From the IMG/VR virus record IMGVR_UViG_2651869845_000001: 64,000 nucleotides of DNA. One strand, written 5' to 3'. Every line of letters begins with the position of its first letter. Position 1 is the first letter of the stretch. The translations under genes were made by a program, and so were the position numbers. Positions 1 to 64,000 of the stretch are shown here, in pieces. This DNA comes from an uncultured virus (IMG/VR IMGVR_UViG_2651869845_000001). Lineage: Duplodnaviria; Heunggongvirae; Uroviricota; Caudoviricetes. Under the pieces are notes generated by a model, which was given only the letters and a program-made list of their open reading frames with translations, was not told the origin of the DNA and did not search any database.

Positions 1-1004
1 GGGACTGTTTCTTGGATCTCCTGACATGAGTGGGGTGTTGGGGTCAGGCTGTCTGTATGGGGCGTGGAGATCTGACGAATGCGGAGTGGGATCGGCTGGT
101 GTCGTTCTTACCTCCTGGTGGTGCGCGTGGTGGTCGGTGGAGTGATCACCGCCGGGTGATCAACGGGGTGCTCTACCGGGTCCGGACGGGCGTTCAGTGG
201 AGGGATCTGCCGGAGCGCTTCGGGCCGTGGGAGACGGTCTACAAGCGGCATCGCCGCTGGTCGGAGGACGGGACCTGGGCGATGCTCCTGTCGCGGATTC
301 AGGCTGCCGAGGACGATGCGGGCCGAATCGACTGGGACGTATCGGTGGACTCGACAGCGGTGCGCGCCCACCAGCATGCCGCCGGCGCGAGGAAGGCACC
401 GCCGGCCGCGTCGCCTCAAAGGGGGAATGTTCGAGGGACGAACCAGGTCGATCCGGTACTGCGGAAACTCGTCGTCCGGCTGGAGGAGGTGGTCAGATCG
501 GCGAGTGTCTGGGACGCTCCCGCGGCGGATTCACCACCAAAATTCACCTCGCCGCCGACGGACGATGCCGGCCCCTCGCCTTCGTCCTGACACCCGGACA
601 CTACGGTGACGGGCCTCAACTCGAGCGAGTACTGGGGCAGGTCTCGGTGGCCCGAGCCGGCGTCGGCCGACCCCGAACCAGACCCGACCGGGTCCTGGCG
701 GACAAGGCCTACACCTCCCGCAGCAACCGCCGCTACCTGCGACGACGCGGGATCCCACACACCATCCCAGAACGCCTTGACCAGCGAAGACACCGCAAGA
801 ACCGGGGATCACAAGGCGGCCGGCCCACCAGCTTCGACAGCGAGCGCTACAAGAAACGCAACACCGTCGAACGCACCATCAACCGCCTCAAAGGGTTCCG
901 CGCCGTCGCAACCCGCTACGAGAAACGCGCCTACATCTACCTCGGCACCGTCACCCTCGCAGCCCTCATCATCTGGCTCCGAACATGATCCAAGAAACAC
1001 TCCC
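1..1004 (+). mobile_element. IS5-family insertion sequence (two-ORF, IS427-like organisation)
   Basis: 18-bp terminal inverted repeats GGGACTGTTTCTTGGATC (1-18) and GATCCAAGAAACACTCCC (987-1004), one mismatch; right end runs into CTAG (1004-1007); encloses the transposase ORFs. Confidence 0.92.
57..988 (+). CDS. IS5-family transposase, expressed from two overlapping ORFs by probable -1 frameshift
   Basis: ORF1 has DLTNAEW...RTGVQWRDLPERFGPWETVYKRHRRW and VDSTAVRAHQHA; ORF2 (-1 frame) has GRSRGGFTTKIHL, LADKAY and YKKRNTVERTINRLKGFRAVATRYEK; slippery run CAAAGGGGGAA at about 417-427. Confidence 0.9.
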
Positions 1005-1421
1005 TAGGNNNNNNNNNNNNNNNNNNNNNNNNNCTTATCTAGGGAACCAAGTTAGCGCGCATGATCTCGTATCGCTCGGGCGGTCTACCCCGGTGCGGCG
1101 ACCGGTGGTGGCATACTCCCCTAGGGAAGCATAAAGTAGGCCAGACGCACATGAGGCGCACGCAACCGACCTGACTGCTGCGTCCGTCCCCATCGCCAAG
1201 ATCTGCAACGATTTGGCGACGCGATAGGAGGCGTAGGTGAAACACCCCCCATGAGCAGGGCGGGTGATCGACCGGACTACCGATCCAGTCGATCACCCTT
1301 CAGCCGCTGACCTGCGAAGACAAGCGGCCTAGCAGAGTGCCCCATCGAGATAGGACCTGCCTATGTGGAGTCTAAGGGCTTTCCTGGAACTCCGTAAAAG
1401 TACCTGCGAGGTGTACCTCGC

Positions 1422-1721
1422 ATGGTGAACGACCCCAACGCCGGCGACCCTCTGTTCGTCACGTTCGAGAGCGGAGCCCAACTGCTCGTCGAACGCGGCC
1501 TGGACTCCAACGCCAACGGCGACTCCGTCAGGTACATCGCACGAACCCGGAGCGACTGGCCGTTCGGCGACCCCGGCAGCGACAAACCGCACACCTACAT
1601 CAAGGTCGCCAACGCGCGGACCATGGAGACCGGTGTCTTCCTCGACTACTTCCGGAAGCATCCGCCCCAGCCAGGGGTCCGAGGGCCGGACAAGAAGCCT
1701 CGTCAGGCGCGCCGCCAGTGA
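1422..1721 (+). CDS. Hypothetical protein, possibly small DNA-binding protein
   Basis: 99 aa with basic C-terminus; 8-bp inverted repeat TGCGAGGT-gt-ACCTCGCA (1405-1422) touches the start codon. Confidence 0.6.
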   Translation: MVNDPNAGDPLFVTFESGAQLLVERGLDSNANGDSVRYIARTRSDWPFGDPGSDKPHTYIKVANARTMETGVFLDYFRKHPPQPGVRGPDKKPRQARRQ

Positions 1722-1884
1722 GGTGCTTACCCGGGGCAATACCCGGCCGAATCCCCGTTAGCGTCGTACCCAGAACGCGCGAATGGCCGGCGAGTTCGCA
1801 GCTCACTCCGGCCACTCAAGCACTACAGCGGGTTCGTGGCCCGCTGCTTCGAACGAGTCCCACCCTCTGAAAGTAGGCCGTTCC

Positions 1885-3300
1885 ATGAACAGACTAGCGG
1901 TAACTTCGGCCGCCGCGAAGTTTCCGAGAGCCACTCGTCGCGGAAGCCGCTTCGACTGGATCAAGTTCGACTTCGAACTGGCCCGCGACGGATCGGTCGA
2001 CCCCACGGACAAGGCGCTCTATGCGGCCATCGCATCCTTCGTGGATGTCGACTCCCGGGAGTCTCCCGGTACATCCGACATCGACATCGACGAAATCCCT
2101 GCCGACGTGCCCACCAGGAAGCGTCTCGCCTCCTGCATCGGTAAGTCCCTGGACACGGTCGACCGGGCAACTAAGCGGCTCGAGGAACGTGGTCTGCTTC
2201 GGGTCCACCGGCAGGCCGACCCGAAGAACCCTCGGACCATGCTCCCGAGCGAGTACGAACTGCTGGATCACGAACTGTGGGATCAGAAGGCGGCTGTCAG
2301 GGCTGCACGCAGGGCGGCTCGCTCGGGCCTGCCGGTATCTGACGCCCCAGATCAGGGGGGTAGCCGCACCGGTGCGGCTACCCCTGGGGGCATGGGTGCG
2401 GCTACCCCTGGCCGCACGGGTGCGGCGGTAAAAGACAAGAGAGAAGTAGAAGAAGAGAAGGGAGGAGAGGATGCGGTTTCACCGCGTAGCGGTGTGGACG
2501 GCCGTAGGCCCTCTGACCGTAGTAACGCGCATGAGGTTGAAGGCGGCGTTGCCGCGTCCAGCAAAACCAGCCCGCCCGATCACCTCGAAGACGACACCAG
2601 CCGGCCGGTAGGCGGCACCAAGAGCGGCAGCAAGAAGGCCAAGCACACCCGGCAGCAGCTCGAGCTGGTTGCCGCTGTGCGCGCCTACTACCCCGCCGAT
2701 TTCCTCGAGGGCCTGCCGAACATCCCCGCCTTGTCGGATGCTGTCTTGTCCGCACTGTCCGCTGACGGTGCGGACAGTGCGGACGCCCGCACGGTGGAGC
2801 AGCTGGGTGCACGGATCCAGTACCGGTGGGATCACCACGGGTACGCGTCGAAGTTCTACGCCGGGGAGATCGAGAGCCGGGTGGGTGCTGCGGTCGGGAT
2901 GGTGCGGCCGCTGCGGCGTGGGGATCGGTTCGCGTGTGCGGATCCTCGGTGCGAGAACGGCTTCAGCCTGGATTCTGGGGTGGAGTGCCGTGCCTGCGTG
3001 GAGCGGATCGCGGATCGGCGGGCGGAACGGCGCCAGGAGAAGGCCCAGGAGGCTGCTGACGGGTCGTCGGGCGGTTCTCCGGCCATGCCCGCACCCCGTT
3101 CCGCTGCGCCCGCTGTACGGGCCCTGGGCGAGTGCGCAAACCCGGACTGCCGGGCGTCGATCTCCACCGCCAGCGGAGATGACTTGTGCCTCGACTGCCG
3201 GGCGGACGCCGACGAGACGGACCGTATCCGGGCGGAACTCGCCGCACAATTCGGAACTGCGGAGCAACGCGAGGCATACGCAGCCAACGCACCGTTCTGA
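1885..3300 (+). CDS. HTH replication-initiator-like protein (phage replisome-organiser type) with Cys-rich C-terminus
   Basis: N-terminal DKALYAAIASF...PTRKRLASCIGKSLDTVDRATKRLEERGLL winged HTH, then a low-complexity linker with DNA repeats, then CxxxxC/CxxC motifs. Confidence 0.7.
   Translation: MNRLAVTSAAAKFPRATRRGSRFDWIKFDFELARDGSVDPTDKALYAAIASFVDVDSRESPGTSDIDIDEIPADVPTRKRLASCIGKSLDTVDRATKRLEERGLLRVHRQADPKNPRTMLPSEYELLDHELWDQKAAVRAARRAARSGLPVSDAPDQGGSRTGAATPGGMGAATPGRTGAAVKDKREVEEEKGGEDAVSPRSGVDGRRPSDRSNAHEVEGGVAASSKTSPPDHLEDDTSRPVGGTKSGSKKAKHTRQQLELVAAVRAYYPADFLEGLPNIPALSDAVLSALSADGADSADARTVEQLGARIQYRWDHHGYASKFYAGEIESRVGAAVGMVRPLRRGDRFACADPRCENGFSLDSGVECRACVERIADRRAERRQEKAQEAADGSSGGSPAMPAPRSAAPAVRALGECANPDCRASISTASGDDLCLDCRADADETDRIRAELAAQFGTAEQREAYAANAPF
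2357..2460. repeat. Iteron-like repeats, a 28-bp palindrome and a purine-rich tract inside the initiator gene (candidate origin)
   Basis: Perfect palindrome 2357-2384; GGTGCGGCTACCCCTGG at 2371 and 2395 with a partial copy at 2419 (24-bp period); A/G-rich tract 2430-2460. Confidence 0.65.
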
Positions 3301-3359
3301 TCGTTAGGTAGGCCAACACCTGCCGGCCTACCCGCCCCTTCCAACTTCAGGAGACCCAC

Positions 3360-4025
3360 ATGCGCAAAACGTCCAGAGCAATGCCCGTCTGCCTCGTTCA
3401 CTGCGACACGCTTCTCGACCCCGCTCTCACGCCCACCAGTCGGCTCCTATACGCCGTCCTTCAGGCTTCCGTGGAGACCAGCGACGACGTCGACATGGAG
3501 CGGGTGGCCCTCCTTGTGGGTGTCGCTGACGAGGAGTCGCTCAAGCCGTTCATTGCCGAGCTGTCGACGGCGGGCGTGGTGGAGTGCGTCGACCACAAGA
3601 ATGTCGGCCCGGCGATTAGCGTCCACCAGATGCCCGTAGTTCCGGAACAGCGCACCCACGTGTGTGTGCCGTGCGAGGTCTGCGGGGAGTGCTCGTGCGA
3701 GTACATGCGGGGCATCTGTCGTGGCTGTGACGAGATCCGCCGGGCGGAGGCCCAAGGGAAGGCGGACGTCGCCCGCTGGCAGGGGCACCTGGATGCTGGC
3801 GCGACGTATGCCATCAGTCAGAATGGGGCCCGCCTGCACCGATGGGATTGTTCGACGCTGACAACGCCAGAGAAGAGCTGGGCGTTCTTCGAGGCCTCGA
3901 AGGCTGGGGCGGAGCACGGAGGCGTGAACTGGCAGCGCCTGCCTGCCCTGTTCACCGCAGAGGAGTTGCGGGCGAAGGGCAGCAGGAAGAAGCACTGCGC
4001 GGTTTGTGGACCCGATCCGCTGTAG
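3360..4025 (+). CDS. Hypothetical protein with HTH-like N-terminus and Cys-rich Zn-binding motifs
   Basis: DPALTPTSRLLYAVL start; CVPCEVCGECSC...CRGC, LHRWDC and HCAVC motifs; RBS AGGAG upstream. Confidence 0.65.
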   Translation: MRKTSRAMPVCLVHCDTLLDPALTPTSRLLYAVLQASVETSDDVDMERVALLVGVADEESLKPFIAELSTAGVVECVDHKNVGPAISVHQMPVVPEQRTHVCVPCEVCGECSCEYMRGICRGCDEIRRAEAQGKADVARWQGHLDAGATYAISQNGARLHRWDCSTLTTPEKSWAFFEASKAGAEHGGVNWQRLPALFTAEELRAKGSRKKHCAVCGPDPL

Positions 4026-5015
4026 ACCCACGCCTACTGTCCCCGAGCTANNNNNNNNNNNNNNNNNNNNNNNNNNNNNNNNNNNNNNNNNNNNNNNNNN
4101 NNNNNNNNNNNNNNNNNNNNNNNNNNNNNNNNNNNNNNNNNNNNNNNNNNNNNNNNNNNNNNNNNNNNNNNNNNNNNNNNNNNNNNNNNNNNNNNNNNNN
4201 NNNNNNNNNNNNNNNNNNNNNNNNNNNNNNNNNNNNNNNNNNNNNNNNNNNNNNNNNNNNNNNNNNNNNNNNNNNNNNNNNNNNNNNNNNNNNNNNNNNN
4301 NNNNNNNNNNNNNNNNNNNNNNNNNNNNNNNNNNNNNNNNNNNNNNNNNNNNNNNNNNNNNNNNNNNNNNNNNNNNNNNNNNNNNNNNNNNNNNNNNNNN
4401 NNNNNNNNNNNNNNNNNNNNNNNNNNNNNNNNNNNNNNNNNNNNNNNNNNNNNNNNNNNNNNNNNNNNNNNNNNNNNNNNNNNNNNNNNNNNNNNNNNNN
4501 NNNNNNNNNNNNNNNNNNNNNNNNNNNNNNNNNNNNNNNNNNNNNNNNNNNNNNNNNNNNNNNNNNNNNNNNNNNNNNNNNNNNNNNNNNNNNNNNNNNN
4601 NNNNNNNNNNNNNNNNNNNNNNNNNNNNNNNNNNNNNNNNNNNNNNNNNNNNNNNNNNNNNNNNNNNNNNNNNNNNNNNNNNNNNNNNNNNNNNNNNNNN
4701 NNNNNNNNNNNNNNNNNNNNNNNNNNNNNNNNNNNNNNNNNNNNNNNNNNNNNNNNNNNNNNNNNNNNNNNNNNNNNNNNNNNNNNNNNNNNNNNNNNNN
4801 NNNNNNNNNNNNNNNNNNNNNNNNNNNNNNNNNNNNNNNNNNNNNNNNNNNNNNNNNNNNNNNNNNNNNNNNNNNNNNNNNNNNNNNNNNNNNNNNNNNN
4901 NNNNNNNNNNNNNNNNNNNNNNNNNNNNNNNNNNNNNNNNNNNNNNNNNNNNNNNNNNNNNNNNNNNNNNNNNNNCCGTGTCCTGCCCCTGGGCGCCGGC
5001 ACGAACTCCGTCCTG

Positions 5016-5039
5016 AATGTATTGTCATGCCAATACATT
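5016..5039 (+). promoter_or_regulatory. Palindromic operator-promoter O1
   Basis: AATGTATTG-tcatgc-CAATACATT (perfect arms extend 5012-5043); TTGTCA-17nt-TATGGT promoter on +. Confidence 0.85.
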
Positions 5040-5095
5040 CAGGGTATGGTGAGGATCGATGGCAGGTAACACCCACCCCGGAAGTGGAGAAGACC

Positions 5096-5398
5096 ATGCA
5101 GACGATCACCGTCGAGCCCCTCGCCCAGGAGCACATCCAGATCCTCCGCCTCACCAGCACCCCGCACCTCAGCGGCGGCCTCGATACGATCGCCCCGTAC
5201 AGCGTGTGGATCACCTACCGACTCAACACCGGCGCGAACCAGCACACCTGGACTGCGGCCGTCTCCGGATACCGCGTCCTCCGTAACGGCGTCACCGACA
5301 TGGACGCCGCCAGCATCGTCCTCACAAACCTCGCCGACCAGGACACCACCCCCGACTGGCTCACAGACCTGATCGCGAAGTACACCCCGAGCTGGTAA
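5096..5398 (+). CDS. Hypothetical phage protein
   Basis: 100 aa, GGAG RBS, first gene after O1. Confidence 0.65.
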   Translation: MQTITVEPLAQEHIQILRLTSTPHLSGGLDTIAPYSVWITYRLNTGANQHTWTAAVSGYRVLRNGVTDMDAASIVLTNLADQDTTPDWLTDLIAKYTPSW

Positions 5399-5469
5399 CC
5401 CCCACCCCCGAGACTGGCCCTGCCGCGAATCCCCCACGCGGCAGGGCTTCCCCACGAGAGGATGACCCC

Positions 5470-5970
5470 ATGACCGAGCCCCGCACCTTCCCACTCGCCG
5501 ACGTCCTCAGCGTCACCACAGGCTGCCTACTCTCCCGCACCCGCATGGACGGCATGGGAACCCTCCTCAACTACCTCACCGGGCAGGACACCTTCGCCAA
5601 GCAGCTCATCCCCGCCCAGCAGTTCCTCAAAGCCGCAGACACAACAGCACCGGTCCTTGTCGAGCAGCACCCGTTCCTGGCAGACCTCAAGCCGCCGGCC
5701 GAAATTGATGCCCCGGACTTGATGGCCTGGCTGATTGACGCGGAGCGCGTACACGGCGAGGAGATCACCGTCGTCTCCGTGGCCTCTTGGAAGAACCGGA
5801 AGGTGGCTGCGATGCTGAAGGTAGTCGGGGAAGCTGTCGCCTCCGCGAGCGTGGGCATCCGGCAGTTCAATGAGGCGGTGGCCGCCAGCGAGGTACGCGA
5901 GGTGGCTACGCACCCAGACCTGGCAGAACTGAATGCTCAAGTCGACGGGTACTACGACAAGCCGGTTTGA
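5470..5970 (+). CDS. Hypothetical phage protein
   Basis: 166 aa, FPLADVLSVTTGCLLS N-terminus, RBS upstream. Confidence 0.7.
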   Translation: MTEPRTFPLADVLSVTTGCLLSRTRMDGMGTLLNYLTGQDTFAKQLIPAQQFLKAADTTAPVLVEQHPFLADLKPPAEIDAPDLMAWLIDAERVHGEEITVVSVASWKNRKVAAMLKVVGEAVASASVGIRQFNEAVAASEVREVATHPDLAELNAQVDGYYDKPV

Positions 5971-6263
5971 TGCACGATCCGGGGACACCGATCCGCCCTG
6001 TCACCTACGTTCTGCTTATGCCACTCGACCAGGAACACCTTCTCCATGACCTGATCGGCCGGACAGAACGCGCAGTCGAAACCGTTGCCCGCCTGGCCGT
6101 CGACACCAATATCACCTTCACGGTCGATGACATTGTCGACGCGGTGGAACGTGATCTACCCGCTGGCTACCCGGCACCCACAGCAGGCGAGCTGACCCGG
6201 CGTGACCTCATCGCGCAGATGGCGCAGTCCATCCTCAGCGGGGAGATGTACGGGGAACAGTGA
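5967..6263 (+). CDS. Hypothetical protein
   Basis: Overlaps the previous stop codon; protein-like composition. Confidence 0.6.
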   Translation: MMHDPGTPIRPVTYVLLMPLDQEHLLHDLIGRTERAVETVARLAVDTNITFTVDDIVDAVERDLPAGYPAPTAGELTRRDLIAQMAQSILSGEMYGEQ

Positions 6264-6292
6264 TCCCGCGACGCCCTTGTCGGTATCCGGAA

Positions 6293-6736
6293 CTATGACC
6301 GCGGCGTTTCCTGAACCTCGGCCGCGACTGCCGCCAGCTCGTCCTGGGCTCGCTTCAGGCGCTCCGCGGCCTTGCCGAGTTCCGTGTAGAGCGAGGTCAT
6401 GCGCTGCTGCTCGTCGGCGATTCGGCGTTTGGCGCGCTCCGCTCGCTCGGTGAGGATCTCGTAGCGCGGGCGGGCCGGTGTACGGCACGACGGCTTGCTA
6501 CGTGGCCGGGAGGAGCGCTCGGAAAGCCACGCCCTGGCCTCGGTGAGAACGTACAGGCGCGGAGCACGGGTGTGGTTGCCCTGGATGGCGACCACGGCGG
6601 GGAAGGTCGGATCGCGGCTGATCCAGTTGGAGACGGCGGCGCGTGTGACGCCGGCCAGTTCGGCGATCGCGTTTTGGTTGATCAGTTCGTCTTCTCGGCT
6701 CTCGAATTCGGGCCGGTGCCACGTCACCAGAGACAT
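6293..6736 (-). CDS. AlpA/Xis-like HTH protein with C-terminal coiled coil
   Basis: ELINQNAIAELAGVTRAAVSNWISRDPTFP...RLYVLTEARAWL; heptad-rich C-terminus. Confidence 0.75.
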   Translation of the reverse strand: MSLVTWHRPEFESREDELINQNAIAELAGVTRAAVSNWISRDPTFPAVVAIQGNHTRAPRLYVLTEARAWLSERSSRPRSKPSCRTPARPRYEILTERAERAKRRIADEQQRMTSLYTELGKAAERLKRAQDELAAVAAEVQETPRS

Positions 6737-6787
6737 GCCCGTAAGGCTAGCCTGACACCCATCCGTCAGGCTAGCCTTACGGGCATG
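6734..6787. promoter_or_regulatory. Symmetric bidirectional leaderless promoter/operator
   Basis: Perfect 23-bp inverted repeat (6734-6756 / 6765-6787); each arm has TAGCCT 7 nt before an ATG. Confidence 0.8.
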
Positions 6788-7180
6788 GTGGACATGAATG
6801 CGAAGGCGATCCTGGCCGACTACCTTGACGACTTCCCCGACGAAACAGAGGGGCGGGGGGTCCCGATGCACGTTCTCGTCTGGATCATCAACAGCTACAT
6901 CTCGCAGTACGACAACGACCAGACGGGCCCCGTGACCGCGCTGGAGGCGCTCACGGCAACGCGGCTGCTGGCCGAGTCGATGGCGGCGAGCCGCGGATGG
7001 ATCACCGGGGAAGCCCGCCGCGAAGACGCTTCCTGGACCGAGGTTGGCCACGCGCTCGGCATGACCCGGCAGTCGGCCTGGGAGTTCTTCAAGAAGTACG
7101 CGGAACGCCCCGCGTCCGGCTTCGAGCACCTGGCCGTGAGCGAGCTGGCCGCACTTGGGGAGAAGCCAACGGACCGGTGA
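6785..7180 (+). CDS. HTH protein (C-terminal SWTEVGHALGMTRQSAWE motif)
   Basis: EARREDASWTEVGHALGMTRQSAWEFF is a common actinobacterial HTH. Confidence 0.75.
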   Translation: MVDMNAKAILADYLDDFPDETEGRGVPMHVLVWIINSYISQYDNDQTGPVTALEALTATRLLAESMAASRGWITGEARREDASWTEVGHALGMTRQSAWEFFKKYAERPASGFEHLAVSELAALGEKPTDR

Positions 7181-7302
7181 GGACATGCCAGGACAACACC
7201 GCCGCCCGGCGGGCGTTGGGGCAGACCGCGAGCCTGGCTCGGCGCATTTCCGGGCGTAATCGCGTACTCCCCCTGACGGCCCGTTACGGGCATGCTGGAG
7301 GG

Positions 7303-7443
7303 GTGTACTTCGACTTTGACTGCTGGCGGTGCGGGGCCACGAACGAGGTGTGGTGCCCCGACGTCGGCTTCTGGGGACACCGGTACGAGGCGCCCGCCGT
7401 CTTCTGGTGCTGGCGGTGCGACGAGGAATGCGAGCCGGACTGA
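7303..7443 (+). CDS. Small Cys/Trp-rich Zn-ribbon-like protein
   Basis: 46 aa with CWRC...CWRC; probable leaderless GTG start. Confidence 0.45.
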   Translation: MYFDFDCWRCGATNEVWCPDVGFWGHRYEAPAVFWCWRCDEECEPD

Positions 7444-7566
7444 ACCCACCGATCGTCCAGTCTGCTGTGGGGTGTGTCACGTGCGGGTAGGATCGCGCGA
7501 TCAGGAGGGGAGCGCGGCCCGCAACACCCCCGCCAAGCCCCGACGACAAGCCCATACGCTGCGGGA

Positions 7567-7890
7567 ATGACACCCACAGCCCCTCACATCCGACTCCGTC
7601 TCGGGTTCTTCGAGGACTTCCCCACCGTCGCCGGGCTCCTCCGCGATACCGGCGCCCGCCCCGAAGGACCACGCCTGTTCGTCATCGACGGGCCCATGAC
7701 CGTCGGCCAAGCCACCGCCCTGGTGCGGTTGCTGGAGTACAGCCGGCGCGACGTCAATCACCCCGTGACCGTAGAGACGGATCCCCCAGTCCCCACGGGG
7801 TCGGGGTCGCCGTACGCCGCGGTCAGCGACGAGCTGCACGTCTGGTGGGACGTCACGGTTCTGCGACAGGGCAGCGCCCCGAACGCCTGA
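7567..7890 (+). CDS. Hypothetical protein
   Basis: 107 aa, protein-like composition, probably leaderless. Confidence 0.55.
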   Translation: MTPTAPHIRLRLGFFEDFPTVAGLLRDTGARPEGPRLFVIDGPMTVGQATALVRLLEYSRRDVNHPVTVETDPPVPTGSGSPYAAVSDELHVWWDVTVLRQGSAPNA

Positions 7891-7969
7891 TCACTACAGT
7901 CATTCCGATCCGCACTGTCAGTGGTCGGCCCTACCGTGAGTGGCACCAGGAACCCGACCCTCCGGGGAG

Positions 7970-9256
7970 ATGCGCGTGAGCACGGCGACCACAACCCAGA
8001 CGGACACCCTGCCGGTCTACAAGGCCGGCGAGGTACCCGGGCATCTGCGGACGATGACGCAGCTGAAAGCCGACCGGCTGAAGCCCGCGGACGGGCAGGA
8101 GCCGGTCGGGTTCCTGTTCAGGTACCGGCGGGGTCACGGGTGGGGGAAGTTCCCGTTGTACGACCCGGCCGGGGCGGCGAAGATGCGGCCCCTGTCCGCG
8201 AAGCAGAAACGCTCCAAGGACGCCCGCCGAACCTGCCCGGAGTGCAGCGCCCTGTGCGACTACATCGTGTACCAGCGGTGCGAGGACTGCCGTCAGAAGC
8301 AGATCGCGGCGCAGCAGGACCTGTACGCCCGCACCTGCCACTGGTGTAAGCGGGTATCCGGGGCGGCCCTCGGGGACGATACCCGCGGGTGGAAGGCATG
8401 CACCCCGTGCCGGCTCCGGGACGCGGTGCGGGTTCGGGTCGAGGCGGAACAGCAGATGGTGCGGGACCGTACGTGCCGTGGCTGGTCCAGCCATCACCCG
8501 TGCGGGGTCGAACTGTTCACCGAGGCGGAAGTCGTGGCCGCGCGGGCAGCCGGCACGTGGAAGGGCGTGCAGCTCTGCCCACCGTGCCAGGACGCCATGC
8601 GGCAGTACGAGGCCGAACGGGAGGAGGCGAATCGCCGGTACCGGGCGGAAGCCGAGGAGAAGGACCGGCAGCGGGCCGCAGACCTGAAGGCGTGGGCGTA
8701 CGCGGCACTGACCGACCCCAGCGTGGTCATCCTCGATACGGAGACGACCGGACTGGACGACGACGCCCGGGTAGTCGAGGTGTCCATCATCACCACGGCC
8801 GGCAACGTCGTCCTCGACACGCTCGTCAACCCAGGGCAACCGATTCCCGAGGCGGCCACCAGCATTCATGGCATTACCGACAGCATGGTCGCCGCCGCCC
8901 CGACGTTCACGGAAGTCCTCGGCAAGCTCTCAGCCGCCCTGGACGGTAAGCGCTGCCTGATCTACAACGCCCCCTACGACATCGGCCGCCTACGCTTCGA
9001 GCTCACCCAGCACTACCAGGCAGTCGACAACCTCGAACCTGCCCGTGCGGCTGACGCGTGGATGGACTGCATGACGTTCGAGGACGCCATGATTCCGTAC
9101 TCGGAATGGGCCGGCGAGTGGTCAGAGTACTGGGGTGACTACGCCTGGCAGCCCCTGTGCGGGGGCCACAGGGCGCTGGGTGACTGCCGGGCGGTCGTGG
9201 ACTGCCTGCGGGAGATGTCGGGACAGGGCGGCAGCGTGGCGCCACAGACCGCATGA
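7970..9256 (+). CDS. DEDDh 3'-5' exonuclease (DnaQ-like) with multi-Zn-finger N-terminus
   Basis: ExoI ILDTETTG, ExoII IYNAPYD, ExoIII HRALGD; several CxxC pairs in the N-terminal half. Confidence 0.88.
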   Translation: MRVSTATTTQTDTLPVYKAGEVPGHLRTMTQLKADRLKPADGQEPVGFLFRYRRGHGWGKFPLYDPAGAAKMRPLSAKQKRSKDARRTCPECSALCDYIVYQRCEDCRQKQIAAQQDLYARTCHWCKRVSGAALGDDTRGWKACTPCRLRDAVRVRVEAEQQMVRDRTCRGWSSHHPCGVELFTEAEVVAARAAGTWKGVQLCPPCQDAMRQYEAEREEANRRYRAEAEEKDRQRAADLKAWAYAALTDPSVVILDTETTGLDDDARVVEVSIITTAGNVVLDTLVNPGQPIPEAATSIHGITDSMVAAAPTFTEVLGKLSAALDGKRCLIYNAPYDIGRLRFELTQHYQAVDNLEPARAADAWMDCMTFEDAMIPYSEWAGEWSEYWGDYAWQPLCGGHRALGDCRAVVDCLREMSGQGGSVAPQTA

Positions 9257-9288
9257 TGTGGGCACTGTCCGTGTTCTGAGGGGGACTC

Positions 9289-9723
9289 ATGCGTACACGT
9301 GCCATCGCCGTCACGGCTGTGCTGCTGCTCGCCACGCTCGCCGCCTGCGGGACCGACGACGGCAGCGGTGACAGCAAAGCCGACGCCAAGCCGGCCGCCG
9401 CATCACCCACCCCTCCGCCCGCCGCGGTCGACCCGACCGTCAAATACCTCGCCGACGTCCACGCCGCCGCATTTCCCAGCTGGGACAACACCGCCCCCAC
9501 CGACAGTGAGCTCACCGCGTTCCCGCCGGACTGGTGCCAGGCGTTGGATGCCGGGCACAGCGTCACGTACATCCTCGACCAGGAAGACCTGTACCCGATC
9601 GGCCAGACCTGGGGTACGAAGAAGGAAGACGCGGAGCAGCTGGTGGTGCTGGGGGTGTCGTCGTACTGCCCCACGCACCGGGCTGCGGTCGTTGATGAAC
9701 TGCGGGCGGCCGGCGCGTACTGA
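9289..9723 (+). CDS. Lipoprotein (DUF732-like)
   Basis: Signal peptide with LAAC lipobox, Pro/Ala linker, C...YCP C-terminal motif. Confidence 0.75.
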   Translation: MRTRAIAVTAVLLLATLAACGTDDGSGDSKADAKPAAASPTPPPAAVDPTVKYLADVHAAAFPSWDNTAPTDSELTAFPPDWCQALDAGHSVTYILDQEDLYPIGQTWGTKKEDAEQLVVLGVSSYCPTHRAAVVDELRAAGAY

Positions 9724-9767
9724 GCTGGTCGCCTGCGGGCCGAATGCCTCTCTGACAGACTTGCGGG

Positions 9768-10013
9768 ATGACCGAATCGACAGAACGCCGCGCTGCTCCC
9801 GGCGATTTGTGCACTTGCGGCCGCCAGGCCACCGTCGTCTACAGCAGCACCGAGTTTGGCGACGTCGGGTACTGCGGAGTCGAAGGCAACCAGGCCAGCC
9901 CGGTACTCCCCTGCCCCTGGTGCGGGAGCGCGGCGCCACATACGGCGGCATGGGGAGATCCCGGCAAGTGTCCGGACTATCGGCTCCGCGCACCAGCTGA
10001 GCCGATCAAGTGA
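9768..10013 (+). CDS. Small Cys-rich hypothetical protein
   Basis: 81 aa, CTC / CPWC / CP motifs. Confidence 0.55.
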   Translation: MTESTERRAAPGDLCTCGRQATVVYSSTEFGDVGYCGVEGNQASPVLPCPWCGSAAPHTAAWGDPGKCPDYRLRAPAEPIK

Positions 10014-10037
10014 GCTAACCGCTCCACCACGCGCGAC

Positions 10038-10071
10038 GAGGGCCTGTAGCCAGTGGCTGCGGGCCCTTCTT
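10038..10071 (+). terminator. Probable intrinsic terminator
   Basis: AGGGCCTGTAGCC-agt-GGCTGCGGGCCCT hairpin followed by TCTT. Confidence 0.55.
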
Positions 10072-10092
10072 CATGCCCACACCGTGACGCCC

Positions 10093-10116
10093 AATGTATT
10101 GTGATGGCACTACATT
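10093..10116 (+). promoter_or_regulatory. Palindromic operator-promoter O2
   Basis: AATGTATTG-tgatgg-CACTACATT; TTGTGA-18nt-TAGAGT on +. Confidence 0.85.
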
Positions 10117-10217
10117 AGGCGGTAGAGTGAGACTCATCGCGCGCGCACCTAACCCGGGGCAACGATCCGGTCCACCCGCGCCACGCTAGAACCGTCCCCT
10201 TCCCCAGGAGCCGCACC

Positions 10218-10595
10218 ATGACCCTCGCCCCGCCGGCGCGTCCCCATCCCGCCAACCCGAACAGTTGCCGGTGGTGCGGCATCGATCGCCGCGAGCACAT
10301 GCGGCGGTGGAAGCCGACAGTCGGCTGGCACCCCTGGGAGCAGCCCACCCAAGCCCAGATCCTCGCCCGCATGCGCGCACGACGAGCCAACCGGCCGGCC
10401 GTCTTGGTCACCACCCGCGACCGCATGCGCGCCATCCACGCCGACGCCTACACCGCCGACGAAAACCCCCGCTGCGCCACCTGCCACACCGACAACTGCC
10501 CCCGCTACCAGCGCATCCAAGACCGCCTCTACCAGCAGCACCTCGCCCGTGTGGCGCTCCTGCCGGCCGACACCTACACCGAGGAGCCCTGGTAG
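10218..10595 (+). CDS. Hypothetical Zn-binding phage protein
   Basis: CRWC...H and CATCHTDNC motifs; AGGAG RBS. Confidence 0.65.
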   Translation: MTLAPPARPHPANPNSCRWCGIDRREHMRRWKPTVGWHPWEQPTQAQILARMRARRANRPAVLVTTRDRMRAIHADAYTADENPRCATCHTDNCPRYQRIQDRLYQQHLARVALLPADTYTEEPW

Positions 10596-10635
10596 CACAC
10601 CCGGTTCCGCCCACACCCACACAAGGACACCCACT

Positions 10636-11040
10636 GTGATCCGCGAAGACCGCTTCCTCATCAGCCGCAAGCCGTTTGCGATCGGCCTGTCCTCCGTGAC
10701 GATGGAGAGCGCTCACCGGCACGACGCCTACTGGCTGGACGGAACGTGCCTGGCCGTCTGGTTCCGGCGCAAGAACGGCATCACCTATGCATGCCTCGGA
10801 ACCCTGGGGTTGTGGGCTCACCGACTGAGGGAAGAGCCCGACGTATCCAGCCCCGAGGCGATCCTCAGCAACAGCCTGGACAGCCGTTACGGAGGCGACC
10901 CTCACGGGCGCTGGGACGGGGAGCGGTACTGGGGGTCCCAGAAGCCGGTCGAGCAGGCCCTGCACCTGACGCTCCTCGAACCGATGCTCGCCAACTACCC
11001 GGACCTCCCCGCCGGCTACGACGGGTGGTGGAGGTTCTGA
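10636..11040 (+). CDS. Hypothetical protein, paralogue of 23929-24321
   Basis: IREDRFLISR...VWFRRK...GRWDGE.YWG...PMLANYP shared with the - strand copy. Confidence 0.75.
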   Translation: MIREDRFLISRKPFAIGLSSVTMESAHRHDAYWLDGTCLAVWFRRKNGITYACLGTLGLWAHRLREEPDVSSPEAILSNSLDSRYGGDPHGRWDGERYWGSQKPVEQALHLTLLEPMLANYPDLPAGYDGWWRF

Positions 11041-11279
11041 TGCCGGGCCGCCCGCTCACCTGTACGCGCTGCGGTGGCCCGTGCAGCGTGGCTGAGGACG
11101 TGACAGGCCACAACGACTGGGGACTCGCGGTCGTCGACAGCGACGGCACCGTGCGACCCGCCGAGCAGCACATGGAGTTCTACAAGGGCGACGTCGTCCG
11201 GATCCGCGCCGTCTGCGTAAACCCGCGCTGCCGCCACCAGTGGACGCTCCGACGTCGCTTCGAACCCACCACCCCGTGA
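11040..11279 (+). CDS. Small Zn-ribbon protein
   Basis: CTRC...CVNPRC; TGATG coupling. Confidence 0.6.
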   Translation: MPGRPLTCTRCGGPCSVAEDVTGHNDWGLAVVDSDGTVRPAEQHMEFYKGDVVRIRAVCVNPRCRHQWTLRRRFEPTTP

Positions 11280-11357
11280 CACCTGCCGGGCCGGGGCTGC
11301 TCGACACAGCCCCGGCCACGGCGCGAGTTCACCACACACCCAGCCCGGAGGAAACCA

Positions 11358-12236
11358 ATGACCACCACACCCGAGACCGACGAGGAACGCGAGCGGCGCG
11401 AGGACCGAGAGGAGGTTGCCCGGCTCCACAAGGCAGGCGACCACGAGCACTGCGATCAGACCTGTGAGATACAGCTCCCGTCCGACATGCTGCGAAACTT
11501 CATCGTCGCGAAGGGCTACCCAGGGACGGGCGGGGCGCTTGACGAACTCCTCCGCCGCGCCGCTGCTGGGGTGGTAGCGCAGCCCGAGCCTTTGAGCCCG
11601 ACCTTCACTGCAACACCTGCCCCAAAGGGGACTCAAAGCCAGCCCGAGCCCGAGGCTTGCCGTTCCGCCACGGACCGGATGGGGCCGTGCATCCACGACC
11701 TCGCCAACACCCGGCCGACCAAGCCCGACACCGGACGGCGCGAACGCTGGGAGGTGGCGTACCGCCAGTACGACGCCCACGACTACACCAACCTCGCCAC
11801 CATCGGAATGGGCAAAGCGGACGAGGAGCAGCAGAAGCTACTGGCCGACCGGACAGAGATGAGCCGTCTCTACCTGGCCAAGGCCGAGGAAGCCGTGCGC
11901 CTGCGTGCCGAGCTGAATGAGGTTACCGGCGTCAGCGGAACGCTTCGCCGCCAGGAAGTTAATCGTCTCGCTGCCGAGAACGACCGCCTGCGTGCCGAGC
12001 TGGAGCAGGCGCAGGCCGAGACGCACCAGTTCCGTACAGCGCTCCAGGGCGTCGCGCGCCGCGACGCCCTCGACCAAGCCGCCGAAGAGCTGTCACTCGG
12101 CCGCAACTCCCCGGACCCTGACGGCTGCACCTGCGCCATCGCGGGCGAGGAGTTCCGTCCGGCCAGGCACTACCGCGACTGCCCGCTATCCCCGGTCGCA
12201 GATCCTCAGCCCGCCCCCGAGGAGCCGACCCGATGA
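11358..12236 (+). CDS. Hypothetical coiled-coil phage protein
   Basis: 292 aa, GGAGG RBS, heptad region. Confidence 0.65.
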   Translation: MTTTPETDEERERREDREEVARLHKAGDHEHCDQTCEIQLPSDMLRNFIVAKGYPGTGGALDELLRRAAAGVVAQPEPLSPTFTATPAPKGTQSQPEPEACRSATDRMGPCIHDLANTRPTKPDTGRRERWEVAYRQYDAHDYTNLATIGMGKADEEQQKLLADRTEMSRLYLAKAEEAVRLRAELNEVTGVSGTLRRQEVNRLAAENDRLRAELEQAQAETHQFRTALQGVARRDALDQAAEELSLGRNSPDPDGCTCAIAGEEFRPARHYRDCPLSPVADPQPAPEEPTR

Positions 12237-12433
12237 GTACCGCCCCGCCTCTGCGCCCCGAGTTCATCGAGGGCGCCAGCCCCGAATCGATCCGGCACCA
12301 GATCAAGCTGGCTCGCGCCGCCCGCGACCGGTGGCAAGTCCGTGTCGAGCGTCTGGGCCAGCTCCTCGACACCCGTCTGCGGCAGATTGACGCCGGGGAG
12401 TGGCCGCCTGCCCCCGAGGAGCCCACGTCGTGA
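12233..12433 (+). CDS. Hypothetical protein
   Basis: ATGA overlap with the upstream gene. Confidence 0.55.
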   Translation: MSTAPPLRPEFIEGASPESIRHQIKLARAARDRWQVRVERLGQLLDTRLRQIDAGEWPPAPEEPTS

Positions 12434-12628
12434 CCGTCAACACTTCCCGGCGCGGATCGTCGTACAGCGGGACGAGCCGTCACTGACCCACGGCGGCGGT
12501 ACCCGCGCTGCGACAGGCTGCGGCCCAACGGGCACCGCCTACCCGCAGGTTCGGAACGATCAGCCCACCCGGATTGGTCCACCCGCACCCGGGGCAACGA
12601 TCCGCCGCGGCAGCCCCAGCATGGACGT

Positions 12629-13060
12629 ATGGCCCTTCCCAAGACCCGCCCCGAAGAGTCCAACCTCGTCGCCCACGCGCGCCGTGAACTCCGAATCCTC
12701 GAAGAAGACCCCGACACCATCAGAGGCATCTGCGACGTCGTCCACGCGTTCGCCAAGATGGGCCACAGCGGCGGTAGCGCCCCCTACGCCATCTCCTACC
12801 TCGAACGGCTCCTGCGGTACGAGCCGCTCTCCGAACTCACCGACGACCCATCCGAATGGCTCGACCGGCACGCAGAGGGCATGACGACCAGCCCCCTGTG
12901 GCAGTCCGTGCGCCACCCGGACGCAATGAGCACCGACGGCGGTAAGACGTACATCCTGCTGTCGGAGCAAACCGCGGCCGGCGACCTGACCACCACACCC
13001 CTCCACCGCTCCAAGACCGTGCCGATGCCCGACCTGCCCGCCGACGAGGTGAGCGGCTGA
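12629..13060 (+). CDS. Hypothetical phage protein (GHSGGSA motif)
   Basis: FAKMGHSGGSA...PLSELTDDPSEW...WQS.R motifs. Confidence 0.7.
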   Translation: MALPKTRPEESNLVAHARRELRILEEDPDTIRGICDVVHAFAKMGHSGGSAPYAISYLERLLRYEPLSELTDDPSEWLDRHAEGMTTSPLWQSVRHPDAMSTDGGKTYILLSEQTAAGDLTTTPLHRSKTVPMPDLPADEVSG

Positions 13061-13542
13061 TGGCCTCCGACGACCCCACCATCACCGACCTCCGCCGCGA
13101 ACTGGACAAAGCAGCCGAAGCCCTCAACGGCTGCGCCACCCACCTCGCCCACCACGCCGAAATGAACGCCGCACTCCACTGCTCCGAGCGCGTCATGTAC
13201 TCCCCCCTCCACGCCAAGGTTGCCGCGGCGCTCGCTGGGATCGACCACGCCCTGAAGCGCACCCAGCTCATCGGGACTGCATCGGCAGCGATGATCCCCA
13301 TCGAGGACACCGCTGACCTCGTCAAGGTCCTCTCCGACCTCGACCGCTGCCAACACGGACGCCACCAGGGCGACGCGTGCGGCCCCGCCGACGCCTGCAC
13401 AGGCACGTCAGCAGGCAACCCCCACATCCGGCCCGGGCAGGTCATCGGCTACGGCCTGCGCGGCGACCTGATCGTCATGCCGCCCCGGGACTCGAAGCAC
13501 ATCCCCAAGGCCTGGCGACGCAACGCAGAGGGGAGCGTCTGA
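13060..13542 (+). CDS. Hypothetical protein
   Basis: TGATG coupling; DLDRCQHGRH motif. Confidence 0.65.
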   Translation: MASDDPTITDLRRELDKAAEALNGCATHLAHHAEMNAALHCSERVMYSPLHAKVAAALAGIDHALKRTQLIGTASAAMIPIEDTADLVKVLSDLDRCQHGRHQGDACGPADACTGTSAGNPHIRPGQVIGYGLRGDLIVMPPRDSKHIPKAWRRNAEGSV

Positions 13543-13967
13543 TGGTGAAGCCCCCGGACGACCGCCGGCAGGCCGTCGCTGACTGGCTCCGCGCCAACGG
13601 TGTCGACCCCAATCACGTTCCCCGCGACACAGACCTCACCATCAGCACCAGCCCCGACGGCACCCGCCACCTCAACTACGAAGCGTTCGTCGTGGACTCC
13701 GAAGGTCGCAAGATGGTCGATGAGCGGGGCACGAGCGCCGCCATCGAACCGCGCACCGTACCCCTCGCTGTGCCACCCCCCGGCTGGTGGCAGCCGCACC
13801 AGAAACCCATCCGCGGCCAACTCCTCGCCGCCCTCGAACGCTGCCGAACCCTCATCAACGCAGGTCCGAACACTGCCCTCACGACACCCGGCGACTACGA
13901 GCACGGCTGGGACGCTGCCATGGAAGCGATCCAGACCGCCATCGCCGACCCGAAGGCGAGCAACTGA
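13542..13967 (+). CDS. Hypothetical protein
   Basis: TGATG coupling; WLRANGVDP motif. Confidence 0.65.
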   Translation: MVKPPDDRRQAVADWLRANGVDPNHVPRDTDLTISTSPDGTRHLNYEAFVVDSEGRKMVDERGTSAAIEPRTVPLAVPPPGWWQPHQKPIRGQLLAALERCRTLINAGPNTALTTPGDYEHGWDAAMEAIQTAIADPKASN

Positions 13968-14218
13968 TGACGCCCATCGTCCCGATCACGGTCGTCGCCG
14001 TGTGCCTCGTTTTGTGCGGGTTGTGCATCGTCAGCGCGTTGCAGGCCCGCGCGGAACGAGTCGACGCAGAAGCGGCCGCAGAGAAGGCCCAGGAAGCCGC
14101 TCACGCCCTCCGTGAGGCACGCGCCGTCCAGTTGGGCCCGGTACACGTCACGTCCAGGCTGAGCCCCGTCCAGGTAGGCGAGATCATCGCACGCAACCTC
14201 CGCCGGGGCGGCACCTGA
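13967..14218 (+). CDS. Small membrane-anchored protein
   Basis: N-terminal hydrophobic helix; TGATG coupling. Confidence 0.6.
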   Translation: MTPIVPITVVAVCLVLCGLCIVSALQARAERVDAEAAAEKAQEAAHALREARAVQLGPVHVTSRLSPVQVGEIIARNLRRGGT

Positions 14219-14496
14219 TGGACCAGGCCCCGACCCCGGACAAGAAGGCCCTATACGAGCGGCTTGAGCAGGCCATCGCCGCTGTCACCCAAGCCGAGGA
14301 GTACGACGGGATCCTCACCGAATGGGTGGTCCTGACTGTGCACCACCGGGTTGACGCTGAAGGTGACAGCATCCCCCTCTACGGGAAGCTCCTCCCCGGC
14401 GGAGGCGGACGGGCCGCGATTCACTGGGTCCTGGGCCTGGTCGGCTTTCAGTACGCACGGCTGCGCGCTGCTGCTGCCGAGTCCGACGAAGACTGA
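14218..14496 (+). CDS. Hypothetical phage protein
   Basis: 92 aa, TGATG coupling, last gene of the + arm. Confidence 0.65.
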   Translation: MDQAPTPDKKALYERLEQAIAAVTQAEEYDGILTEWVVLTVHHRVDAEGDSIPLYGKLLPGGGGRAAIHWVLGLVGFQYARLRAAAAESDED

Positions 14497-14667
14497 TGCG
14501 CCGGATCCGCGCATAGTCGGGCGCAATGTCAGTGCCTGGTGCAACACTGGCGTTGGCACCATTCCGCCTGGTCTCGGGATGGGGTTCCCTGGTCTGATGT
14601 GCCGGCCACGCCCCCGGGCAGTGACCCGCTCAGGCCGGCAGCCGCCCTGTGGGTTGGCCGCAACGCC

Positions 14668-14699
14668 AACGCCCCGCTGAGTACCCCCAGCGGGGCGTT
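14668..14699. terminator. Bidirectional terminator between the converging arms
   Basis: 12-bp perfect stem AACGCCCCGCTG / CAGCGGGGCGTT. Confidence 0.7.
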
Positions 14700-14718
14700 C
14701 GTGCGTTCGGATCCCCAG

Positions 14719-15681
14719 TCACTCCTCGTCGGCATAGGCGATGTGGGCACCGGCCTGCGCAGCGGCACGGGCGGCGACCTGCCGGTGCCAGGATGCCGAC
14801 CACCGGCCGTGCGGGTTCGCCGCCACGTACTCGTCGTCGCTGCGGTAGGTGATGACTGTGTCGTCATCCCCGGCCTCATATGCGGCGACCAGGTCTGTGA
14901 CCGCCTTGTCGGTCTGCTCCCGCAGTTCGGCAACCTCGGGGCGGATCCGACCCGGCACAGCGTCGCGACCCTGCTCCCACGACCGCACAGTCCGCGGGTT
15001 CACCCGCAACAGTTTCGCGAAGTGGTCACCAGTCAGGCCGAGCGTCTCGCGGGCCGTCCGCAGCTCGGCATCGGTCAGCGGGTCCTCCTCTGCCAGCTCG
15101 TCCCGCAGGCCCCGCAGGTAGCCCTCCAGGCCGGGGCAGACGACGACGCCGGACGGGCCGACCTCGGCCAGATCCCCGAGGATCTCCGACTCGATCTCGG
15201 TGAGGCGGGCATCGGTGGTGTCCGCCGTGATGTCGTACTCATCGGCCTCGCTGCCGTTGATGACCCCGTCGATGTCCCACTCCTGGACCAGGTCGCTGTC
15301 GTCGTAGTCCTCCTCGTCGGATCCGAGCAGGCTCTCGATTTCCGCCTCGGCGGCCTCGGCGTCCTCGCCGAGCACGGCGATCATGCTGTTGCCGTCCCAC
15401 TTCTCCTCCCAGTCGGCGAGGATGCGGTCGGCCAGCGGGGCGACCTGCTGCATCATGCGGTTCGCTGCATCGCCGGTCAGGACGGGGATGGTGTAGCGGC
15501 GGTCGAAGCCGTAGAAGACGGAGAAGGGCTGGGCGTTCCCCCCGACCTCTGAGTCGTAGTTGGCGAGCAGCTTTCCCTCGCGTAGATCCAGTTCAATGTA
15601 GGCGCCCTGCGTTTCGAACTGACCGTCGTAGTGGCGGAAAAGCTCAAGCGGGTCGGTGCACTCGATGATCCCGACAGGCAT
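14719..15681 (-). CDS. XRE-type HTH protein with large acidic N-terminal domain
   Basis: LTDAELRTARETLGLTGDHFAKLLRVNPRTVRSWEQGR in the C-terminal third. Confidence 0.8.
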   Translation of the reverse strand: MPVGIIECTDPLELFRHYDGQFETQGAYIELDLREGKLLANYDSEVGGNAQPFSVFYGFDRRYTIPVLTGDAANRMMQQVAPLADRILADWEEKWDGNSMIAVLGEDAEAAEAEIESLLGSDEEDYDDSDLVQEWDIDGVINGSEADEYDITADTTDARLTEIESEILGDLAEVGPSGVVVCPGLEGYLRGLRDELAEEDPLTDAELRTARETLGLTGDHFAKLLRVNPRTVRSWEQGRDAVPGRIRPEVAELREQTDKAVTDLVAAYEAGDDDTVITYRSDDEYVAANPHGRWSASWHRQVAARAAAQAGAHIAYADEE

Positions 15682-15718
15682 AGTGATCCCCCTTCAGGGA
15701 CTCGCGGGTGAGGGACGG

Positions 15719-16252
15719 TCAGAGGGCGGCAACGGCCGCGCGGGCACCGCGGGTGACCAGGTCCAGCAGGTTGAGGTAGTTCCGCTCGCCGTCCAGGTAG
15801 CGGATCTCGTAGACGTCGGCCCCGTAGTGGCGGAAGTGGAGCAGGCCGTCAGCGGCGTCGAACCACACCTTGTCGATGGCGCCCAGGAGGCCAAGGGCGC
15901 GCCCGTTGGCGATGCCGCGGCCGTTAACGGAAGCCGAGGAGACGTTGCCGGTGCCGTAGCGGCTGACGTCGATGCCCGCCAGCTCGGCCCAGACGCCTTC
16001 GTTGAGGTAGACGCGGTCCATGCCGTTCTTCTGCCAGCGCCGGCCGCCGATCGCGGTCATCGACTCCGCGGTGAAGACGACGCGGCGGGCGGGGCGCTTC
16101 ATCCTGCCGATGGCGATGCGTGCGGCGAGGGAGGCCGTGTCGATGATCCACTGTCCGGCCTGCTTGACTGCGGCGACGACGCCGAGGCGGCACCAGGTGC
16201 GGACGGTGTCGACGGTGACGTGGGCCTCAACGGCTGCGGCGGTGGTGTTCAT
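15719..16252 (-). CDS. Excisionase-like HTH fusion protein
   Basis: TAAAVEAHVTVDTVRTWCRLG...GQWIID N-terminal HTH; WQKNGMDRVYLN C-terminal domain. Confidence 0.7.
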   Translation of the reverse strand: MNTTAAAVEAHVTVDTVRTWCRLGVVAAVKQAGQWIIDTASLAARIAIGRMKRPARRVVFTAESMTAIGGRRWQKNGMDRVYLNEGVWAELAGIDVSRYGTGNVSSASVNGRGIANGRALGLLGAIDKVWFDAADGLLHFRHYGADVYEIRYLDGERNYLNLLDLVTRGARAAVAAL

Positions 16253-16418
16253 GGGCTTCTCCGAGTGACTTACGGAGTGGGCTGGGGCTGCTCCCCTGCC
16301 TCACGTGAACAGCATGCACCCTAAAACGGGGTGTGCGCAAGGGGGTTGCGGAAAGAGTGCACCAAACGGCAGCGGCCCCCGCCCAGTTGGACAGGAGCCG
16401 CATCCTCACCGCTCGCCC

Positions 16419-16742
16419 CTACGCCGGGAACGTCCCCGTGCACGCCAGGCAGATCAGCGAGCTACCCCACGCCGCCCGCGCCGTCTCCGCAACCCCAGCC
16501 CGCCGGAACCCTGCCGCACCCCACAAGCCGGCACCCAGCAGCACCAGCAGGCCAACCCAGGCACCCGACACCAGCATGGCTATGCCCAGGACCGCCACCA
16601 CAACCACCCCGACAAGCTGGACGCTCACCGCGGCCGGCTGTGCGTACCGGGCCTTCAACGGCGAGTCGGACGGCAAACTTTCCCAGTAGTGGGGCAGGTT
16701 TTGAACGTTCGACGACCCGCACTTTGGGCTCGGACAAAACAC
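16419..16742 (-). CDS. Small membrane protein with split Zn ribbon
   Basis: CPSPKC, two hydrophobic helices, CLAC. Confidence 0.6.
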   Translation of the reverse strand: MFCPSPKCGSSNVQNLPHYWESLPSDSPLKARYAQPAAVSVQLVGVVVVAVLGIAMLVSGAWVGLLVLLGAGLWGAAGFRRAGVAETARAAWGSSLICLACTGTFPA

Positions 16743-16970
16743 GGCGGCCTCCCTCGACAGGGACAGCAGACTGCCGTGGCCCGGGGGGTGACGCGACGCT
16801 ACTGGTGGGTGTGTGAGGCGGGCCACAGAACACAGGGCGCAGGGGTCACGGCAGACGCAGGGGTGGCGGGGGAGTCACCGGGCGGGTGCGGGGTGAAGCG
16901 GCCCCGATATCCTGACGTGGCAGTGCCCCAGCCCGCTTTCCTCGGGCTGAGGCACTGTGCTGTGCGGGGC

Positions 16971-17120
16971 CTACTTGCCGACAGTGGCGCAGTCGTGCTC
17001 GATGGACTCGATGACGTCGCCGGTCTTGTCGGTGCCCTGGATGTCGTCTTTCGCGCCGCAGCGTTGGCACTCCCAGCTGATCCAATAGGTGAATCCGGTC
17101 TGCTCCTGGGCTGGCTTCAT
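16971..17120 (-). CDS. Small hypothetical protein
   Basis: 49 aa read by eye (MKPAQEQTGF...CQRC...HDC). Confidence 0.45.
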   Translation of the reverse strand: MKPAQEQTGFTYWISWECQRCGAKDDIQGTDKTGDVIESIEHDCATVGK

Positions 17121-17292
17121 TCCCGTCCCCCTTCAGGGGTGTCGTTGGTGTCGTGAAGTTCGATGTCCAGGGGCATGTTGAGGTACTGGAATGCAGCCTG
17201 GACGGTCGACAGGGGGTGGTCGGCGATATGCCGGGCCAAGGCGTAGGCGGCCGGGTCATCCGGCTCAGAGAGAGCCTGCCGTTGCGTGTCGG

Positions 17293-17676
17293 TCATGCGG
17301 GGCGCCCCGTGTCGGCGGCGTCCGCCTTCTGGAATTCGACGGCTTCGCGTCGAAGGTGCCGAGCAGCCTCAGTCCAGGTACACAGGGCGCAATCACCACA
17401 GAGGCAGCCACCACCGTCGAACTGATCGCTGATGCTGTCGAGTTCGTCGGCAGCGGCCCGCCATGCAGCCACCCGCCCCACGGGTTCGGGCAGGACGGCC
17501 AGCACCGCATCGGCCGTGTCTCGGTACGCCGCCCCCATGCCTGTCTTGTTCAGCGGTACGAGATGGCCGGGGTGGTCGTGGGTGTACAGCGCCTCGGCGA
17601 TGCGGTCGCGTAGAGCAGCTTGGTTCTGAGAGTCGGCTTGTACGGCGGACGCCCCAACCGTTGATCGTTCTGTCAC
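17293..17676 (-). CDS. Hypothetical phage protein
   Basis: GGAGG RBS; LRDRIAEAL...ADAVLAVL motif. Confidence 0.65.
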   Translation of the reverse strand: MTERSTVGASAVQADSQNQAALRDRIAEALYTHDHPGHLVPLNKTGMGAAYRDTADAVLAVLPEPVGRVAAWRAAADELDSISDQFDGGGCLCGDCALCTWTEAARHLRREAVEFQKADAADTGRPA

Positions 17677-18086
17677 TATTCCTCCTGGTTTGATGTACCC
17701 ATTCTGGCAGCAAAAAGGTGCGGGCGGTGGGGTGTTGGGGGTGCGAATTCGGTGGGGCGTCAGGTCAAAACCGCAGCGCTGGGTGGCATTTCTGGCACCT
17801 TCTCAGCGCCTTGATCCCCCGCTCGACCTCAACCTGGTAGGTCCGGGTCACCTCGTCGCACTCCTCACCCCCGCACCAGGGCGCCCGCTCCCACCCGTCC
17901 GGTCTGGCGCCGCTGCGGGTTGTTTCGTCGCTGCGGTCCCACGCCGTGTCCTGGTACGGGTGATGGCCACGGCGTTCAACCGCCCGATACTTCGCCGCCA
18001 ACGCCAGCCCCTGGGCCACACCCACATGACTGGCGCCGGGCCCTGCTCCTCACGCCACGGCGGAGCCTGCCCGGGCTCCTCCACGC

Positions 18087-18350
18087 TCACGGCGCCACAC
18101 CACCCCGCGCTTGAGACTTCACCAGCATCTCCGTCTCATACCGGCTCCGAACCTCCCCCGCCACCTCACCCGCCTGCACATACAGGGTGATGCCCTCCTG
18201 GACCCGCCACGCCGCATCACGCCACGGCTGCCACGCATCTGCGGAGTAGTCCAAGTCCCGCAACTCCTCCTTCTCACGGAGGGCCTGTCGTTGCAGGTCA
18301 ACGAGTTGTTTCAGTTCTTCAGGGAGTTCACCTGTTTGTTCGATCGGCAC
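18087..18350 (-). CDS. Hypothetical protein
   Basis: 87 aa, helical composition. Confidence 0.55.
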   Translation of the reverse strand: MPIEQTGELPEELKQLVDLQRQALREKEELRDLDYSADAWQPWRDAAWRVQEGITLYVQAGEVAGEVRSRYETEMLVKSQARGGVAP

Positions 18351-18468
18351 CCGCCGACCCTACGCCGACACCCCACCCGAACCCGTGCGGTACCCGCTGG
18401 CCCGGACGGTGTCAGACTGGGAACGGCCCCGTCGCATCCCCCGTCGGCGGGGCCACCCCAAACACCAA

Positions 18469-18501
18469 AACGGCCCGCCCCCTGTGTGGGGGCGGGCCGT
18501 T
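18469..18501. terminator. Intrinsic terminator
   Basis: 14-bp perfect stem AACGGCCCGCCCCC / GGGGGCGGGCCGTT, with T-run on -. Confidence 0.75.
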
Positions 18502-18630
18502 GACGACGGGGAGGTCGGCGACACGCGACGCTACGCCGCACGGAAAGGAGCCCGCCACCCCCTGGAAGGGTGACGGGCTCCTGCAGCTGCGAGGCCGTGA
18601 CACGACCGTACGCCGCCCCACACCGGCCTG

Positions 18631-19284
18631 TCAGGACGTCTGCACATAGGGGCGCAGCACCTTATCCACCCGGGCTGCCAGAACATCCGCGCGCAGCTGG
18701 TGACGAACCTGCGGGACGGCGGACAGGGTCGGCACCAACCACGCCGGGTCCAGGACGTACGCCACCCCGACCCCGGGGAGGTGCGTCTCGAGATGCCCGC
18801 CGGCCACGGTGGAGCCGTGTATGACCAGCACCGGCCAGACGACCACGTCCCCCATGCCGATCGCCGTGCTGACCGCGGCCGCGTACCCGCCGACCTTCAC
18901 GATCTGCTCGTGCCGGTCCTCCGGCCCACAGTGCACCCGGCCAGCCACCACCGTCGTCGACCAAGTCCGCCGCCACGCCTTCGTGTCCAGGACCACCACC
19001 CGAGTCCCGCAAGGGCTGACGAGGACGTGGTCCAGGTTGAAGCGGCGGTTGTGGAGCCGCATGTCGTGCCACACCCTCCACCCCTGGGCCTCGAGCTGCG
19101 CAAGTAACCGAGCGGTGGCCTCCTCCCCGGCCGCACCGTGCGCCCACAAGGCCGCCCTGGCGTCCGCACGGCGCACCGCCGACCCAACACCCAACCAGGC
19201 CAGGACACGCCGCCACAGGCCCTTCCTGGCCCGCGCACGGATAGCCACAGCCTCAGCCGCGGCAGACCGACCCGCCGCGCTCAC
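18631..19284 (-). CDS. NERD-domain nuclease-like protein
   Basis: GAAGEEATA...WRVWHD...NLDHVLV...VVLDTKAW. Confidence 0.85.
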   Translation of the reverse strand: MSAAGRSAAAEAVAIRARARKGLWRRVLAWLGVGSAVRRADARAALWAHGAAGEEATARLLAQLEAQGWRVWHDMRLHNRRFNLDHVLVSPCGTRVVVLDTKAWRRTWSTTVVAGRVHCGPEDRHEQIVKVGGYAAAVSTAIGMGDVVVWPVLVIHGSTVAGGHLETHLPGVGVAYVLDPAWLVPTLSAVPQVRHQLRADVLAARVDKVLRPYVQTS

Positions 19285-19514
19285 CGGTCCTCCCGCTCGG
19301 GGTCGTCCCACACGATCAGAGTGTGACCGCCGTGACCGTGGACTGCCTCAGCATCTTCGATCCGGTCCCAGTTGACTGTGGAAGCTCGATCACCCCGCCA
19401 ACGGAGAGTGGCGGTCCCGTCTGGCCACAGCACACCATCAGCCACCCGGCCCGCACCCGACGCTCCGGTGACATCGTGGTTGCGCTGAAGATGGAAACGG
19501 CGAGGCATCGTCAT
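19281..19514 (-). CDS. Conserved-looking actinophage protein
   Basis: RRFHLQRNHDVTGASGAGRVADGVLWPDG...HGHGG. Confidence 0.7.
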   Translation of the reverse strand: MTMPRRFHLQRNHDVTGASGAGRVADGVLWPDGTATLRWRGDRASTVNWDRIEDAEAVHGHGGHTLIVWDDPEREDR

Positions 19515-21220
19515 GAGCGGTCCCCTTCGCCGGCGATGTTCCGGATACCGAGGGTGTCGGCGTCGGTGACCAGTCCGGCCATGCGTGCGCACTGAGGGCC
19601 CTGCAGCCACTCCAGCACCTCACCAGTCCGGACCTCACCCCGCCCTGGGGACGCCTTCTGCGACTCATCCCTGATCGTGCACATCTCCCTGACGAACGCC
19701 AGAGCGTCCTCGAGCTTGTAGACCTCCTGGCCCAGGCTCTCCACCTCCTCCCACGCCTCCCGACGGGTCAGAGGGATGTCTTCCTCCGCATGCCGAGCGT
19801 CGTACGCCGCGCATGACCGTTCGATCCACGCCTTCGGGATCAGATGGACCGTGTGCCCGAGCGGGAACCGCACCTCGTACTCCGTGGTACGCCCCCAGTC
19901 CGCCGGGTGACGCAGCCAGTGCATGACCTCGTGCCAACCGGTGCCCCGGTGGTCTTCCATCCGTTCACGGGTCCGCTTCATGAGTACGCCTCCCCAAGTG
20001 CACGCCGCTCCGCGGCACGCTTCCGGTCCTGCTCTGCCTGCCACTGCCGCCACAACCGGGACTGCCGCATCGTCGGCGTCATGTTCCGGTTCCACTTCTT
20101 GGGCTGCCACGCCTCCTTGCCGCTGCCATGCGGGGCGGGCAGGTACGTCGTCTTACCGTCGTCGGTCCACACGTAGTTCCCAGCCCGGTGCAGGCCCTCG
20201 TGGCGCCGCTTCAGGGCGCACCGCCAGTGCCGGTAGCCCCCGCCCTCGCCAGGGATCCCGGTCTTCTGCGGCCGGTCGTTGCAGTAGCCAGCGGCCACAG
20301 CCAGTGCGTCGCGCCAACGGTTCTGTACGCGGTGGATCGTGATCCATACACGTCCGGGGATCCTCATCGGTTGGTCTCCTTGCCGTAGCGACGGGTTCGG
20401 TGGCTGCTGTGCTGGGGGCAGGTGACGAAGTGTCCGAAGTGCGGGTTGCGTCGGAGTTTGGTGCGGTCGCAGTCGCAGCCCACGGCCGGCCCGCTCGTGT
20501 ACGCCAACACCCGGTCCGCGGTGAGCCACTTCGTGCGGAGCAGGGCGCGGCGTGAGTCGTCCCGGCCGAACGCCAGTGCAGCGACGGACGCGACGACGTC
20601 CGCCAGGCGGGCCAGGGAACGGCGCAGCACATCCCGCTCCGCCTGCAACCCCGCAATCCGCTTCCGTAGGGCTTCGGAGTCGTCTGCGTCGAGGTGCTTA
20701 TCGATGGCGTCCCTCAGTTCTCTGAGCGCTTCAGTGCTGATACCGACGTCCACCGACCACACCTGCGTGATGTCCACGTAGTCCACCTCCGGGAAGTGGA
20801 TGGTCACGCCTTCGTCGTCGTCGGGGTGGTTCGGGACGACACGGACGCCCTGGGGTCCGCAGTCCGGGGCCGGGCACTCGTGTCGGGCGCGACGGTGAGT
20901 CTCCAGCCCCCCGTGCACGCCAGGGCCCTGATGCGTCTCCTGCTCGGTCATGCTGCTCCTTGGGTTCGGGTTGTCGGGGGCGCCGCTCATGACGTTGGTC
21001 TGCGGGTGGTGCCCTTGGGGGCCCGGTGCGCCCCACGCCGGCGTCGGACGGATGCTTCGACCGGGTCGGATATGAAGGCGACCAGCACACTGATGGCGGC
21101 TGCTCCGCCCAGGGCGGCCCAGAGGTGCAGGCCGATGACGGCCAGGAGGATCCCGTACGCCAGTGACGCGGTGAGAACGAGAGCCAGGTAGACGGGGTTG
21201 TTGAGGGTTCTTCGGGTCAC
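19511..21220 (-). other. Four coupled hypothetical CDSs (19511-19981, 19978-20367, 20364-20990, 20987-~21220; the last is membrane-like)
   Basis: ATGA overlaps and protein-like composition. Confidence 0.6.
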
Positions 21221-21326
21221 GGTGCCCTCCTGGAAACGGATGTGACGGTGGGTTACGAACAGGTGGGATGTACTGGCGAGTACGGGTCTCAGCCCCGGAG
21301 GGAAGGACACCTTGCCCCCGAGCCGG

Positions 21327-21788
21327 TCACGCTGCGTGCAACCCGGCGCGGATCTCAGGCGTCACATCCACCCGAACCAACTGCAGAGCAACCGCCAACG
21401 CCGCCGCATGCGCACGATCCCGAGCCCCAAGACGCCTACGGGCCCCATGGATCTGCGCAACGACCGTGTGCTCAGACCGTGCCAACACCTCCGCAATCTC
21501 CCTGTTGGTACGACCGGCGGCAACCAGCTCGAGGACCTGCACCCACTGGGCCGGCAACTCCACGACCGGCACCGCCCGCAGGAGACCCTGGCCGAACGCG
21601 ATCCGAACCGCGTGCGCCTGGTTCGACGCCCCGAGCTTCTTCATCGCACTGGAGGCGTAGTTGTGTACGGACGGCTTCGCGAGGAACAGGTCGGCTGCGA
21701 TCTGGCTGTAGCTGGCCCCGTCGGAGAACGCCTGGAGGATCTGCACTTCGCGGTCGGTGAGGGGCAGACCGAATCGTGTGGCACGCAT
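21327..21788 (-). CDS. Tandem LuxR-type HTH regulator
   Basis: LTDREVQIL...GASYSQIAADLFL and VLELVAAGRTNREIAEVLARSEHTV. Confidence 0.88.
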   Translation of the reverse strand: MRATRFGLPLTDREVQILQAFSDGASYSQIAADLFLAKPSVHNYASSAMKKLGASNQAHAVRIAFGQGLLRAVPVVELPAQWVQVLELVAAGRTNREIAEVLARSEHTVVAQIHGARRRLGARDRAHAAALAVALQLVRVDVTPEIRAGLHAA

Positions 21789-21807
21789 CAAGACCTCCCG
21801 GGCGCAG

Positions 21808-22380
21808 TCACGACACGCCCCCGAAGTCCTGCAGCGGCTGGCCGGCCGGCAGGTACAGCGGGTGCCGGGGCTGCCCGGACGACGTCGTCCCCAGGCACGA
21901 CAAGGCCACCCCCTGCTTACGCAGCCCCGCAACAACCTCACGACCACGCTCAACAGCCACCGGGAACGCACCCCACGCCACGATCACCCCGTTACCGGCG
22001 GTGGACGCGCGACGTATGAACGCATCCCCGTACCGGCCGACCGGGTTCGGATGGGTGATCAGGTCCTTCGGGCGGGGTGAGCACAGGGAGAACAGGTTGA
22101 CCACGACAACCCCACCCGCACCCTCACGCCGGGCGAACCCGGTCGGCCCGGCCAAGCGCCGGATGGTCGGGTCATCGGTGAGGGCGTTCGCCGTGGACGG
22201 GTTGAGCATCAGGAACACCAGCGGCCGGACTGTGGGGTCCCAGATGCGGGTGAGGAGGTACCGGTACTCGCGGCGGGGGCTGTCGAATATTACGGCCGCG
22301 CACCCGCCGGCGAGGTCGGTGGACTGCTCCACGTGCACGTCCAGGTCCATGTCGGGCGGCATCAGCGTCAGGGTGCTCAC
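21808..22380 (-). CDS. DUF1643-family protein
   Basis: YRYLLTRIWD...FLMLNPSTA...DDPTIRR...VVNLF...VAWG...PRHPLY. Confidence 0.88.
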   Translation of the reverse strand: MSTLTLMPPDMDLDVHVEQSTDLAGGCAAVIFDSPRREYRYLLTRIWDPTVRPLVFLMLNPSTANALTDDPTIRRLAGPTGFARREGAGGVVVVNLFSLCSPRPKDLITHPNPVGRYGDAFIRRASTAGNGVIVAWGAFPVAVERGREVVAGLRKQGVALSCLGTTSSGQPRHPLYLPAGQPLQDFGGVS

Positions 22381-23929
22381 TCGGCACCACCCCGCTCCGG
22401 CTCCGGGGCCATGACGATGGTGCGGCTGCCGAGGAACTTGTTGAACTCCGCTTCCGGCATCCACCAGCACTCGCAGCCCCACACCGTCCCGCCACCGTCC
22501 AGGTCCAGGCGCGGGTTCAGGTCCATCTGCGCCAGCAGCTCAACAACCTGTTCATCCACAGTCATGGACGCCCGGTGGGCTTCTCGTTCGGCACGGATAC
22601 GCCGGTACTCCACCAGCTCGAGGTCGGCTTCCTCCTGGGTCCGCTTCCCTGCCGTCACGGTCTCCCCGAGCGTCCGGACCATCCACGCGTCGTCAGCGGC
22701 CCGCAGTTCGTCGGTGTTGTCGACATCCGACTCGATGACGTTGCGTGCCATCTGCCGGGTCTCCTCCGACCAGTTCCCGGACCCGGGGCGGGGAAAGTCC
22801 CCGGCGTACACGCCACGCCCGTAGAGGCGGACCGTGGTGTCTGTGGCATCCCGGACGGCTGCGATACGGGAACCGACCGCGTAGGCGCTCACAGGGTGCG
22901 TTCCGAGTTCATGAGGCAGCTGCCGGGGTCGATGCCGTCGCAGTTGTCGCAGGCGTGCGTGCAGCCCGGGTAGGACGTGGTGGCCGGGTGTCCGCCCTCT
23001 GCAACGTTCCGGATCAGGGCGACGCTGTCCGCCGGCGCATACACGTCCGGGGCCTGCCCATGCCAGTGCTCGACCAGGTCCGCAGCGTCGGTCATCCCCC
23101 GACGGTGCGCAGCGTCGGCAGCGGCACGCACGATCGGCAGGACAGCAGCGGCCAGGTCGGCGTCATCGACACGGGAGGACTGCGCCCGAATCGCGGCGGC
23201 GATCTGCTCGCCGATCTCCTTGTCCTGCCCGGTGACGCCGCGGTAGGCGGTGACGAGTCGCCCGATCGCGTCAACGTGCTCCCCCGCCTCCTCCGGCTGG
23301 CCGTGCTTGGTGAAGTCGATGGCGTGCTTGGCGCTGTCGGCGATGCCCCGCAGGTAGCCCTTCTGCAGGTCGACGGGTAGGGCAGTGGTGCTGTTCAGGT
23401 CGGGCATGGGTCAGCTCTCCTTGCCGTCGGTGCGCCAGTGGTCAGGCAGGCGGTCGAAGGCCCCGCCGTACATCACCTCCAGCTCGTGGCGCATCCGCTC
23501 GTTCTTGGTCCGCAGCTGCTCCATCTCGTCGCCGCGGCCCAGGGCACGGTCCAGGGCGTCGACCTGCCATGCCGCCAACTCCTCAGGCACGGACCGACCT
23601 GGGCAATGCGAGCACCACCCGAGCACGTGATGGGACGGGGTGCTGTGTCCTAGCGGGGTTTCGGGGTCAGCAGTCATGGGTCAGTTCTCCTCGGGGGTGA
23701 GGGCGGTCAGGGGTCGGATGGTGTGGTGGATGCGGGTGGGTTGGGCGTCGGGCTTGGGGCGGTGCGCGTGGCCGGGGCAGAAGTCGGCACTGTCACCGCC
23801 CACATCCCAGCCCTGCTGTTCGGCCAGGGCGTACGCCTGGGTTTCGTCGGCGGTACCGGTCGGCAGGAACTGTCCGCACATCCCATGCGGGCCGGACCGG
23901 TCGCAGCGCACGACCAGGGCGAGGCTCAT
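22377..23929 (-). other. Four hypothetical CDSs (22377-22892, 22889-23407, 23411-23677, 23681-23929)
   Basis: Tightly packed co-directional ORFs with RBSs or overlaps. Confidence 0.6.
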
Positions 23930-24321
23930 CAGAACTTCCACCATCCGTTGTAGCCGTCGGGGATGGCCGGGTAGTTGGCGAGCATCGGCCGCAGCACGGC
24001 CAGGTGCGCCTCGATCACGTCGAGCTTCTGCGCACCCCAGTAGTTCTCGCCGTCCCACCGGCCGTCGCAGTCACCGCCATACCGGCCGTCGTCGTGACGG
24101 GTGACGAACTCGGTGCCGTCAGCGGGCTCGGTGTCCTGGAAGTCCCACAGGGTCCCGACGCAGGCGACCGTGACGCCCTGCTTCCGGCGGAACCAGACGG
24201 CGTTGATCCGGCCGAAGTAGAAGCTGCTTCCGTCCCGGCGGTCCTTCTTGGCTGTCCGCAGCGAGCCGAGGTCGATGGCGTAGGGGCGGCGACTAATGAG
24301 GAACCGGTCTTCTCGGATCAA
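23929..24321 (-). CDS. Hypothetical protein, paralogue of 10636-11040
   Basis: End-to-end motif similarity with the + strand copy. Confidence 0.75.
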   Translation of the reverse strand: MIREDRFLISRRPYAIDLGSLRTAKKDRRDGSSFYFGRINAVWFRRKQGVTVACVGTLWDFQDTEPADGTEFVTRHDDGRYGGDCDGRWDGENYWGAQKLDVIEAHLAVLRPMLANYPAIPDGYNGWWKF

Positions 24322-24909
24322 GATGGGTCTCCTTATGTGGGAGGGCCGCCCGGCCGGGCTGCGACACCGTGGTGCTGGCCGGGCGGCCCGTTCGTGGTGG
24401 GGGGTGGTGCTGGTGACGTGCGGGTCAGTACTCGCGGCGGTCGACGGTGATGGTCGGCTTCCACGGGGCGACCGCTTCCTCGATACGGGCCTGGATTTCG
24501 TCCAGGTCGTCTTGGGTGAGGTCGCTCAGGTCGATGTGGATGTCGGCGGCGATCACGGGGCCTCCTGTGTCGGTTTTGGGTGGTGCGACCGGACACCCCA
24601 CGCAGGGGGGTTGGGTGGGGTGTCCGGCCCGTCGGGTCCCGTCGGGGGATGCAGGACCCGGGCTTGGGTGGTTAGGGGGTGACGCGGTAGTAGCGGGCGT
24701 CGTACCCGTGGATGGTGTTCTGTGCGGCATGGGTGGGGGCGGTGGTGGTGAGGAGGTGGTCGGTGACCTGAGCTACGTGTTCGTCGGGGACGGTCACGAC
24801 GGAGTCGGGGACGGTGTAGCCATCGGGGTCCGTAAGGCGGAGTTCCTGCACGCGGGTGCCCCCATGAGGTGGCGAGTGGCGGGTTGTTGGCCCTGCCCAC
24901 TCTAACGTC

Positions 24910-24933
24910 AATGTAGTGCGATGGCAATACATT
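24910..24933 (-). promoter_or_regulatory. Palindromic operator-promoter O3
   Basis: AATGTAGTG-cgatgg-CAATACATT; on - strand TTGCCA-17nt-TAGAGT. Confidence 0.85.
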
Positions 24934-25004
24934 GACAGTTCGGGTCCAACCAAAAGGGGCCCAACCCCACCCGGGAGTCAGACCCCTACCGCGAACCAGC
25001 AGGT

Positions 25005-25505
25005 CTAAAAGGGAGGTTCATCCGACCAGCCGCCACCCTGCTGCCCCGCCGACTGCGACGCCCACGGATCCTCCGCACCACGCCCCTGCGACTGGCGGCC
25101 CTGCTGCGCCGGCTGCTGCTGGCCCTGCCCACCTCCGCTGCCTGACGCCTTCGTCACCTTCGCCGTGGCGCGGAGCAGCGAGGGGGCCACTTCCTCGACA
25201 TCCAACTCAAAAACCGTCCGCTTGACCCCTTCCCGGTCCTCGTACGACCGCTGCTTCAACCGGCCCTGCACGATGACCCGCATCCCCTTCTCCAACGTCG
25301 AAGCCGCATTCTCCGCAGCCTGCCGCCAAACCGAGCAGGTCAGAAACAGCCCCTCGCCGTCCTTCCAGGCGTTCGTCTGCTTGTCGAAGATCCGAGGCGT
25401 GGACGCAACCCGGAACTGGCAGACCGCAGCGCCCGACGGGGTGAACTTCAGGTTCGGCTCGTCGACCAGATTGCCAACCAGGGTGATCATCGTTTCGCCA
25501 GCCAT
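25005..25505 (-). CDS. ssb: Single-stranded DNA-binding protein
   Basis: [28 protein letters not shown]...[21 protein letters not shown]...DEPPF. Confidence 0.97.
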
Positions 25506-26437
25506 CAGGCTGCACTCCTCATGTCGTCACGGGTCATGTCCTTGTCCTGCAGCGAGACGTACACCCGCCGCCACGGCACCGGCCGGCCCTCAGCACGGGC
25601 CGCGGCCTTCAAGCGCTCCCACGACCTCGAGACCGCGTCCGCGCTCATCTCCATACGCGCACCGACCTCATCCGGGGTCAGGTTCGTCCACTCCATCAGG
25701 TGCTGGATGGCCTGCCGGCGCCCCTCGTTGCCGAGCACCACCGACTCCCCCAGCAGGAACCGGTCGACGACGTTGGCCCCCTCGGTCGGGCGAGGCGCTG
25801 CAGCGTCCATCTGCGGAAGCGCCTTCGGGTCGTCGATCGTGTCGTCATCCCACGCCAACGGAGGGGCCCAACCGTGGCTCTCTGCCAGCCGTCGGGTCTT
25901 CCACGATGCCCCGACCCTCATGGCCAGCGCGTCGTACGCCTGCCTGATGGCGCGGTCCCTGTCCAGTGCCAGTGTCGACCAGTGACCGACCGCCAGGCCG
26001 CTGATGAAGTCCCGCGACAGCCCGGACACTGCAGCGATCTCGTGCTGGTAGTGGCCAAGAGCGTACAAAGCTCTCAGTCGGCGTACAGCGCCCAGCGACG
26101 ATACGTTTCCCAAGGTCACTGGGGAAGACGCCTGCACTGCCATGATCCCCAGTGCGTTTCTGCGGAGAACAGTCTTCCGATGGCCCAGTGCAACCTTCGC
26201 AATAGTGGTCGCGCTGACTCCCGAGACTCCGGCTATCTGGCCGCTGCTCATGCCGCACTTCTGCAGCATCAACACGTGGTTGCGCACAGGGCCGGCGGGG
26301 ACAGACCGCGGCCGGCCCGCAAGACGGTCCAGGCGCCGTTCCGCGTCGGCTCGGGACGCAGCCCGGGTGCAGCGGGGGCACCTGCAGCCTTGCTTGTAGT
26401 CGCTCTGAGTGCCATGCCGGTCTGTCGACTTGCTCAT
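25505..26437 (-). CDS. Multi-HTH regulator with N-terminal HGT...CRC..C Zn motif
   Basis: [54 protein letters not shown]; similar to 44128-44931. Confidence 0.7.
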
Positions 26438-26937
26438 GCCGACACCCCCACGTTCTGCATGGCCATGTCCAACGCCTCGGCAGTCATGGACTCCAGAGCC
26501 CGCTGGACGTTGCGGACGGTCTGCACGTTCGTGCCCATGGCGTCCGCGATGCCCTTCGGCTTCAACGTCTTCTCCAGCTCCAGGAACTCGCCCAGGCGGT
26601 GCTCGATGATGTGGTCCCGGGCGGATTTGCCGTCCCGGGCCCGCTCGTAGGCCTTGAGGCGGCGGCCCTGCAGCTTGCGCCGCTCCTTCTCCGTCATGCC
26701 ACCCCACACCCCCGCCCCCTGCTTGGTGTCCAACGCCCATCCCAGGCACTCCCCCTGGACCGGGCACCGCTGGCACACGCCCTTCGCCTGTTCGGCCTGC
26801 ATCACCGCCTCATCCGACCCTCCGAGGGGGAAGAACAGGTCGGGGTCTTCGTTGGCGCAGGCGGACAGGTGACGCCAGTCGTGGGCGGGTCCGGGGGCTA
26901 CGGCGTTTGTTATGGCACGGCCTGTCATCACGGTCAT
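26434..26937 (-). CDS. WhiB-family transcription factor with C-terminal HTH
   Basis: WRHLSACANEDPDLFFP...AKGVCQRCPVQGECL...GVWGGMTEKERR. Confidence 0.93.
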   Translation of the reverse strand: MTVMTGRAITNAVAPGPAHDWRHLSACANEDPDLFFPLGGSDEAVMQAEQAKGVCQRCPVQGECLGWALDTKQGAGVWGGMTEKERRKLQGRRLKAYERARDGKSARDHIIEHRLGEFLELEKTLKPKGIADAMGTNVQTVRNVQRALESMTAEALDMAMQNVGVSA

Positions 26938-27479
26938 TTGGGGTCTCCGGTGAGGGTGTAGAGGCGGATGATCGCGCCGGGCTGGTCGAGGGCTTCGGGG
27001 TGTTCGCCGGGGTAGACCTTGCGGGCGGTGAGTTCAGTGACTTGGGAGTCGTCCTTGATGACTCCGGATGCTGAGAGGGAGTCGAGGCATGCGCGGGCGT
27101 GGTGGTCGATGTCTGTGCTGTGTCGGGTGATGGGCCAGGTGCGGCGGCGTTTGGGGGCGGTCTTGGGTTTGGGGACGGTGATGGTGACTTGGACGTTGGT
27201 GGGGGTGTTGGTGTAGAGGCCGTGTTCCTGTTTGGGGGTGCGGCAGGTAAGGCAGATGCCGTTCCAGTCGGTGTAGCCGTGGCAGCCGGTGGTGTCGCGG
27301 ACGGCTTGGATGATGGCGTGGCGCCAGGGTTTGAGGGTTTTCTCGTTGGTGTGGCGGGCGCCGCGGCCTTTGCCGAGGAAGCTGATTTGGCCTTGGCCGG
27401 CGGGGGTGCCGTGGACGGTGATGAGGGCGACTTGCTGCCAGACCGTGCTGGGGAGGGAGTCGGGGGCTGTGAGGGTCAC
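26934..27479 (-). CDS. rusA: RusA-family Holliday junction resolvase
   Basis: VHGTPAGQG...KPWR...DIDHHARACLDSL...IKDDSQVTEL...K. Confidence 0.8.
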   Translation of the reverse strand: MTLTAPDSLPSTVWQQVALITVHGTPAGQGQISFLGKGRGARHTNEKTLKPWRHAIIQAVRDTTGCHGYTDWNGICLTCRTPKQEHGLYTNTPTNVQVTITVPKPKTAPKRRRTWPITRHSTDIDHHARACLDSLSASGVIKDDSQVTELTARKVYPGEHPEALDQPGAIIRLYTLTGDPK

Positions 27480-27502
27480 TGGGGGCCTTCCGGTGGCGGC
27501 GG

Positions 27503-30500
27503 TTAGTGGACGCGCAGGACGGTCAGCGGCATGGCGCCGGGCGTGGCGGCGTCGGCGGTAGCCCAGTTGGCGACCCAGTCCCAGTCGGGGTCTTCGTCGT
27601 TCTCCGGGTTCGGGGCGTGGAACGTGGCCCAGACCTGCTTGATGTCGGGGAGCCAGTCCCGGCGGTAGCAGGTGGTGCAGTCCTGGAGGTTGAGCAGTCC
27701 GATGAAGAGGCGGGCGTGTCGGTTGAATGCGGCGAGGGCCCGTCGGGGGGTGTGGTGTCCGAGGGCGAACATCCATTCGCCTTCTTCTCCGAGGTGGGCG
27801 ACGGGGATGTCGAAGTGGGTGGCTTCCATGGTTTCGGGGGTGGGTCCGGGGGTGGTGATGGTGGTCATGGTTGGTCTCCTGGGGTGGTTAGGCGGCGTAT
27901 TCGGTGATGTGGATGGGGCCGTGGGGTCCGGTGCGGAGGTGGGTGGCTTGGCCTTGGCTGTGGCCTAGGTGGATGTGTTGGCAGTAGTGGCACCGGTAGG
28001 TGTGGAAGCCGGGTCCGCCTTCGCCGCGTATTTGGCGGGCTCGTCGGCGGGCTTGGCGTCTGCTGGTGAAGCGGGCTTTGCCGAGGCAGGCGATCTGGTA
28101 CTCGGTCATGCGGCTTCGCGGGTGTTGCTGGCTTGGGCGCGGAGGGCTTGGCATTCGATGAGGCGGTAGGCGAGGACGTCTTCGTAGAGGTGGGCTTTCT
28201 TCTCCCAGTCCTTGGTCCCTGTGGTGGCGAGTTGCTTGTGTACGTCGCGTAGGAGAGTTTTGAGAGACCAGCGCCAGCGGGTGAGGTTGTCGGGGTGCCG
28301 GAGGGCGAGGCGGTCTGCGGCGGTGGCGGTCTTCTTGGCGTCGGCGTCGACGAGGTCGGTGAAGTCGGTGGCGCTGAGGGTTTGGAGGCGTGCGACGTCT
28401 TGGGGCTGTGCCTCTTGGTCTGTGGGGAGTTCTTCGTTGAGGTTTCGGGTGAGGTGCCACAGGGCGCAGCGGCATTTGTAGGGGTGGAGGGTGGCTTGGT
28501 GGAGGAAGTGGTCGGTGATGCGTTGCCGGTCGGCTGCTTGGTATGTGGGGTGTCCGATGCGCCAGGGGGTGGGGCAGACCTTCTTCATGGCGTGTCCTTC
28601 TTGGGTGTGCGGGGTGCGGGGAGTCCGAGGTGGTCGGCGAGGTTGCTGCGGGCGGTGATGTCGTGGGCGGGGTTGTTGATCCATCCGGTGAGGCGGGTGA
28701 TGACTGCGCGGATGCGGGCGAGTTCGTCTTCGGCTGCGCGTAGGTCGGGGTGGTGTTGGAGTTGGGTGGCGAGGCCGGCGATGTAGGCGGGCTCTGGCAG
28801 GCCGTCAGCCATGGCTTGCCTTGCGGTGCTGGCACTTGCCGGTCAGGCAGGGGTGGGCACGGCGGTCGTACTCCTCGCGGTTGACCAGTTCGTGTCGGTA
28901 GCCTTCGCGGGCTTCGCGGCGCCGGTCGGCGACGCGCGGCGTGAACTCCTTGTGGGCGTCTTCGGCGAGCGGGCCGACGTACTCCTCAAGGGCTGATCCG
29001 GCGACGCAGCCGTTGGGGGCGATGCGGATCCAGAAGCCTCGGTTCTTGGTGTCGGTCATGGCTGTGGGTGCTCCTTGGGCTGGTCGTTGTCGGCGGCGTG
29101 GGCTGCGCGGAGTTCGGCGACGTCGGTGAGTTGGGTGTCGGCGGCGCTGGTGGTGGCCCGGTGGACGCCTTCGCCGATTTGGCGGGCGCGGATGGCGCGG
29201 GGGTTGTGGCTGGTGCAGTCGGCGACGGTGGCGGTGAACTGGTCGATGTCGCCGATGTGGGTGACGGGGGTGGCGTGCCACTGGCCGTGGGGGCATTTCT
29301 GGGTGGCGGTGAGTTGGTTGGGGTGCCGGTCGTAGATGAGGCGGGCACTGTGGGGGTTGTCGGGGTCCATGAGCGCCGTGGCTTGGTCGGTGCTCATGCC
29401 GGTCCAGGTGTCGTAGTAGGCGGGTATGCCGAGGGTGCCGGCGTGGATGGTGGCGGTGGCGGCGTTGGCGCGGGCGTCGAAGATGACGGGCGGGTCGAGG
29501 ATCACGACCGGTTCGGCCGGGTCTGGGGCGGGCTTGTCGAGGCTGATGGGTGTGGTTTTGGTGAGGTCGACCAGGCGGAGGGGCGGCTGGGGTGCGGGGG
29601 CCCGGCGGGTGGGCTGGGTGCGGTGCGGCTTGCGGGTGCGGGTACGGCTGCTCACGGTTGTTCTCCGTCCTGGTGCTGGGTGTTGTTGCGTGGTGCGAGG
29701 CCGTGCTGGGAGGCGTAGATCATGGCTGCGGCTATGACTCCGAGCACGGCGGCGATCGAGGCGGGCCAGGTCACTCGGTCGGCTGGGGAGCGTCGGGGCC
29801 GGCCGGTACGCCGGCCATTTCCGCGTCAAGGTCGAGTGAGTACCGGAGCATGGCGGCGGCGTGGTCCTGGCCGATGCCGTCCAGCCAGTCGGCGTTGGAG
29901 CGGGTCATCTCGGCGCGGGAGGCGCGGATGCGGTCCAGCTCGGCCAGCAAGGCAGGGACCGCGTCGGCCGGTGCGTGTGCGGAGCAGCAGGAGAAGCCGA
30001 TGGTCGGGTGATCCTGGTAGACCGCCACGGCGGTACGGATCTCCTGCTCACGTTCCGGGGTGAGGGGGCTGGCGGGGGTGGTGTCGGTCATCGGGTTCCT
30101 TCCGTGCTGAGCGGTCTGGTCTCTTCGGTGGCGCTCACGAGGTCACCTCTGTCATGCAGTGGCGCTCCCACTTGGCGGCGAACCGGTCGATCGGCTTGTC
30201 CGGCGTGACGGTTCCGAGGTCCTTGCCGCACTGGCAGGACCCGATCAGTTCGCAGTCGCCGTACTGGACGATCAGGGCGTGGCCGCCCGCGAGGGTTTCC
30301 CGGAAGTCAGGGTCCGGCTGATCGGCCCACGGTTCGGCGTAGGTGCGTGTGAGCAGCGCGCGGGCAGCAACGGCGGTGAGGCCGGTCTTCTCCAGTGCGT
30401 CGAGGAGGTCCATGCGGGCGGTCACAGGGCATCGGCCAGCAGGTCGACGTGCGCCAGCTCGGTCTCGGCTGCCTTGACGGCGGCCAGCTCGAAGCGGAGT

Positions 30501-31519
30501 TCGATGATGCGGTCCTGGTAGCCGAGGACGTACATGAGGGCGGGGTGGTATTCGGCGTGGAGGGCGGCACGGACGTTGAGTTGGTCGAGGGTGAGGGTGG
30601 CGGAGTCGTCGTAGGCGTCGCCGCGGCCGGCGTAGTAGGGGTCGGGGTCGCCGGTGGTGGCGGGGGCGGGGGTCATGGTGGTCATGTCGGGTCTCCGTCT
30701 GGTGGGGGCGGGCGGCTGGGGGTTACGCGACGGTGCGGAGGGCGTTGGTGATTTCGTAGGCGACGACCTCGGTGTCGAGGAGCAGCACGGACACGTGGAC
30801 GGGGATGGTCGTGCCGTTGGCGTAGGGCTCGGTGGTGGTGTGGAGGGTCCACAGGGCGAGCTGGTCGCCGGCGGGCTGGCGGGTGGTGGTGCCGTGCATG
30901 ATGTGGAGCCAGAGGGCGAGGTCGTCAATGTCGGCGGTGAAGATGTGGGCGGTTCCGTCGTCGCGTACTTCGAGGCGTCCGAGGGGCAGGCCGTAGAGGT
31001 TGGTGGTGCATTCGACGGCGGTGGTGATGTCCTGGCGGGCCTGCTGGCGGGCGAGGAAGCTGGTGTCGGCCATGGGTTCTCCTGTGCTGGGTGTGCGGAG
31101 GTTGGACACCCGGGCCTGGGAGCTACTGCCGTACCTGGGGTGCGGGTGCTCACCAAGCCCGGGGAGCTTGGGGGTTAGTCGCTTTCGATGCGGTGTTCGT
31201 CGGCGCAGGTCTCGCACTGGACGAATTCGACGGTGCCGTCCCGGTAGGTGCGGGCCTTTACGGCGTCGAACACGCGGGTGCAGCCGTAGCAGTTCTGGCA
31301 GCTGCAGCGGGCGAGTTCACCGGAGGCCGGGGGTCGGATGCCGATGAGGTCGATGACCTGGCCGTGGAGGAGGGCGGAGGCGGTGAGGTTTCGGTTGTCG
31401 GCCTCATGGTCGGCCTGGTCGAGCAGGGCGCTGGCCTTGGCGGCAGTGCCGGGGGCGAGTCGGTGAAGCTGGATCTCGCAGGGGCGTGTTTGGGCGTGCG
31501 GCAGTACAGCTGTGGCCAT
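27503..31519 (-). other. Run of about 12 small hypothetical CDSs (e.g. 27503-27868, 28106-28588, 28585-28812, 28805-29059, 29056-~29655, 29771-30091, 30135-30425, 30422-30686, 30723-31074, 31175-31519)
   Basis: Co-directional, overlapping start/stop codons, many with GGAG RBS and Cys/His motifs. Confidence 0.6.
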
Positions 31520-31591
31520 GTCTGGCTCCTGAACTGGGGTGCTGTGTCCGCGTGTTGGGCGGGACGTTGTCGGCTACGCCAGACTAACGCG

Positions 31592-31615
31592 AATGTAGTG
31601 TCATGGCAATACATT
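31592..31615 (-). promoter_or_regulatory. Palindromic operator-promoter O4
   Basis: AATGTAGTG-tcatgg-CAATACATT; on - strand TTGCCA-17nt-TAGTCT. Confidence 0.85.
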
Positions 31616-31633
31616 GGGTGGGGTGGGCATGAG

Positions 31634-31672
31634 AAAGCCCCCGGACCCGGCGGTAAACCCGGGGCGGGGGCT
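31634..31672 (-). terminator. Probable terminator upstream of O4
   Basis: AGCCCCCG...CGGGGGCT stem followed by TTTC on -. Confidence 0.55.
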
Positions 31673-31699
31673 CCTCTGTCCTGCGGGACCAGACCTGAA

Positions 31700-31972
31700 C
31701 TAGTCCCGCTTGGCGATCTCCTCCTTGTGCACCCGAAGCATCTCGGTGAAGGACACCACCATGACGCTCTGCCGGCGGCCAATGTCACGGTTCAACCTGG
31801 CCACCCACCGATGGGAGACGCGCTCCTCCCACTCGGTCCTGACGTCGTGTGCGGCGATCCACCGCCTCAGGGTCGTCTCGCTGGCGGGGTGCCCCGTCTC
31901 CCTGAATAAGGCGGAGCACTCCTGGAGGGTGACCATGTCGCTGACGTCCGGCGTGACTGTGAAGACGGCCAA
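31700..31972 (-). CDS. Small HTH (MerR/Xis-like) protein
   Basis: MVTLQECSALFRETGHPASETTLRRWI. Confidence 0.6.
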   Translation of the reverse strand: MAVFTVTPDVSDMVTLQECSALFRETGHPASETTLRRWIAAHDVRTEWEERVSHRWVARLNRDIGRRQSVMVVSFTEMLRVHKEEIAKRD

Positions 31973-32114
31973 GGTCGGCCTCCCGATGATCGACGGTCGC
32001 AGTTCGCAGCTGACGGCGGCCGATACCGAGTGAACCCCCCGTCGGGGTCCAGTGAAATGCGGTGGTTCCTATTGAGTTGTGGCTCTTGTGGTAGGTAGAC
32101 CAGCGGACTGGCCG

Positions 32115-32666
32115 TCAGGTTGTACCGCCTGCGGCTTTTTCTTGATGGCTCAACCGGTTGACGTGCTCGTACGCCAGGTGCCCCAGTGACCAAGTGTTGG
32201 CGATGCCGTCACTGTCGACGCACGGGTCGACGGCGGGCTGATAGGCGCAGACTGCGCGGCGCCGGGCGGCGTCCCAGAACAGGCCCCATGTTCCGCAGCC
32301 GGGGCAGGGGTGCGGGCGGATCACTTTGTGGTCGCCGGCGGCTATCGCGTGTTCGAGGCCCTGCCGGTAGATGACCCGCTCCCGCTCGAGGCGTCGTTCG
32401 CCCTCGAGGTCGGGGGTGCTGGCGCGCCACCAGTCGTACACGGCGGCGACGTCGGCGGGGACTGGGCCGGCGTTGCGGGTCTGCTGGGCGCGGGCTTTGC
32501 GGGTGACTTCGTCGACACTGCGGACGATGTGGTCGAACACGGCCAGGTTCAGGGGTACGGGGTGCATGGCGGCTGGGCCGCGTTCTTGGGGACCGCGGTT
32601 GGGGGGCGTAGTGAACTCTGTTGCGAGGAGGTGGAGTCTGCCCGCTGCCGGGTCGTCCTGTCCCAT
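32115..32666 (-). CDS. Hypothetical Zn-binding protein
   Basis: CPGCGTWGL...C...C; adjacent to the small HTH gene. Confidence 0.6.
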   Translation of the reverse strand: MGQDDPAAGRLHLLATEFTTPPNRGPQERGPAAMHPVPLNLAVFDHIVRSVDEVTRKARAQQTRNAGPVPADVAAVYDWWRASTPDLEGERRLERERVIYRQGLEHAIAAGDHKVIRPHPCPGCGTWGLFWDAARRRAVCAYQPAVDPCVDSDGIANTWSLGHLAYEHVNRLSHQEKAAGGTT

Positions 32667-33928
32667 GGTGTCCCCGTCCCGTCGTGGCCCCGGGGGCGCA
32701 GTGCGTAGCGGACATGGTGCCGGGGCGCGCGCCGGGGGCCGGAGATGTTGTTCCTCCGGTGTTCCGGACGCCCCATGATGGCACGGGTATGGCCGTTGTT
32801 GAACGTGTTGTTGCCGATGATCTACGGTCTGTGCACGGTTGTTGCGGAGTCGGCACATCTGACCACTCATCAGTAACATGCGAGGTCAGGGCCGGTGGGG
32901 TGTTACAGCCCTTGGGGCGCCTGCCTCATGCCTTCGAAGGTTGCCATGAGCATGGCGTGTTCTGCGGGGCCGATGAGGCCTTGGGCGAGGGCGCCGTCGA
33001 TGAGGTTGAGGACGCCGTCCATGGTGATCGTGAAGGCCTGCGCCGTGGCCGGGTCGGTCAGGGTGCGTCCGCGACTGGTGAACAGTGCCTGGACTTGTTC
33101 CCCTATGGCGGCGAGGACCGGGTCGACGGGCGGCGCCTCGTGGGCTGTGGGGCCGGCGGGTCGGGTGCTGATGCCTGGGGGTCCGGTCGTGCCGGGGGCG
33201 GGCCTTCGGCGGTGGTCGCTGAGGCTGATCACGTCCGCACCGTCCACGCCCGCGGTGCCGGGATCTCCGGGCGGGCGGGTGTGGCAGGTGCAGGTGGTGG
33301 GGCATGGGGGTTGCGCTGCTGCGGGCATGGGGCGTCTCCGCTCCTCCGGCAGGCGGGAAGGGGCTGTACGGGGTCCGGCACTCCTCCGGTCCCGTACCCC
33401 GGTCCTGACTGCCGTCCAGGGCCGGGGATGCCACTGTGACACCTATTACGGCCGGTAGGTACGGAGAGACTCAGTTTTGACATTGCGATAACCGACCGAG
33501 GGGTAACCTACCGGCCAATCCCGTACAGACTGTGGGTGGCTGATGTACGCGGGGTACGGGTGAGCCCCCGACAGTCGGGGGGACGGTGTTTTGCCGACAA
33601 CGTCTGCCCGGCCCGGCGGGGGCTCTAGGACCTCACGGGCAGCCCCGTCAGATGACGGTGATTGTAGCGGGGTTAGCGTCCGTGCTGGTGGGGGTTGGGG
33701 AAGTTTCTGCCGGGCACGGGGTCTGGGTGCGGGGCCGAGGGCTGCGAACTCCGTGGGCGGAGTGCCTCGACCCCGCCACTGGGCTCCCGATGGGAACGCC
33801 AGTAGTACCCACTCAACGGTGCCTGGTACACGTATGGGAAGGGGTGTGCGGCTTGTTTCACTCGTTCGCGTGACCGAAAAACCACTGCAAGTTACCGGGA
33901 TTCGGCGGATACTGACCAGAATTCAAAA

Positions 33929-33969
33929 GCGGCCCCACTACCTCCGGTAAACGCAGGCAGTGGGGCCGC
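33929..33969. terminator. Terminator downstream of parA
   Basis: GCGGCCCCACT / AGTGGGGCCGC stem, TTTT on -. Confidence 0.6.
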
Positions 33970-33992
33970 AGTCGGTTCTGGCAGAACCGGAT

Positions 33993-34865
33993 TCACCCCT
34001 TCACGGGGAACCCGATCCGGTCCGTGATCCCCCGGAACAAGGTCATCGACTCCGACTTGGGGGCCCAGATCGGCAAGGGCTCCTGGGCGTCGAACGCTTC
34101 CGCCACGACAACCGCGTTACGGATGCCGGGCAGCAGCCGGTCCCCGTACGACGCCAGAGCTTCGTCCTGCATGTTCGTGAAGAACTTCCCCTGCGACTCC
34201 GCCTTGGCGTCATTGACGCAGTACCAGCTGCACCGTGTCGAGACGCCGTGGTCCTCGAAGTCGGCGACCACGTCCAGGACCTCCTGCGCGAGGGCACGGG
34301 CCCCGCGGAGTTCCTTCCGCATGGGCCGCATCATCGTGATGACGTCCGTCCCCGCGACAAGGAGCGACTGCGACAGGCGCGCGTACGAGGCGGGGGCGTC
34401 GATGGCGATGAAGTCGTACTGGCCCTGCTGGACCTGTGTCTTCAGGACGTCGCGCAACCAGAACACCCCGAGAGGATCCTGGACCAGCTCGCCGTCGGCC
34501 TGCGACATCTTGATGTCGCCGCGCACCAGGTCCAGTCCGGGGATGACCTGGAAGGCGTCGTCGCCGTCGCCGGCCTCTATGCGGGTGCGGGCGGGAACGG
34601 TGACGTCGGCGAGCTTGGCCCGGCGCAGCATGAGGTCGTGGATGGTCTGCACGCCGGGCGGGACGAAGTCACCGTCGTATCCGTACCAGTACGACATGTC
34701 TGACTGCAGGTCGGCGTCGACGATGAGGCCGCGGTATCCGCGGAGGGCCGCTTCGGTGAAGACGGTGTTCGCGAACGTGGTCTTCCCGACGGACCCGGCC
34801 CGGTTCATCATCACGAACACGGGGGGCAGGTGGGGTGCGTACAGAGGGGGCGTGTACTGGGTCAT
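33993..34865 (-). CDS. parA: ParA-family partition ATPase
   Basis: NRAGSVGKTT Walker A, IVDADLQ, YDFIAIDAP. Confidence 0.92.
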   Translation of the reverse strand: MTQYTPPLYAPHLPPVFVMMNRAGSVGKTTFANTVFTEAALRGYRGLIVDADLQSDMSYWYGYDGDFVPPGVQTIHDLMLRRAKLADVTVPARTRIEAGDGDDAFQVIPGLDLVRGDIKMSQADGELVQDPLGVFWLRDVLKTQVQQGQYDFIAIDAPASYARLSQSLLVAGTDVITMMRPMRKELRGARALAQEVLDVVADFEDHGVSTRCSWYCVNDAKAESQGKFFTNMQDEALASYGDRLLPGIRNAVVVAEAFDAQEPLPIWAPKSESMTLFRGITDRIGFPVKG

Positions 34866-34894
34866 GGGTCTCCTTGAGCGAAGGCCGAGGGTGG

Positions 34895-36313
34895 TCAGCC
34901 GAGGTGGCGGCGCTCCCACTCGGCTGGCTCGTAGCCAGCTTCGATCAGGTGGGTGAGGTAGGCGACGTCGCGGTAGTCCCAGTTGCGGCTGCGGTTGGAG
35001 GCTCGCAGTTCATCTTCGGCGAGGGCGACCGCGTAGGCGAGTCTGGCGATCAGGGTAGCGTCCCCGCGGACGAGGAGGGCGTCGCGGTAGCTGTTGGCTC
35101 CCATGGCTGCGGCGTCGGCTTGGTCGGCGTCCTTGAGCCAGCCGTGGGCGCGGGTGAGCGCGGGCGGGGTGGCGTGGATGAGGGCGGTCACTGCGACGCG
35201 GGTGCTCTGTGGGTCGGTGGCCGGCTTGTCGTAGTCGATGACGAGCTGGCGGCAGTGCTCGTTGCGGGCGGCGTTCGCTTGGGCGCGGCCTTCTTGTTCG
35301 GCTGTGACCGCGGGGGTGGCGACACGGGCCGGCTCGAGGGTCTTCGCCTCGCCGGCCTCTGCCTCACTTGCCGGGGTGGCTGCCGGTTCTGCCAGAACCG
35401 GTTCTGTGCTCGCCGGGTCCTCGAGCGTTGCGGCGGTGACTGCCGTCGGCACAAGGGCGGGTTCTGGGTGAGGGGGGTTCGGTTCGGGTTCAGCGGTCCG
35501 GGACGGCGGCACGGTGGGCGTCGCATCCGGTTCTGGCAGAACCGGTTCGGGCGGGGTGCTGGGAGCTGGGGTGCTGTCGTAGTCGGTTCTGGCAGAACCG
35601 CCCAGGAGGATGTTGACGGCGTCCTGGGCGATGACGCTGCGGCTGCGCATGATCTCTGCCGCGTCCAGGACCCGCTCGGGCTGCCCGTCCAGGGCGACGA
35701 GGAGGTTGTAGGCGGCGTCCACTCCGAGGCGTTTCTCATGGATGGCCTGCTGGGCGTCCTTGGGCAGGGCCAGCAGCGCGATGCGCTTCGTGATGTGCGA
35801 CTTGCTCTTGCCGACCTGCTTGCCGATCTGGGCGTGGGTAGCGCCCTTGCCTTGCAGGCGCCGGTAGCCCTCGCCCTCCTGGAAGACGTTGAGGGCCTTT
35901 CGCTTCAGGTTCTCTTCCAGCATGAGCAGGTCGAGGTGCTTAACCTGATCGTCCTGGACGTCGACCTTGACTTCTGTCAGCCCGGCCAGGGATGCGGCAG
36001 CCAGTCGTCGGTGTCCGGCCATGACGATGAAGTCGGCGCCGGCAACAGCATCTGCGTCTTGGGGGTACTCCCGAAGGTGCGCGTCACGGGTGCAGACGAC
36101 GAGGGCCTGGATGAGGCCGATCTCCCGCATGGAGTTGACGGTCGCATCTTGTTCTTCGTCGCTCTCCCAGAGGTCGTCGCCGCGTAGGTTCTGCGGGTTG
36201 GGCACGATGCGGGTGATCGCGATTTCGCGGGCTCGAGATGCGTCTGGCCGCAGCGGGATCTCTTTGACGGCTCCTGCGGTGTTCTGTGACCCGCCGGGCT
36301 TCGAGCGCGGCAT
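34895..36313 (-). CDS. parB: ParB-family partition protein
   Basis: IVPNPQNLR, GLIQALVV, MAGHRRLAA, EENLKRKAL, HTH THAQIGKQVGKSKSHITKRIALL. Confidence 0.92.
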   Translation of the reverse strand: MPRSKPGGSQNTAGAVKEIPLRPDASRAREIAITRIVPNPQNLRGDDLWESDEEQDATVNSMREIGLIQALVVCTRDAHLREYPQDADAVAGADFIVMAGHRRLAAASLAGLTEVKVDVQDDQVKHLDLLMLEENLKRKALNVFQEGEGYRRLQGKGATHAQIGKQVGKSKSHITKRIALLALPKDAQQAIHEKRLGVDAAYNLLVALDGQPERVLDAAEIMRSRSVIAQDAVNILLGGSARTDYDSTPAPSTPPEPVLPEPDATPTVPPSRTAEPEPNPPHPEPALVPTAVTAATLEDPASTEPVLAEPAATPASEAEAGEAKTLEPARVATPAVTAEQEGRAQANAARNEHCRQLVIDYDKPATDPQSTRVAVTALIHATPPALTRAHGWLKDADQADAAAMGANSYRDALLVRGDATLIARLAYAVALAEDELRASNRSRNWDYRDVAYLTHLIEAGYEPAEWERRHLG

Positions 36314-36402
36314 CGGTTCCTCCTGCGTGGTGCTCGGGTGTACCGCCCGGACATTACCGGTTCTGGCAGAACCGGTGGAGGACTGGGGCATTCCCGGGTG
36401 AG

Positions 36403-36696
36403 TCAGTACGGCTGCCCCTGGTGTTCCTTGATGAGGTGGTCGAGCATGCGGCGTTCGGCTTCGGCCTGGTAGGCGTCGCGTGCTTCGTCTGGGTGGACGT
36501 GCTGGTGGGTGAAGTACCAGTCGAGGGTGGTGTCCCAGCATGCGGCGCCCATGAGGTGGACGTCGGCGTGGAGGAGGCAGGTGGTGGGCTGTGGGGGGTG
36601 TTGGGCGGGCAATGCTGCTCCTGTGCTGGCCGGGTCGGTTCCGCGGTAAACCACGGTGCCGCACTTGGCGCTGATCGTTGCCCCTGCCCGGGTCAT
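36403..36696 (-). CDS. Hypothetical protein
   Basis: ATGA overlap with the upstream gene. Confidence 0.5.
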   Translation of the reverse strand: MTRAGATISAKCGTVVYRGTDPASTGAALPAQHPPQPTTCLLHADVHLMGAACWDTTLDWYFTHQHVHPDEARDAYQAEAERRMLDHLIKEHQGQPY

Positions 36697-37169
36697 GCGA
36701 GGACGCGGAGGACGGGGAGGCCTGCCTTCTTGGCGCGGCGGATGCAGTCTGCGGTGCCGTGGGAGTCGTGCGGTTGGGGCTTGCGGCAGGTGGCCCGAGT
36801 ACAGGGGCGGATGAAGGCCACGCATAGGCGGGGTTGGAGGTCGACCATGTGCTGGTTGCGGCGGTGGCCGGCTGTTGGGCAGTAGTCCCGGCCGGCTCGG
36901 GGCCGCCGGTGGCCGGGCGGGCATTGCGGGCTGCAGGGGCCTTCCCAGTCGGAGGGGTGGGGGTCTCGGGGGATGCCGTTGCTGAGGGCCCATTGGTCGG
37001 AGAGGTCGTCGGCTCCTTCGGCGGTGCCGTGGGTGATGAGGATGCCGTCGTAGCCGTCTTGGATGGCGTCGTGCCAGGTCTGGAGGAGGGTGTTGGCGAC
37101 GAGTTGGGTGTCGGTGAGGGTGCGGGGTCCGGTGATGAGGATCCGTGCGTAGTTGGGCGGGAGGTTCAT
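36693..37169 (-). CDS. SLOG/YspA-like (DUF2493) protein
   Basis: RILITGPR...ITHGTAEGADDL...AGHRRNQHMVD...HGTADCIRRA. Confidence 0.85.
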   Translation of the reverse strand: MNLPPNYARILITGPRTLTDTQLVANTLLQTWHDAIQDGYDGILITHGTAEGADDLSDQWALSNGIPRDPHPSDWEGPCSPQCPPGHRRPRAGRDYCPTAGHRRNQHMVDLQPRLCVAFIRPCTRATCRKPQPHDSHGTADCIRRAKKAGLPVLRVLA

Positions 37170-37960
37170 GCGGCACCGAACAGCCGCTTGGGCACGTCGC
37201 CGTGCTGTTCTTGGGCGGCGCGGGCGCGGGCGGCGGCGAGGCTGGCTTGGAGCCTGTCGGCCGGCTCGGGTGCGGTGAGGCGTTCCTGTTCGGCGACGGC
37301 GTCGGTGAAGGCGGTCTGGGGTTCGCGGCGGGTGGGGTGGGCGATGCGGGCGTTGAGGTCGTCGCGTGCGCGGGCGATGTGCGGGTCGTCGGCTGGCCGT
37401 GCGGGCTTGTGGGCGAGGGCTTCGGCCAGGGTCCGCTGGTAGCCGGGGGATGCGGTCTCCCGGGTGATGACCGGGCCGGGCTCCGGGGTCTGGTCGTGCT
37501 GGTCGGGCATGGTCGCGGTGGCGGGGGCCGCTATGGCGCCGACGGGCAGAACGCGGATTGACCGGACGGCGGGCTTGCCGAGCTTGTCGTTGATCTGCCG
37601 GGCCAGCTGCCCACCGAGGAGCCGGAGGTGCGCGGCGTAGGCGTGGGAGGCGGGGCGGAGATCGAGGCGGCCGCGTTCGGGGTCGTAGCTGACGGGTTGC
37701 ACGGTGTCCACGAACTGGGGGCAGAGGGTGGGCCACTGGTCGAGGATGCTGCCGCCGGTGAGGGCCAACCGCCAGTCCTGATCCGTGTTGATGCGTCCGA
37801 GGACGGCTCCGAGACCAACCGGGTCGCGGCCGTCGCCGCGTTCACGGCGGGTGGTGCGGGGCCTGGGGTTTGCTGTGGGGGCGGTCTTGGCGGTGGCCCG
37901 GTAGTTGGCGAGGGCCTGCCGTGCGAGGTCGGCGCCGGACGCGGTCTGCTGCTCAGGCAC
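37166..37960 (-). CDS. DciA/DUF721-like protein
   Basis: GADLARQAL...RDPVGLGAVL...ILDQWPTL...LDLRPASHAYAAHLRL...INDKLG...VRSIRV. Confidence 0.75.
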   Translation of the reverse strand: MPEQQTASGADLARQALANYRATAKTAPTANPRPRTTRRERGDGRDPVGLGAVLGRINTDQDWRLALTGGSILDQWPTLCPQFVDTVQPVSYDPERGRLDLRPASHAYAAHLRLLGGQLARQINDKLGKPAVRSIRVLPVGAIAAPATATMPDQHDQTPEPGPVITRETASPGYQRTLAEALAHKPARPADDPHIARARDDLNARIAHPTRREPQTAFTDAVAEQERLTAPEPADRLQASLAAARARAAQEQHGDVPKRLFGAA

Positions 37961-39458
37961 GGGAGGTCTCCATCCACGGGTTGAGGGTGATGTTGGAGGA
38001 CCGGCTGGCGAGGGCCTGGTCGACGAGGGCGCTGGTGTACAGGCGGCGGGCTTCCGTCTCGCCCAGGCCCTCGATGGCGAACTCGATGAGGCCGGGGTCT
38101 TTCTGGGCGGCGGCCCGCATCTCGATCACGTCGTCGCGGGTGAGGGTTCCGATGCCGGGGATCGCACCGGCAGGGATCTCACACAGGGACCCGTCTACCG
38201 GTTCTGGCAGAACCGGCCCCTGGCGTACCTGGGCGAACGCTTCGGCGGTGAGGCGGCGTACGTGGGCGCTGTTGGCGGTGCTGGTGGTGATGCCTTCGTC
38301 GTAGCCGGCGTGCCGGGCGTGTTCGGCTGTGCGGGACTCCTGCCAGGCGGCAACGGCGGTAGCGCGGCGCTGGGGGGTGGTGAAGAGGAGGTGGACGCCC
38401 TTGAGTCGGTGCGCGAGCATCCCGGACGGGCGGCGCACATCGCGGGCGGTGAGCGGCATGGTCTCTGCGATGGCCTGGACTTCGAGGGCTGTCCATCCGG
38501 CGTCGGCGACGTGGCGCACAATCCACGCGAGCCTTTGGGGGGATGCTCCGCCCAGCCACGGGATGAGGGTCATCAGTTCGCGGGCGAGCTGGTGACGGCG
38601 CCCGACCCGGTTGAGTTTCCGGGGCCCGCACTTGGACGTCTTCGGGGTGGGGGAATCTGCTTCCCCGCTTGCGAGCTTGCTTGTCTCAGAGGGAAGAGAG
38701 TTACAACCGGTGGGAGAAGACGCTGAGGTACCACCCTGCATTGGGGTGCAAAGGGACCCCCCGGAAACAGGGGTGGTGCGGGCCCGGCGACGACGCTTAC
38801 GGATCTTCCTCGCGGCCTTCTTGGCGAGCTTCCCGATCAGGGTTCGGGACTCGGGGGCGATGCCTACGGGGCGCCGTTGCAGCCCTTCGCCGGTGGTGCG
38901 GATCCCGAGGGCCGTGTCGAACACGGTGGGGATGATCCGCTCGTACACGGACGCCTGGTTGGGCTGCCCGGAGAGACGGGTGCCTTTGCTGCGGTAGGCG
39001 AGGAGCCCGGCTTCACGGAGCATGCCGAGGTGGTACTGCACGGTCCTCTCCGAGCAGTCCAGCTTGCGGGCGAGGTAGTCGATACCGGGCCGGCACTCGG
39101 ACAGGGCGGAGATTTCCTGCGCGATGAGGACGGTGGTGGGCCCCCAGGCGGGTCCGTGGGTGCGGGTGGGCTTGTACAGGCCGGAGCCGCTTACCCAGTG
39201 GATGGCTTGCATCCAGGAGTAGGGGTCGGTGGCGGTGCGTCCGGTCGTGGTGGCGACCCATTGGTGGGCTGCGTCCACGCGGAGGGTGCCGCCACGACCG
39301 GGATCATCACTCTCGCACATGCGTTCGAACGTGTCATGTGAACTGATCGTGTCGCCGGGGGCTGCGGGGGTGCGAGTTTCTTCGAGTGGACGGGAGTTTC
39401 CTCGCGAATCGCCCGAGCGGACATGCTGAAGCTGACAAGCAGGGGTTACGTACGGCAC
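37953..39458 (-). CDS. Putative replication initiator (HTH); start at 39458 or 39320
   Basis: RPGIDYLARKLDCSERTVQYHLGMLREAGLL winged HTH; directly upstream of dciA-like, parB and parA. Confidence 0.6.
   Translation of the reverse strand: MPYVTPACQLQHVRSGDSRGNSRPLEETRTPAAPGDTISSHDTFERMCESDDPGRGGTLRVDAAHQWVATTTGRTATDPYSWMQAIHWVSGSGLYKPTRTHGPAWGPTTVLIAQEISALSECRPGIDYLARKLDCSERTVQYHLGMLREAGLLAYRSKGTRLSGQPNQASVYERIIPTVFDTALGIRTTGEGLQRRPVGIAPESRTLIGKLAKKAARKIRKRRRRARTTPVSGGSLCTPMQGGTSASSPTGCNSLPSETSKLASGEADSPTPKTSKCGPRKLNRVGRRHQLARELMTLIPWLGGASPQRLAWIVRHVADAGWTALEVQAIAETMPLTARDVRRPSGMLAHRLKGVHLLFTTPQRRATAVAAWQESRTAEHARHAGYDEGITTSTANSAHVRRLTAEAFAQVRQGPVLPEPVDGSLCEIPAGAIPGIGTLTRDDVIEMRAAAQKDPGLIEFAIEGLGETEARRLYTSALVDQALASRSSNITLNPWMETSRA
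39313..39328. promoter_or_regulatory. Possible LexA (SOS) box
   Basis: TCGCAC-ATGC-GTTCGA, one mismatch to the actinobacterial TCGAAC-N4-GTTCGA consensus. Confidence 0.45.
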
Positions 39459-39485
39459 TATGGACTCGCCTTCGCTTAGCGGTTG

Positions 39486-39675
39486 GGGGCACAAAAAGGC
39501 CCCGCTTCGGCGGTGCTGGGTTCGTGGAGAACCTGAATTACTCCGGGGAACCGGAGCCTTAGATCGGTCGCCAAACCGATCCGTGGGATAGGGCCGCAGA
39601 CGGTGCGCCAACACCAGCGGCCAGCGGTAGAGGAAGCGCCCCCGCCAAGGGGCTCAGGACCTCCCGCTTAGGAAG
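39486..39675. ncRNA. Candidate structured rep leader / antisense RNA
   Basis: Three hairpins with identical CGCCAA loops (39562-81, 39602-15, 39638-53), plus c(TTCG)g and GGAA-tetraloop hairpins. Confidence 0.5.
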
Positions 39676-39678
39676 TCG

Positions 39679-41130
39679 CTACGTCACCTGATCTCCCTTA
39701 CTGGGTGAGGTCTGTCCCTGCGCCGCTCCGGCGAGGAAGTCATTGCGGAAGCCGCCCAGTTCCGCGACGCGGATCATGTCGCGTGTCCAGTCACTCGGAC
39801 CGGCCGGGCCGTCCACGGTCTCGTTCCATCCCTGCCTGTAGTCGGGGTGGTGGCGCCACATGCGAGTGAAGAAGCGCATGGTCGAGCAGGGGAAGCCCGA
39901 GCTGCCGTGGCAGGTGTAGCAGCGCACCCAGTTCATGCCGTTGCGACCGACATGGGTAGCGTGCAGGCTCACGGCCAGCCGAAGAGACAGCACACGGTTC
40001 ATGGCCTCTTCGCGAGACGGGCCAGCCGGAAGTGCTTCGGCGTCTGCGAGTTCTTCGGTGAGGCGTGCGTACACGAAGTCCTCAGCGTGGAACTCCCAGC
40101 CGAAGTCGGGGTCGTCAGAGGTGAGGTAGGCGCTCATCGGTCGACCTCCGCTCGGCTCGCCTTGCTGGGCCTGGCCTGCTCCTGCGCTTGTCCGGGGCAG
40201 GAAGTCTGAGTGGTCTGGCCGCGCTGGAATTCGACCATGCGCAGCATCTGCTGCCCGAGCCGTTCCGCGTCATCGACGGGCATCTGCACTTCGATCTCGC
40301 GGCCGACGGCTGGCTTGCCGCCCTTCGTGATCGAGCCGGTGAAGCACACGTACCGCTCGCCGGTATCGCCCCATGCGGTGGCGAAGGTGCGGGGGAACGC
40401 GAAGCTGGTGACCTTGGCCAGCCAAGCTCGCTTCCGCCCTGGCCGGTTCCGCTGGTGCATGTTCAGCAGGGCGACCGCCGTGGTGACGACTTGGGCGATG
40501 TCGTCCGAGTCGGCTCTGGATTCGAGGAGCTCGTGAACCTGACGGATTGCGGCCTCGGCAAGGACAGGCGGCGCGGCTGCAAGTACGTCCCCGTAGAGGT
40601 TCTCACCCAGGGCGCTCATCGGCTTCCCTCCGTCAGGCCGTAGCCCTCAGCGAGGTTCTGCACGACGGGGCACACCTCGTGGTTGTAGAACCGAGCAAAC
40701 TCATCCAGGTCGCCGTCGTAGTCGTAGGCGGGGCATGAGTGGCCTCGCCCGCCGTGGAGTTCGAGGAGCTTCCGGTCGGCGGCGCAACGGCGCAAGACCG
40801 ACTCGGGATCGTTCAGGGCGATGTGGACGATCGATGCTGCACGGTTCTCCCGGGACCTGGCCACCAGGGCGTGCCGCTGATCCCGAACCCCGTACACGAA
40901 CGGGCCCTCAGACCAAGTCCCTCCGGCCTCGGATGCGGCGTCGCCGGCGATCCGCTCCCAGTTGGAAATGGCTCCGTTCAGCCAGCCGAGGATTCCCTCG
41001 CCGGCTGCCGTGCTCATCGTGCGGTCTGCGTAGGAGTGACAGGGCCCGTGTGCGTCGGCGGTGTGATGTTCACGCCGGTCTCGCGGGTCCCACTGTCTGA
41101 ACGGGCCGGGGCCCGGGTATTCTTCGCCAT
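39679..41130 (-). other. Hypothetical CDSs (39679-40137, 40134-40619, 40616-41017, 41014-41130)
   Basis: ATGA overlaps; the HIALNDPESVLRRCAADRKLL and HHPDYRQGW motifs resemble a common actinophage family. Confidence 0.6.
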
Positions 41131-41381
41131 GTCGGCACCTTCGCGATGGTTGTGTGTCGACCCGACCTCGCTCCCTGGTGTTGGCTCACCTGGGAAAACA
41201 GCGGGGTCGGACCTATGTCTGGGGTGACACCATCCGGACTGTGTACCTGAGTAGCCGTCTGGCGCCAAGCGCAGCTTACCAACTTGAGCCGCCACTGTCC
41301 CTACCCATCGTGTGACGTGTCGGATCAATCGACGCATAGTCAGACCTCCAGTTCATCGCACAGCCGTGCGGGACCCTGCGT

Positions 41382-41419
41382 TGTCCTATAAAAAAACGCA
41401 GAAAATAACGATCATGAGC
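41382..41419 (+). repeat. 38-bp AT-rich site, copy A
   Basis: 35/38 identical to the reverse complement of 53700-53737. Confidence 0.85.
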
Positions 41420-41438
41420 GCCCCTGTGTCGCTTCGCT

Positions 41439-41852
41439 CTAACCTGCCCTGAGCAGCAACAACGCACCTGGGGCAGACGGTTCAGGTGGGGTGATGTTGA
41501 TGATGTGCCCACTGGTTTCGGGGGTTTGGTGGCGGCGGTTGGTGCGTGCTGCGGTGGCGGCGGCACGGCATGTCCGGCAGCGGCAACCCTGGTTGTTGTA
41601 GCGGGATTCACCGTGCGCGGTGGTGTCCTGACGGACTTTCCGCCCGATCTGCTTGGCCTCCTGGACGGCCTGGGCGAAGCCTGGGTCGGCGCGTTGGTGG
41701 AGGCGGGGCAGGTTGGGGCTGATACCGACGTGGGCGGCGGCGTCCTTGAGGAGCATCCCCGTGGCGAGGGCTTCGAGGTATTGCTGGCGCCGGTCGGGGG
41801 TGAAGGTGACCTGCCTCCCCGGGCGGCGCTTCGCGGCGGCGACCTGGGTCAC
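41439..41852 (-). CDS. HTH protein with C-terminal HG...GCRC..C motif
   Basis: FTPDRRQQYLEALATGMLLKDAAAHVGIS; HGESRYNNQGCRCRTC. Confidence 0.65.
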   Translation of the reverse strand: MTQVAAAKRRPGRQVTFTPDRRQQYLEALATGMLLKDAAAHVGISPNLPRLHQRADPGFAQAVQEAKQIGRKVRQDTTAHGESRYNNQGCRCRTCRAAATAARTNRRHQTPETSGHIINITPPEPSAPGALLLLRAG

Positions 41853-42576
41853 GGGTGCCCGCCCTCACGCACACCCTGCGCCTCACCGTCGGCGGGGTGG
41901 TGGACGCTGGCACTCCGTCCGGTCAGACGGGCCATGCCCTCGTACCCGGCATCCCGCAGCTCGCCACGCAACCGGTTCAGCCCCTCAGCGGTCCACTGGG
42001 GGCGGGCGGTCATCTTCCCCGCCAGGTAGCCGACAGGCAGGGCCATGTCCCAGATACGGCGAACCACGTCGGGGTCGACGTCGGGGAACATCACCTCCGG
42101 TAGACGGGTGGGCCTGCCGACGTGGTCGAGCATGCCCTTGGCGATGAGCCCCGCCAGGTACTGGCCCGAGTCCTCGCAGCGTTCGGTGAGGGCTTGGTCG
42201 ACGACGGTGGGGTTGGCTGGTGGCAGGTTGTGGCTGGTGGTCACGGTCGCACCTCCGGAGTGACGTTGAAGGTTCCGTCACCGGCGAAGACGGCCTTGAT
42301 GTCGGCGAGGGCCATGCCCTCGAACGTCAACCAGCAGGCTGTGCAGGGCTTGCCGTCCAGGGGGACGGGCTCACCGCAGTACCGGCACGGTTCGCCGGGC
42401 TGTTCGGTGCCGTAGCTGCATGGGTGCTCGGGGTGGTGCGGGTGGGTGTTGAAGACGCACGCGTCGCGGGCCTGGGCTGCGCAGGCTCGGCAGAGGTCGG
42501 AGTCTGGGTCGCGCCAGTGCTGTTGGTACGTCTCGTCGCAGCGGAGGCAGTGGAAGGTCGGCTGGCTGGTGGTCAT
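41849..42576 (-). other. Two hypothetical CDSs (41849-42244, 42241-42576)
   Basis: Coupled ORFs; the second is Cys-rich. Confidence 0.55.
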
Positions 42577-43460
42577 GCGGCGGGCTCCAGTGCGGCGGGG
42601 GTGGGGAGGTTGAGGGGCAGGTGGGTGTGGTGGGTGGCGGGTACGAGGCGGAGCGCGCGCCGCAGGGGGTGCGGCGCGCGCTCGGGGCTCCTGGCGGGTG
42701 TGCGGCGGCCGCGCGGTAGGTGCTCGTACCCGGGGAGGATCAGCTGCACGGGTCGGGTGGGGGCGATACGGCGCTGCCGGATGCCGTCCGTCGTCGGCGC
42801 CGCCGCGTACGGCCAGGTTCCGTCGGGGCGGATCCGGGTCGACGGGGGGAGGATCCGGTGCTGCACCGCGGCGGCAAGGAGTTGGGCGCGGGTCGCGGTT
42901 TCCCTGTCCAGCCCGAGCATCGTGACGAGGGCGCTGCGGTGCCAGTTGGCGGTGCGGACGTCCATGCCGGCCCGGTATGCCACCAGCTCCGGGTCCGTCT
43001 CCCTGGCCAGGGAGCGGAGCACGGCGAGTTTCTGGGGGGTGCGGGCGTCCGCGACCGCCAGACGTGGGGTGTCCACCGCGGCGGGCAGGGTGCCATTTTG
43101 TGCTGCGGTCACGGCGGCGGCCCGGCGGGCGATCAGGGCCCGGTGCCGGGCCAGAGGGTGCTCACCTCCGAAGATGCCTTCCGGCTCCGCCAGATGCCCG
43201 TCCTCGGTCTCCGTGTTGGCGTACGCCGCACACAGGGCCCGTACCGGGCACCACCCGCAGATACGGACCGCGGCACGCTCCCGCGCCAGGCGCACACGCT
43301 GCGGCTCCTGACCGTCCCCCGTATACGGGGCCCACGCATCGACGGACACGTCCGGGTCGCCGGCCGACCGGCGCGGATCATCCTCGTCGGGGGCGCACCC
43401 CCGGTACTTGTACATCGGGTCGTCCGTCAACTGCTGGCGTGCGAGCTTCGGGTCGGTCAT
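42573..43460 (-). CDS. WhiB-like domain fused to LuxR-like HTH region
   Basis: YRGC...AVRICGWCPVRALC...EGIFGG; LVAYRAGMDVRTANWHRSALVTMLG. Confidence 0.65.
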   Translation of the reverse strand: MTDPKLARQQLTDDPMYKYRGCAPDEDDPRRSAGDPDVSVDAWAPYTGDGQEPQRVRLARERAAVRICGWCPVRALCAAYANTETEDGHLAEPEGIFGGEHPLARHRALIARRAAAVTAAQNGTLPAAVDTPRLAVADARTPQKLAVLRSLARETDPELVAYRAGMDVRTANWHRSALVTMLGLDRETATRAQLLAAAVQHRILPPSTRIRPDGTWPYAAAPTTDGIRQRRIAPTRPVQLILPGYEHLPRGRRTPARSPERAPHPLRRALRLVPATHHTHLPLNLPTPAALEPAA

Positions 43461-44045
43461 CTCGGTCTCCCCTCGGTCGGGTCGGTGGGTGCGTAGAGGG
43501 CGAGAGCCCGGGTCAGTTCGAGATCAGCGGCCTCAAGGACCGGTGCCGCAGCCCGTGCCGCGGTCAGCCGGTTGCGTAGGGCGGTCATGTCACGGTGGTG
43601 ACCCGCCTCCATGAGGCGGGCCCGAGCACGTTCCGCGGCGAGAGCCCGGGTGAGGGCTCGCAGCCGCCGCCACACGGCCAAGATCAGAGCGACGAGAGGG
43701 GCGGCGGTGAGCGCCACCACAGGAATCCAGGACAAGGCGATCACCTCCACAGTGGGGTGCCTGGGGTTAGGGGTTGGGCGGGGTCAGGGTGGGCGGGTCG
43801 TACAGGGCCTCGTACCGGCGCCGGGCGTCCACCAGGGCCGCGGTCTCCGCGTCACGGATGGCCTGCTGGCGGAGCTGCAGTTCGTCCTCCGCACGGGCCA
43901 TCGCGGTCCGGTGGGCGCGGGTGTTCGTGAACACGTCCGGGTCCGGGCCGCGGCGGCGCAGCCACCATGCGTGGACGGCAGGCCCGCCGCCCCAGCCCCA
44001 CGCGATCAAAACGGCGCCCACGATGTACCAAACGGTGTCGCTCAC
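43457..44045 (-). other. Two small membrane-anchored CDSs (43457-43750, 43767-~44045)
   Basis: N-terminal hydrophobic helices. Confidence 0.55.
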
Positions 44046-44127
44046 AGCGGCCTCCTCACAGGTCCGGAGAGCAGAACGGCCGGCCCTCACACTGGGGGCC
44101 GGCCGGATGGTGTAGAGGTGCGTGTCG

Positions 44128-44931
44128 TCAGGCTGCGGCCACCAACGCGGCCTGGTTTCTGTGGGCGGTGCGGGCGTCCCGGCAGGGTGCACAGACCGGG
44201 ATGCCGATGCGGTAGTGGCTGCGGCGCCCGTCGGGTGTGCCGCACTTTCCGGTCCAGTCGGCGAACGCCTCCGGGGCATCGATCGTGTCGTCATCCCAGC
44301 AGCCGACCGGCGCCCAGTTGTGCTGTACCGCGATGCGCCGGGCGGCTTCCGCCCGGTGGGCAGGCACACCACCGTCGACAGGTTCGACACGCCACAGTTG
44401 GTCATACAGGCCGCTCACCGCACGGACGGTGCCCACCTGGACCAGGGTGCCGGTGATGGTCTTGCTGAGGTTCGCCTGGTGCATTCCGGTCCGCCGGGCC
44501 AGCTCGGATTGGGGCCAGCCCTTCGCGACGAGCGCCTGCAAACGGCGCCGGGTTCCTGTGCCGTCAACGGCAACGCGCGCCCCGAGATTGTCCAGTGTGG
44601 GTTGTACCGCGAGGATCGCCAGAGCATTCTTCGGTAGGAGCCTCTTCGACGGCGCGAGACCACGCTGTGGATCCCCGTACAGCAGCTTGGAAACAGAGCC
44701 GCGCGGGACGCCGGCCAGTCGAGCCAGCCGCATCCACCCGATACCGAACTCGCCCAGATTACGCACGTGGGCTCGGACAGGTTCAGCATCGACGAAGGGC
44801 TGCCAGCGGCCGTACGCGATGGCCCGGCGCCGGTTGTTGTCGTACTCGCTGGCAGCCGTGCAGCACGGGGCGCAGCGGCATCTCTCCAGGTGGTACTTCG
44901 CGTTTGTCCCGTGCCTGCGCGGGGCGCCCAT
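44128..44931 (-). CDS. Multi-HTH regulator with HGT...CRC..C Zn motif, paralogue of 25505-26437
   Basis: HGTNAKYHLERCRCAPC; LARLAGVPRGSVSKL; RRLQALVAKGW; CWDDDTIDAP. Confidence 0.7.
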   Translation of the reverse strand: MGAPRRHGTNAKYHLERCRCAPCCTAASEYDNNRRRAIAYGRWQPFVDAEPVRAHVRNLGEFGIGWMRLARLAGVPRGSVSKLLYGDPQRGLAPSKRLLPKNALAILAVQPTLDNLGARVAVDGTGTRRRLQALVAKGWPQSELARRTGMHQANLSKTITGTLVQVGTVRAVSGLYDQLWRVEPVDGGVPAHRAEAARRIAVQHNWAPVGCWDDDTIDAPEAFADWTGKCGTPDGRRSHYRIGIPVCAPCRDARTAHRNQAALVAAA

Positions 44932-46088
44932 CAGGCGGCGCTCCTTCCCGCGTCGGCGTCCTGGGTGGCCTGCTGGCTCTGGTGGCGCTGCTTCTGCGTG
45001 AAGGCGATCAGGTCACCGATTTTCGTGGGCTCACCATCCAGTCCAGGGACCAGAGCACCCAACTGGCCGCTCTGCTCCAACCGGATACGCAGTGCGCGGA
45101 TACCGTCCGGGTTGGTTGTCGGGTCCTTCACTCGCGCACCGGAGCCCATCAGACGGATCAGCGCACCCAAGGAGGTGGCCTGCTTGCCCAGGTCCAGGAC
45201 CGCGGCGCCCACCAAGCCCGCGGTCTCCGCGTCAGCCAGGAGGTTAAGGAGCTGCTGCGGGGTCTGCTGCGGGTCCACAGCCATCCGCGCGTAGTCCATG
45301 ACACCCAGGGCATTCCCCTCACCGTCGTCCAACCACTGCGCGATCGTCTGGCCGAAGGCGAACTCGGGCTTGTCGTGCTGCGACCCGACCTCGATGGTTG
45401 GGTACCGGGACTTGTCGACCGTCAACACATGCGACTGATCGAGGGCGCCGACCAAGTCGAACTCGTAGTCGATGCCGTCACGCTGGTCGAGCTTCATGCC
45501 GACCTTCGTGGGTTCCTTCTTGCCCTGGTTGTTCTCCTGGATGACCCACTCGGTCTTCACACGCATCGTGGTGATGACGTGCCCCGGGTAAGAAAGGATC
45601 GCGTCCAGCATGTCGAGGAGGAGCGGAGACACGTCCTTCCAGCCGGTCGTGAAGGCGTTCTTCGAGTTGGAGTTCCTTGTCTTCTGGTCGACCTGGGCGA
45701 GGGCCCCACCGCGGCCGGACCAGAAGTGCGTGAAGGAGTCGATGATGACGACGTCGATACCGCGGGCAGCAGCCACCGCCAGGGCTCGAATGAGTGCCTG
45801 CGGTTCGAAGCTGGGGAGCTTCATCGTCTTGAACGTGAACAGGCCGGCGTACTTGGAGGCGGACCCACGCTCGGTGTCGATGACCCCCAGAGTTCCACCC
45901 TCCGGCAGGAGCCCTGTGCCGATGCTGAGTGCCGTGTAGGTCTTCCCCGACCCGGATGGTCCGGTGAGAGCGATGCGGGCCTTCTCCGCGGCGCGTACGG
46001 CGTCTTCGAAGTCGAGGCCGTCAGCCTGATTTTGGGTGTGGGAAGTGGGACCGCCCGCGGATGCGGCGGCCTGAATGGCCTGCGCCAT
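44931..46088 (-). CDS. Phage AAA_24 / Sak4-like P-loop ATPase
   Basis: GPSGSGKT, VIDTERGSA, VIIDSFTHFW, QRDGIDYEFD, KSR. Confidence 0.88.
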   Translation of the reverse strand: MAQAIQAAASAGGPTSHTQNQADGLDFEDAVRAAEKARIALTGPSGSGKTYTALSIGTGLLPEGGTLGVIDTERGSASKYAGLFTFKTMKLPSFEPQALIRALAVAAARGIDVVIIDSFTHFWSGRGGALAQVDQKTRNSNSKNAFTTGWKDVSPLLLDMLDAILSYPGHVITTMRVKTEWVIQENNQGKKEPTKVGMKLDQRDGIDYEFDLVGALDQSHVLTVDKSRYPTIEVGSQHDKPEFAFGQTIAQWLDDGEGNALGVMDYARMAVDPQQTPQQLLNLLADAETAGLVGAAVLDLGKQATSLGALIRLMGSGARVKDPTTNPDGIRALRIRLEQSGQLGALVPGLDGEPTKIGDLIAFTQKQRHQSQQATQDADAGRSAA

Positions 46089-46168
46089 GAGGTCTCTCCT
46101 ATGGGTGATGACTGGTGCGGTGATGCGGGACCCGGTTGTCGGCGTCCAGGCCCGCACCACCGCGGGCA

Positions 46169-46699
46169 CTACTCGGTGCCCGAGCTCTCCGAGCCGTACG
46201 GCCCGATCCCGTAATGCGCATACAAGGCGTGCGCGGCCACCGTCGACACGAACAGCCCCGTACGCTGCTGCGACACCTTCAGCTCACGGCACCGGGCAGC
46301 AACATCCGCGTGCAGATCCTTGTCAGGCGTCACATTCAAAATGGCGCGCGTCTCGCCGGCACCCCGGGTAGCCCGCGGTTCCTTCTCCGGCATCCACTCC
46401 CCGTCCAGGAACCGGCGGAAGTAGTCCTCGACCACCCGGGTCGGCGACTCCCCCGCAGCCTTCGCGAGACGCTTCACCTGGTCCTTGCGGCTGGTGGGCA
46501 TGCTCACCGGGAGGTTGGGGTTCCGGTCGTCGTCACTGTCGAGACGGTCGACGCGGATCCGGCCGACGAACGCCACACCCTGGGGGGAGAGGACGTAGTC
46601 GACGGACTCGGCAAGGTCTACCCGGTCGGTGTCGCGGAGGACTTGGGCTGCGGTGACCAGGTTGTCGCGGTGCTGCTGGTCGTCGGGCTTGAGGGCCAC
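46169..46699 (-). CDS. Tandem ribbon-helix-helix-like DNA-binding protein (candidate repressor)
   Basis: NLPVSMPTSRKDQVKRLAKAAGESPTRVVEDYFRRF and ILNVTPDKDLHADVAARC...VSTVAAHAL; AAGGA RBS before GTG 46699 (alternative ATG 46789). Confidence 0.6.
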   Translation of the reverse strand: MALKPDDQQHRDNLVTAAQVLRDTDRVDLAESVDYVLSPQGVAFVGRIRVDRLDSDDDRNPNLPVSMPTSRKDQVKRLAKAAGESPTRVVEDYFRRFLDGEWMPEKEPRATRGAGETRAILNVTPDKDLHADVAARCRELKVSQQRTGLFVSTVAAHALYAHYGIGPYGSESSGTE

Positions 46700-46792
46700 T
46701 CGGGGTCCTTTCGGCGGGCGCCGCAGGGACCGGGTGGTTCGGCCGGGCGGGCGCGTGGTGGGGGCGTTGGCCACGCCAGTGTCCTCCATTCG

Positions 46793-46810
46793 GTAGTGCC
46801 ATTGCCATAC
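46793..46810. promoter_or_regulatory. Degenerate operator O6
   Basis: GTAGTG-ccattg-CCATAC; same core geometry as the full operators and the same spacer as O5. Confidence 0.55.
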
Positions 46811-46869
46811 GGGATGTTGGCGGGGTGGCAGAGGGGTTGGTGGTGCGTGCTGTCCCAGACTCTACGCCC

Positions 46870-46893
46870 AATGTATTGCAATGGCAATACATT
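46870..46893. promoter_or_regulatory. Palindromic operator O5 / bidirectional promoter
   Basis: AATGTATTG-caatgg-CAATACATT; + strand TTGCAA-17nt-TACGGT, - strand TTGCCA-17nt-TAGAGT. Confidence 0.88.
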
Positions 46894-46935
46894 GGGTCTA
46901 CGGTGGGGACCACACCACAAGCAGCGGGGGCCCAA

Positions 46936-47325
46936 ATGCGCATCACCAACCGGCAGACCACCACCAAGACCCTCGCCGACCTCTACCGGGCTCTCGACCA
47001 CCAGCACGCCGTCAGCGTCACCTATCGGAAGGAGACCGGCGAAGAGTCGGTCCGGACCATCGAGATCGAAGACATCCGCACCACCAAGTCCGGCAACATC
47101 ATCATCCGCGCCTACGACCGGGCCACCGGAGAAGCCCGCACCTTCCGTCTGACCGGCATCCTCACCTACACCTGCCACCGCAGCACCTACCAGGTCCCCC
47201 GCCTCAGCGAGGACACTGAGCAGCACCTGCCCGTACCGACCACCGCCGCCGCGCTCATCGCCTACGAAATCAACCGGGACACCATCGCCGCCGTGCACCG
47301 CACCCGCACTACGCTCGCCGCCTGA
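46936..47325 (+). CDS. Stand-alone WYL-domain protein
   Basis: AVSVTYRKETGEESVRTIE...IRAYDRATGEARTFRLTGI. Confidence 0.85.
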   Translation: MRITNRQTTTKTLADLYRALDHQHAVSVTYRKETGEESVRTIEIEDIRTTKSGNIIIRAYDRATGEARTFRLTGILTYTCHRSTYQVPRLSEDTEQHLPVPTTAAALIAYEINRDTIAAVHRTRTTLAA

Positions 47326-47340
47326 TAGGAGAATCCAGCC

Positions 47341-47484
47341 ATGAAGACGTACACCCTGACGATGCGCATCGAAGCCGACGACGACGCGAACGCTGAGCAG
47401 ATCCGCGAAGAGCTCTACGACGCCGCTGGCGACGTTCCGTTCGGCTTCGACATCACGGAGGTCAGCGAGACGGACAATCACTGA
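47341..47484 (+). CDS. Small acidic protein
   Basis: 47 aa read by eye (MKTYTLTMRIEADDDANAEQIREELYD...); AGGAG RBS. Confidence 0.55.
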   Translation: MKTYTLTMRIEADDDANAEQIREELYDAAGDVPFGFDITEVSETDNH

Positions 47485-47506
47485 TAGGGCAGAGACCCGG
47501 CATGAG

Positions 47507-47539
47507 AAGGCCACCTACCCGCCCGGGTGGTGGCCTTTG
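47507..47539. terminator. Probable terminator
   Basis: AAGGCCACC...GGTGGCCTT stem. Confidence 0.55.
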
Positions 47540-47625
47540 GTCATACGCCGCTGACGACGCGGACAGCGTAGCGGATCACGGCTCCCCACCACCACCCAAC
47601 CCGCCAACCAGCCACAATTGGACCC

Positions 47626-47829
47626 ATGAGACACCGCCCGAAACGACAGCCCGCACTCGTCGGAACCGCCGGACTGGCCAGGGTCAAGATCGTTTGCACC
47701 GAATGCAAAAGGGAGTTGACCGACAAGGTCTCGCGAGCCCGCCGGAAGGGACCTGAGTGCGACCCCGAGCCCCGCAACGGGCAAGGACCCGACCACCACG
47801 TCGACCAAGACCCGCTCCCCGGCACCTGA
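47626..47829 (+). CDS. Small Zn-finger protein
   Basis: CTECKRELTDKVSRARRKGPEC. Confidence 0.55.
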   Translation: MRHRPKRQPALVGTAGLARVKIVCTECKRELTDKVSRARRKGPECDPEPRNGQGPDHHVDQDPLPGT

Positions 47830-47830
47830 C

Positions 47831-48916
47831 TCAGCCCGGCCGGCCCGGCAACGGGGCCACGTCCACCGACCTGCGCAACTGCTCCATGCGTGTCGGCATC
47901 GGCTCCCACCCATGCTGACCCCCCATCACAAAGTTCAACGCTGTCACCCCACGCACATAGGCTTTCCGCAGGCCGATCGGGCTCAACGGCAACCCCACCA
48001 CCCCGCCGGCACCCGTCGTCTTCAACGTCACCCACAACGCCGTCCGGGCACCCTCCAACGGCAGCAGGTTCACCAGGCGCTCCCGGACCTCCAACCACCG
48101 GCGCACCGCCACCCGCGACCCCTCCCGCAGCGCGTACCACTCCACCTCCGGCAACTCCCCCAGCTCCGCCACCGCAGCCAAAACCCGCTGCCGAGTCGCC
48201 TCCGACACCTGATCCAACCGCCCCCACAAGACCTGCTCCACCGCCGACGGCCGGACCTCAGCCAACGCCGCGATCTGCTCCGCACGGTTCGGGGGGCCCT
48301 TCTGCTGCCGCCGGCGAACCCCCACCGCAGCCTCACCCTCCACCAGATCGTCCACCCGCATGCGGGCCAACTCCCCCGACCGGGCCCGCGAGTCCAACAC
48401 GACCGCCACCATCGCCAACGTCCGCGTCCGATCCTCGAACGACAAGGCCGTACCCGCCGACTCCAGCGGCCCAGCCGCCGCCAGGTCCACCAACCCCCGG
48501 TACAAGGCATCCAGGCCCCGCGGCGCCACGGTCTCCCTCAGATCCGGCTCCCCCACCGACGGCAACCACAACCGCCGGCCTGCGGGCAGAACCCGGCGCC
48601 CCAAGATGTGCAGGCAGTCCCGCACAATCCGCTGCGTCGCCAACGGCAACTCCGTTCCGCGGTCCTCCTCCCGGGCCCGCAGCTCGCCGGCCACCGCCAG
48701 ATCCCAGAACACCCGCAGCACCGGCAAGGTGAAGAACTGCTGGCACCGGCGCAGAGACCGGTCCCCCATCTCCGGCCGGCCCACCGCCCGGTCCCACATC
48801 CCCAGGACCATCCGCAGCTGCTGCATCCGCTGCGACGACACCTCCCCCACCATGCCGTCGACCACCGCGGACAACTGCCGGACGGACGCGGCGTCGTACT
48901 GCCTGGGCACAGTCAC
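47831..48916 (-). CDS. Tyrosine-recombinase-fold protein lacking the catalytic Tyr, with LacI-like HTH insertion
   Basis: RTLAMVAVVLDSRARSGELARMRVDDL (box I); ends shortly after EQLRRS; insert IAALAEVRPSAVEQVL...VSEATRQRVLAAVAELG. Confidence 0.7.
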   Translation of the reverse strand: MTVPRQYDAASVRQLSAVVDGMVGEVSSQRMQQLRMVLGMWDRAVGRPEMGDRSLRRCQQFFTLPVLRVFWDLAVAGELRAREEDRGTELPLATQRIVRDCLHILGRRVLPAGRRLWLPSVGEPDLRETVAPRGLDALYRGLVDLAAAGPLESAGTALSFEDRTRTLAMVAVVLDSRARSGELARMRVDDLVEGEAAVGVRRRQQKGPPNRAEQIAALAEVRPSAVEQVLWGRLDQVSEATRQRVLAAVAELGELPEVEWYALREGSRVAVRRWLEVRERLVNLLPLEGARTALWVTLKTTGAGGVVGLPLSPIGLRKAYVRGVTALNFVMGGQHGWEPMPTRMEQLRRSVDVAPLPGRPG

Positions 48917-48984
48917 TCCTCTTCGTCTGTGGCGGGTAGCCGTTCAGCGATACGCGCCGCGATTCACGTGGCCCCTTGTGGCCG

Positions 48985-49608
48985 TCAGCCCGTCAGCGGG
49001 TGTTGCAGGTTCAGTAGGACGCAGATGTCGGTGCTGTCGTACGCCCAGCGGGCTACTCCGCCGTCTTCTTCCAGATGCAGCAGCGTTCGACTGGGCAGAG
49101 TGGTGCCGACCTCCAGCGGAATCCGCGAGGGTCGAACAATGGTCGGCATCGTCAGCGGCTCTGGTATGACGCATCCTGCCGTGTAGGACACTCCCGTTGA
49201 GAGCGTGACGACGATGTCCTCGGACCACTCCACAATGCCGTCCTCGTCGGCGGCGTTTTGGCCGAGGTCCAGGCGCACAGTGAACGGGTCGGGTAGGTCA
49301 GTCAGCGCTGCTGCGTTGGCGGCCCGCTCTGTATCGGGCCGCGGCGCCGTGCCGACTCCGATGTGAACCATGGCGAACCGGCCGGCGCCGACCGCAGCGT
49401 GGATGTCGAGGAAGGCGGCAACCTGGTGTACGGGCCAGCGCCCCGGGGTCAGGCGGTGCATCTGCCCGACGGCGGCCACGAACCCGGGGGTGAAGTGGTC
49501 GCTACCAGCAAGCCGGTTGCGCGTCCGAACGAGCGCAGCGGCCGTGTGCTCGCGGGTCATCATGCGATCGAGGACAGCGTGCGCGCCGCGTTCGTGGCTG
49601 GTGGTCAC
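48985..49608 (-). CDS. Hypothetical protein
   Basis: 207 aa, GTGA overlap with the recombinase gene. Confidence 0.6.
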   Translation of the reverse strand: MTTSHERGAHAVLDRMMTREHTAAALVRTRNRLAGSDHFTPGFVAAVGQMHRLTPGRWPVHQVAAFLDIHAAVGAGRFAMVHIGVGTAPRPDTERAANAAALTDLPDPFTVRLDLGQNAADEDGIVEWSEDIVVTLSTGVSYTAGCVIPEPLTMPTIVRPSRIPLEVGTTLPSRTLLHLEEDGGVARWAYDSTDICVLLNLQHPLTG

Positions 49609-50633
49609 AGGCCGATTCCGATCAACGCGTTGTCGGTTTCATCCCACTGGTCAACGATGCGCATGTAGCCGTCCAGCACCTTGGAACCGTCCTTGTGCCC
49701 GGTGATCGCCGCGATGGCCTTACGGTCCTTGCCCTTGCGACGTGCCTCTGTCGCCATGCCGGAGCGTACCGAGTGGCCCGTGAACAATTCCTCGTATCCG
49801 GCACGCAGCCCTGCTGCGGTGATGATATCGCCGGCCCGCTGCGGCGTCAGGCCCTGCGGCTGGACGCTGCCCGTGTGGTGGAGACGGCGAAACGCATGCC
49901 GGTCCGGGTCGGTGATCCCGGCCGCCTCCTGCCACGCCTTCCAGGCCCGCACAGGGCACGTCAGCACGTGCTCCCCGTACGGGACAGGAACGGTACGTGG
50001 GTCAGTCTTGGAGACGCGCACGTCGACCAGGAGGCCCTTCTCGTCATCGCGGATGTTCCGCAGCCGCAGCCCGGCCAGCTCCGCCCGGCGGGCCGCGATG
50101 GAGAACCCGAGGAGCAGCATGGCCCGGTCCCGGAGCCCGAACACGTCATCGCCGCACAGCGACACAATGTGCTGCAGGTCAGCCAGCCGCATAGCGGGCG
50201 CCTTACCGCGGCCCCGCGCGGGCTCCTCGTCTTCCTCGGACTTCTTCCGGTAGTCCTTGAGCAGTTCCCGGGCGGCTTTGGTGGCGTTCGGGTCGACGAC
50301 GACGCTGTACTGGGTGCGCAGGGTCACGGTGACCCCGGCGAGCTTCCGGTCGATGGTGGCGTACGCGCGCTTCTCCCGGTTCCACAGGTAGTCAACGAAG
50401 GCGCGGAGGGTGCCTCGGGTGGCTGCGGTGGTGGGGATCTGGAACTGCTCGCAGAACAGGGTCCAGGTCTTCCAGTCGCCAGCGTAGGCGCGAGTGGTGT
50501 TGTCGGGGCGCTGCTCCTGGGCGTGGCTGTCGGAAGCCCGGTCGAGGGCGGCGAGGCGGGCAAGCAGTTCGGCGTCGAACTCTGCGGGAAGGAGCGGGCG
50601 TCCGGTCGATCTGGTAGGCAGGTGGGCGGTCAC
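49605..50633 (-). CDS. Cre-like tyrosine recombinase (342 aa)
   Basis: NTTRAYAGDW core-binding domain; RDRAMLLLGFSIAARRAEL, VSKTD, GHSVRSGMAT, TGH, VLDGY. Confidence 0.9.
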   Translation of the reverse strand: MTAHLPTRSTGRPLLPAEFDAELLARLAALDRASDSHAQEQRPDNTTRAYAGDWKTWTLFCEQFQIPTTAATRGTLRAFVDYLWNREKRAYATIDRKLAGVTVTLRTQYSVVVDPNATKAARELLKDYRKKSEEDEEPARGRGKAPAMRLADLQHIVSLCGDDVFGLRDRAMLLLGFSIAARRAELAGLRLRNIRDDEKGLLVDVRVSKTDPRTVPVPYGEHVLTCPVRAWKAWQEAAGITDPDRHAFRRLHHTGSVQPQGLTPQRAGDIITAAGLRAGYEELFTGHSVRSGMATEARRKGKDRKAIAAITGHKDGSKVLDGYMRIVDQWDETDNALIGIGL

Positions 50634-50845
50634 CGGAAGTCTCCGCTGGCACATGAGGAGCAGATGATGCGGTTGTCTCCCTTGTCGGCGCCACAGATGC
50701 GGCAGGCCTTGTCCGCAGGGTGGCGGGGGCAGAACAGGCGTCCGATGGCGTCCCCCGTCCATCCGGCTTCCGCTGTGGGAGTCGGCTCGTAGGCTGGGCA
50801 CTCCTCAACGGTGCACACCATGGCGACGGGTGTGGGTTGGCTCAT
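50630..50845 (-). CDS. Small Cys-rich protein
   Basis: CTVEEC...GW...FCPRH...CRIC...CSSC; GTGA overlap. Confidence 0.55.
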   Translation of the reverse strand: MSQPTPVAMVCTVEECPAYEPTPTAEAGWTGDAIGRLFCPRHPADKACRICGADKGDNRIICSSCASGDFR

Positions 50846-50870
50846 TGAGGCTCTCCCCTGCTTAGTGATC

Positions 50871-50898
50871 GTTCCTCATATGTGAGCTTATCGTGCCC
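50871..50898. other. Candidate lox/dif-like recombination site
   Basis: GTTCCTCATAT-GTGAGC-TTATCGTGCCC, 11-6-11 geometry, AT-rich, upstream of the Cre-like gene. Confidence 0.4.
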
Positions 50899-51486
50899 CA
50901 CGCGTGGAGCCGAGCACGTCGCAGAGCGCCTCGAACTGGGCCTTCAGCTCGTCATCGCTCATGCGATCGTCCCGCCACAGCGCACGCCACACATACCAAG
51001 CCTGCTCGTACTCCCCGTTGGTGGCGAAGTCGCCGCGCTGCGGCTGCCCGCTCGTCACGAGCGCGGTGGGCGAGACAGCGGGATGTACTCCTCACCCGGA
51101 TACAGGGCAAAGGGCTGGGGACCGTTCACCAGGCCGCCCCGCACCGACGACAACTCCGCCGGGAGTTGCGCATCGCAGTCCGGACACAGGTGCGCCACCA
51201 GTTCGCCCGTCACTTCAGCATGCACCGGAACGGGCGCCAGGTGATTGCAACTGCCCTTGACCCACTGGTCTTCGTTGCCGACCTCGGGAACGTGGATCCA
51301 CTCGAAGCGGGGGTCTCTGTCCATGTACCGACCGTACGGCCCGATGCGGCAGACGTTCCCGCCGCCGTGGCCGCGCGAATGCGGAGGGCATCTCCGATTC
51401 TTCGCCAGGACCGATCCTAAGGATCTGGACTCCGGCGCCGACATCGGACGCCCAACGCACGTTATGGGAGGATCCTGCGGGCAGTG

Positions 51487-52609
51487 CTACGGATTGTCCT
51501 GCCGCACTCGATCGGTCAGGGCCGCGAACAACTCGGCACCTTCCGAGACGACCTGCCCGTCCGGTGCGACGATCGCGATCTCCTTCAGATCGCCCGCAGC
51601 CCAGCCAGCCGACAAGAAGTACAGGGCCTCGTCGAAGGACGGGCACTCCTCCGAGAACTCTTCGAAGTAACGCCAGTACCGGGCCACGTAGCACTGCTCA
51701 GCCTCGGTCTTAAAACCGCTCATCGTCTCCATCAGATTGCGTCAGGGCAGCAGGTGGGACCCGCGTCGCACTCCGAAGGCAGGTGATAGTCGCCGCGGCA
51801 CCCGCACGGGCACCCTCCGAGCAGCCCCCGATCGCATAGCCGTCGCGCCTTAGCTTGGAACAGATTCGCCGGCACCGGCCCCACCGTCTCCTCCAGCTCT
51901 GCGTGAACGTTCCAGCTCATCCGCCATGAACTCACGGAGGTACCCGGCGTCCGCCTGACCGCCCCGAGGAATACCCCGTCAGGAATGTCCTTGCACTGCA
52001 TGCGCCGCCCATTGATGAGGCGGATTCCCTCCGCGTCGCCCATGCCCCCACGATCCCACGCGACGGGTGGAAGGCTCCCCCGGCCGAACCCGCCGTTCAG
52101 TTGTACCGGGGGTCGGCGTACTTGATGGCACCCTTGGCGATGCCGCACGGCCACGGCTTCCCCGGGCACCCAGTGCACGTCGGGTCGGTGCGGTCGCTGG
52201 GCGCGTGCCCGGCAAGCTGACCAGCCGCCAAGCCGCGTGCAACGCGCTCGTCGCTCGACATGCCCGGATACGTCTCATGGGCCACGCGCACAGCCTGGTC
52301 GTAGTCCGCCAGGTGCTGCTGGAGTTCCGCTGAGGTCATGCCGGGAGCCTACGGGGGCTGGCCAGCTAACTCGCCCGCCGCTTGTGTCTGTGGGTACAGT
52401 GAAGGGGACTCCGTCGCTGGATCTCATCGAGGGTCGGGCGAAGTCCAAAGCCCCGCTTCGGCGGGGCTTTGCGCTGCGCGCCGCCATTCCCGCTTCTCCC
52501 AGGCGCGCTGGGCCTTCTTGTCCCGTGACTGGTCAGGGCAGTCCGGACCGGCGGGGCCCTTGCAGACGGGGCACCAGGGACGGGCGAACGTACCGAGCAT
52601 GCGAGCCAC
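51487..52609 (-). other. Small hypothetical CDSs (51487-51732, 51732-~52043, 52097-52339, 52424-52609)
   Basis: Protein-like composition; one has a GCPCGCRGD motif. Confidence 0.5.
52446..52471. terminator. Bidirectional terminator-like hairpin
   Basis: CAAAGCCCCGC-TTCG-GCGGGGCTTTG perfect stem. Confidence 0.65.
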
Positions 52610-52902
52610 GGAACCAGCGTGACACCGATGGGCGCTGGCGTTCCCTCAGGCCAGTCAGCCCCAGGCTGGCATTGGCTCACTTCCGCGCCAGAACGCCTGC
52701 GTACCTTGTGCCCCCGCCCCGCCGCCCGCTACGTTCAAAGGGAAGAACCCCTGGTTGCTACAGGGCTCCAACCCCTCGAAGGGTCCGAACGGCTGCTGTC
52801 CCGTTGGCGCGGGTGCCGGGAGGGCCCTTCTTCCGTGCCCTCTAACCGCTGCGCCCAGCCCCCTCAGGCCAGCAGCCCAGCACCTCCGAAAGCCAACACC
52901 GA

Positions 52903-52937
52903 TTGACTTCCGTGCGCCATGCGCGTAGGTTTGCTGC
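52903..52937 (+). promoter_or_regulatory. Housekeeping-sigma promoter for a leaderless mRNA
   Basis: TTGACT-17nt-TAGGTT, then 6 nt to ATG 52938. Confidence 0.7.
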
Positions 52938-53408
52938 ATGGCCACCTTCTACCGCGTCCACTGGACCGAACTCGGCGACCTCACCGCCGCGAACGCCTGG
53001 TCATCCCTCACGGGAATCGACCGCAAGCCAGGCGACCTCAGCAAGTCCGAGTGCCAGATGTGCGACGCCAGCGAAGGCGAGTGGACCGAGTGCCGCCACT
53101 GCGAAGCCCTTGGCTGCGACAAGTGCGACGGTCAGGGCGGCAGCACCACCTGCACCAACTGCGACGGCACCGGATGGGAAGACTGCATCCGCGGCTACTC
53201 CTGCTACTCCACACCCGAGAGCCTGATCACTTACTACGCCGAGTCCGGCCGCAGCGGCATGGTCCCCGACGCTGAGCGCGTCATCATCTTCGAGGGCTGG
53301 CAAACCGACACCGGATTCGACGACGAACCCACCGCCGTCCCCGAGCAGATCATCGAAACCCTGACCTGGGCCGAATTCCGCGCCCGGTACGAAGAGGACG
53401 CCGCATGA
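52938..53408 (+). CDS. Hypothetical protein with DnaJ-like Zn finger insert
   Basis: CQMC, CRHC, CDKCDGQG, CTNCDGTG; flanked by FYRVH and GYSCYST. Confidence 0.7.
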   Translation: MATFYRVHWTELGDLTAANAWSSLTGIDRKPGDLSKSECQMCDASEGEWTECRHCEALGCDKCDGQGGSTTCTNCDGTGWEDCIRGYSCYSTPESLITYYAESGRSGMVPDAERVIIFEGWQTDTGFDDEPTAVPEQIIETLTWAEFRARYEEDAA

Positions 53409-53599
53409 AGACCATGACCGCCCGCCAGTGCGCCGACGCCTGGGGCATCTCCTACGGCCGCGCACGCGCCATCCTCGGAACACTGGAACCCGTCGGCCGA
53501 GACATCACCACCGGCGCCAAGCTCTACGAGCAGGACGCGGCAGAGACAGCTCGGTCCGCCATGCCCGGACAGGGCAAGCGCACCGACCTGAAACGGTAG
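53405..53599 (+). CDS. Small HTH protein
   Basis: MTARQCADAWGISYGRARAIL...PGQGKRTDL; ATGA overlap. Confidence 0.7.
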   Translation: MKTMTARQCADAWGISYGRARAILGTLEPVGRDITTGAKLYEQDAAETARSAMPGQGKRTDLKR

Positions 53600-53699
53600 A
53601 GTCCCGAAAACCCAGAAGCTTCACGCAGGCGCCGTTTTCGCAGGTCAAACGGTCAGGGGAGATCCGGGCGGAGCGTGAGGCGAGGGATGTCAGAGGGCT

Positions 53700-53737
53700 G
53701 CTCATGATCGTTATTTGCTGCGGTTTTCTATAGGACA
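53700..53737 (-). repeat. 38-bp AT-rich site, copy B (inverted relative to A)
   Basis: GCTCATGATCGTTATTTGCTGCGGTTTTCTATAGGACA. Confidence 0.85.
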
Positions 53738-53769
53738 CGACCGGTCGGAGAGACCCAACCAGCCCCCAC

Positions 53770-56052
53770 CTACACAGGCATCAGCGCAGCCAACGACGTC
53801 ATGATCCGACGCGACAGATACACGTGACCCGCGTCCACCGGGTGCACCGCATCAGCCCCGATGTACGCCGACACCTGACCCGAGTTGCTGATCCACGGGC
53901 CACCCGAGTACACCAACGTCCCCGCACCGTCGTAGCAGTTGCCCGTCACCGGGGACACGAACGGGAACCCAGCCGCCGCAGCAGCCGCGCGCAGGGTGTT
54001 GTCCGTGTTCGTGATGCCCGCCGCCACGGACACGGCAGGCGCCCAGCAACCCAGGACGTACACCTCACAGTCCGGCAGCCCTGCTTTGATCGTGGCGTAC
54101 AGGCTGTCCGCAGCAGACTTGATCGTCGTCTGGTTGCCGCCGTTGTCGTTGTACCCGGCCCACACAATCAGTCTCGATGGAGCCCACGCGACGACGTCGT
54201 CGTCGACCCGGTCAGCCAAGGTCGCGAACGTCCCCGGGGTGATGTACCCGGTACCGCCTCGGGCTTGCTCCCAGGCGTCATTCGCCCCGAGCATACGAGC
54301 AACCCTCGCGAACCAGGTGCCGGCGCCGCCACCGGTGTTCTGGGCGGACCCGTCGCTGATGGAGTCCCCGAAGACCATGAGCCGGCCGCCGGTCGACGAC
54401 ACGGGCCACATGGACGCGGTGGGCGGCAGGTACACCCCGCCGAACGGGAACGTGTAGAAGTCCAACCGGATCCTGCGCGCGGCCGCGCTCCCCAGGTCGA
54501 TCGTGATCAGGTGCGCCGACCCTGCGGTCGTGCCTGCGGAGGCGCGCATCAGATCCTGGGCTTTACGGCCGTCGATGCTCAGCCGGAACATGGTCGCGGT
54601 CGAGATGTACTTCATGCGGACCTGGAAAATCTGGGCGTCAGTGCCGAACTCGACCGACCACACAGCCTGCCCCGAGGCGTACGTATTCGGGTACCGGGAC
54701 AGCGGCAGGACGTAGTTCGAGTCGGGGGTGCCAGTACCAGGGGTGATGTCGCCGCAGCCCATGAACGAGTACGGGCCCGTCACATCGGTGCCCGCGAGGG
54801 CCACTCCGGGCGGTGAGTAGCGGATGTAGCCGCTGGTCGGAGTCGACGTCTGCGCGGTCGAGTATGTGGGTGTGGTGCCGGTGTAGAGGCTGTCTGCGGT
54901 CGACTGGTCGGGGAGGTCGCGGACTCTCCACGCGGACGATCCTGCACCCGCAGGTCCCTCCGGGCCGGTGTCCCCGGGGTCGCCCTTCGGACCCTGGTCG
55001 CCTGTGTCGCCCTTGGCGCCGGTTGCACCAGTCGGCCCGGCAGGACCCGCGTCTCCGGTATCCCCCTTGGGCCCGGCCGCGCCTGTGGCACCATCAGCTC
55101 CGGGAGGGCCCTGTTCGCCCGTGTCGCCCTTGGCGCCCGTCGCCCCGGCAGTCCCGGGCTCTCCCTGCTCTCCGGCCGGCCCGGGTTCGCCCTGTGGGCC
55201 TGTGTCACCGGGCGCGCCGTCCTGGCCGTCGGCTCCGTCCGTACCCGCAGGGCCGACGGGCCCCTGCTCTCCGGGTTCGCCCTGTGGGCCGGTGTCTCCT
55301 GAAGGTCCCCGCTCGCCGGCGGGACCGGTGTCGCCGGTATCCCCCTTCGGGCCTGCCGCACCTGGGGTGCCGGCGGCTCCGGGTTCGCCTTGGAGCCCGC
55401 GTTCTCCGGTGTCGCCCTTCGGGCCCTGGCTGCCAGCCGGTCCTGCCTCGCCACCTGGCCCCGCAGGTCCGGTGTCTCCGGTGGCACCCGCGGGGCCCTG
55501 CGCACCATCCTGGCCGTCGGCTCCGTCGGCTCCGTCGGCTCCTGCCGGACCTGGATCACCCGCCGGGCCGGCTACCCCCTGGGGGCCCGGCTCCCCCTGA
55601 GGGCCAGCAGATCCCGCAGGACCGGGCTCCCCTGGCTCGCCGGCAGGACCCTCCGGGCCGCGCACAGCCACGTAATTGGCCTTCACCGGATCGACCTGCC
55701 GGATAGTAGACAAGTCGACCTCCTGCTGGTCTACGGACAGGTGGATGTAGTACAGGCTCGGAGGGGCACCCGCGATGGTCTCCGACACCATCCACACCCA
55801 GTCCGCGGGGTTGGCCCCGGGGACGTCGTTCGGCAGGAGTCGCACCCCGACGTTGCCGTCGGCGTCGACCAGACGGCCCTGCACGTCGAACGAGAACGCA
55901 CCCTTCCCCGTGAAGACCATCCCGTACCCGGCCACCGTCACCGCAGGCGCAGCAGGCACGAACTCCACTGTGCCCACCGCGGGGCCGCCACCGGCCGGAG
56001 ACGCTGCGGTATACGTGACCAGCGTCGTCGGCAGGCCCTCAGGGAACGGCAT
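53770..56052 (-). CDS. Collagen-like fibre protein with C-terminal SGNH/GDSL hydrolase
   Basis: About 80 Gly-X-Y triplets; [12 protein letters not shown] and DAVHP blocks. Confidence 0.85.
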
Positions 56053-56064
56053 AACGATCTCCAG

Positions 56065-56802
56065 TCAGCTTCGTCGGCGGTCGGACAGCAGCCCCATCGG
56101 CAGCAACGCCACACTGTCGTTCGGGGATTGCTGATCATTCGGGGTGTCGGTAGGTCCCTGCGTGTCCGGGGCTTGCTCGCCGCCGCCTACAGGCGTGCAG
56201 GCGTAGCGGGGGGCATCCGGATCAAAGTCGACGGCCGGCGTGCAGTTGTAGGTGACGCCGTCAGGGTCTGTGTACGTCCAGCCGGAGGGCGGGGCCCCGT
56301 CCTTGCCGTTCTCTCCCGGAGGGCCCGGCGAACCGTCCGTCCCGTTCTGCCCGTCGGCACCGTTCTGCCCATCCTTGCCCGGGGCGCCAGTAGCGTCCTG
56401 CCCCGGCGGCCCGGAGGGGCCCGGTACGACAGAGTCAGCACCCGCCTGACCCGCTTTCCCCGCAGGCCCTTCTGGTCCTTGTGGCCCCGGGCTTGGGGTG
56501 ATGGTCGGGGCGGGTTTCCCCGACGGTCCCTGCGGTCCCGGAGAGCCGGACGGGCCGGGAGGGCCCGCGATGGACTGCCCACGCGACCCGGGCGGCCCCG
56601 CCACGGGTTTCCCACCCAGCCCCTGCACTTGCCGGGCCAAAGCGTCCCGGGCCTGGTTCGCCGAATCCAGCTGCCCCGACAGCACCACGAAAGCTGTCAC
56701 AACTGCGCCCAGGACCAGTGCGGCGAACACGGCGGCGGCCGCCGCCATGTAGTCGCCGCGCTTCCGCTCCTTGCGGGCCTCGACCCGTGTCTGAGTCCTC
56801 AC
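56065..56802 (-). CDS. Membrane-anchored collagen-like lysis-cassette protein
   Basis: Transmembrane helix, short coiled coil, Gly-X-Y repeats, C-terminal Cys pair. Confidence 0.75.
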
Positions 56803-57113
56803 CCCTTACCTCCGAGGATGAAGAACACGAACGGAACGATCAGACCCAGAATCGGGATGATGACGGACGCAGTCAGATACCGCCGGGTCTGGGTGACCCG
56901 GTCGGCATCCTGCGCTCGCTGCTGCTGCATCGTCTCCACAACCTTGGCCAAGTCGCTGATGTCCTTGGCCAGTCCTGCCTTCTCCACCGCGTAGACCTCG
57001 GTGGATACCATTCGATCGAGCCGGGCGTTGATCTGGGCCATGTCGTCACGGATGTCTCCGCGCATGGCCTGGATGAGCCGCCCCAGCTCTCCGAGAGACG
57101 GCTCATCAGCCAT
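56799..57113 (-). CDS. Small coiled-coil membrane protein (lysis cassette)
   Basis: EPSLGELGR start, C-terminal transmembrane helix. Confidence 0.75.
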
Positions 57114-57143
57114 GTCGAGCTCCGGATCAGGATGAAGAGGTGG

Positions 57144-57509
57144 TCAGGCCGCCAGCCGAAGGTCTTCCTTCGACACGGGGGCGGTCACCCGGTCCCTGAC
57201 CAGCCAGAACTGACCGACCATGGTGACCAGTGCCATCACGGCGGCCTGTTCCTTGGTGGACCAGTCGAGTCCCAGGTTCATACCGAGCGCCAGGGCCGCC
57301 TGGCCAAGACCGACGAACAGGGCGAAGGTCCCTTCGTCCTTCACCATGTACGCCACCGCGAAGCCGACTACAGCGGCCGCCAGGGCGTTGATGAGCGTCT
57401 GGGTGTTCTGGCTGACGTCGATGACGAAAGCCGACACGAACTGCACGATGACCGCGATGGCACCGAGGATGACCGACGGTTCGCGCCCGAAAATCTTGAC
57501 GGGTGTCAC
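57144..57509 (-). CDS. Putative holin
   Basis: 121 aa with about 4 hydrophobic helices, KIFGREP start, directly after the endolysin. Confidence 0.75.
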   Translation of the reverse strand: MTPVKIFGREPSVILGAIAVIVQFVSAFVIDVSQNTQTLINALAAAVVGFAVAYMVKDEGTFALFVGLGQAALALGMNLGLDWSTKEQAAVMALVTMVGQFWLVRDRVTAPVSKEDLRLAA

Positions 57510-57542
57510 GGGATTCTCCTGAGGGTGGGATGGGTGTGGTGG

Positions 57543-58595
57543 TTAGAGGGACTTCGGAACCCTGAGGGCGTCCCACGACTCCTTGCCGGGGATGCCGTTG
57601 CAGTCAGCGGCGGACCAGCCGAGCTTGTTCGCCTTGCTGTACTTGGTCTGCCAAGCGGCGAAGCTCGCCCGATCGGCGTTAGTCCAGTTCGGACCCGGCC
57701 CCGAGTTGTACTTGCCGCACTTCTCCGCAACGAGACGGCGGCCCATGGCGGTGATGACCTGGCTGCTGCGCCCGGTGTGGAAGAACGCGGCACCTGGGAA
57801 CGGCTCGTAGACCGGCTTGGGTGCCGGCTTGGACGGCAGGGTGCCGAGGAGCTTCTTCAGCGTGGAGGCGCCGGGAACGCCGTCGGCATCCTGGCCGGCC
57901 GCCGTGCCCTTGAGTCCCAGACTCTTCTGGTAGTCCGAGTAGTTGGACGTGTCCGCGTCCGACCAGGTCGGGCCGGGGCCCTCGGTGTAGTGCTTCCCGA
58001 AGCCCTTGGCGACGAGGGCCTTGCCGACCTTCGTCACGTGGTCGCCCTTGGCGCCGTACCCGTACGCAAGGCCGTTGACGGTGTTCGTGTACCGGGCCGG
58101 AGTGGCGGCTGGCGTGCCGGGCACCTTGCTGTACGCGGGCCGCCCAAAGCCAGCGATGTCGTGGACCGCACGGACGCGGCGGGCGCACACGTTCGAGGTG
58201 TTGCCCTCGATGGTGTAGACGTTACCGCCGGACACGCTGGTCACGATGCCGACGTGGTCTATGGACCCGATGGAACTGGAACCGTCCCAGTCGAAGAAGA
58301 CGATGTCACCGCGGCGGATACCGGACCCGGCGATGCCCTTCGTCATGGCGGTCCACTGGCCCTTGGTGCTGAACTTCTGGGCGTGGGCGACGGTGTAGGC
58401 GTAGTCGGTGCCGAAGCACACGGTGTCGTAGTTGCCGGAATCGACGGCCGCCCAGGTGATGGTGCTATCGCACCATGCAAAGTTGCCGTTGTAGGCGGAA
58501 CCGTTCCGACTCCGGTACCAGGTCTGTATCTTGTTCGGTTCGCCGAGGCCGAGACACTTCTCCATCGACGAGATCATTGCTTCGAGGCCGGACAT
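57543..58595 (-). CDS. Endolysin: CHAP domain plus peptidoglycan-binding domains
   Basis: AWCD, GDIVFFDW, DHVGIV, TIEGNT; two GPGP.W...DG.PG binding repeats. Confidence 0.92.
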   Translation of the reverse strand: MSGLEAMISSMEKCLGLGEPNKIQTWYRSRNGSAYNGNFAWCDSTITWAAVDSGNYDTVCFGTDYAYTVAHAQKFSTKGQWTAMTKGIAGSGIRRGDIVFFDWDGSSSIGSIDHVGIVTSVSGGNVYTIEGNTSNVCARRVRAVHDIAGFGRPAYSKVPGTPAATPARYTNTVNGLAYGYGAKGDHVTKVGKALVAKGFGKHYTEGPGPTWSDADTSNYSDYQKSLGLKGTAAGQDADGVPGASTLKKLLGTLPSKPAPKPVYEPFPGAAFFHTGRSSQVITAMGRRLVAEKCGKYNSGPGPNWTNADRASFAAWQTKYSKANKLGWSAADCNGIPGKESWDALRVPKSL

Positions 58596-58774
58596 CAGGA
58601 GGCGCTCCCTTCGGTGGCCGGGGCGCCGTAGACGCCGTTGGCGTCGGGCTGTCCGTACATGTCGGCGAGGAGCTGGGCCTCGTTGTCGACGGTCGGCGCG
58701 TTGCCCGACTCGGTGAGGAGCTCGGCTTGCTGCTCCTGCGTCGGGTCGCTGTCTGTGGGGCGGGTGGCGCCCAT
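58595..58774 (-). CDS. Small acidic protein
   Basis: 59 aa, GGAG RBS, TGATG coupling to the endolysin. Confidence 0.6.
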   Translation of the reverse strand: MGATRPTDSDPTQEQQAELLTESGNAPTVDNEAQLLADMYGQPDANGVYGAPATEGSAS

Positions 58775-58802
58775 GGGGACTCCCTGGGAAGCGGGCGGAG
58801 GG

Positions 58803-59636
58803 TTAGTGAGCTGTGCCGTCAAGGCGGGGTTGGACGATGTCGATCTGGTCGTGCAAGGCCTGGTAAAGGCCCAGTGACATGCGGAAGTGACCGTCGTCGC
58901 CCCAGCTGGTTGTCCAGCTGTTGCGAACGCGGAGGATGGTGCGGTCGTAGTCGAGGGCGTCGCCGCTGTCGTAGTGGACGGACTCCAGGGCAGTGATGGC
59001 GACTTCGTGGCCGCCGGCGACCGGGGACTGCTGCCAGTCGGGGATGTCGTCCAGGAAGGCGTCGGGCGTGCTCGGCTCGAAGAACGCCTCAAGCCAAGGC
59101 ATGCCCATGAGGACGGGCCCGGTCTGCAGCAGCATGGTCAACTGCTCCGCGGTGGTGGCGTGCCCGTACTGGTCGATGAGGCCGCGGGCGCGGAGGGCTT
59201 TGACGACTCCGAGGCCGGAGGATCCGCAGTCGTCGCTGGGCCAGGTCTGGTCCTGCCACTCGTCTCGCTGGGTGGCGTCGGCGTACAGGCCGATGGCCCA
59301 CTTTTCGGCGGCTACCGGGTCGGTGATGTCGAGGCCCGCAGCAGCACAGGCGTCGGCGTCCAGGAGCACGGATACGACGGCGGTGGCGGCGTTCGCGGTG
59401 CACGACCCGAGACCGTCCACGTCGCCCACGTTCGGGAACAGCTCGCTGGTGCGGATGCCCTGGGCCAGGAGGTCCTGCTGGTCGAGGACGGGGACCTTGG
59501 GTGCCCATTCGACGGGGTGGACGGGGTCGCCGTTGAAGTGCCGGCGGTAGGCCATGGATCTGGGGTCCAGGACCATGTGCCTGCCGAGCTGGGGTGTGAC
59601 GTCGTACTGCTTGACCGTCAGGTCGTTGGTGGGCAC
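58803..59636 (-). CDS. Papain-like (C1) cysteine peptidase
   Basis: GSCTANA, GGHEV, RNSWTTSWG. Confidence 0.88.
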   Translation of the reverse strand: MPTNDLTVKQYDVTPQLGRHMVLDPRSMAYRRHFNGDPVHPVEWAPKVPVLDQQDLLAQGIRTSELFPNVGDVDGLGSCTANAATAVVSVLLDADACAAAGLDITDPVAAEKWAIGLYADATQRDEWQDQTWPSDDCGSSGLGVVKALRARGLIDQYGHATTAEQLTMLLQTGPVLMGMPWLEAFFEPSTPDAFLDDIPDWQQSPVAGGHEVAITALESVHYDSGDALDYDRTILRVRNSWTTSWGDDGHFRMSLGLYQALHDQIDIVQPRLDGTAH

Positions 59637-59790
59637 TCGCCCTTGCTCCTCGCACTCCCCGCGCCCAGAGCTATGTGGGTGGTGTCTGCTCCGGCATGGC
59701 CGGGTGGCAGTCCCTCGGGGAGTGGAGCTGGGGCGGAGGGTCGCCCTCTGAGATCAGCGTACGCATGTACGGGGCAGGTGTTGCCCCCGG

Positions 59791-61566
59791 TCAGGCCTCC
59801 CGGTACCAGCCTTCAAGGGTGATGATCGCCCCTGCGGCGAGGTTGTTGCCGCGCAATTGGATGTCGGTGGGTGTGCGGATGTGGTCGAGGACGGCGCCGG
59901 TGCCGGAGCCGAGGACCAGGCCGGTGATGTTTCCGCCGATTCCGGAGTTGGTGCCGGCGCCGATGCCGCCGCCGTATCCGGAGATGGCCTGCCTGCGGTC
60001 AGCGGAACTGCCGCGCCAGGGCACGGACGGCAGGGACACCATGATGCCCGTGGTTCCAGTGCCGGCCGTCGTGCCGATCACGATGTAGGCGTACACGAAG
60101 ACCATGTCACCGAGCTTGTAGTACCAGCCGTCTCGGGTGCTGAATGTGGCCGACCCTCCGCCGGTGAGGGTCGGAGTGTAGGCGGTGAACGTGGTTGCGC
60201 TGACAGAGAGACTGTCCGTTTCCAGCGCTGGCGCGAAGACCGTCCCGAAAGACTGCAAGTTCCCCGACGGGAAAACGACTAGTTTGTCGACACTATCGAG
60301 TGTGATCCGGAACAGCGGCCCTGTCTGGCCTGCCGCGCCGCTGATCCACGTTGCGGAGGACGATGTGGCGGCAGGAGTCGCTACGAGCCGTCCTGTGCGG
60401 ATGTTCGCTATTCCTGCGGTGAAAATAATGTCGGCTGACAGGGTGGTGCCGGTGGTGTCGGCGTACCCGACCGACCCGTGATCCGCACGCAGGTCGATGC
60501 GGCCGCCGACGGTGGTGGAGTTGGCGGACTGGCGGATCCGTTCGGCGACCCAGAAGTCCTCGCCGAAGAACGTCCGCCATTTGAGGTCGGTGAAGCCGCT
60601 GCCGGAGAACTTGCCCGAGTTCATCCCCAGGTTCGCGGAGCCCGGGGTGTTCTCCACGACGTTGATGACAGCCTCGTTGGACTGGTCGTCGTTGGTGAGG
60701 CGCAGGTTGGGATAGGTGTTGTCGGGGTCGAGGTACATGAGGGCACCGTTGGTGCCCTCGAGGAGCAGGCCCCGCCCGGAGAGTTCGCCGACGGCCCGCC
60801 CGGTCTCGTCGTAGATGATGATTTTGTTGGCGTTGGCTTCGTTGATGGTGATGCGTTCCGCGCCGACCGAGGAGGTCTGGAAGACGGAGCCGTTGATCTC
60901 CCCACCTGTGATGACCTTGCCGGTGATGGCGTCGGCTTTCAGGGCGGTCGCGTCGACCGAGCCGACGTCCAGTTTGGCTGTGGTCACCGCGTTCGCGAAG
61001 AGTTTCGGGGTGGTGACGGCGCCGTCACTGATGAGGGTGGCGGTGATCTCCCCGATGCCGATCTCCCCCGCCACGGGGCGCGGCGCGTACGGGCCGACCG
61101 TGCCGGTCGGTGCGGAGGCTGCCCCGGACGTGTTGCGGGCCAGGAGACGCACGTAGGTGGGGGCGGTGGCCGGGACGTAGACGATGCCGCCCTGCGCCGT
61201 CTCGATCGTCGCCACCAGGGTGGCCGGGGTCGGGTCGAAGCCGGCCGTGGTGGAGGCGTGAACCTCGACTCGGGCCCAGTCCATGGGGATGAATGCCCCG
61301 TCGGCGAACGTCCCGTCCCATCCTGCGGCGATCCCTCCGAGCGCGGGTGCCGCGGTCGGCGTGGACGGTACGGGCGGGGGGCCGCCGTTGACGATGTTCA
61401 CGGCGGTCGTCCCGTCGGCCTGCTGGCCGATCATGCCCCGCACCAGGCCGACGCTGTCCTTGACGGTGATGGAGGTGTCGTCCAGCGACGCGGACGACAG
61501 TCGGGACTGGCGCTCGACTGCGGCGAGACGCTTCTCGAGCTGGACCAGCTGCACTCCGATGTCCAT
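59791..61566 (-). CDS. Minor tail / tail fibre protein
   Basis: FN3-like N-terminal part, GAVTTPKL repeats, GWYYKLGDMV C-terminal fibre motif. Confidence 0.8.
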   Translation of the reverse strand: MDIGVQLVQLEKRLAAVERQSRLSSASLDDTSITVKDSVGLVRGMIGQQADGTTAVNIVNGGPPPVPSTPTAAPALGGIAAGWDGTFADGAFIPMDWARVEVHASTTAGFDPTPATLVATIETAQGGIVYVPATAPTYVRLLARNTSGAASAPTGTVGPYAPRPVAGEIGIGEITATLISDGAVTTPKLFANAVTTAKLDVGSVDATALKADAITGKVITGGEINGSVFQTSSVGAERITINEANANKIIIYDETGRAVGELSGRGLLLEGTNGALMYLDPDNTYPNLRLTNDDQSNEAVINVVENTPGSANLGMNSGKFSGSGFTDLKWRTFFGEDFWVAERIRQSANSTTVGGRIDLRADHGSVGYADTTGTTLSADIIFTAGIANIRTGRLVATPAATSSSATWISGAAGQTGPLFRITLDSVDKLVVFPSGNLQSFGTVFAPALETDSLSVSATTFTAYTPTLTGGGSATFSTRDGWYYKLGDMVFVYAYIVIGTTAGTGTTGIMVSLPSVPWRGSSADRRQAISGYGGGIGAGTNSGIGGNITGLVLGSGTGAVLDHIRTPTDIQLRGNNLAAGAIITLEGWYREA

Positions 61567-62663
61567 CAGGACACTCCTCCGTACTGGTAGCTGTCAGCCG
61601 GTTGGAGGCTGATGGTGGCCTGGGGTCCGCCGGTGGCGTCAGGTCGGATGGTCCAGCCGGTGATGCGCCGCCACCCCACGAACTCGACCCACGGGTTGTA
61701 GACCCGGGTGTACACGTCGTCGCCCACCTGCCAGGACCGGAACGGGGCCGCGGGGGTGTCCCGGATGGTGATCTCGTTGAGGCTGCCGAGCTTCAGGCGT
61801 TTCGCCAGCTCAGCATCGGTGAGGGACTTGAGGACGTCGTCTCCGGCGGCTTCGGGGAACGAGGCGGTGTACTCAAGGCGGAGCCGGCCGTTACGGATGG
61901 CGGATATCTGGCGGCGCTTCTCTGAGCCGTCGCCGGCGCCCATGCCGATGACCACCTGGGCGTAGTCGTCGCCGGCGAGCTCGATCTCTGGGTCGGTCAC
62001 GATGTTCACGCCGGAGGAGAAGCTGATGTCGGTGCGGCGGGCCCCCAACCGGGGCCAGCCGAGGCGGATCCGGCGGATCGCATCGGTTTTGTCGGCGTTC
62101 CAGGCGACCGTGCATGAGTAGTCCGGGCTGGCGTCTGCGGATACCTGGTCGTCGACCAGGTCACCCAGGGCCCTGGCGTCCCACCGGTTCGAGTGCAGGA
62201 CGTCCTCGGGGGTTCCGACGGTCGACGTGGAGGTGGTGCTGTCGACGACGACTCCCAGGTTCCCGTCGGTGATGGACTGCGCGTACGCCCACACGTCGCG
62301 GATGACTTTGCACCGGTCGGCGTAGACGTAGGGGCCGCGGCCGTTGAGTTCGCCGTCCAGGTCGTACCGGTGCATCAGGTACGACGACCAGCTAGCGGCC
62401 TCGATGGCGTACTCCGAGCCCTGGGGACGGGCGTCCCACACCAGGCCACCCCAGGTCAGGTCGCCGGCCTCTTCGACGTATATGAGGGTGGTGCCCGGGT
62501 CGAGGAGGGTCGGGTTCTGGGCGACCAGGCGTGGCGACAGCTTCCCCGACAGGGACCCGGGGCCGTTGAGTTCGTCGCCGTACTCGCGGGCGGTGAGCGG
62601 CAGGGCGGGTGACAGCCACTCCCCGGTGAGGGCGTTCTGGGTGAGGATGCGGGTCCCGGTCAC
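61566..62663 (-). CDS. Minor tail (hub/baseplate) protein
   Basis: LNGPGSLSG...WGGLVW...SWQVGD; tail-operon position. Confidence 0.8.
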   Translation of the reverse strand: MTGTRILTQNALTGEWLSPALPLTAREYGDELNGPGSLSGKLSPRLVAQNPTLLDPGTTLIYVEEAGDLTWGGLVWDARPQGSEYAIEAASWSSYLMHRYDLDGELNGRGPYVYADRCKVIRDVWAYAQSITDGNLGVVVDSTTSTSTVGTPEDVLHSNRWDARALGDLVDDQVSADASPDYSCTVAWNADKTDAIRRIRLGWPRLGARRTDISFSSGVNIVTDPEIELAGDDYAQVVIGMGAGDGSEKRRQISAIRNGRLRLEYTASFPEAAGDDVLKSLTDAELAKRLKLGSLNEITIRDTPAAPFRSWQVGDDVYTRVYNPWVEFVGWRRITGWTIRPDATGGPQATISLQPADSYQYGGVS

Positions 62664-63595
62664 CGCGGCGCCTCGGAGAACTCGATGTCGTAGGACCAGG
62701 TGCTGCTGGAGTCGGCTGCGACGGTGCCGGCGTTGCCGGTGCTGCCGCCGAACTGGGGGCGCAGGAGCTGGCTGGTGCCCCGGTAGGCGTCGGGGATCGT
62801 GAACGTGTCGCAGCACTTCGCGTACAGGCGCCGGACCCCGCTCCCGTTGTCGTCAACGATGACGGGCTGCATCGTCAGCGACGCCCCGAACGTCGCCCTG
62901 ATGTTCCCGAACACCGCGGCGGTCGCGAGGCGCAGGCCGCCCACATCGACGATGACTCGGGCGGTGGATGCCCAGTCCGGGACGGGGACGCTGATGCCGG
63001 CCGTGGTGGAGAAGTAGCTGTAGACGAGGGTGGTGCCGCCGATCTGTGTCGACGTGGACGCCGGGGACTGGGTGAACAGGGTTCGGTCCCGGCGGGGGGT
63101 GGCGACCTTCCGGATATCCTTGACCATCGCGTTCGTGATGGTGCTGGTCGACGAGGGGATGTCGATGCGGGCCAGGGGGATCCCTGTCCGGCCGTCGGGG
63201 ATGGTCGTGGCGCTGGACGACACGTTCGAGATGACTTGGAAGTAGCAGATTTGGTCCGTGACCGGGTCGAGGTCGCCCTCGTACTCGGGGTCTTCGACAC
63301 GGAGGATCACCATGTCGGATCGGGCGCTGCCGCCGGTCGCGGAGATGTCGACGAGGGCGGTCCCGATGTTGCAAACCGAGTAGTGGCCCTGGTTCGCGTT
63401 GGCTCGGCCGCGGATGACCCCGGACCCATCGGCAACCTGAACCCCGGATCCGGGTGTGCTGCGCTGGGTGACCTTGAGGTCGTCGCCCTCGGTGATGCCC
63501 TCAGCGGCGGACACCAGGTCGCGGACCATCATGCGGAACTGCTGGGCGGAGTGGGTGGCGCCGTTGGTGAGGATCGGCACCTGGAACAGGGTCAT
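62660..63595 (-). CDS. Minor tail protein
   Basis: DLKVTQRSTPG...RSDMVILRVEDPEY...IPLARIDIP. Confidence 0.8.
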   Translation of the reverse strand: MTLFQVPILTNGATHSAQQFRMMVRDLVSAAEGITEGDDLKVTQRSTPGSGVQVADGSGVIRGRANANQGHYSVCNIGTALVDISATGGSARSDMVILRVEDPEYEGDLDPVTDQICYFQVISNVSSSATTIPDGRTGIPLARIDIPSSTSTITNAMVKDIRKVATPRRDRTLFTQSPASTSTQIGGTTLVYSYFSTTAGISVPVPDWASTARVIVDVGGLRLATAAVFGNIRATFGASLTMQPVIVDDNGSGVRRLYAKCCDTFTIPDAYRGTSQLLRPQFGGSTGNAGTVAADSSSTWSYDIEFSEAPR

Positions 63596-63607
63596 CGCTG
63601 TCGCTCC

Positions 63608-64000
63608 TCAGAGGGCGTTGTAGGCGTTGCGCCAGGTCAGGCGCATGCGGGCAGTGTTGGTGTTGTCGAACGCGGTCCAGCGCATCTCGGACTGGCCGGG
63701 CGGCAGGGAAAACAGGTCGATCCGCGACGACGGGGACATGAGGGTGGAGGCGTTGCCGCCGGTCTCGCGGGTGACGGTGCGGTAGCCGGGCCGGGTGTCG
63801 ATCTCGATCCACTGGCCTGCGCTCAGGTTCAGGGTGGGGAAGGAGAGCTGCCGGCCGGATTCGGCGTGGGTGATGGTGACGGTGGCGCACGGCCCGGTGA
63901 TGCGGATGATCGGCCACGCGTCCGCGGTGCCGTCGTTGTGGGCCCACCCAGGCCGGTCTGCGGCGACCGTTCCGTCCTGCACGAAGATCGGTGCGACGAC
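63608..64000 (-). CDS. Distal tail protein (5' part outside the window)
   Basis: NDGTADAWPIIRITGP...IEIDTRPG...LPPG...LTWRNAY. Confidence 0.75.
   Translation of the reverse strand, partial: VVAPIFVQDGTVAADRPGWAHNDGTADAWPIIRITGPCATVTITHAESGRQLSFPTLNLSAGQWIEIDTRPGYRTVTRETGGNASTLMSPSSRIDLFSLPPGQSEMRWTAFDNTNTARMRLTWRNAYNAL

Follow-up and report, generated by a model that had tools for sequence, protein, structure and literature searches.

A tandem-RHH protein as likely resting-state repressor of dispersed operators in Streptomyces phage-plasmids

Related systems and the source element

Phage P22 has two RHH repressors in immI, Arc and Mnt, which use a beta-sheet to read palindromic operators located at divergent promoters. 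Both are short homo-oligomers; they control an antirepressor, and they act beside a separate CI-type repressor. The plasmid prophage P1 relies on C1, a repressor that does not cleave itself and that binds many dispersed, promoter-overlapping operators. The locus that we describe here resembles P1 in combining one likely repressor with dispersed operators, but C1 does not belong to the RHH proteins, the operators that it binds are asymmetric, and we identified no counterpart of an antirepressor in the present element. It differs from P22 in having two or four RHH units per chain, dispersed operators, and no CI-type protease in 21 elements. (Peptidase_S24 was found neither in the element's own record, which is 97% complete, nor in any of 20 related records, and the control was positive in 9 of 14 genomes.) This agrees with the preliminary description, which had proposed a switch without a self-cleaving repressor of the CI type.

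Single-chain tandem RHH proteins are known from other mobile elements. AvtR of Acidianus filamentous virus 6 is also viral and also acts at several genomic sites; it acts as a repressor of its own gene and also regulates an adjacent one (accessible part of PMC5569661). However, AvtR comes from an archaeal virus, lacks the N-terminal helical domain, and is only 18% identical, whereas here discrete palindromes lie over bacterial −35 boxes and the family is diverse, with two- and four-unit forms. TraY of the F plasmid (which we take to be chain 9f0x_E) and VirC2 of the Ti plasmid (2rh3) are tandem RHH proteins with accessory roles at the relaxosome or in T-DNA transfer, and both are structural matches (Z of 7.5 and 5.1), but nothing in the window points to an oriT. 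By "the window" we mean the whole 64-kb stretch of DNA that was analysed.

The gene opposite the RHH gene encodes a WYL domain, which it shares with PafBC, DriD, SiwR, CapW, and BrxR. According to the accessible part of PMC6789036, an HTH precedes the WYL domain in >90% of WYL proteins. Unlike those wHTH-WYL-WCX regulators, the window protein has neither an HTH nor a WCX, its family has mostly lost the arginine pair discussed below, and it is a separate gene that is predicted to be repressed. In RspWYL1, a tandem RHH and a WYL domain form one chain (PMC6547453, in the text accessible to us), while here they are encoded by separate divergent genes.

The window is the opening part of a 93,290-bp virus record. 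Judging from its genes, the source element is a ZL12/pCQ3/pSAM1-type Streptomyces phage-plasmid: it falls in the ~90-kb size class of ZL12-like phage-plasmids, with which it shares virion and replication genes and this regulatory module, and its virion-region genes are common to up to 14 of 18 plasmids. ParA/ParB-like genes were also seen by inspection. The window RHH protein matches 25 Streptomyces plasmid records of 85–102 kb. With a more central RHH homologue as the query, which was needed to reach ZL12, the matches were 38 PLSDB records (including pCQ3, pSLE1, and pSAM1) and phage ZL12. A direct search with the window protein gave two non-self homologues, and none were found in viral contigs (by pattern) or in the phage collection.

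pZL12/ZL12 (GQ919031.1), pCQ3, pSLE1, and pSAM1 carry the same divergon across the same type of operator. In ZL12, pZL12.30c (annotated as hypothetical) is a four-unit RHH homologue that is 37% identical to the central query, and it faces pZL12.31, a WYL protein that is annotated as a transcriptional regulator. The records of the ZL12 group give the RHH gene no function and annotate no operators; the window, for its part, encodes a protein with two units and has an operator variant of its own. We found no description of this RHH repressor family or its operator in the literature covered by our search (which did not extend to subscription papers, such as the pZL12 study of Zhong et al. 2010). 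Within that scope, the family is apparently undescribed.

The predicted tandem-RHH gene and the operators

The predicted repressor gene lies on the minus strand at 46169..46774. It has two in-frame candidate starts, GTG 46774 behind GGAGG and GTG 46699 behind AGGA, which would give proteins of 201 and 176 aa. The upstream codon is most likely the true start, as suggested by a 22–26-aa Arg/Pro-rich extension that is in frame in all 34 scorable loci (45 examined). The leftward gene that was first described does exist, but its start most likely moves from 46699 to 46774. After the basic extension and a three-helix N-terminal domain come the two RHH units, RHH1 (46513-46406) and RHH2 (46348-46211).

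An AlphaFold model built with 45 sequences (mean pLDDT 92.4) has three N-terminal helices followed by two beta-alpha-alpha units, with strands at residues 63–68 and 118–123, and so bears out the two RHH-like units that had been recognized from the sequence. The five best VIA matches to residues 58–173 are all of the RHH type, with Z scores (5.1–7.5) that are only modestly above those of unrelated helical rows: 9f0x_E, a chain of the F relaxosome (Z 7.5, rmsd 3.5, 95 aligned residues), WYL1 (6oaw, Z 6.0), DndE (Z 5.7), single-chain Arc (Z 5.5), and VirC2 (2rh3, Z 5.1). AvtR falls below the top five (Z 4.4). A Foldseek search with the RHH model gave no match at E 0.001 (the best had E 4.5e-3), and a sequence-profile search of the PDB gave rows only at E > 0.2, Mnt and SvtR included. 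Pfam's Arc profile matches 8 of 45 family members (best 6.5e-06). For the three N-terminal helices, the whole-model search gave no specific structural match. From the model, the protein is predicted to fold as a tandem RHH with pseudo-dimer packing. Some relatives have four RHH units where the window protein has two, and the family comprises 284 clusters at 50% identity, with a median pairwise identity of ~32%. Such diversity would be expected of an immunity-type repressor.

The main operator, O1 (46867..46896), is the palindrome CCCAATGTATTGC-N4-GCAATACATTGGG, which lies over the −35 boxes of promoter matches on both strands. As originally claimed, it is perfect: the 13-bp arms (46867-46879 and 46884-46896) are complementary without a mismatch across a 4-nt spacer. 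Promoter matches on both strands, where promoters had also been proposed, are likewise there. To the left, TTGCCA-17-TAGAGT (46859..46887, minus strand) would drive the RHH gene; it was the only match in 45500-48500 in a sigma-70-like scan, and the ortholog of the RHH gene is transcribed in the reads on L118 discussed below. To the right, TTGCAA-17-TACGGT (46876..46904, plus strand) would drive the WYL gene and the cargo slot behind it.

A second, weak operator, O2 (46790..46813), had been noted in the leader; it lies just upstream of the ribosome-binding site of the RHH gene. Taken alone, it is not above chance, because its match of 12/20 is below the scan threshold. Its position is conserved, however: the best site was at −107 to −119 in 46 of 46 related loci (searched from −130 to −60), with scores that range from weak to strong. 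Two operators flank the start of the RHH gene in every locus examined.

Four distal copies match 18–19 of the 20 arm positions, and each covers the −35 box of an operon-leading promoter. On the plus strand, 5016..5039 lies over TTGTCA-17-TATGGT and heads the unit starting at 5096, and 10093..10116 lies over TTGTGA-18-TAGAGT and heads the unit starting at 10218. On the minus strand, two copies head leftward units: 24910..24933, over TTGCCA-17-TAGAGT, for the unit that begins at 24851, and 31592..31615, over TTGCCA-17-TAGTCT, for the one that begins at 31519. As a control, 200 palindromes with shuffled arms never reached 16/20 and averaged 0.2 matches at ≥14/20, and the reversed pattern gave none. 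Every operator copy in the window overlaps a TTG(Y)-17/18-TAnnnT promoter match, and O1 alone has one on each strand.

The same arrangement holds in related elements. In all 19 whole elements (this one and 18 relatives), O1 occupies an unchanged position beside the RHH gene, and each element has 3–5 distal copies of its own operator variant, in which the spacer is 3, 4, or 5 nt long. (In this set, the four sites of W10 were added by hand and one site of W11 was dropped.) The arms and the spacer vary between elements but agree inside one element, which points to a binder that is encoded by the element itself. Exactly one TTG-16/18-TAnnnT promoter overlaps 63 of the 70 distal sites, none overlaps the other 7, and no site has two (chance is 0.0024 per strand). 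By strict geometry, O1 has two promoters in 9 of the 19 elements, one in 9, and none in 1.

Because the RHH alignment is too diverse for a pattern search, we anchored a wider set of loci on the WYL gene. (This set misses elements that have lost WYL, and some of its loci duplicate plasmid records.) A tandem-RHH gene is opposite WYL in 46 of these 51 loci. One more locus is cut off by a contig edge, and the remaining four have, by inspection, a small single-RHH-like or HTH-like gene together with a different repeat. We saw no locus that kept the operators and had lost the RHH gene. All 18 plasmids have an RHH homologue, but they had been selected by RHH homology.

If the RHH protein reads the palindrome, then its strands might co-vary with the operator, as the preliminary description had suggested checking. 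We compared all protein columns with all half-site positions (9438 tests on 36 clusters at 60% identity; L117 was left out). The strongest association, and the one outlier, was between Arg at residue 124 (counted in the 176-aa form), where the RHH2 strand ends, and C as the innermost operator base (26/0 versus 2/8 on the 36 clusters, p = 1.5e-6, or 5.4e-6 if two related clusters are merged). The codon is 46328..46330 on the minus strand and encodes Thr in the window. Across all 64 rows, Arg124 goes with an innermost C in both halves of O1 (45 of 45) and other residues go with T in 15 of 19. On the tree, Arg124 was lost 10 times and the innermost T was gained 7 times, with every gain in a non-Arg lineage. 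The unlinked distal half-sites carry T in 0 of 80 cases in 11 Arg elements, 34 of 46 in six Thr elements (five of the six form one clade), and 0 of 14 in Met/Ser elements. In the window, the innermost bases of O1 are C/C despite Thr124, and T is found in 3 of the 8 distal halves. Independent pairs on well-supported branches were too few for a well-powered test (3.1 in the same direction and 0 opposite, median p = 0.25). The coupling would be accounted for if Arg124 contacted a guanine on the opposite strand. For the whole protein, in contrast, co-variation with the distal motifs was not distinctive (Spearman 0.38, partial r 0.08, p = 0.27, rank 15 of 35 families), and an HTH gene at 41439-41852 that is present in 13 of 19 elements scored above RHH (0.69/0.29).

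Transcription and the genes on either side

A long hairpin with a GCCGACA loop (46117..46163, minus strand) separates the RHH gene from the next gene. It is likely a terminator: a long stem is found at this junction in 21 of 21 elements (z of −0.5 to −4.6), mostly with the same loop, and 33 of 997 occurrences of GCCGACA are inside long stems, as compared to 0.3–1.1% for three control heptamers. Beyond it, at 44931..46088 on the minus strand, is a gene for a Sak4-like single-strand annealing protein (Pfam AAA_24). In relatives, this slot is occupied by ERF, Rad52/Rad22, Bet, or ATP-binding proteins. Thus, an ATPase gene does follow the RHH gene, as was first described, but the putative AAA ATPase operon begins with a recombinase on the far side of a conserved hairpin.

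Expression data are available for pSAM1 of S. ambofaciens, in which the RHH gene is RS36555 and which carries O1, O2, and distal sites at 40165, 34221, and 19690. In the accessible tables of PMC11302927, the RHH gene is well transcribed on MP24 (log2 reads per kb of 9.3), with lower values for WYL (4.1), the bet fragment (4.8), and the operator-headed genes RS36460 (1.6), RS36395 (4.0), and RS36260 (6.8). On HT, the log2 fold changes were +1.0 for RHH, +3.0 for WYL, and +1.3 for the bet fragment, and +7.9, +7.5, and +5.7 for the three operator-headed genes (PMC11302927). Across the 13 conditions in these tables, expression spans a 4-fold range for RHH, 16-fold for WYL, and 108- to 3447-fold for the genes at distal operators. 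WYL follows the three operator-headed genes (rho = 0.97, 0.87, and 0.86) more closely than it follows four control genes (0.42–0.78). Its level per kb was 6–47 times below that of RHH in all 13 conditions. Such a pattern would be expected if a repressor were made at rest from a single-gene transcript and WYL were among its targets. As the targets open by 16- to >3000-fold and RHH mRNA changes by ~4-fold, release would come from inactivation or titration of the protein and not from shutting off its gene.

These data stop short of a full lytic switch. On HT, many genes without operators also rise, virion genes are mostly flat, and SOS genes are flat, and pSAM1 DNA was almost absent from particles in the condition tested (PMC11302927, accessible part).

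Stranded reads on L118 (the same element) give a similar picture at the hairpin. In run X20, the RHH gene had a depth of 54–75 and the recombinase 0–3.5, and there were 12 molecule ends and a drop in depth just beyond the orthologous hairpin. Together with the pSAM1 tables, this does not support the proposal that RHH is cotranscribed with the ATPase operon at rest. Run X21 agrees on the recombinase, and there WYL had a depth of 4–14 as compared to 13–46 for RHH, so WYL is not always silent. (Strand was assigned by the usual first-mate convention, and runs X17 and X18, which have reads on both strands, were left out for strand and level.)

The WYL-only protein (46936..47325, plus strand, 128–129 aa) is the first gene of the putative operator-controlled unit to the right. 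That it is a stand-alone WYL protein is confirmed by Pfam: WYL is its sole domain (residues 11–76, 32.3 bits with a cut-off of 21.8). Its profile also matches PafBC chains (E = 5.7e-05). Behind it, the 47-aa acidic ORF that had been described is indeed present (47341..47484, plus strand), in a slot that is hypervariable, with 29 families among 39 genes and no conserved small gene.

As for a trigger, a LexA-box-like site at 39313-39328 lies ahead of a replication-initiator-like HTH gene and a DciA gene. With ≤2 mismatches to the LexA consensus, such a box stands before the homologue of 8 elements out of 18 and is absent from the other 10, as compared to 0.3% of 862 control regions. Such a box could offer an input from DNA damage that does not pass through WYL, and host LexA is one lead. 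A PafBC-type promoter pattern showed no consistent placement.

Alternative readings and a proposed model for the regulon

We think it likely that the tandem-RHH protein is a resting-state repressor that acts at O1 and at the four distal palindromes to keep early operons shut, with WYL and the variable gene behind it as just one of the repressed units. The preliminary description had already cast the RHH protein as the autoregulated repressor of the palindrome, and this part of it is likely to be right, given that O1 adjoins the gene in all whole elements, the coupling at residue 124, and the RNA pattern in pSAM1.

It had also assigned the role of sensor or antirepressor to the WYL protein, the 47-aa peptide, or both. 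In a fuller form of that model, one of them would sense ssDNA or another nucleic acid and remove the RHH protein, as if an RHH-WYL protein had been split in two, and low WYL expression would then allow for positive feedback. The gene order fits, as WYL is divergent to RHH in 15 of 18 plasmids and is opposite single-RHH-like genes at three other Streptomyces loci, and a tandem RHH and a WYL are fused in RspWYL1 (accessible text of PMC6547453), with 6oaw as the second VIA match. Also, 16 columns of WYL, including five arginines, are invariant in 45 sequences, and a conserved WYL could contact a conserved surface of the repressor. However, an unrelated gene replaces WYL in 3 of the 18 plasmids (including pCQ3) while the operators and RHH are intact, and the pairwise identities of RHH and WYL are almost uncorrelated (rho = 0.07; for example, WYL is 93% identical with RHH at 26%, and RHH is 80% identical with WYL at 49%). 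PafB needs R211 and R214 to bind ssDNA (PMC11804915, as far as its accessible text goes), yet both equivalents are present in just 5 of 45 WYL sequences and neither is present in 20; the window protein (R71/G74) has kept one. No WYL domain was found in 151 RHH homologues (the best 150 of 284 matches), and in pSAM1 WYL is far below RHH in every condition and is transcribed like a target. The 47-aa protein has no homologue in the 18 plasmids and no tblastn match in any fetched locus (short proteins are easily missed), and its slot is hypervariable; we rejected it as an antirepressor. A sensor of either kind seems unlikely to us.

It is quite improbable that another protein of the element binds the operators and that RHH is a regulated neighbour. 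The candidates would be the HTH protein at 41439-41852, a WhiB-like protein at 42573-43460, and the universal genes at 1422, 32115, and 41849. Several of these are above RHH in whole-protein co-variation, and four genes besides RHH are present in all 18 plasmids, but the higher-scoring genes may merely mark lineage. The single residue-base coupling is in an RHH strand, the two operators always flank the RHH start, and WYL loci that lack the tandem RHH also lack the palindrome. If RHH is the binder, it could still be an activator or a dual regulator of early promoters. Sites that are centred on the −35 box can recruit polymerase, and RHH mRNA correlates positively with the targets across the 13 pSAM1 conditions (rho = 0.45–0.77). 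The tandem-RHH protein AvtR both activates and represses (PMC5569661, accessible part). We consider this very unlikely because in pSAM1 RHH is well transcribed while hardly any genes are more silent than its targets, and because the promoters are near the housekeeping consensus and have the −35 box itself covered by the operator. Finally, the operator core, TTGY..RCAA, forms a −35 box on both strands at O1, so that the palindrome might be merely two such boxes placed back to back, or a site for a host factor. We regard this as extremely improbable, as the distal copies remain palindromic even though none of the 70 has a promoter on each strand, and the arms and spacer are element-specific yet uniform within an element.

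Under our preferred reading, with RHH as the repressor, each single-chain pair of RHH units would read one half-site through its two-stranded sheet, and the palindrome would be spanned by two molecules or, in some relatives, by one four-unit protein. Binding over the −35 boxes would keep the early operons shut. The leftward promoter would serve for maintenance, mildly self-limited through O1 and O2, and the hairpin would end the RHH transcript before the recombinase. If transcription stops there, then a second control, probably antitermination, would be needed for lytic functions. The trigger would be something other than self-cleavage of the repressor. A more ambitious version has a CI-free switch in which a hyperdiverse RHH immunity repressor follows a simple residue-to-base code, the repressed WYL protein, as part of a split WYL1, responds to nucleic acid by acting as an antirepressor or amplifier and locks induction in, and the GCCGACA-loop terminator is a second gate. 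We regard that whole scheme as unlikely.

By analogy, the locus is best read as a dispersed-operator repressor regulon like that of P1 C1 or P22 Arc/Mnt, but built from a tandem-RHH family like that of AvtR and TraY. This would give a name to the likely master repressor, and to the operators, of a widespread, unstudied group of Streptomyces phage-plasmids (38 PLSDB records and ZL12), and the question of the repressor is testable in S. ambofaciens with pSAM1 and RS36555. The 284 clusters, the matched operator variants, and the one residue-base coupling make a natural set for studying RHH specificity and superinfection immunity groups, and the pairs of RHH and operator variants are possible orthogonal repressor-promoter parts for Streptomyces.

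Exchange and variation around the divergon and elsewhere in the window

The slot occupied in the window by the Sak4-like recombinase gene (44931-46088) exchanges recombinases of the Sak4-like, ERF, Rad52/Rad22, and Bet families between constant flanks. Immediately to the right of the divergon lie two tyrosine-recombinase-like genes (47831-50801), one of which has an inserted match to a LacI-type HTH. Small variable cassettes with excisionase- or HTH-like genes (6293-6736, 15719-16252, and 52938-53599) are common to 0-2 of the 18 related plasmids. By inspection, the window also contains two runs of N (1009-1033 and 4051-4975), and the first of these closely follows a transposase-like fragment (647-988).

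LexA-box-like sites

An HTH gene that resembles replication initiators (37953-39278) has a LexA-box-like site (39313-39328) some 35 bp ahead of it and is followed by a DciA gene (37166-37960). Such a site precedes the homologue of the initiator-like gene in 8 of 18 elements, as compared to 0.3% of control regions. Several related elements (among them W02, W06, W08, W15, W17, and W18) have another LexA-box-like site, at a distance of 0.5-2.7 kb from their homologue of the NERD-nuclease gene and adjoining small genes. (In pSAM1, from S. ambofaciens, the site in the NERD-nuclease neighbourhood is at 27671.) The corresponding region of the window has no LexA-box-like match at two mismatches or fewer.

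The RHH protein, the WYL family, and a possible hairpin class

Two modules were present in 69 of 151 RHH homologues (the best 150 of 284 matches were examined). Some homologues (P0090, P0129, P0132, P0144, and the one at locus L020) have extra C-terminal domains, which by inspection look like DNA-binding domains of the HTH/AlpA type. In the window, a conserved, in-frame, Arg/Pro-rich extension of 22-26 amino acids (46700-46774) lies between two ribosome-binding sites, so it is possible that the predicted repressor is made as two isoforms, with and without the extension.

By inspection, the WYL family of the divergon also faces other small regulators at four Streptomyces loci (L132, L135, L154, and L137): it is divergent from a small single-RHH-like gene in three and from an HTH-like gene in one. 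Each of these loci has its own particular repeats.

Finally, each element has one or two long hairpins whose loop reads GCCGACA (for example, at 46117-46163 in the window and near 90751 in element G000), which suggests that they are a class of terminator with a loop recognised by a protein.
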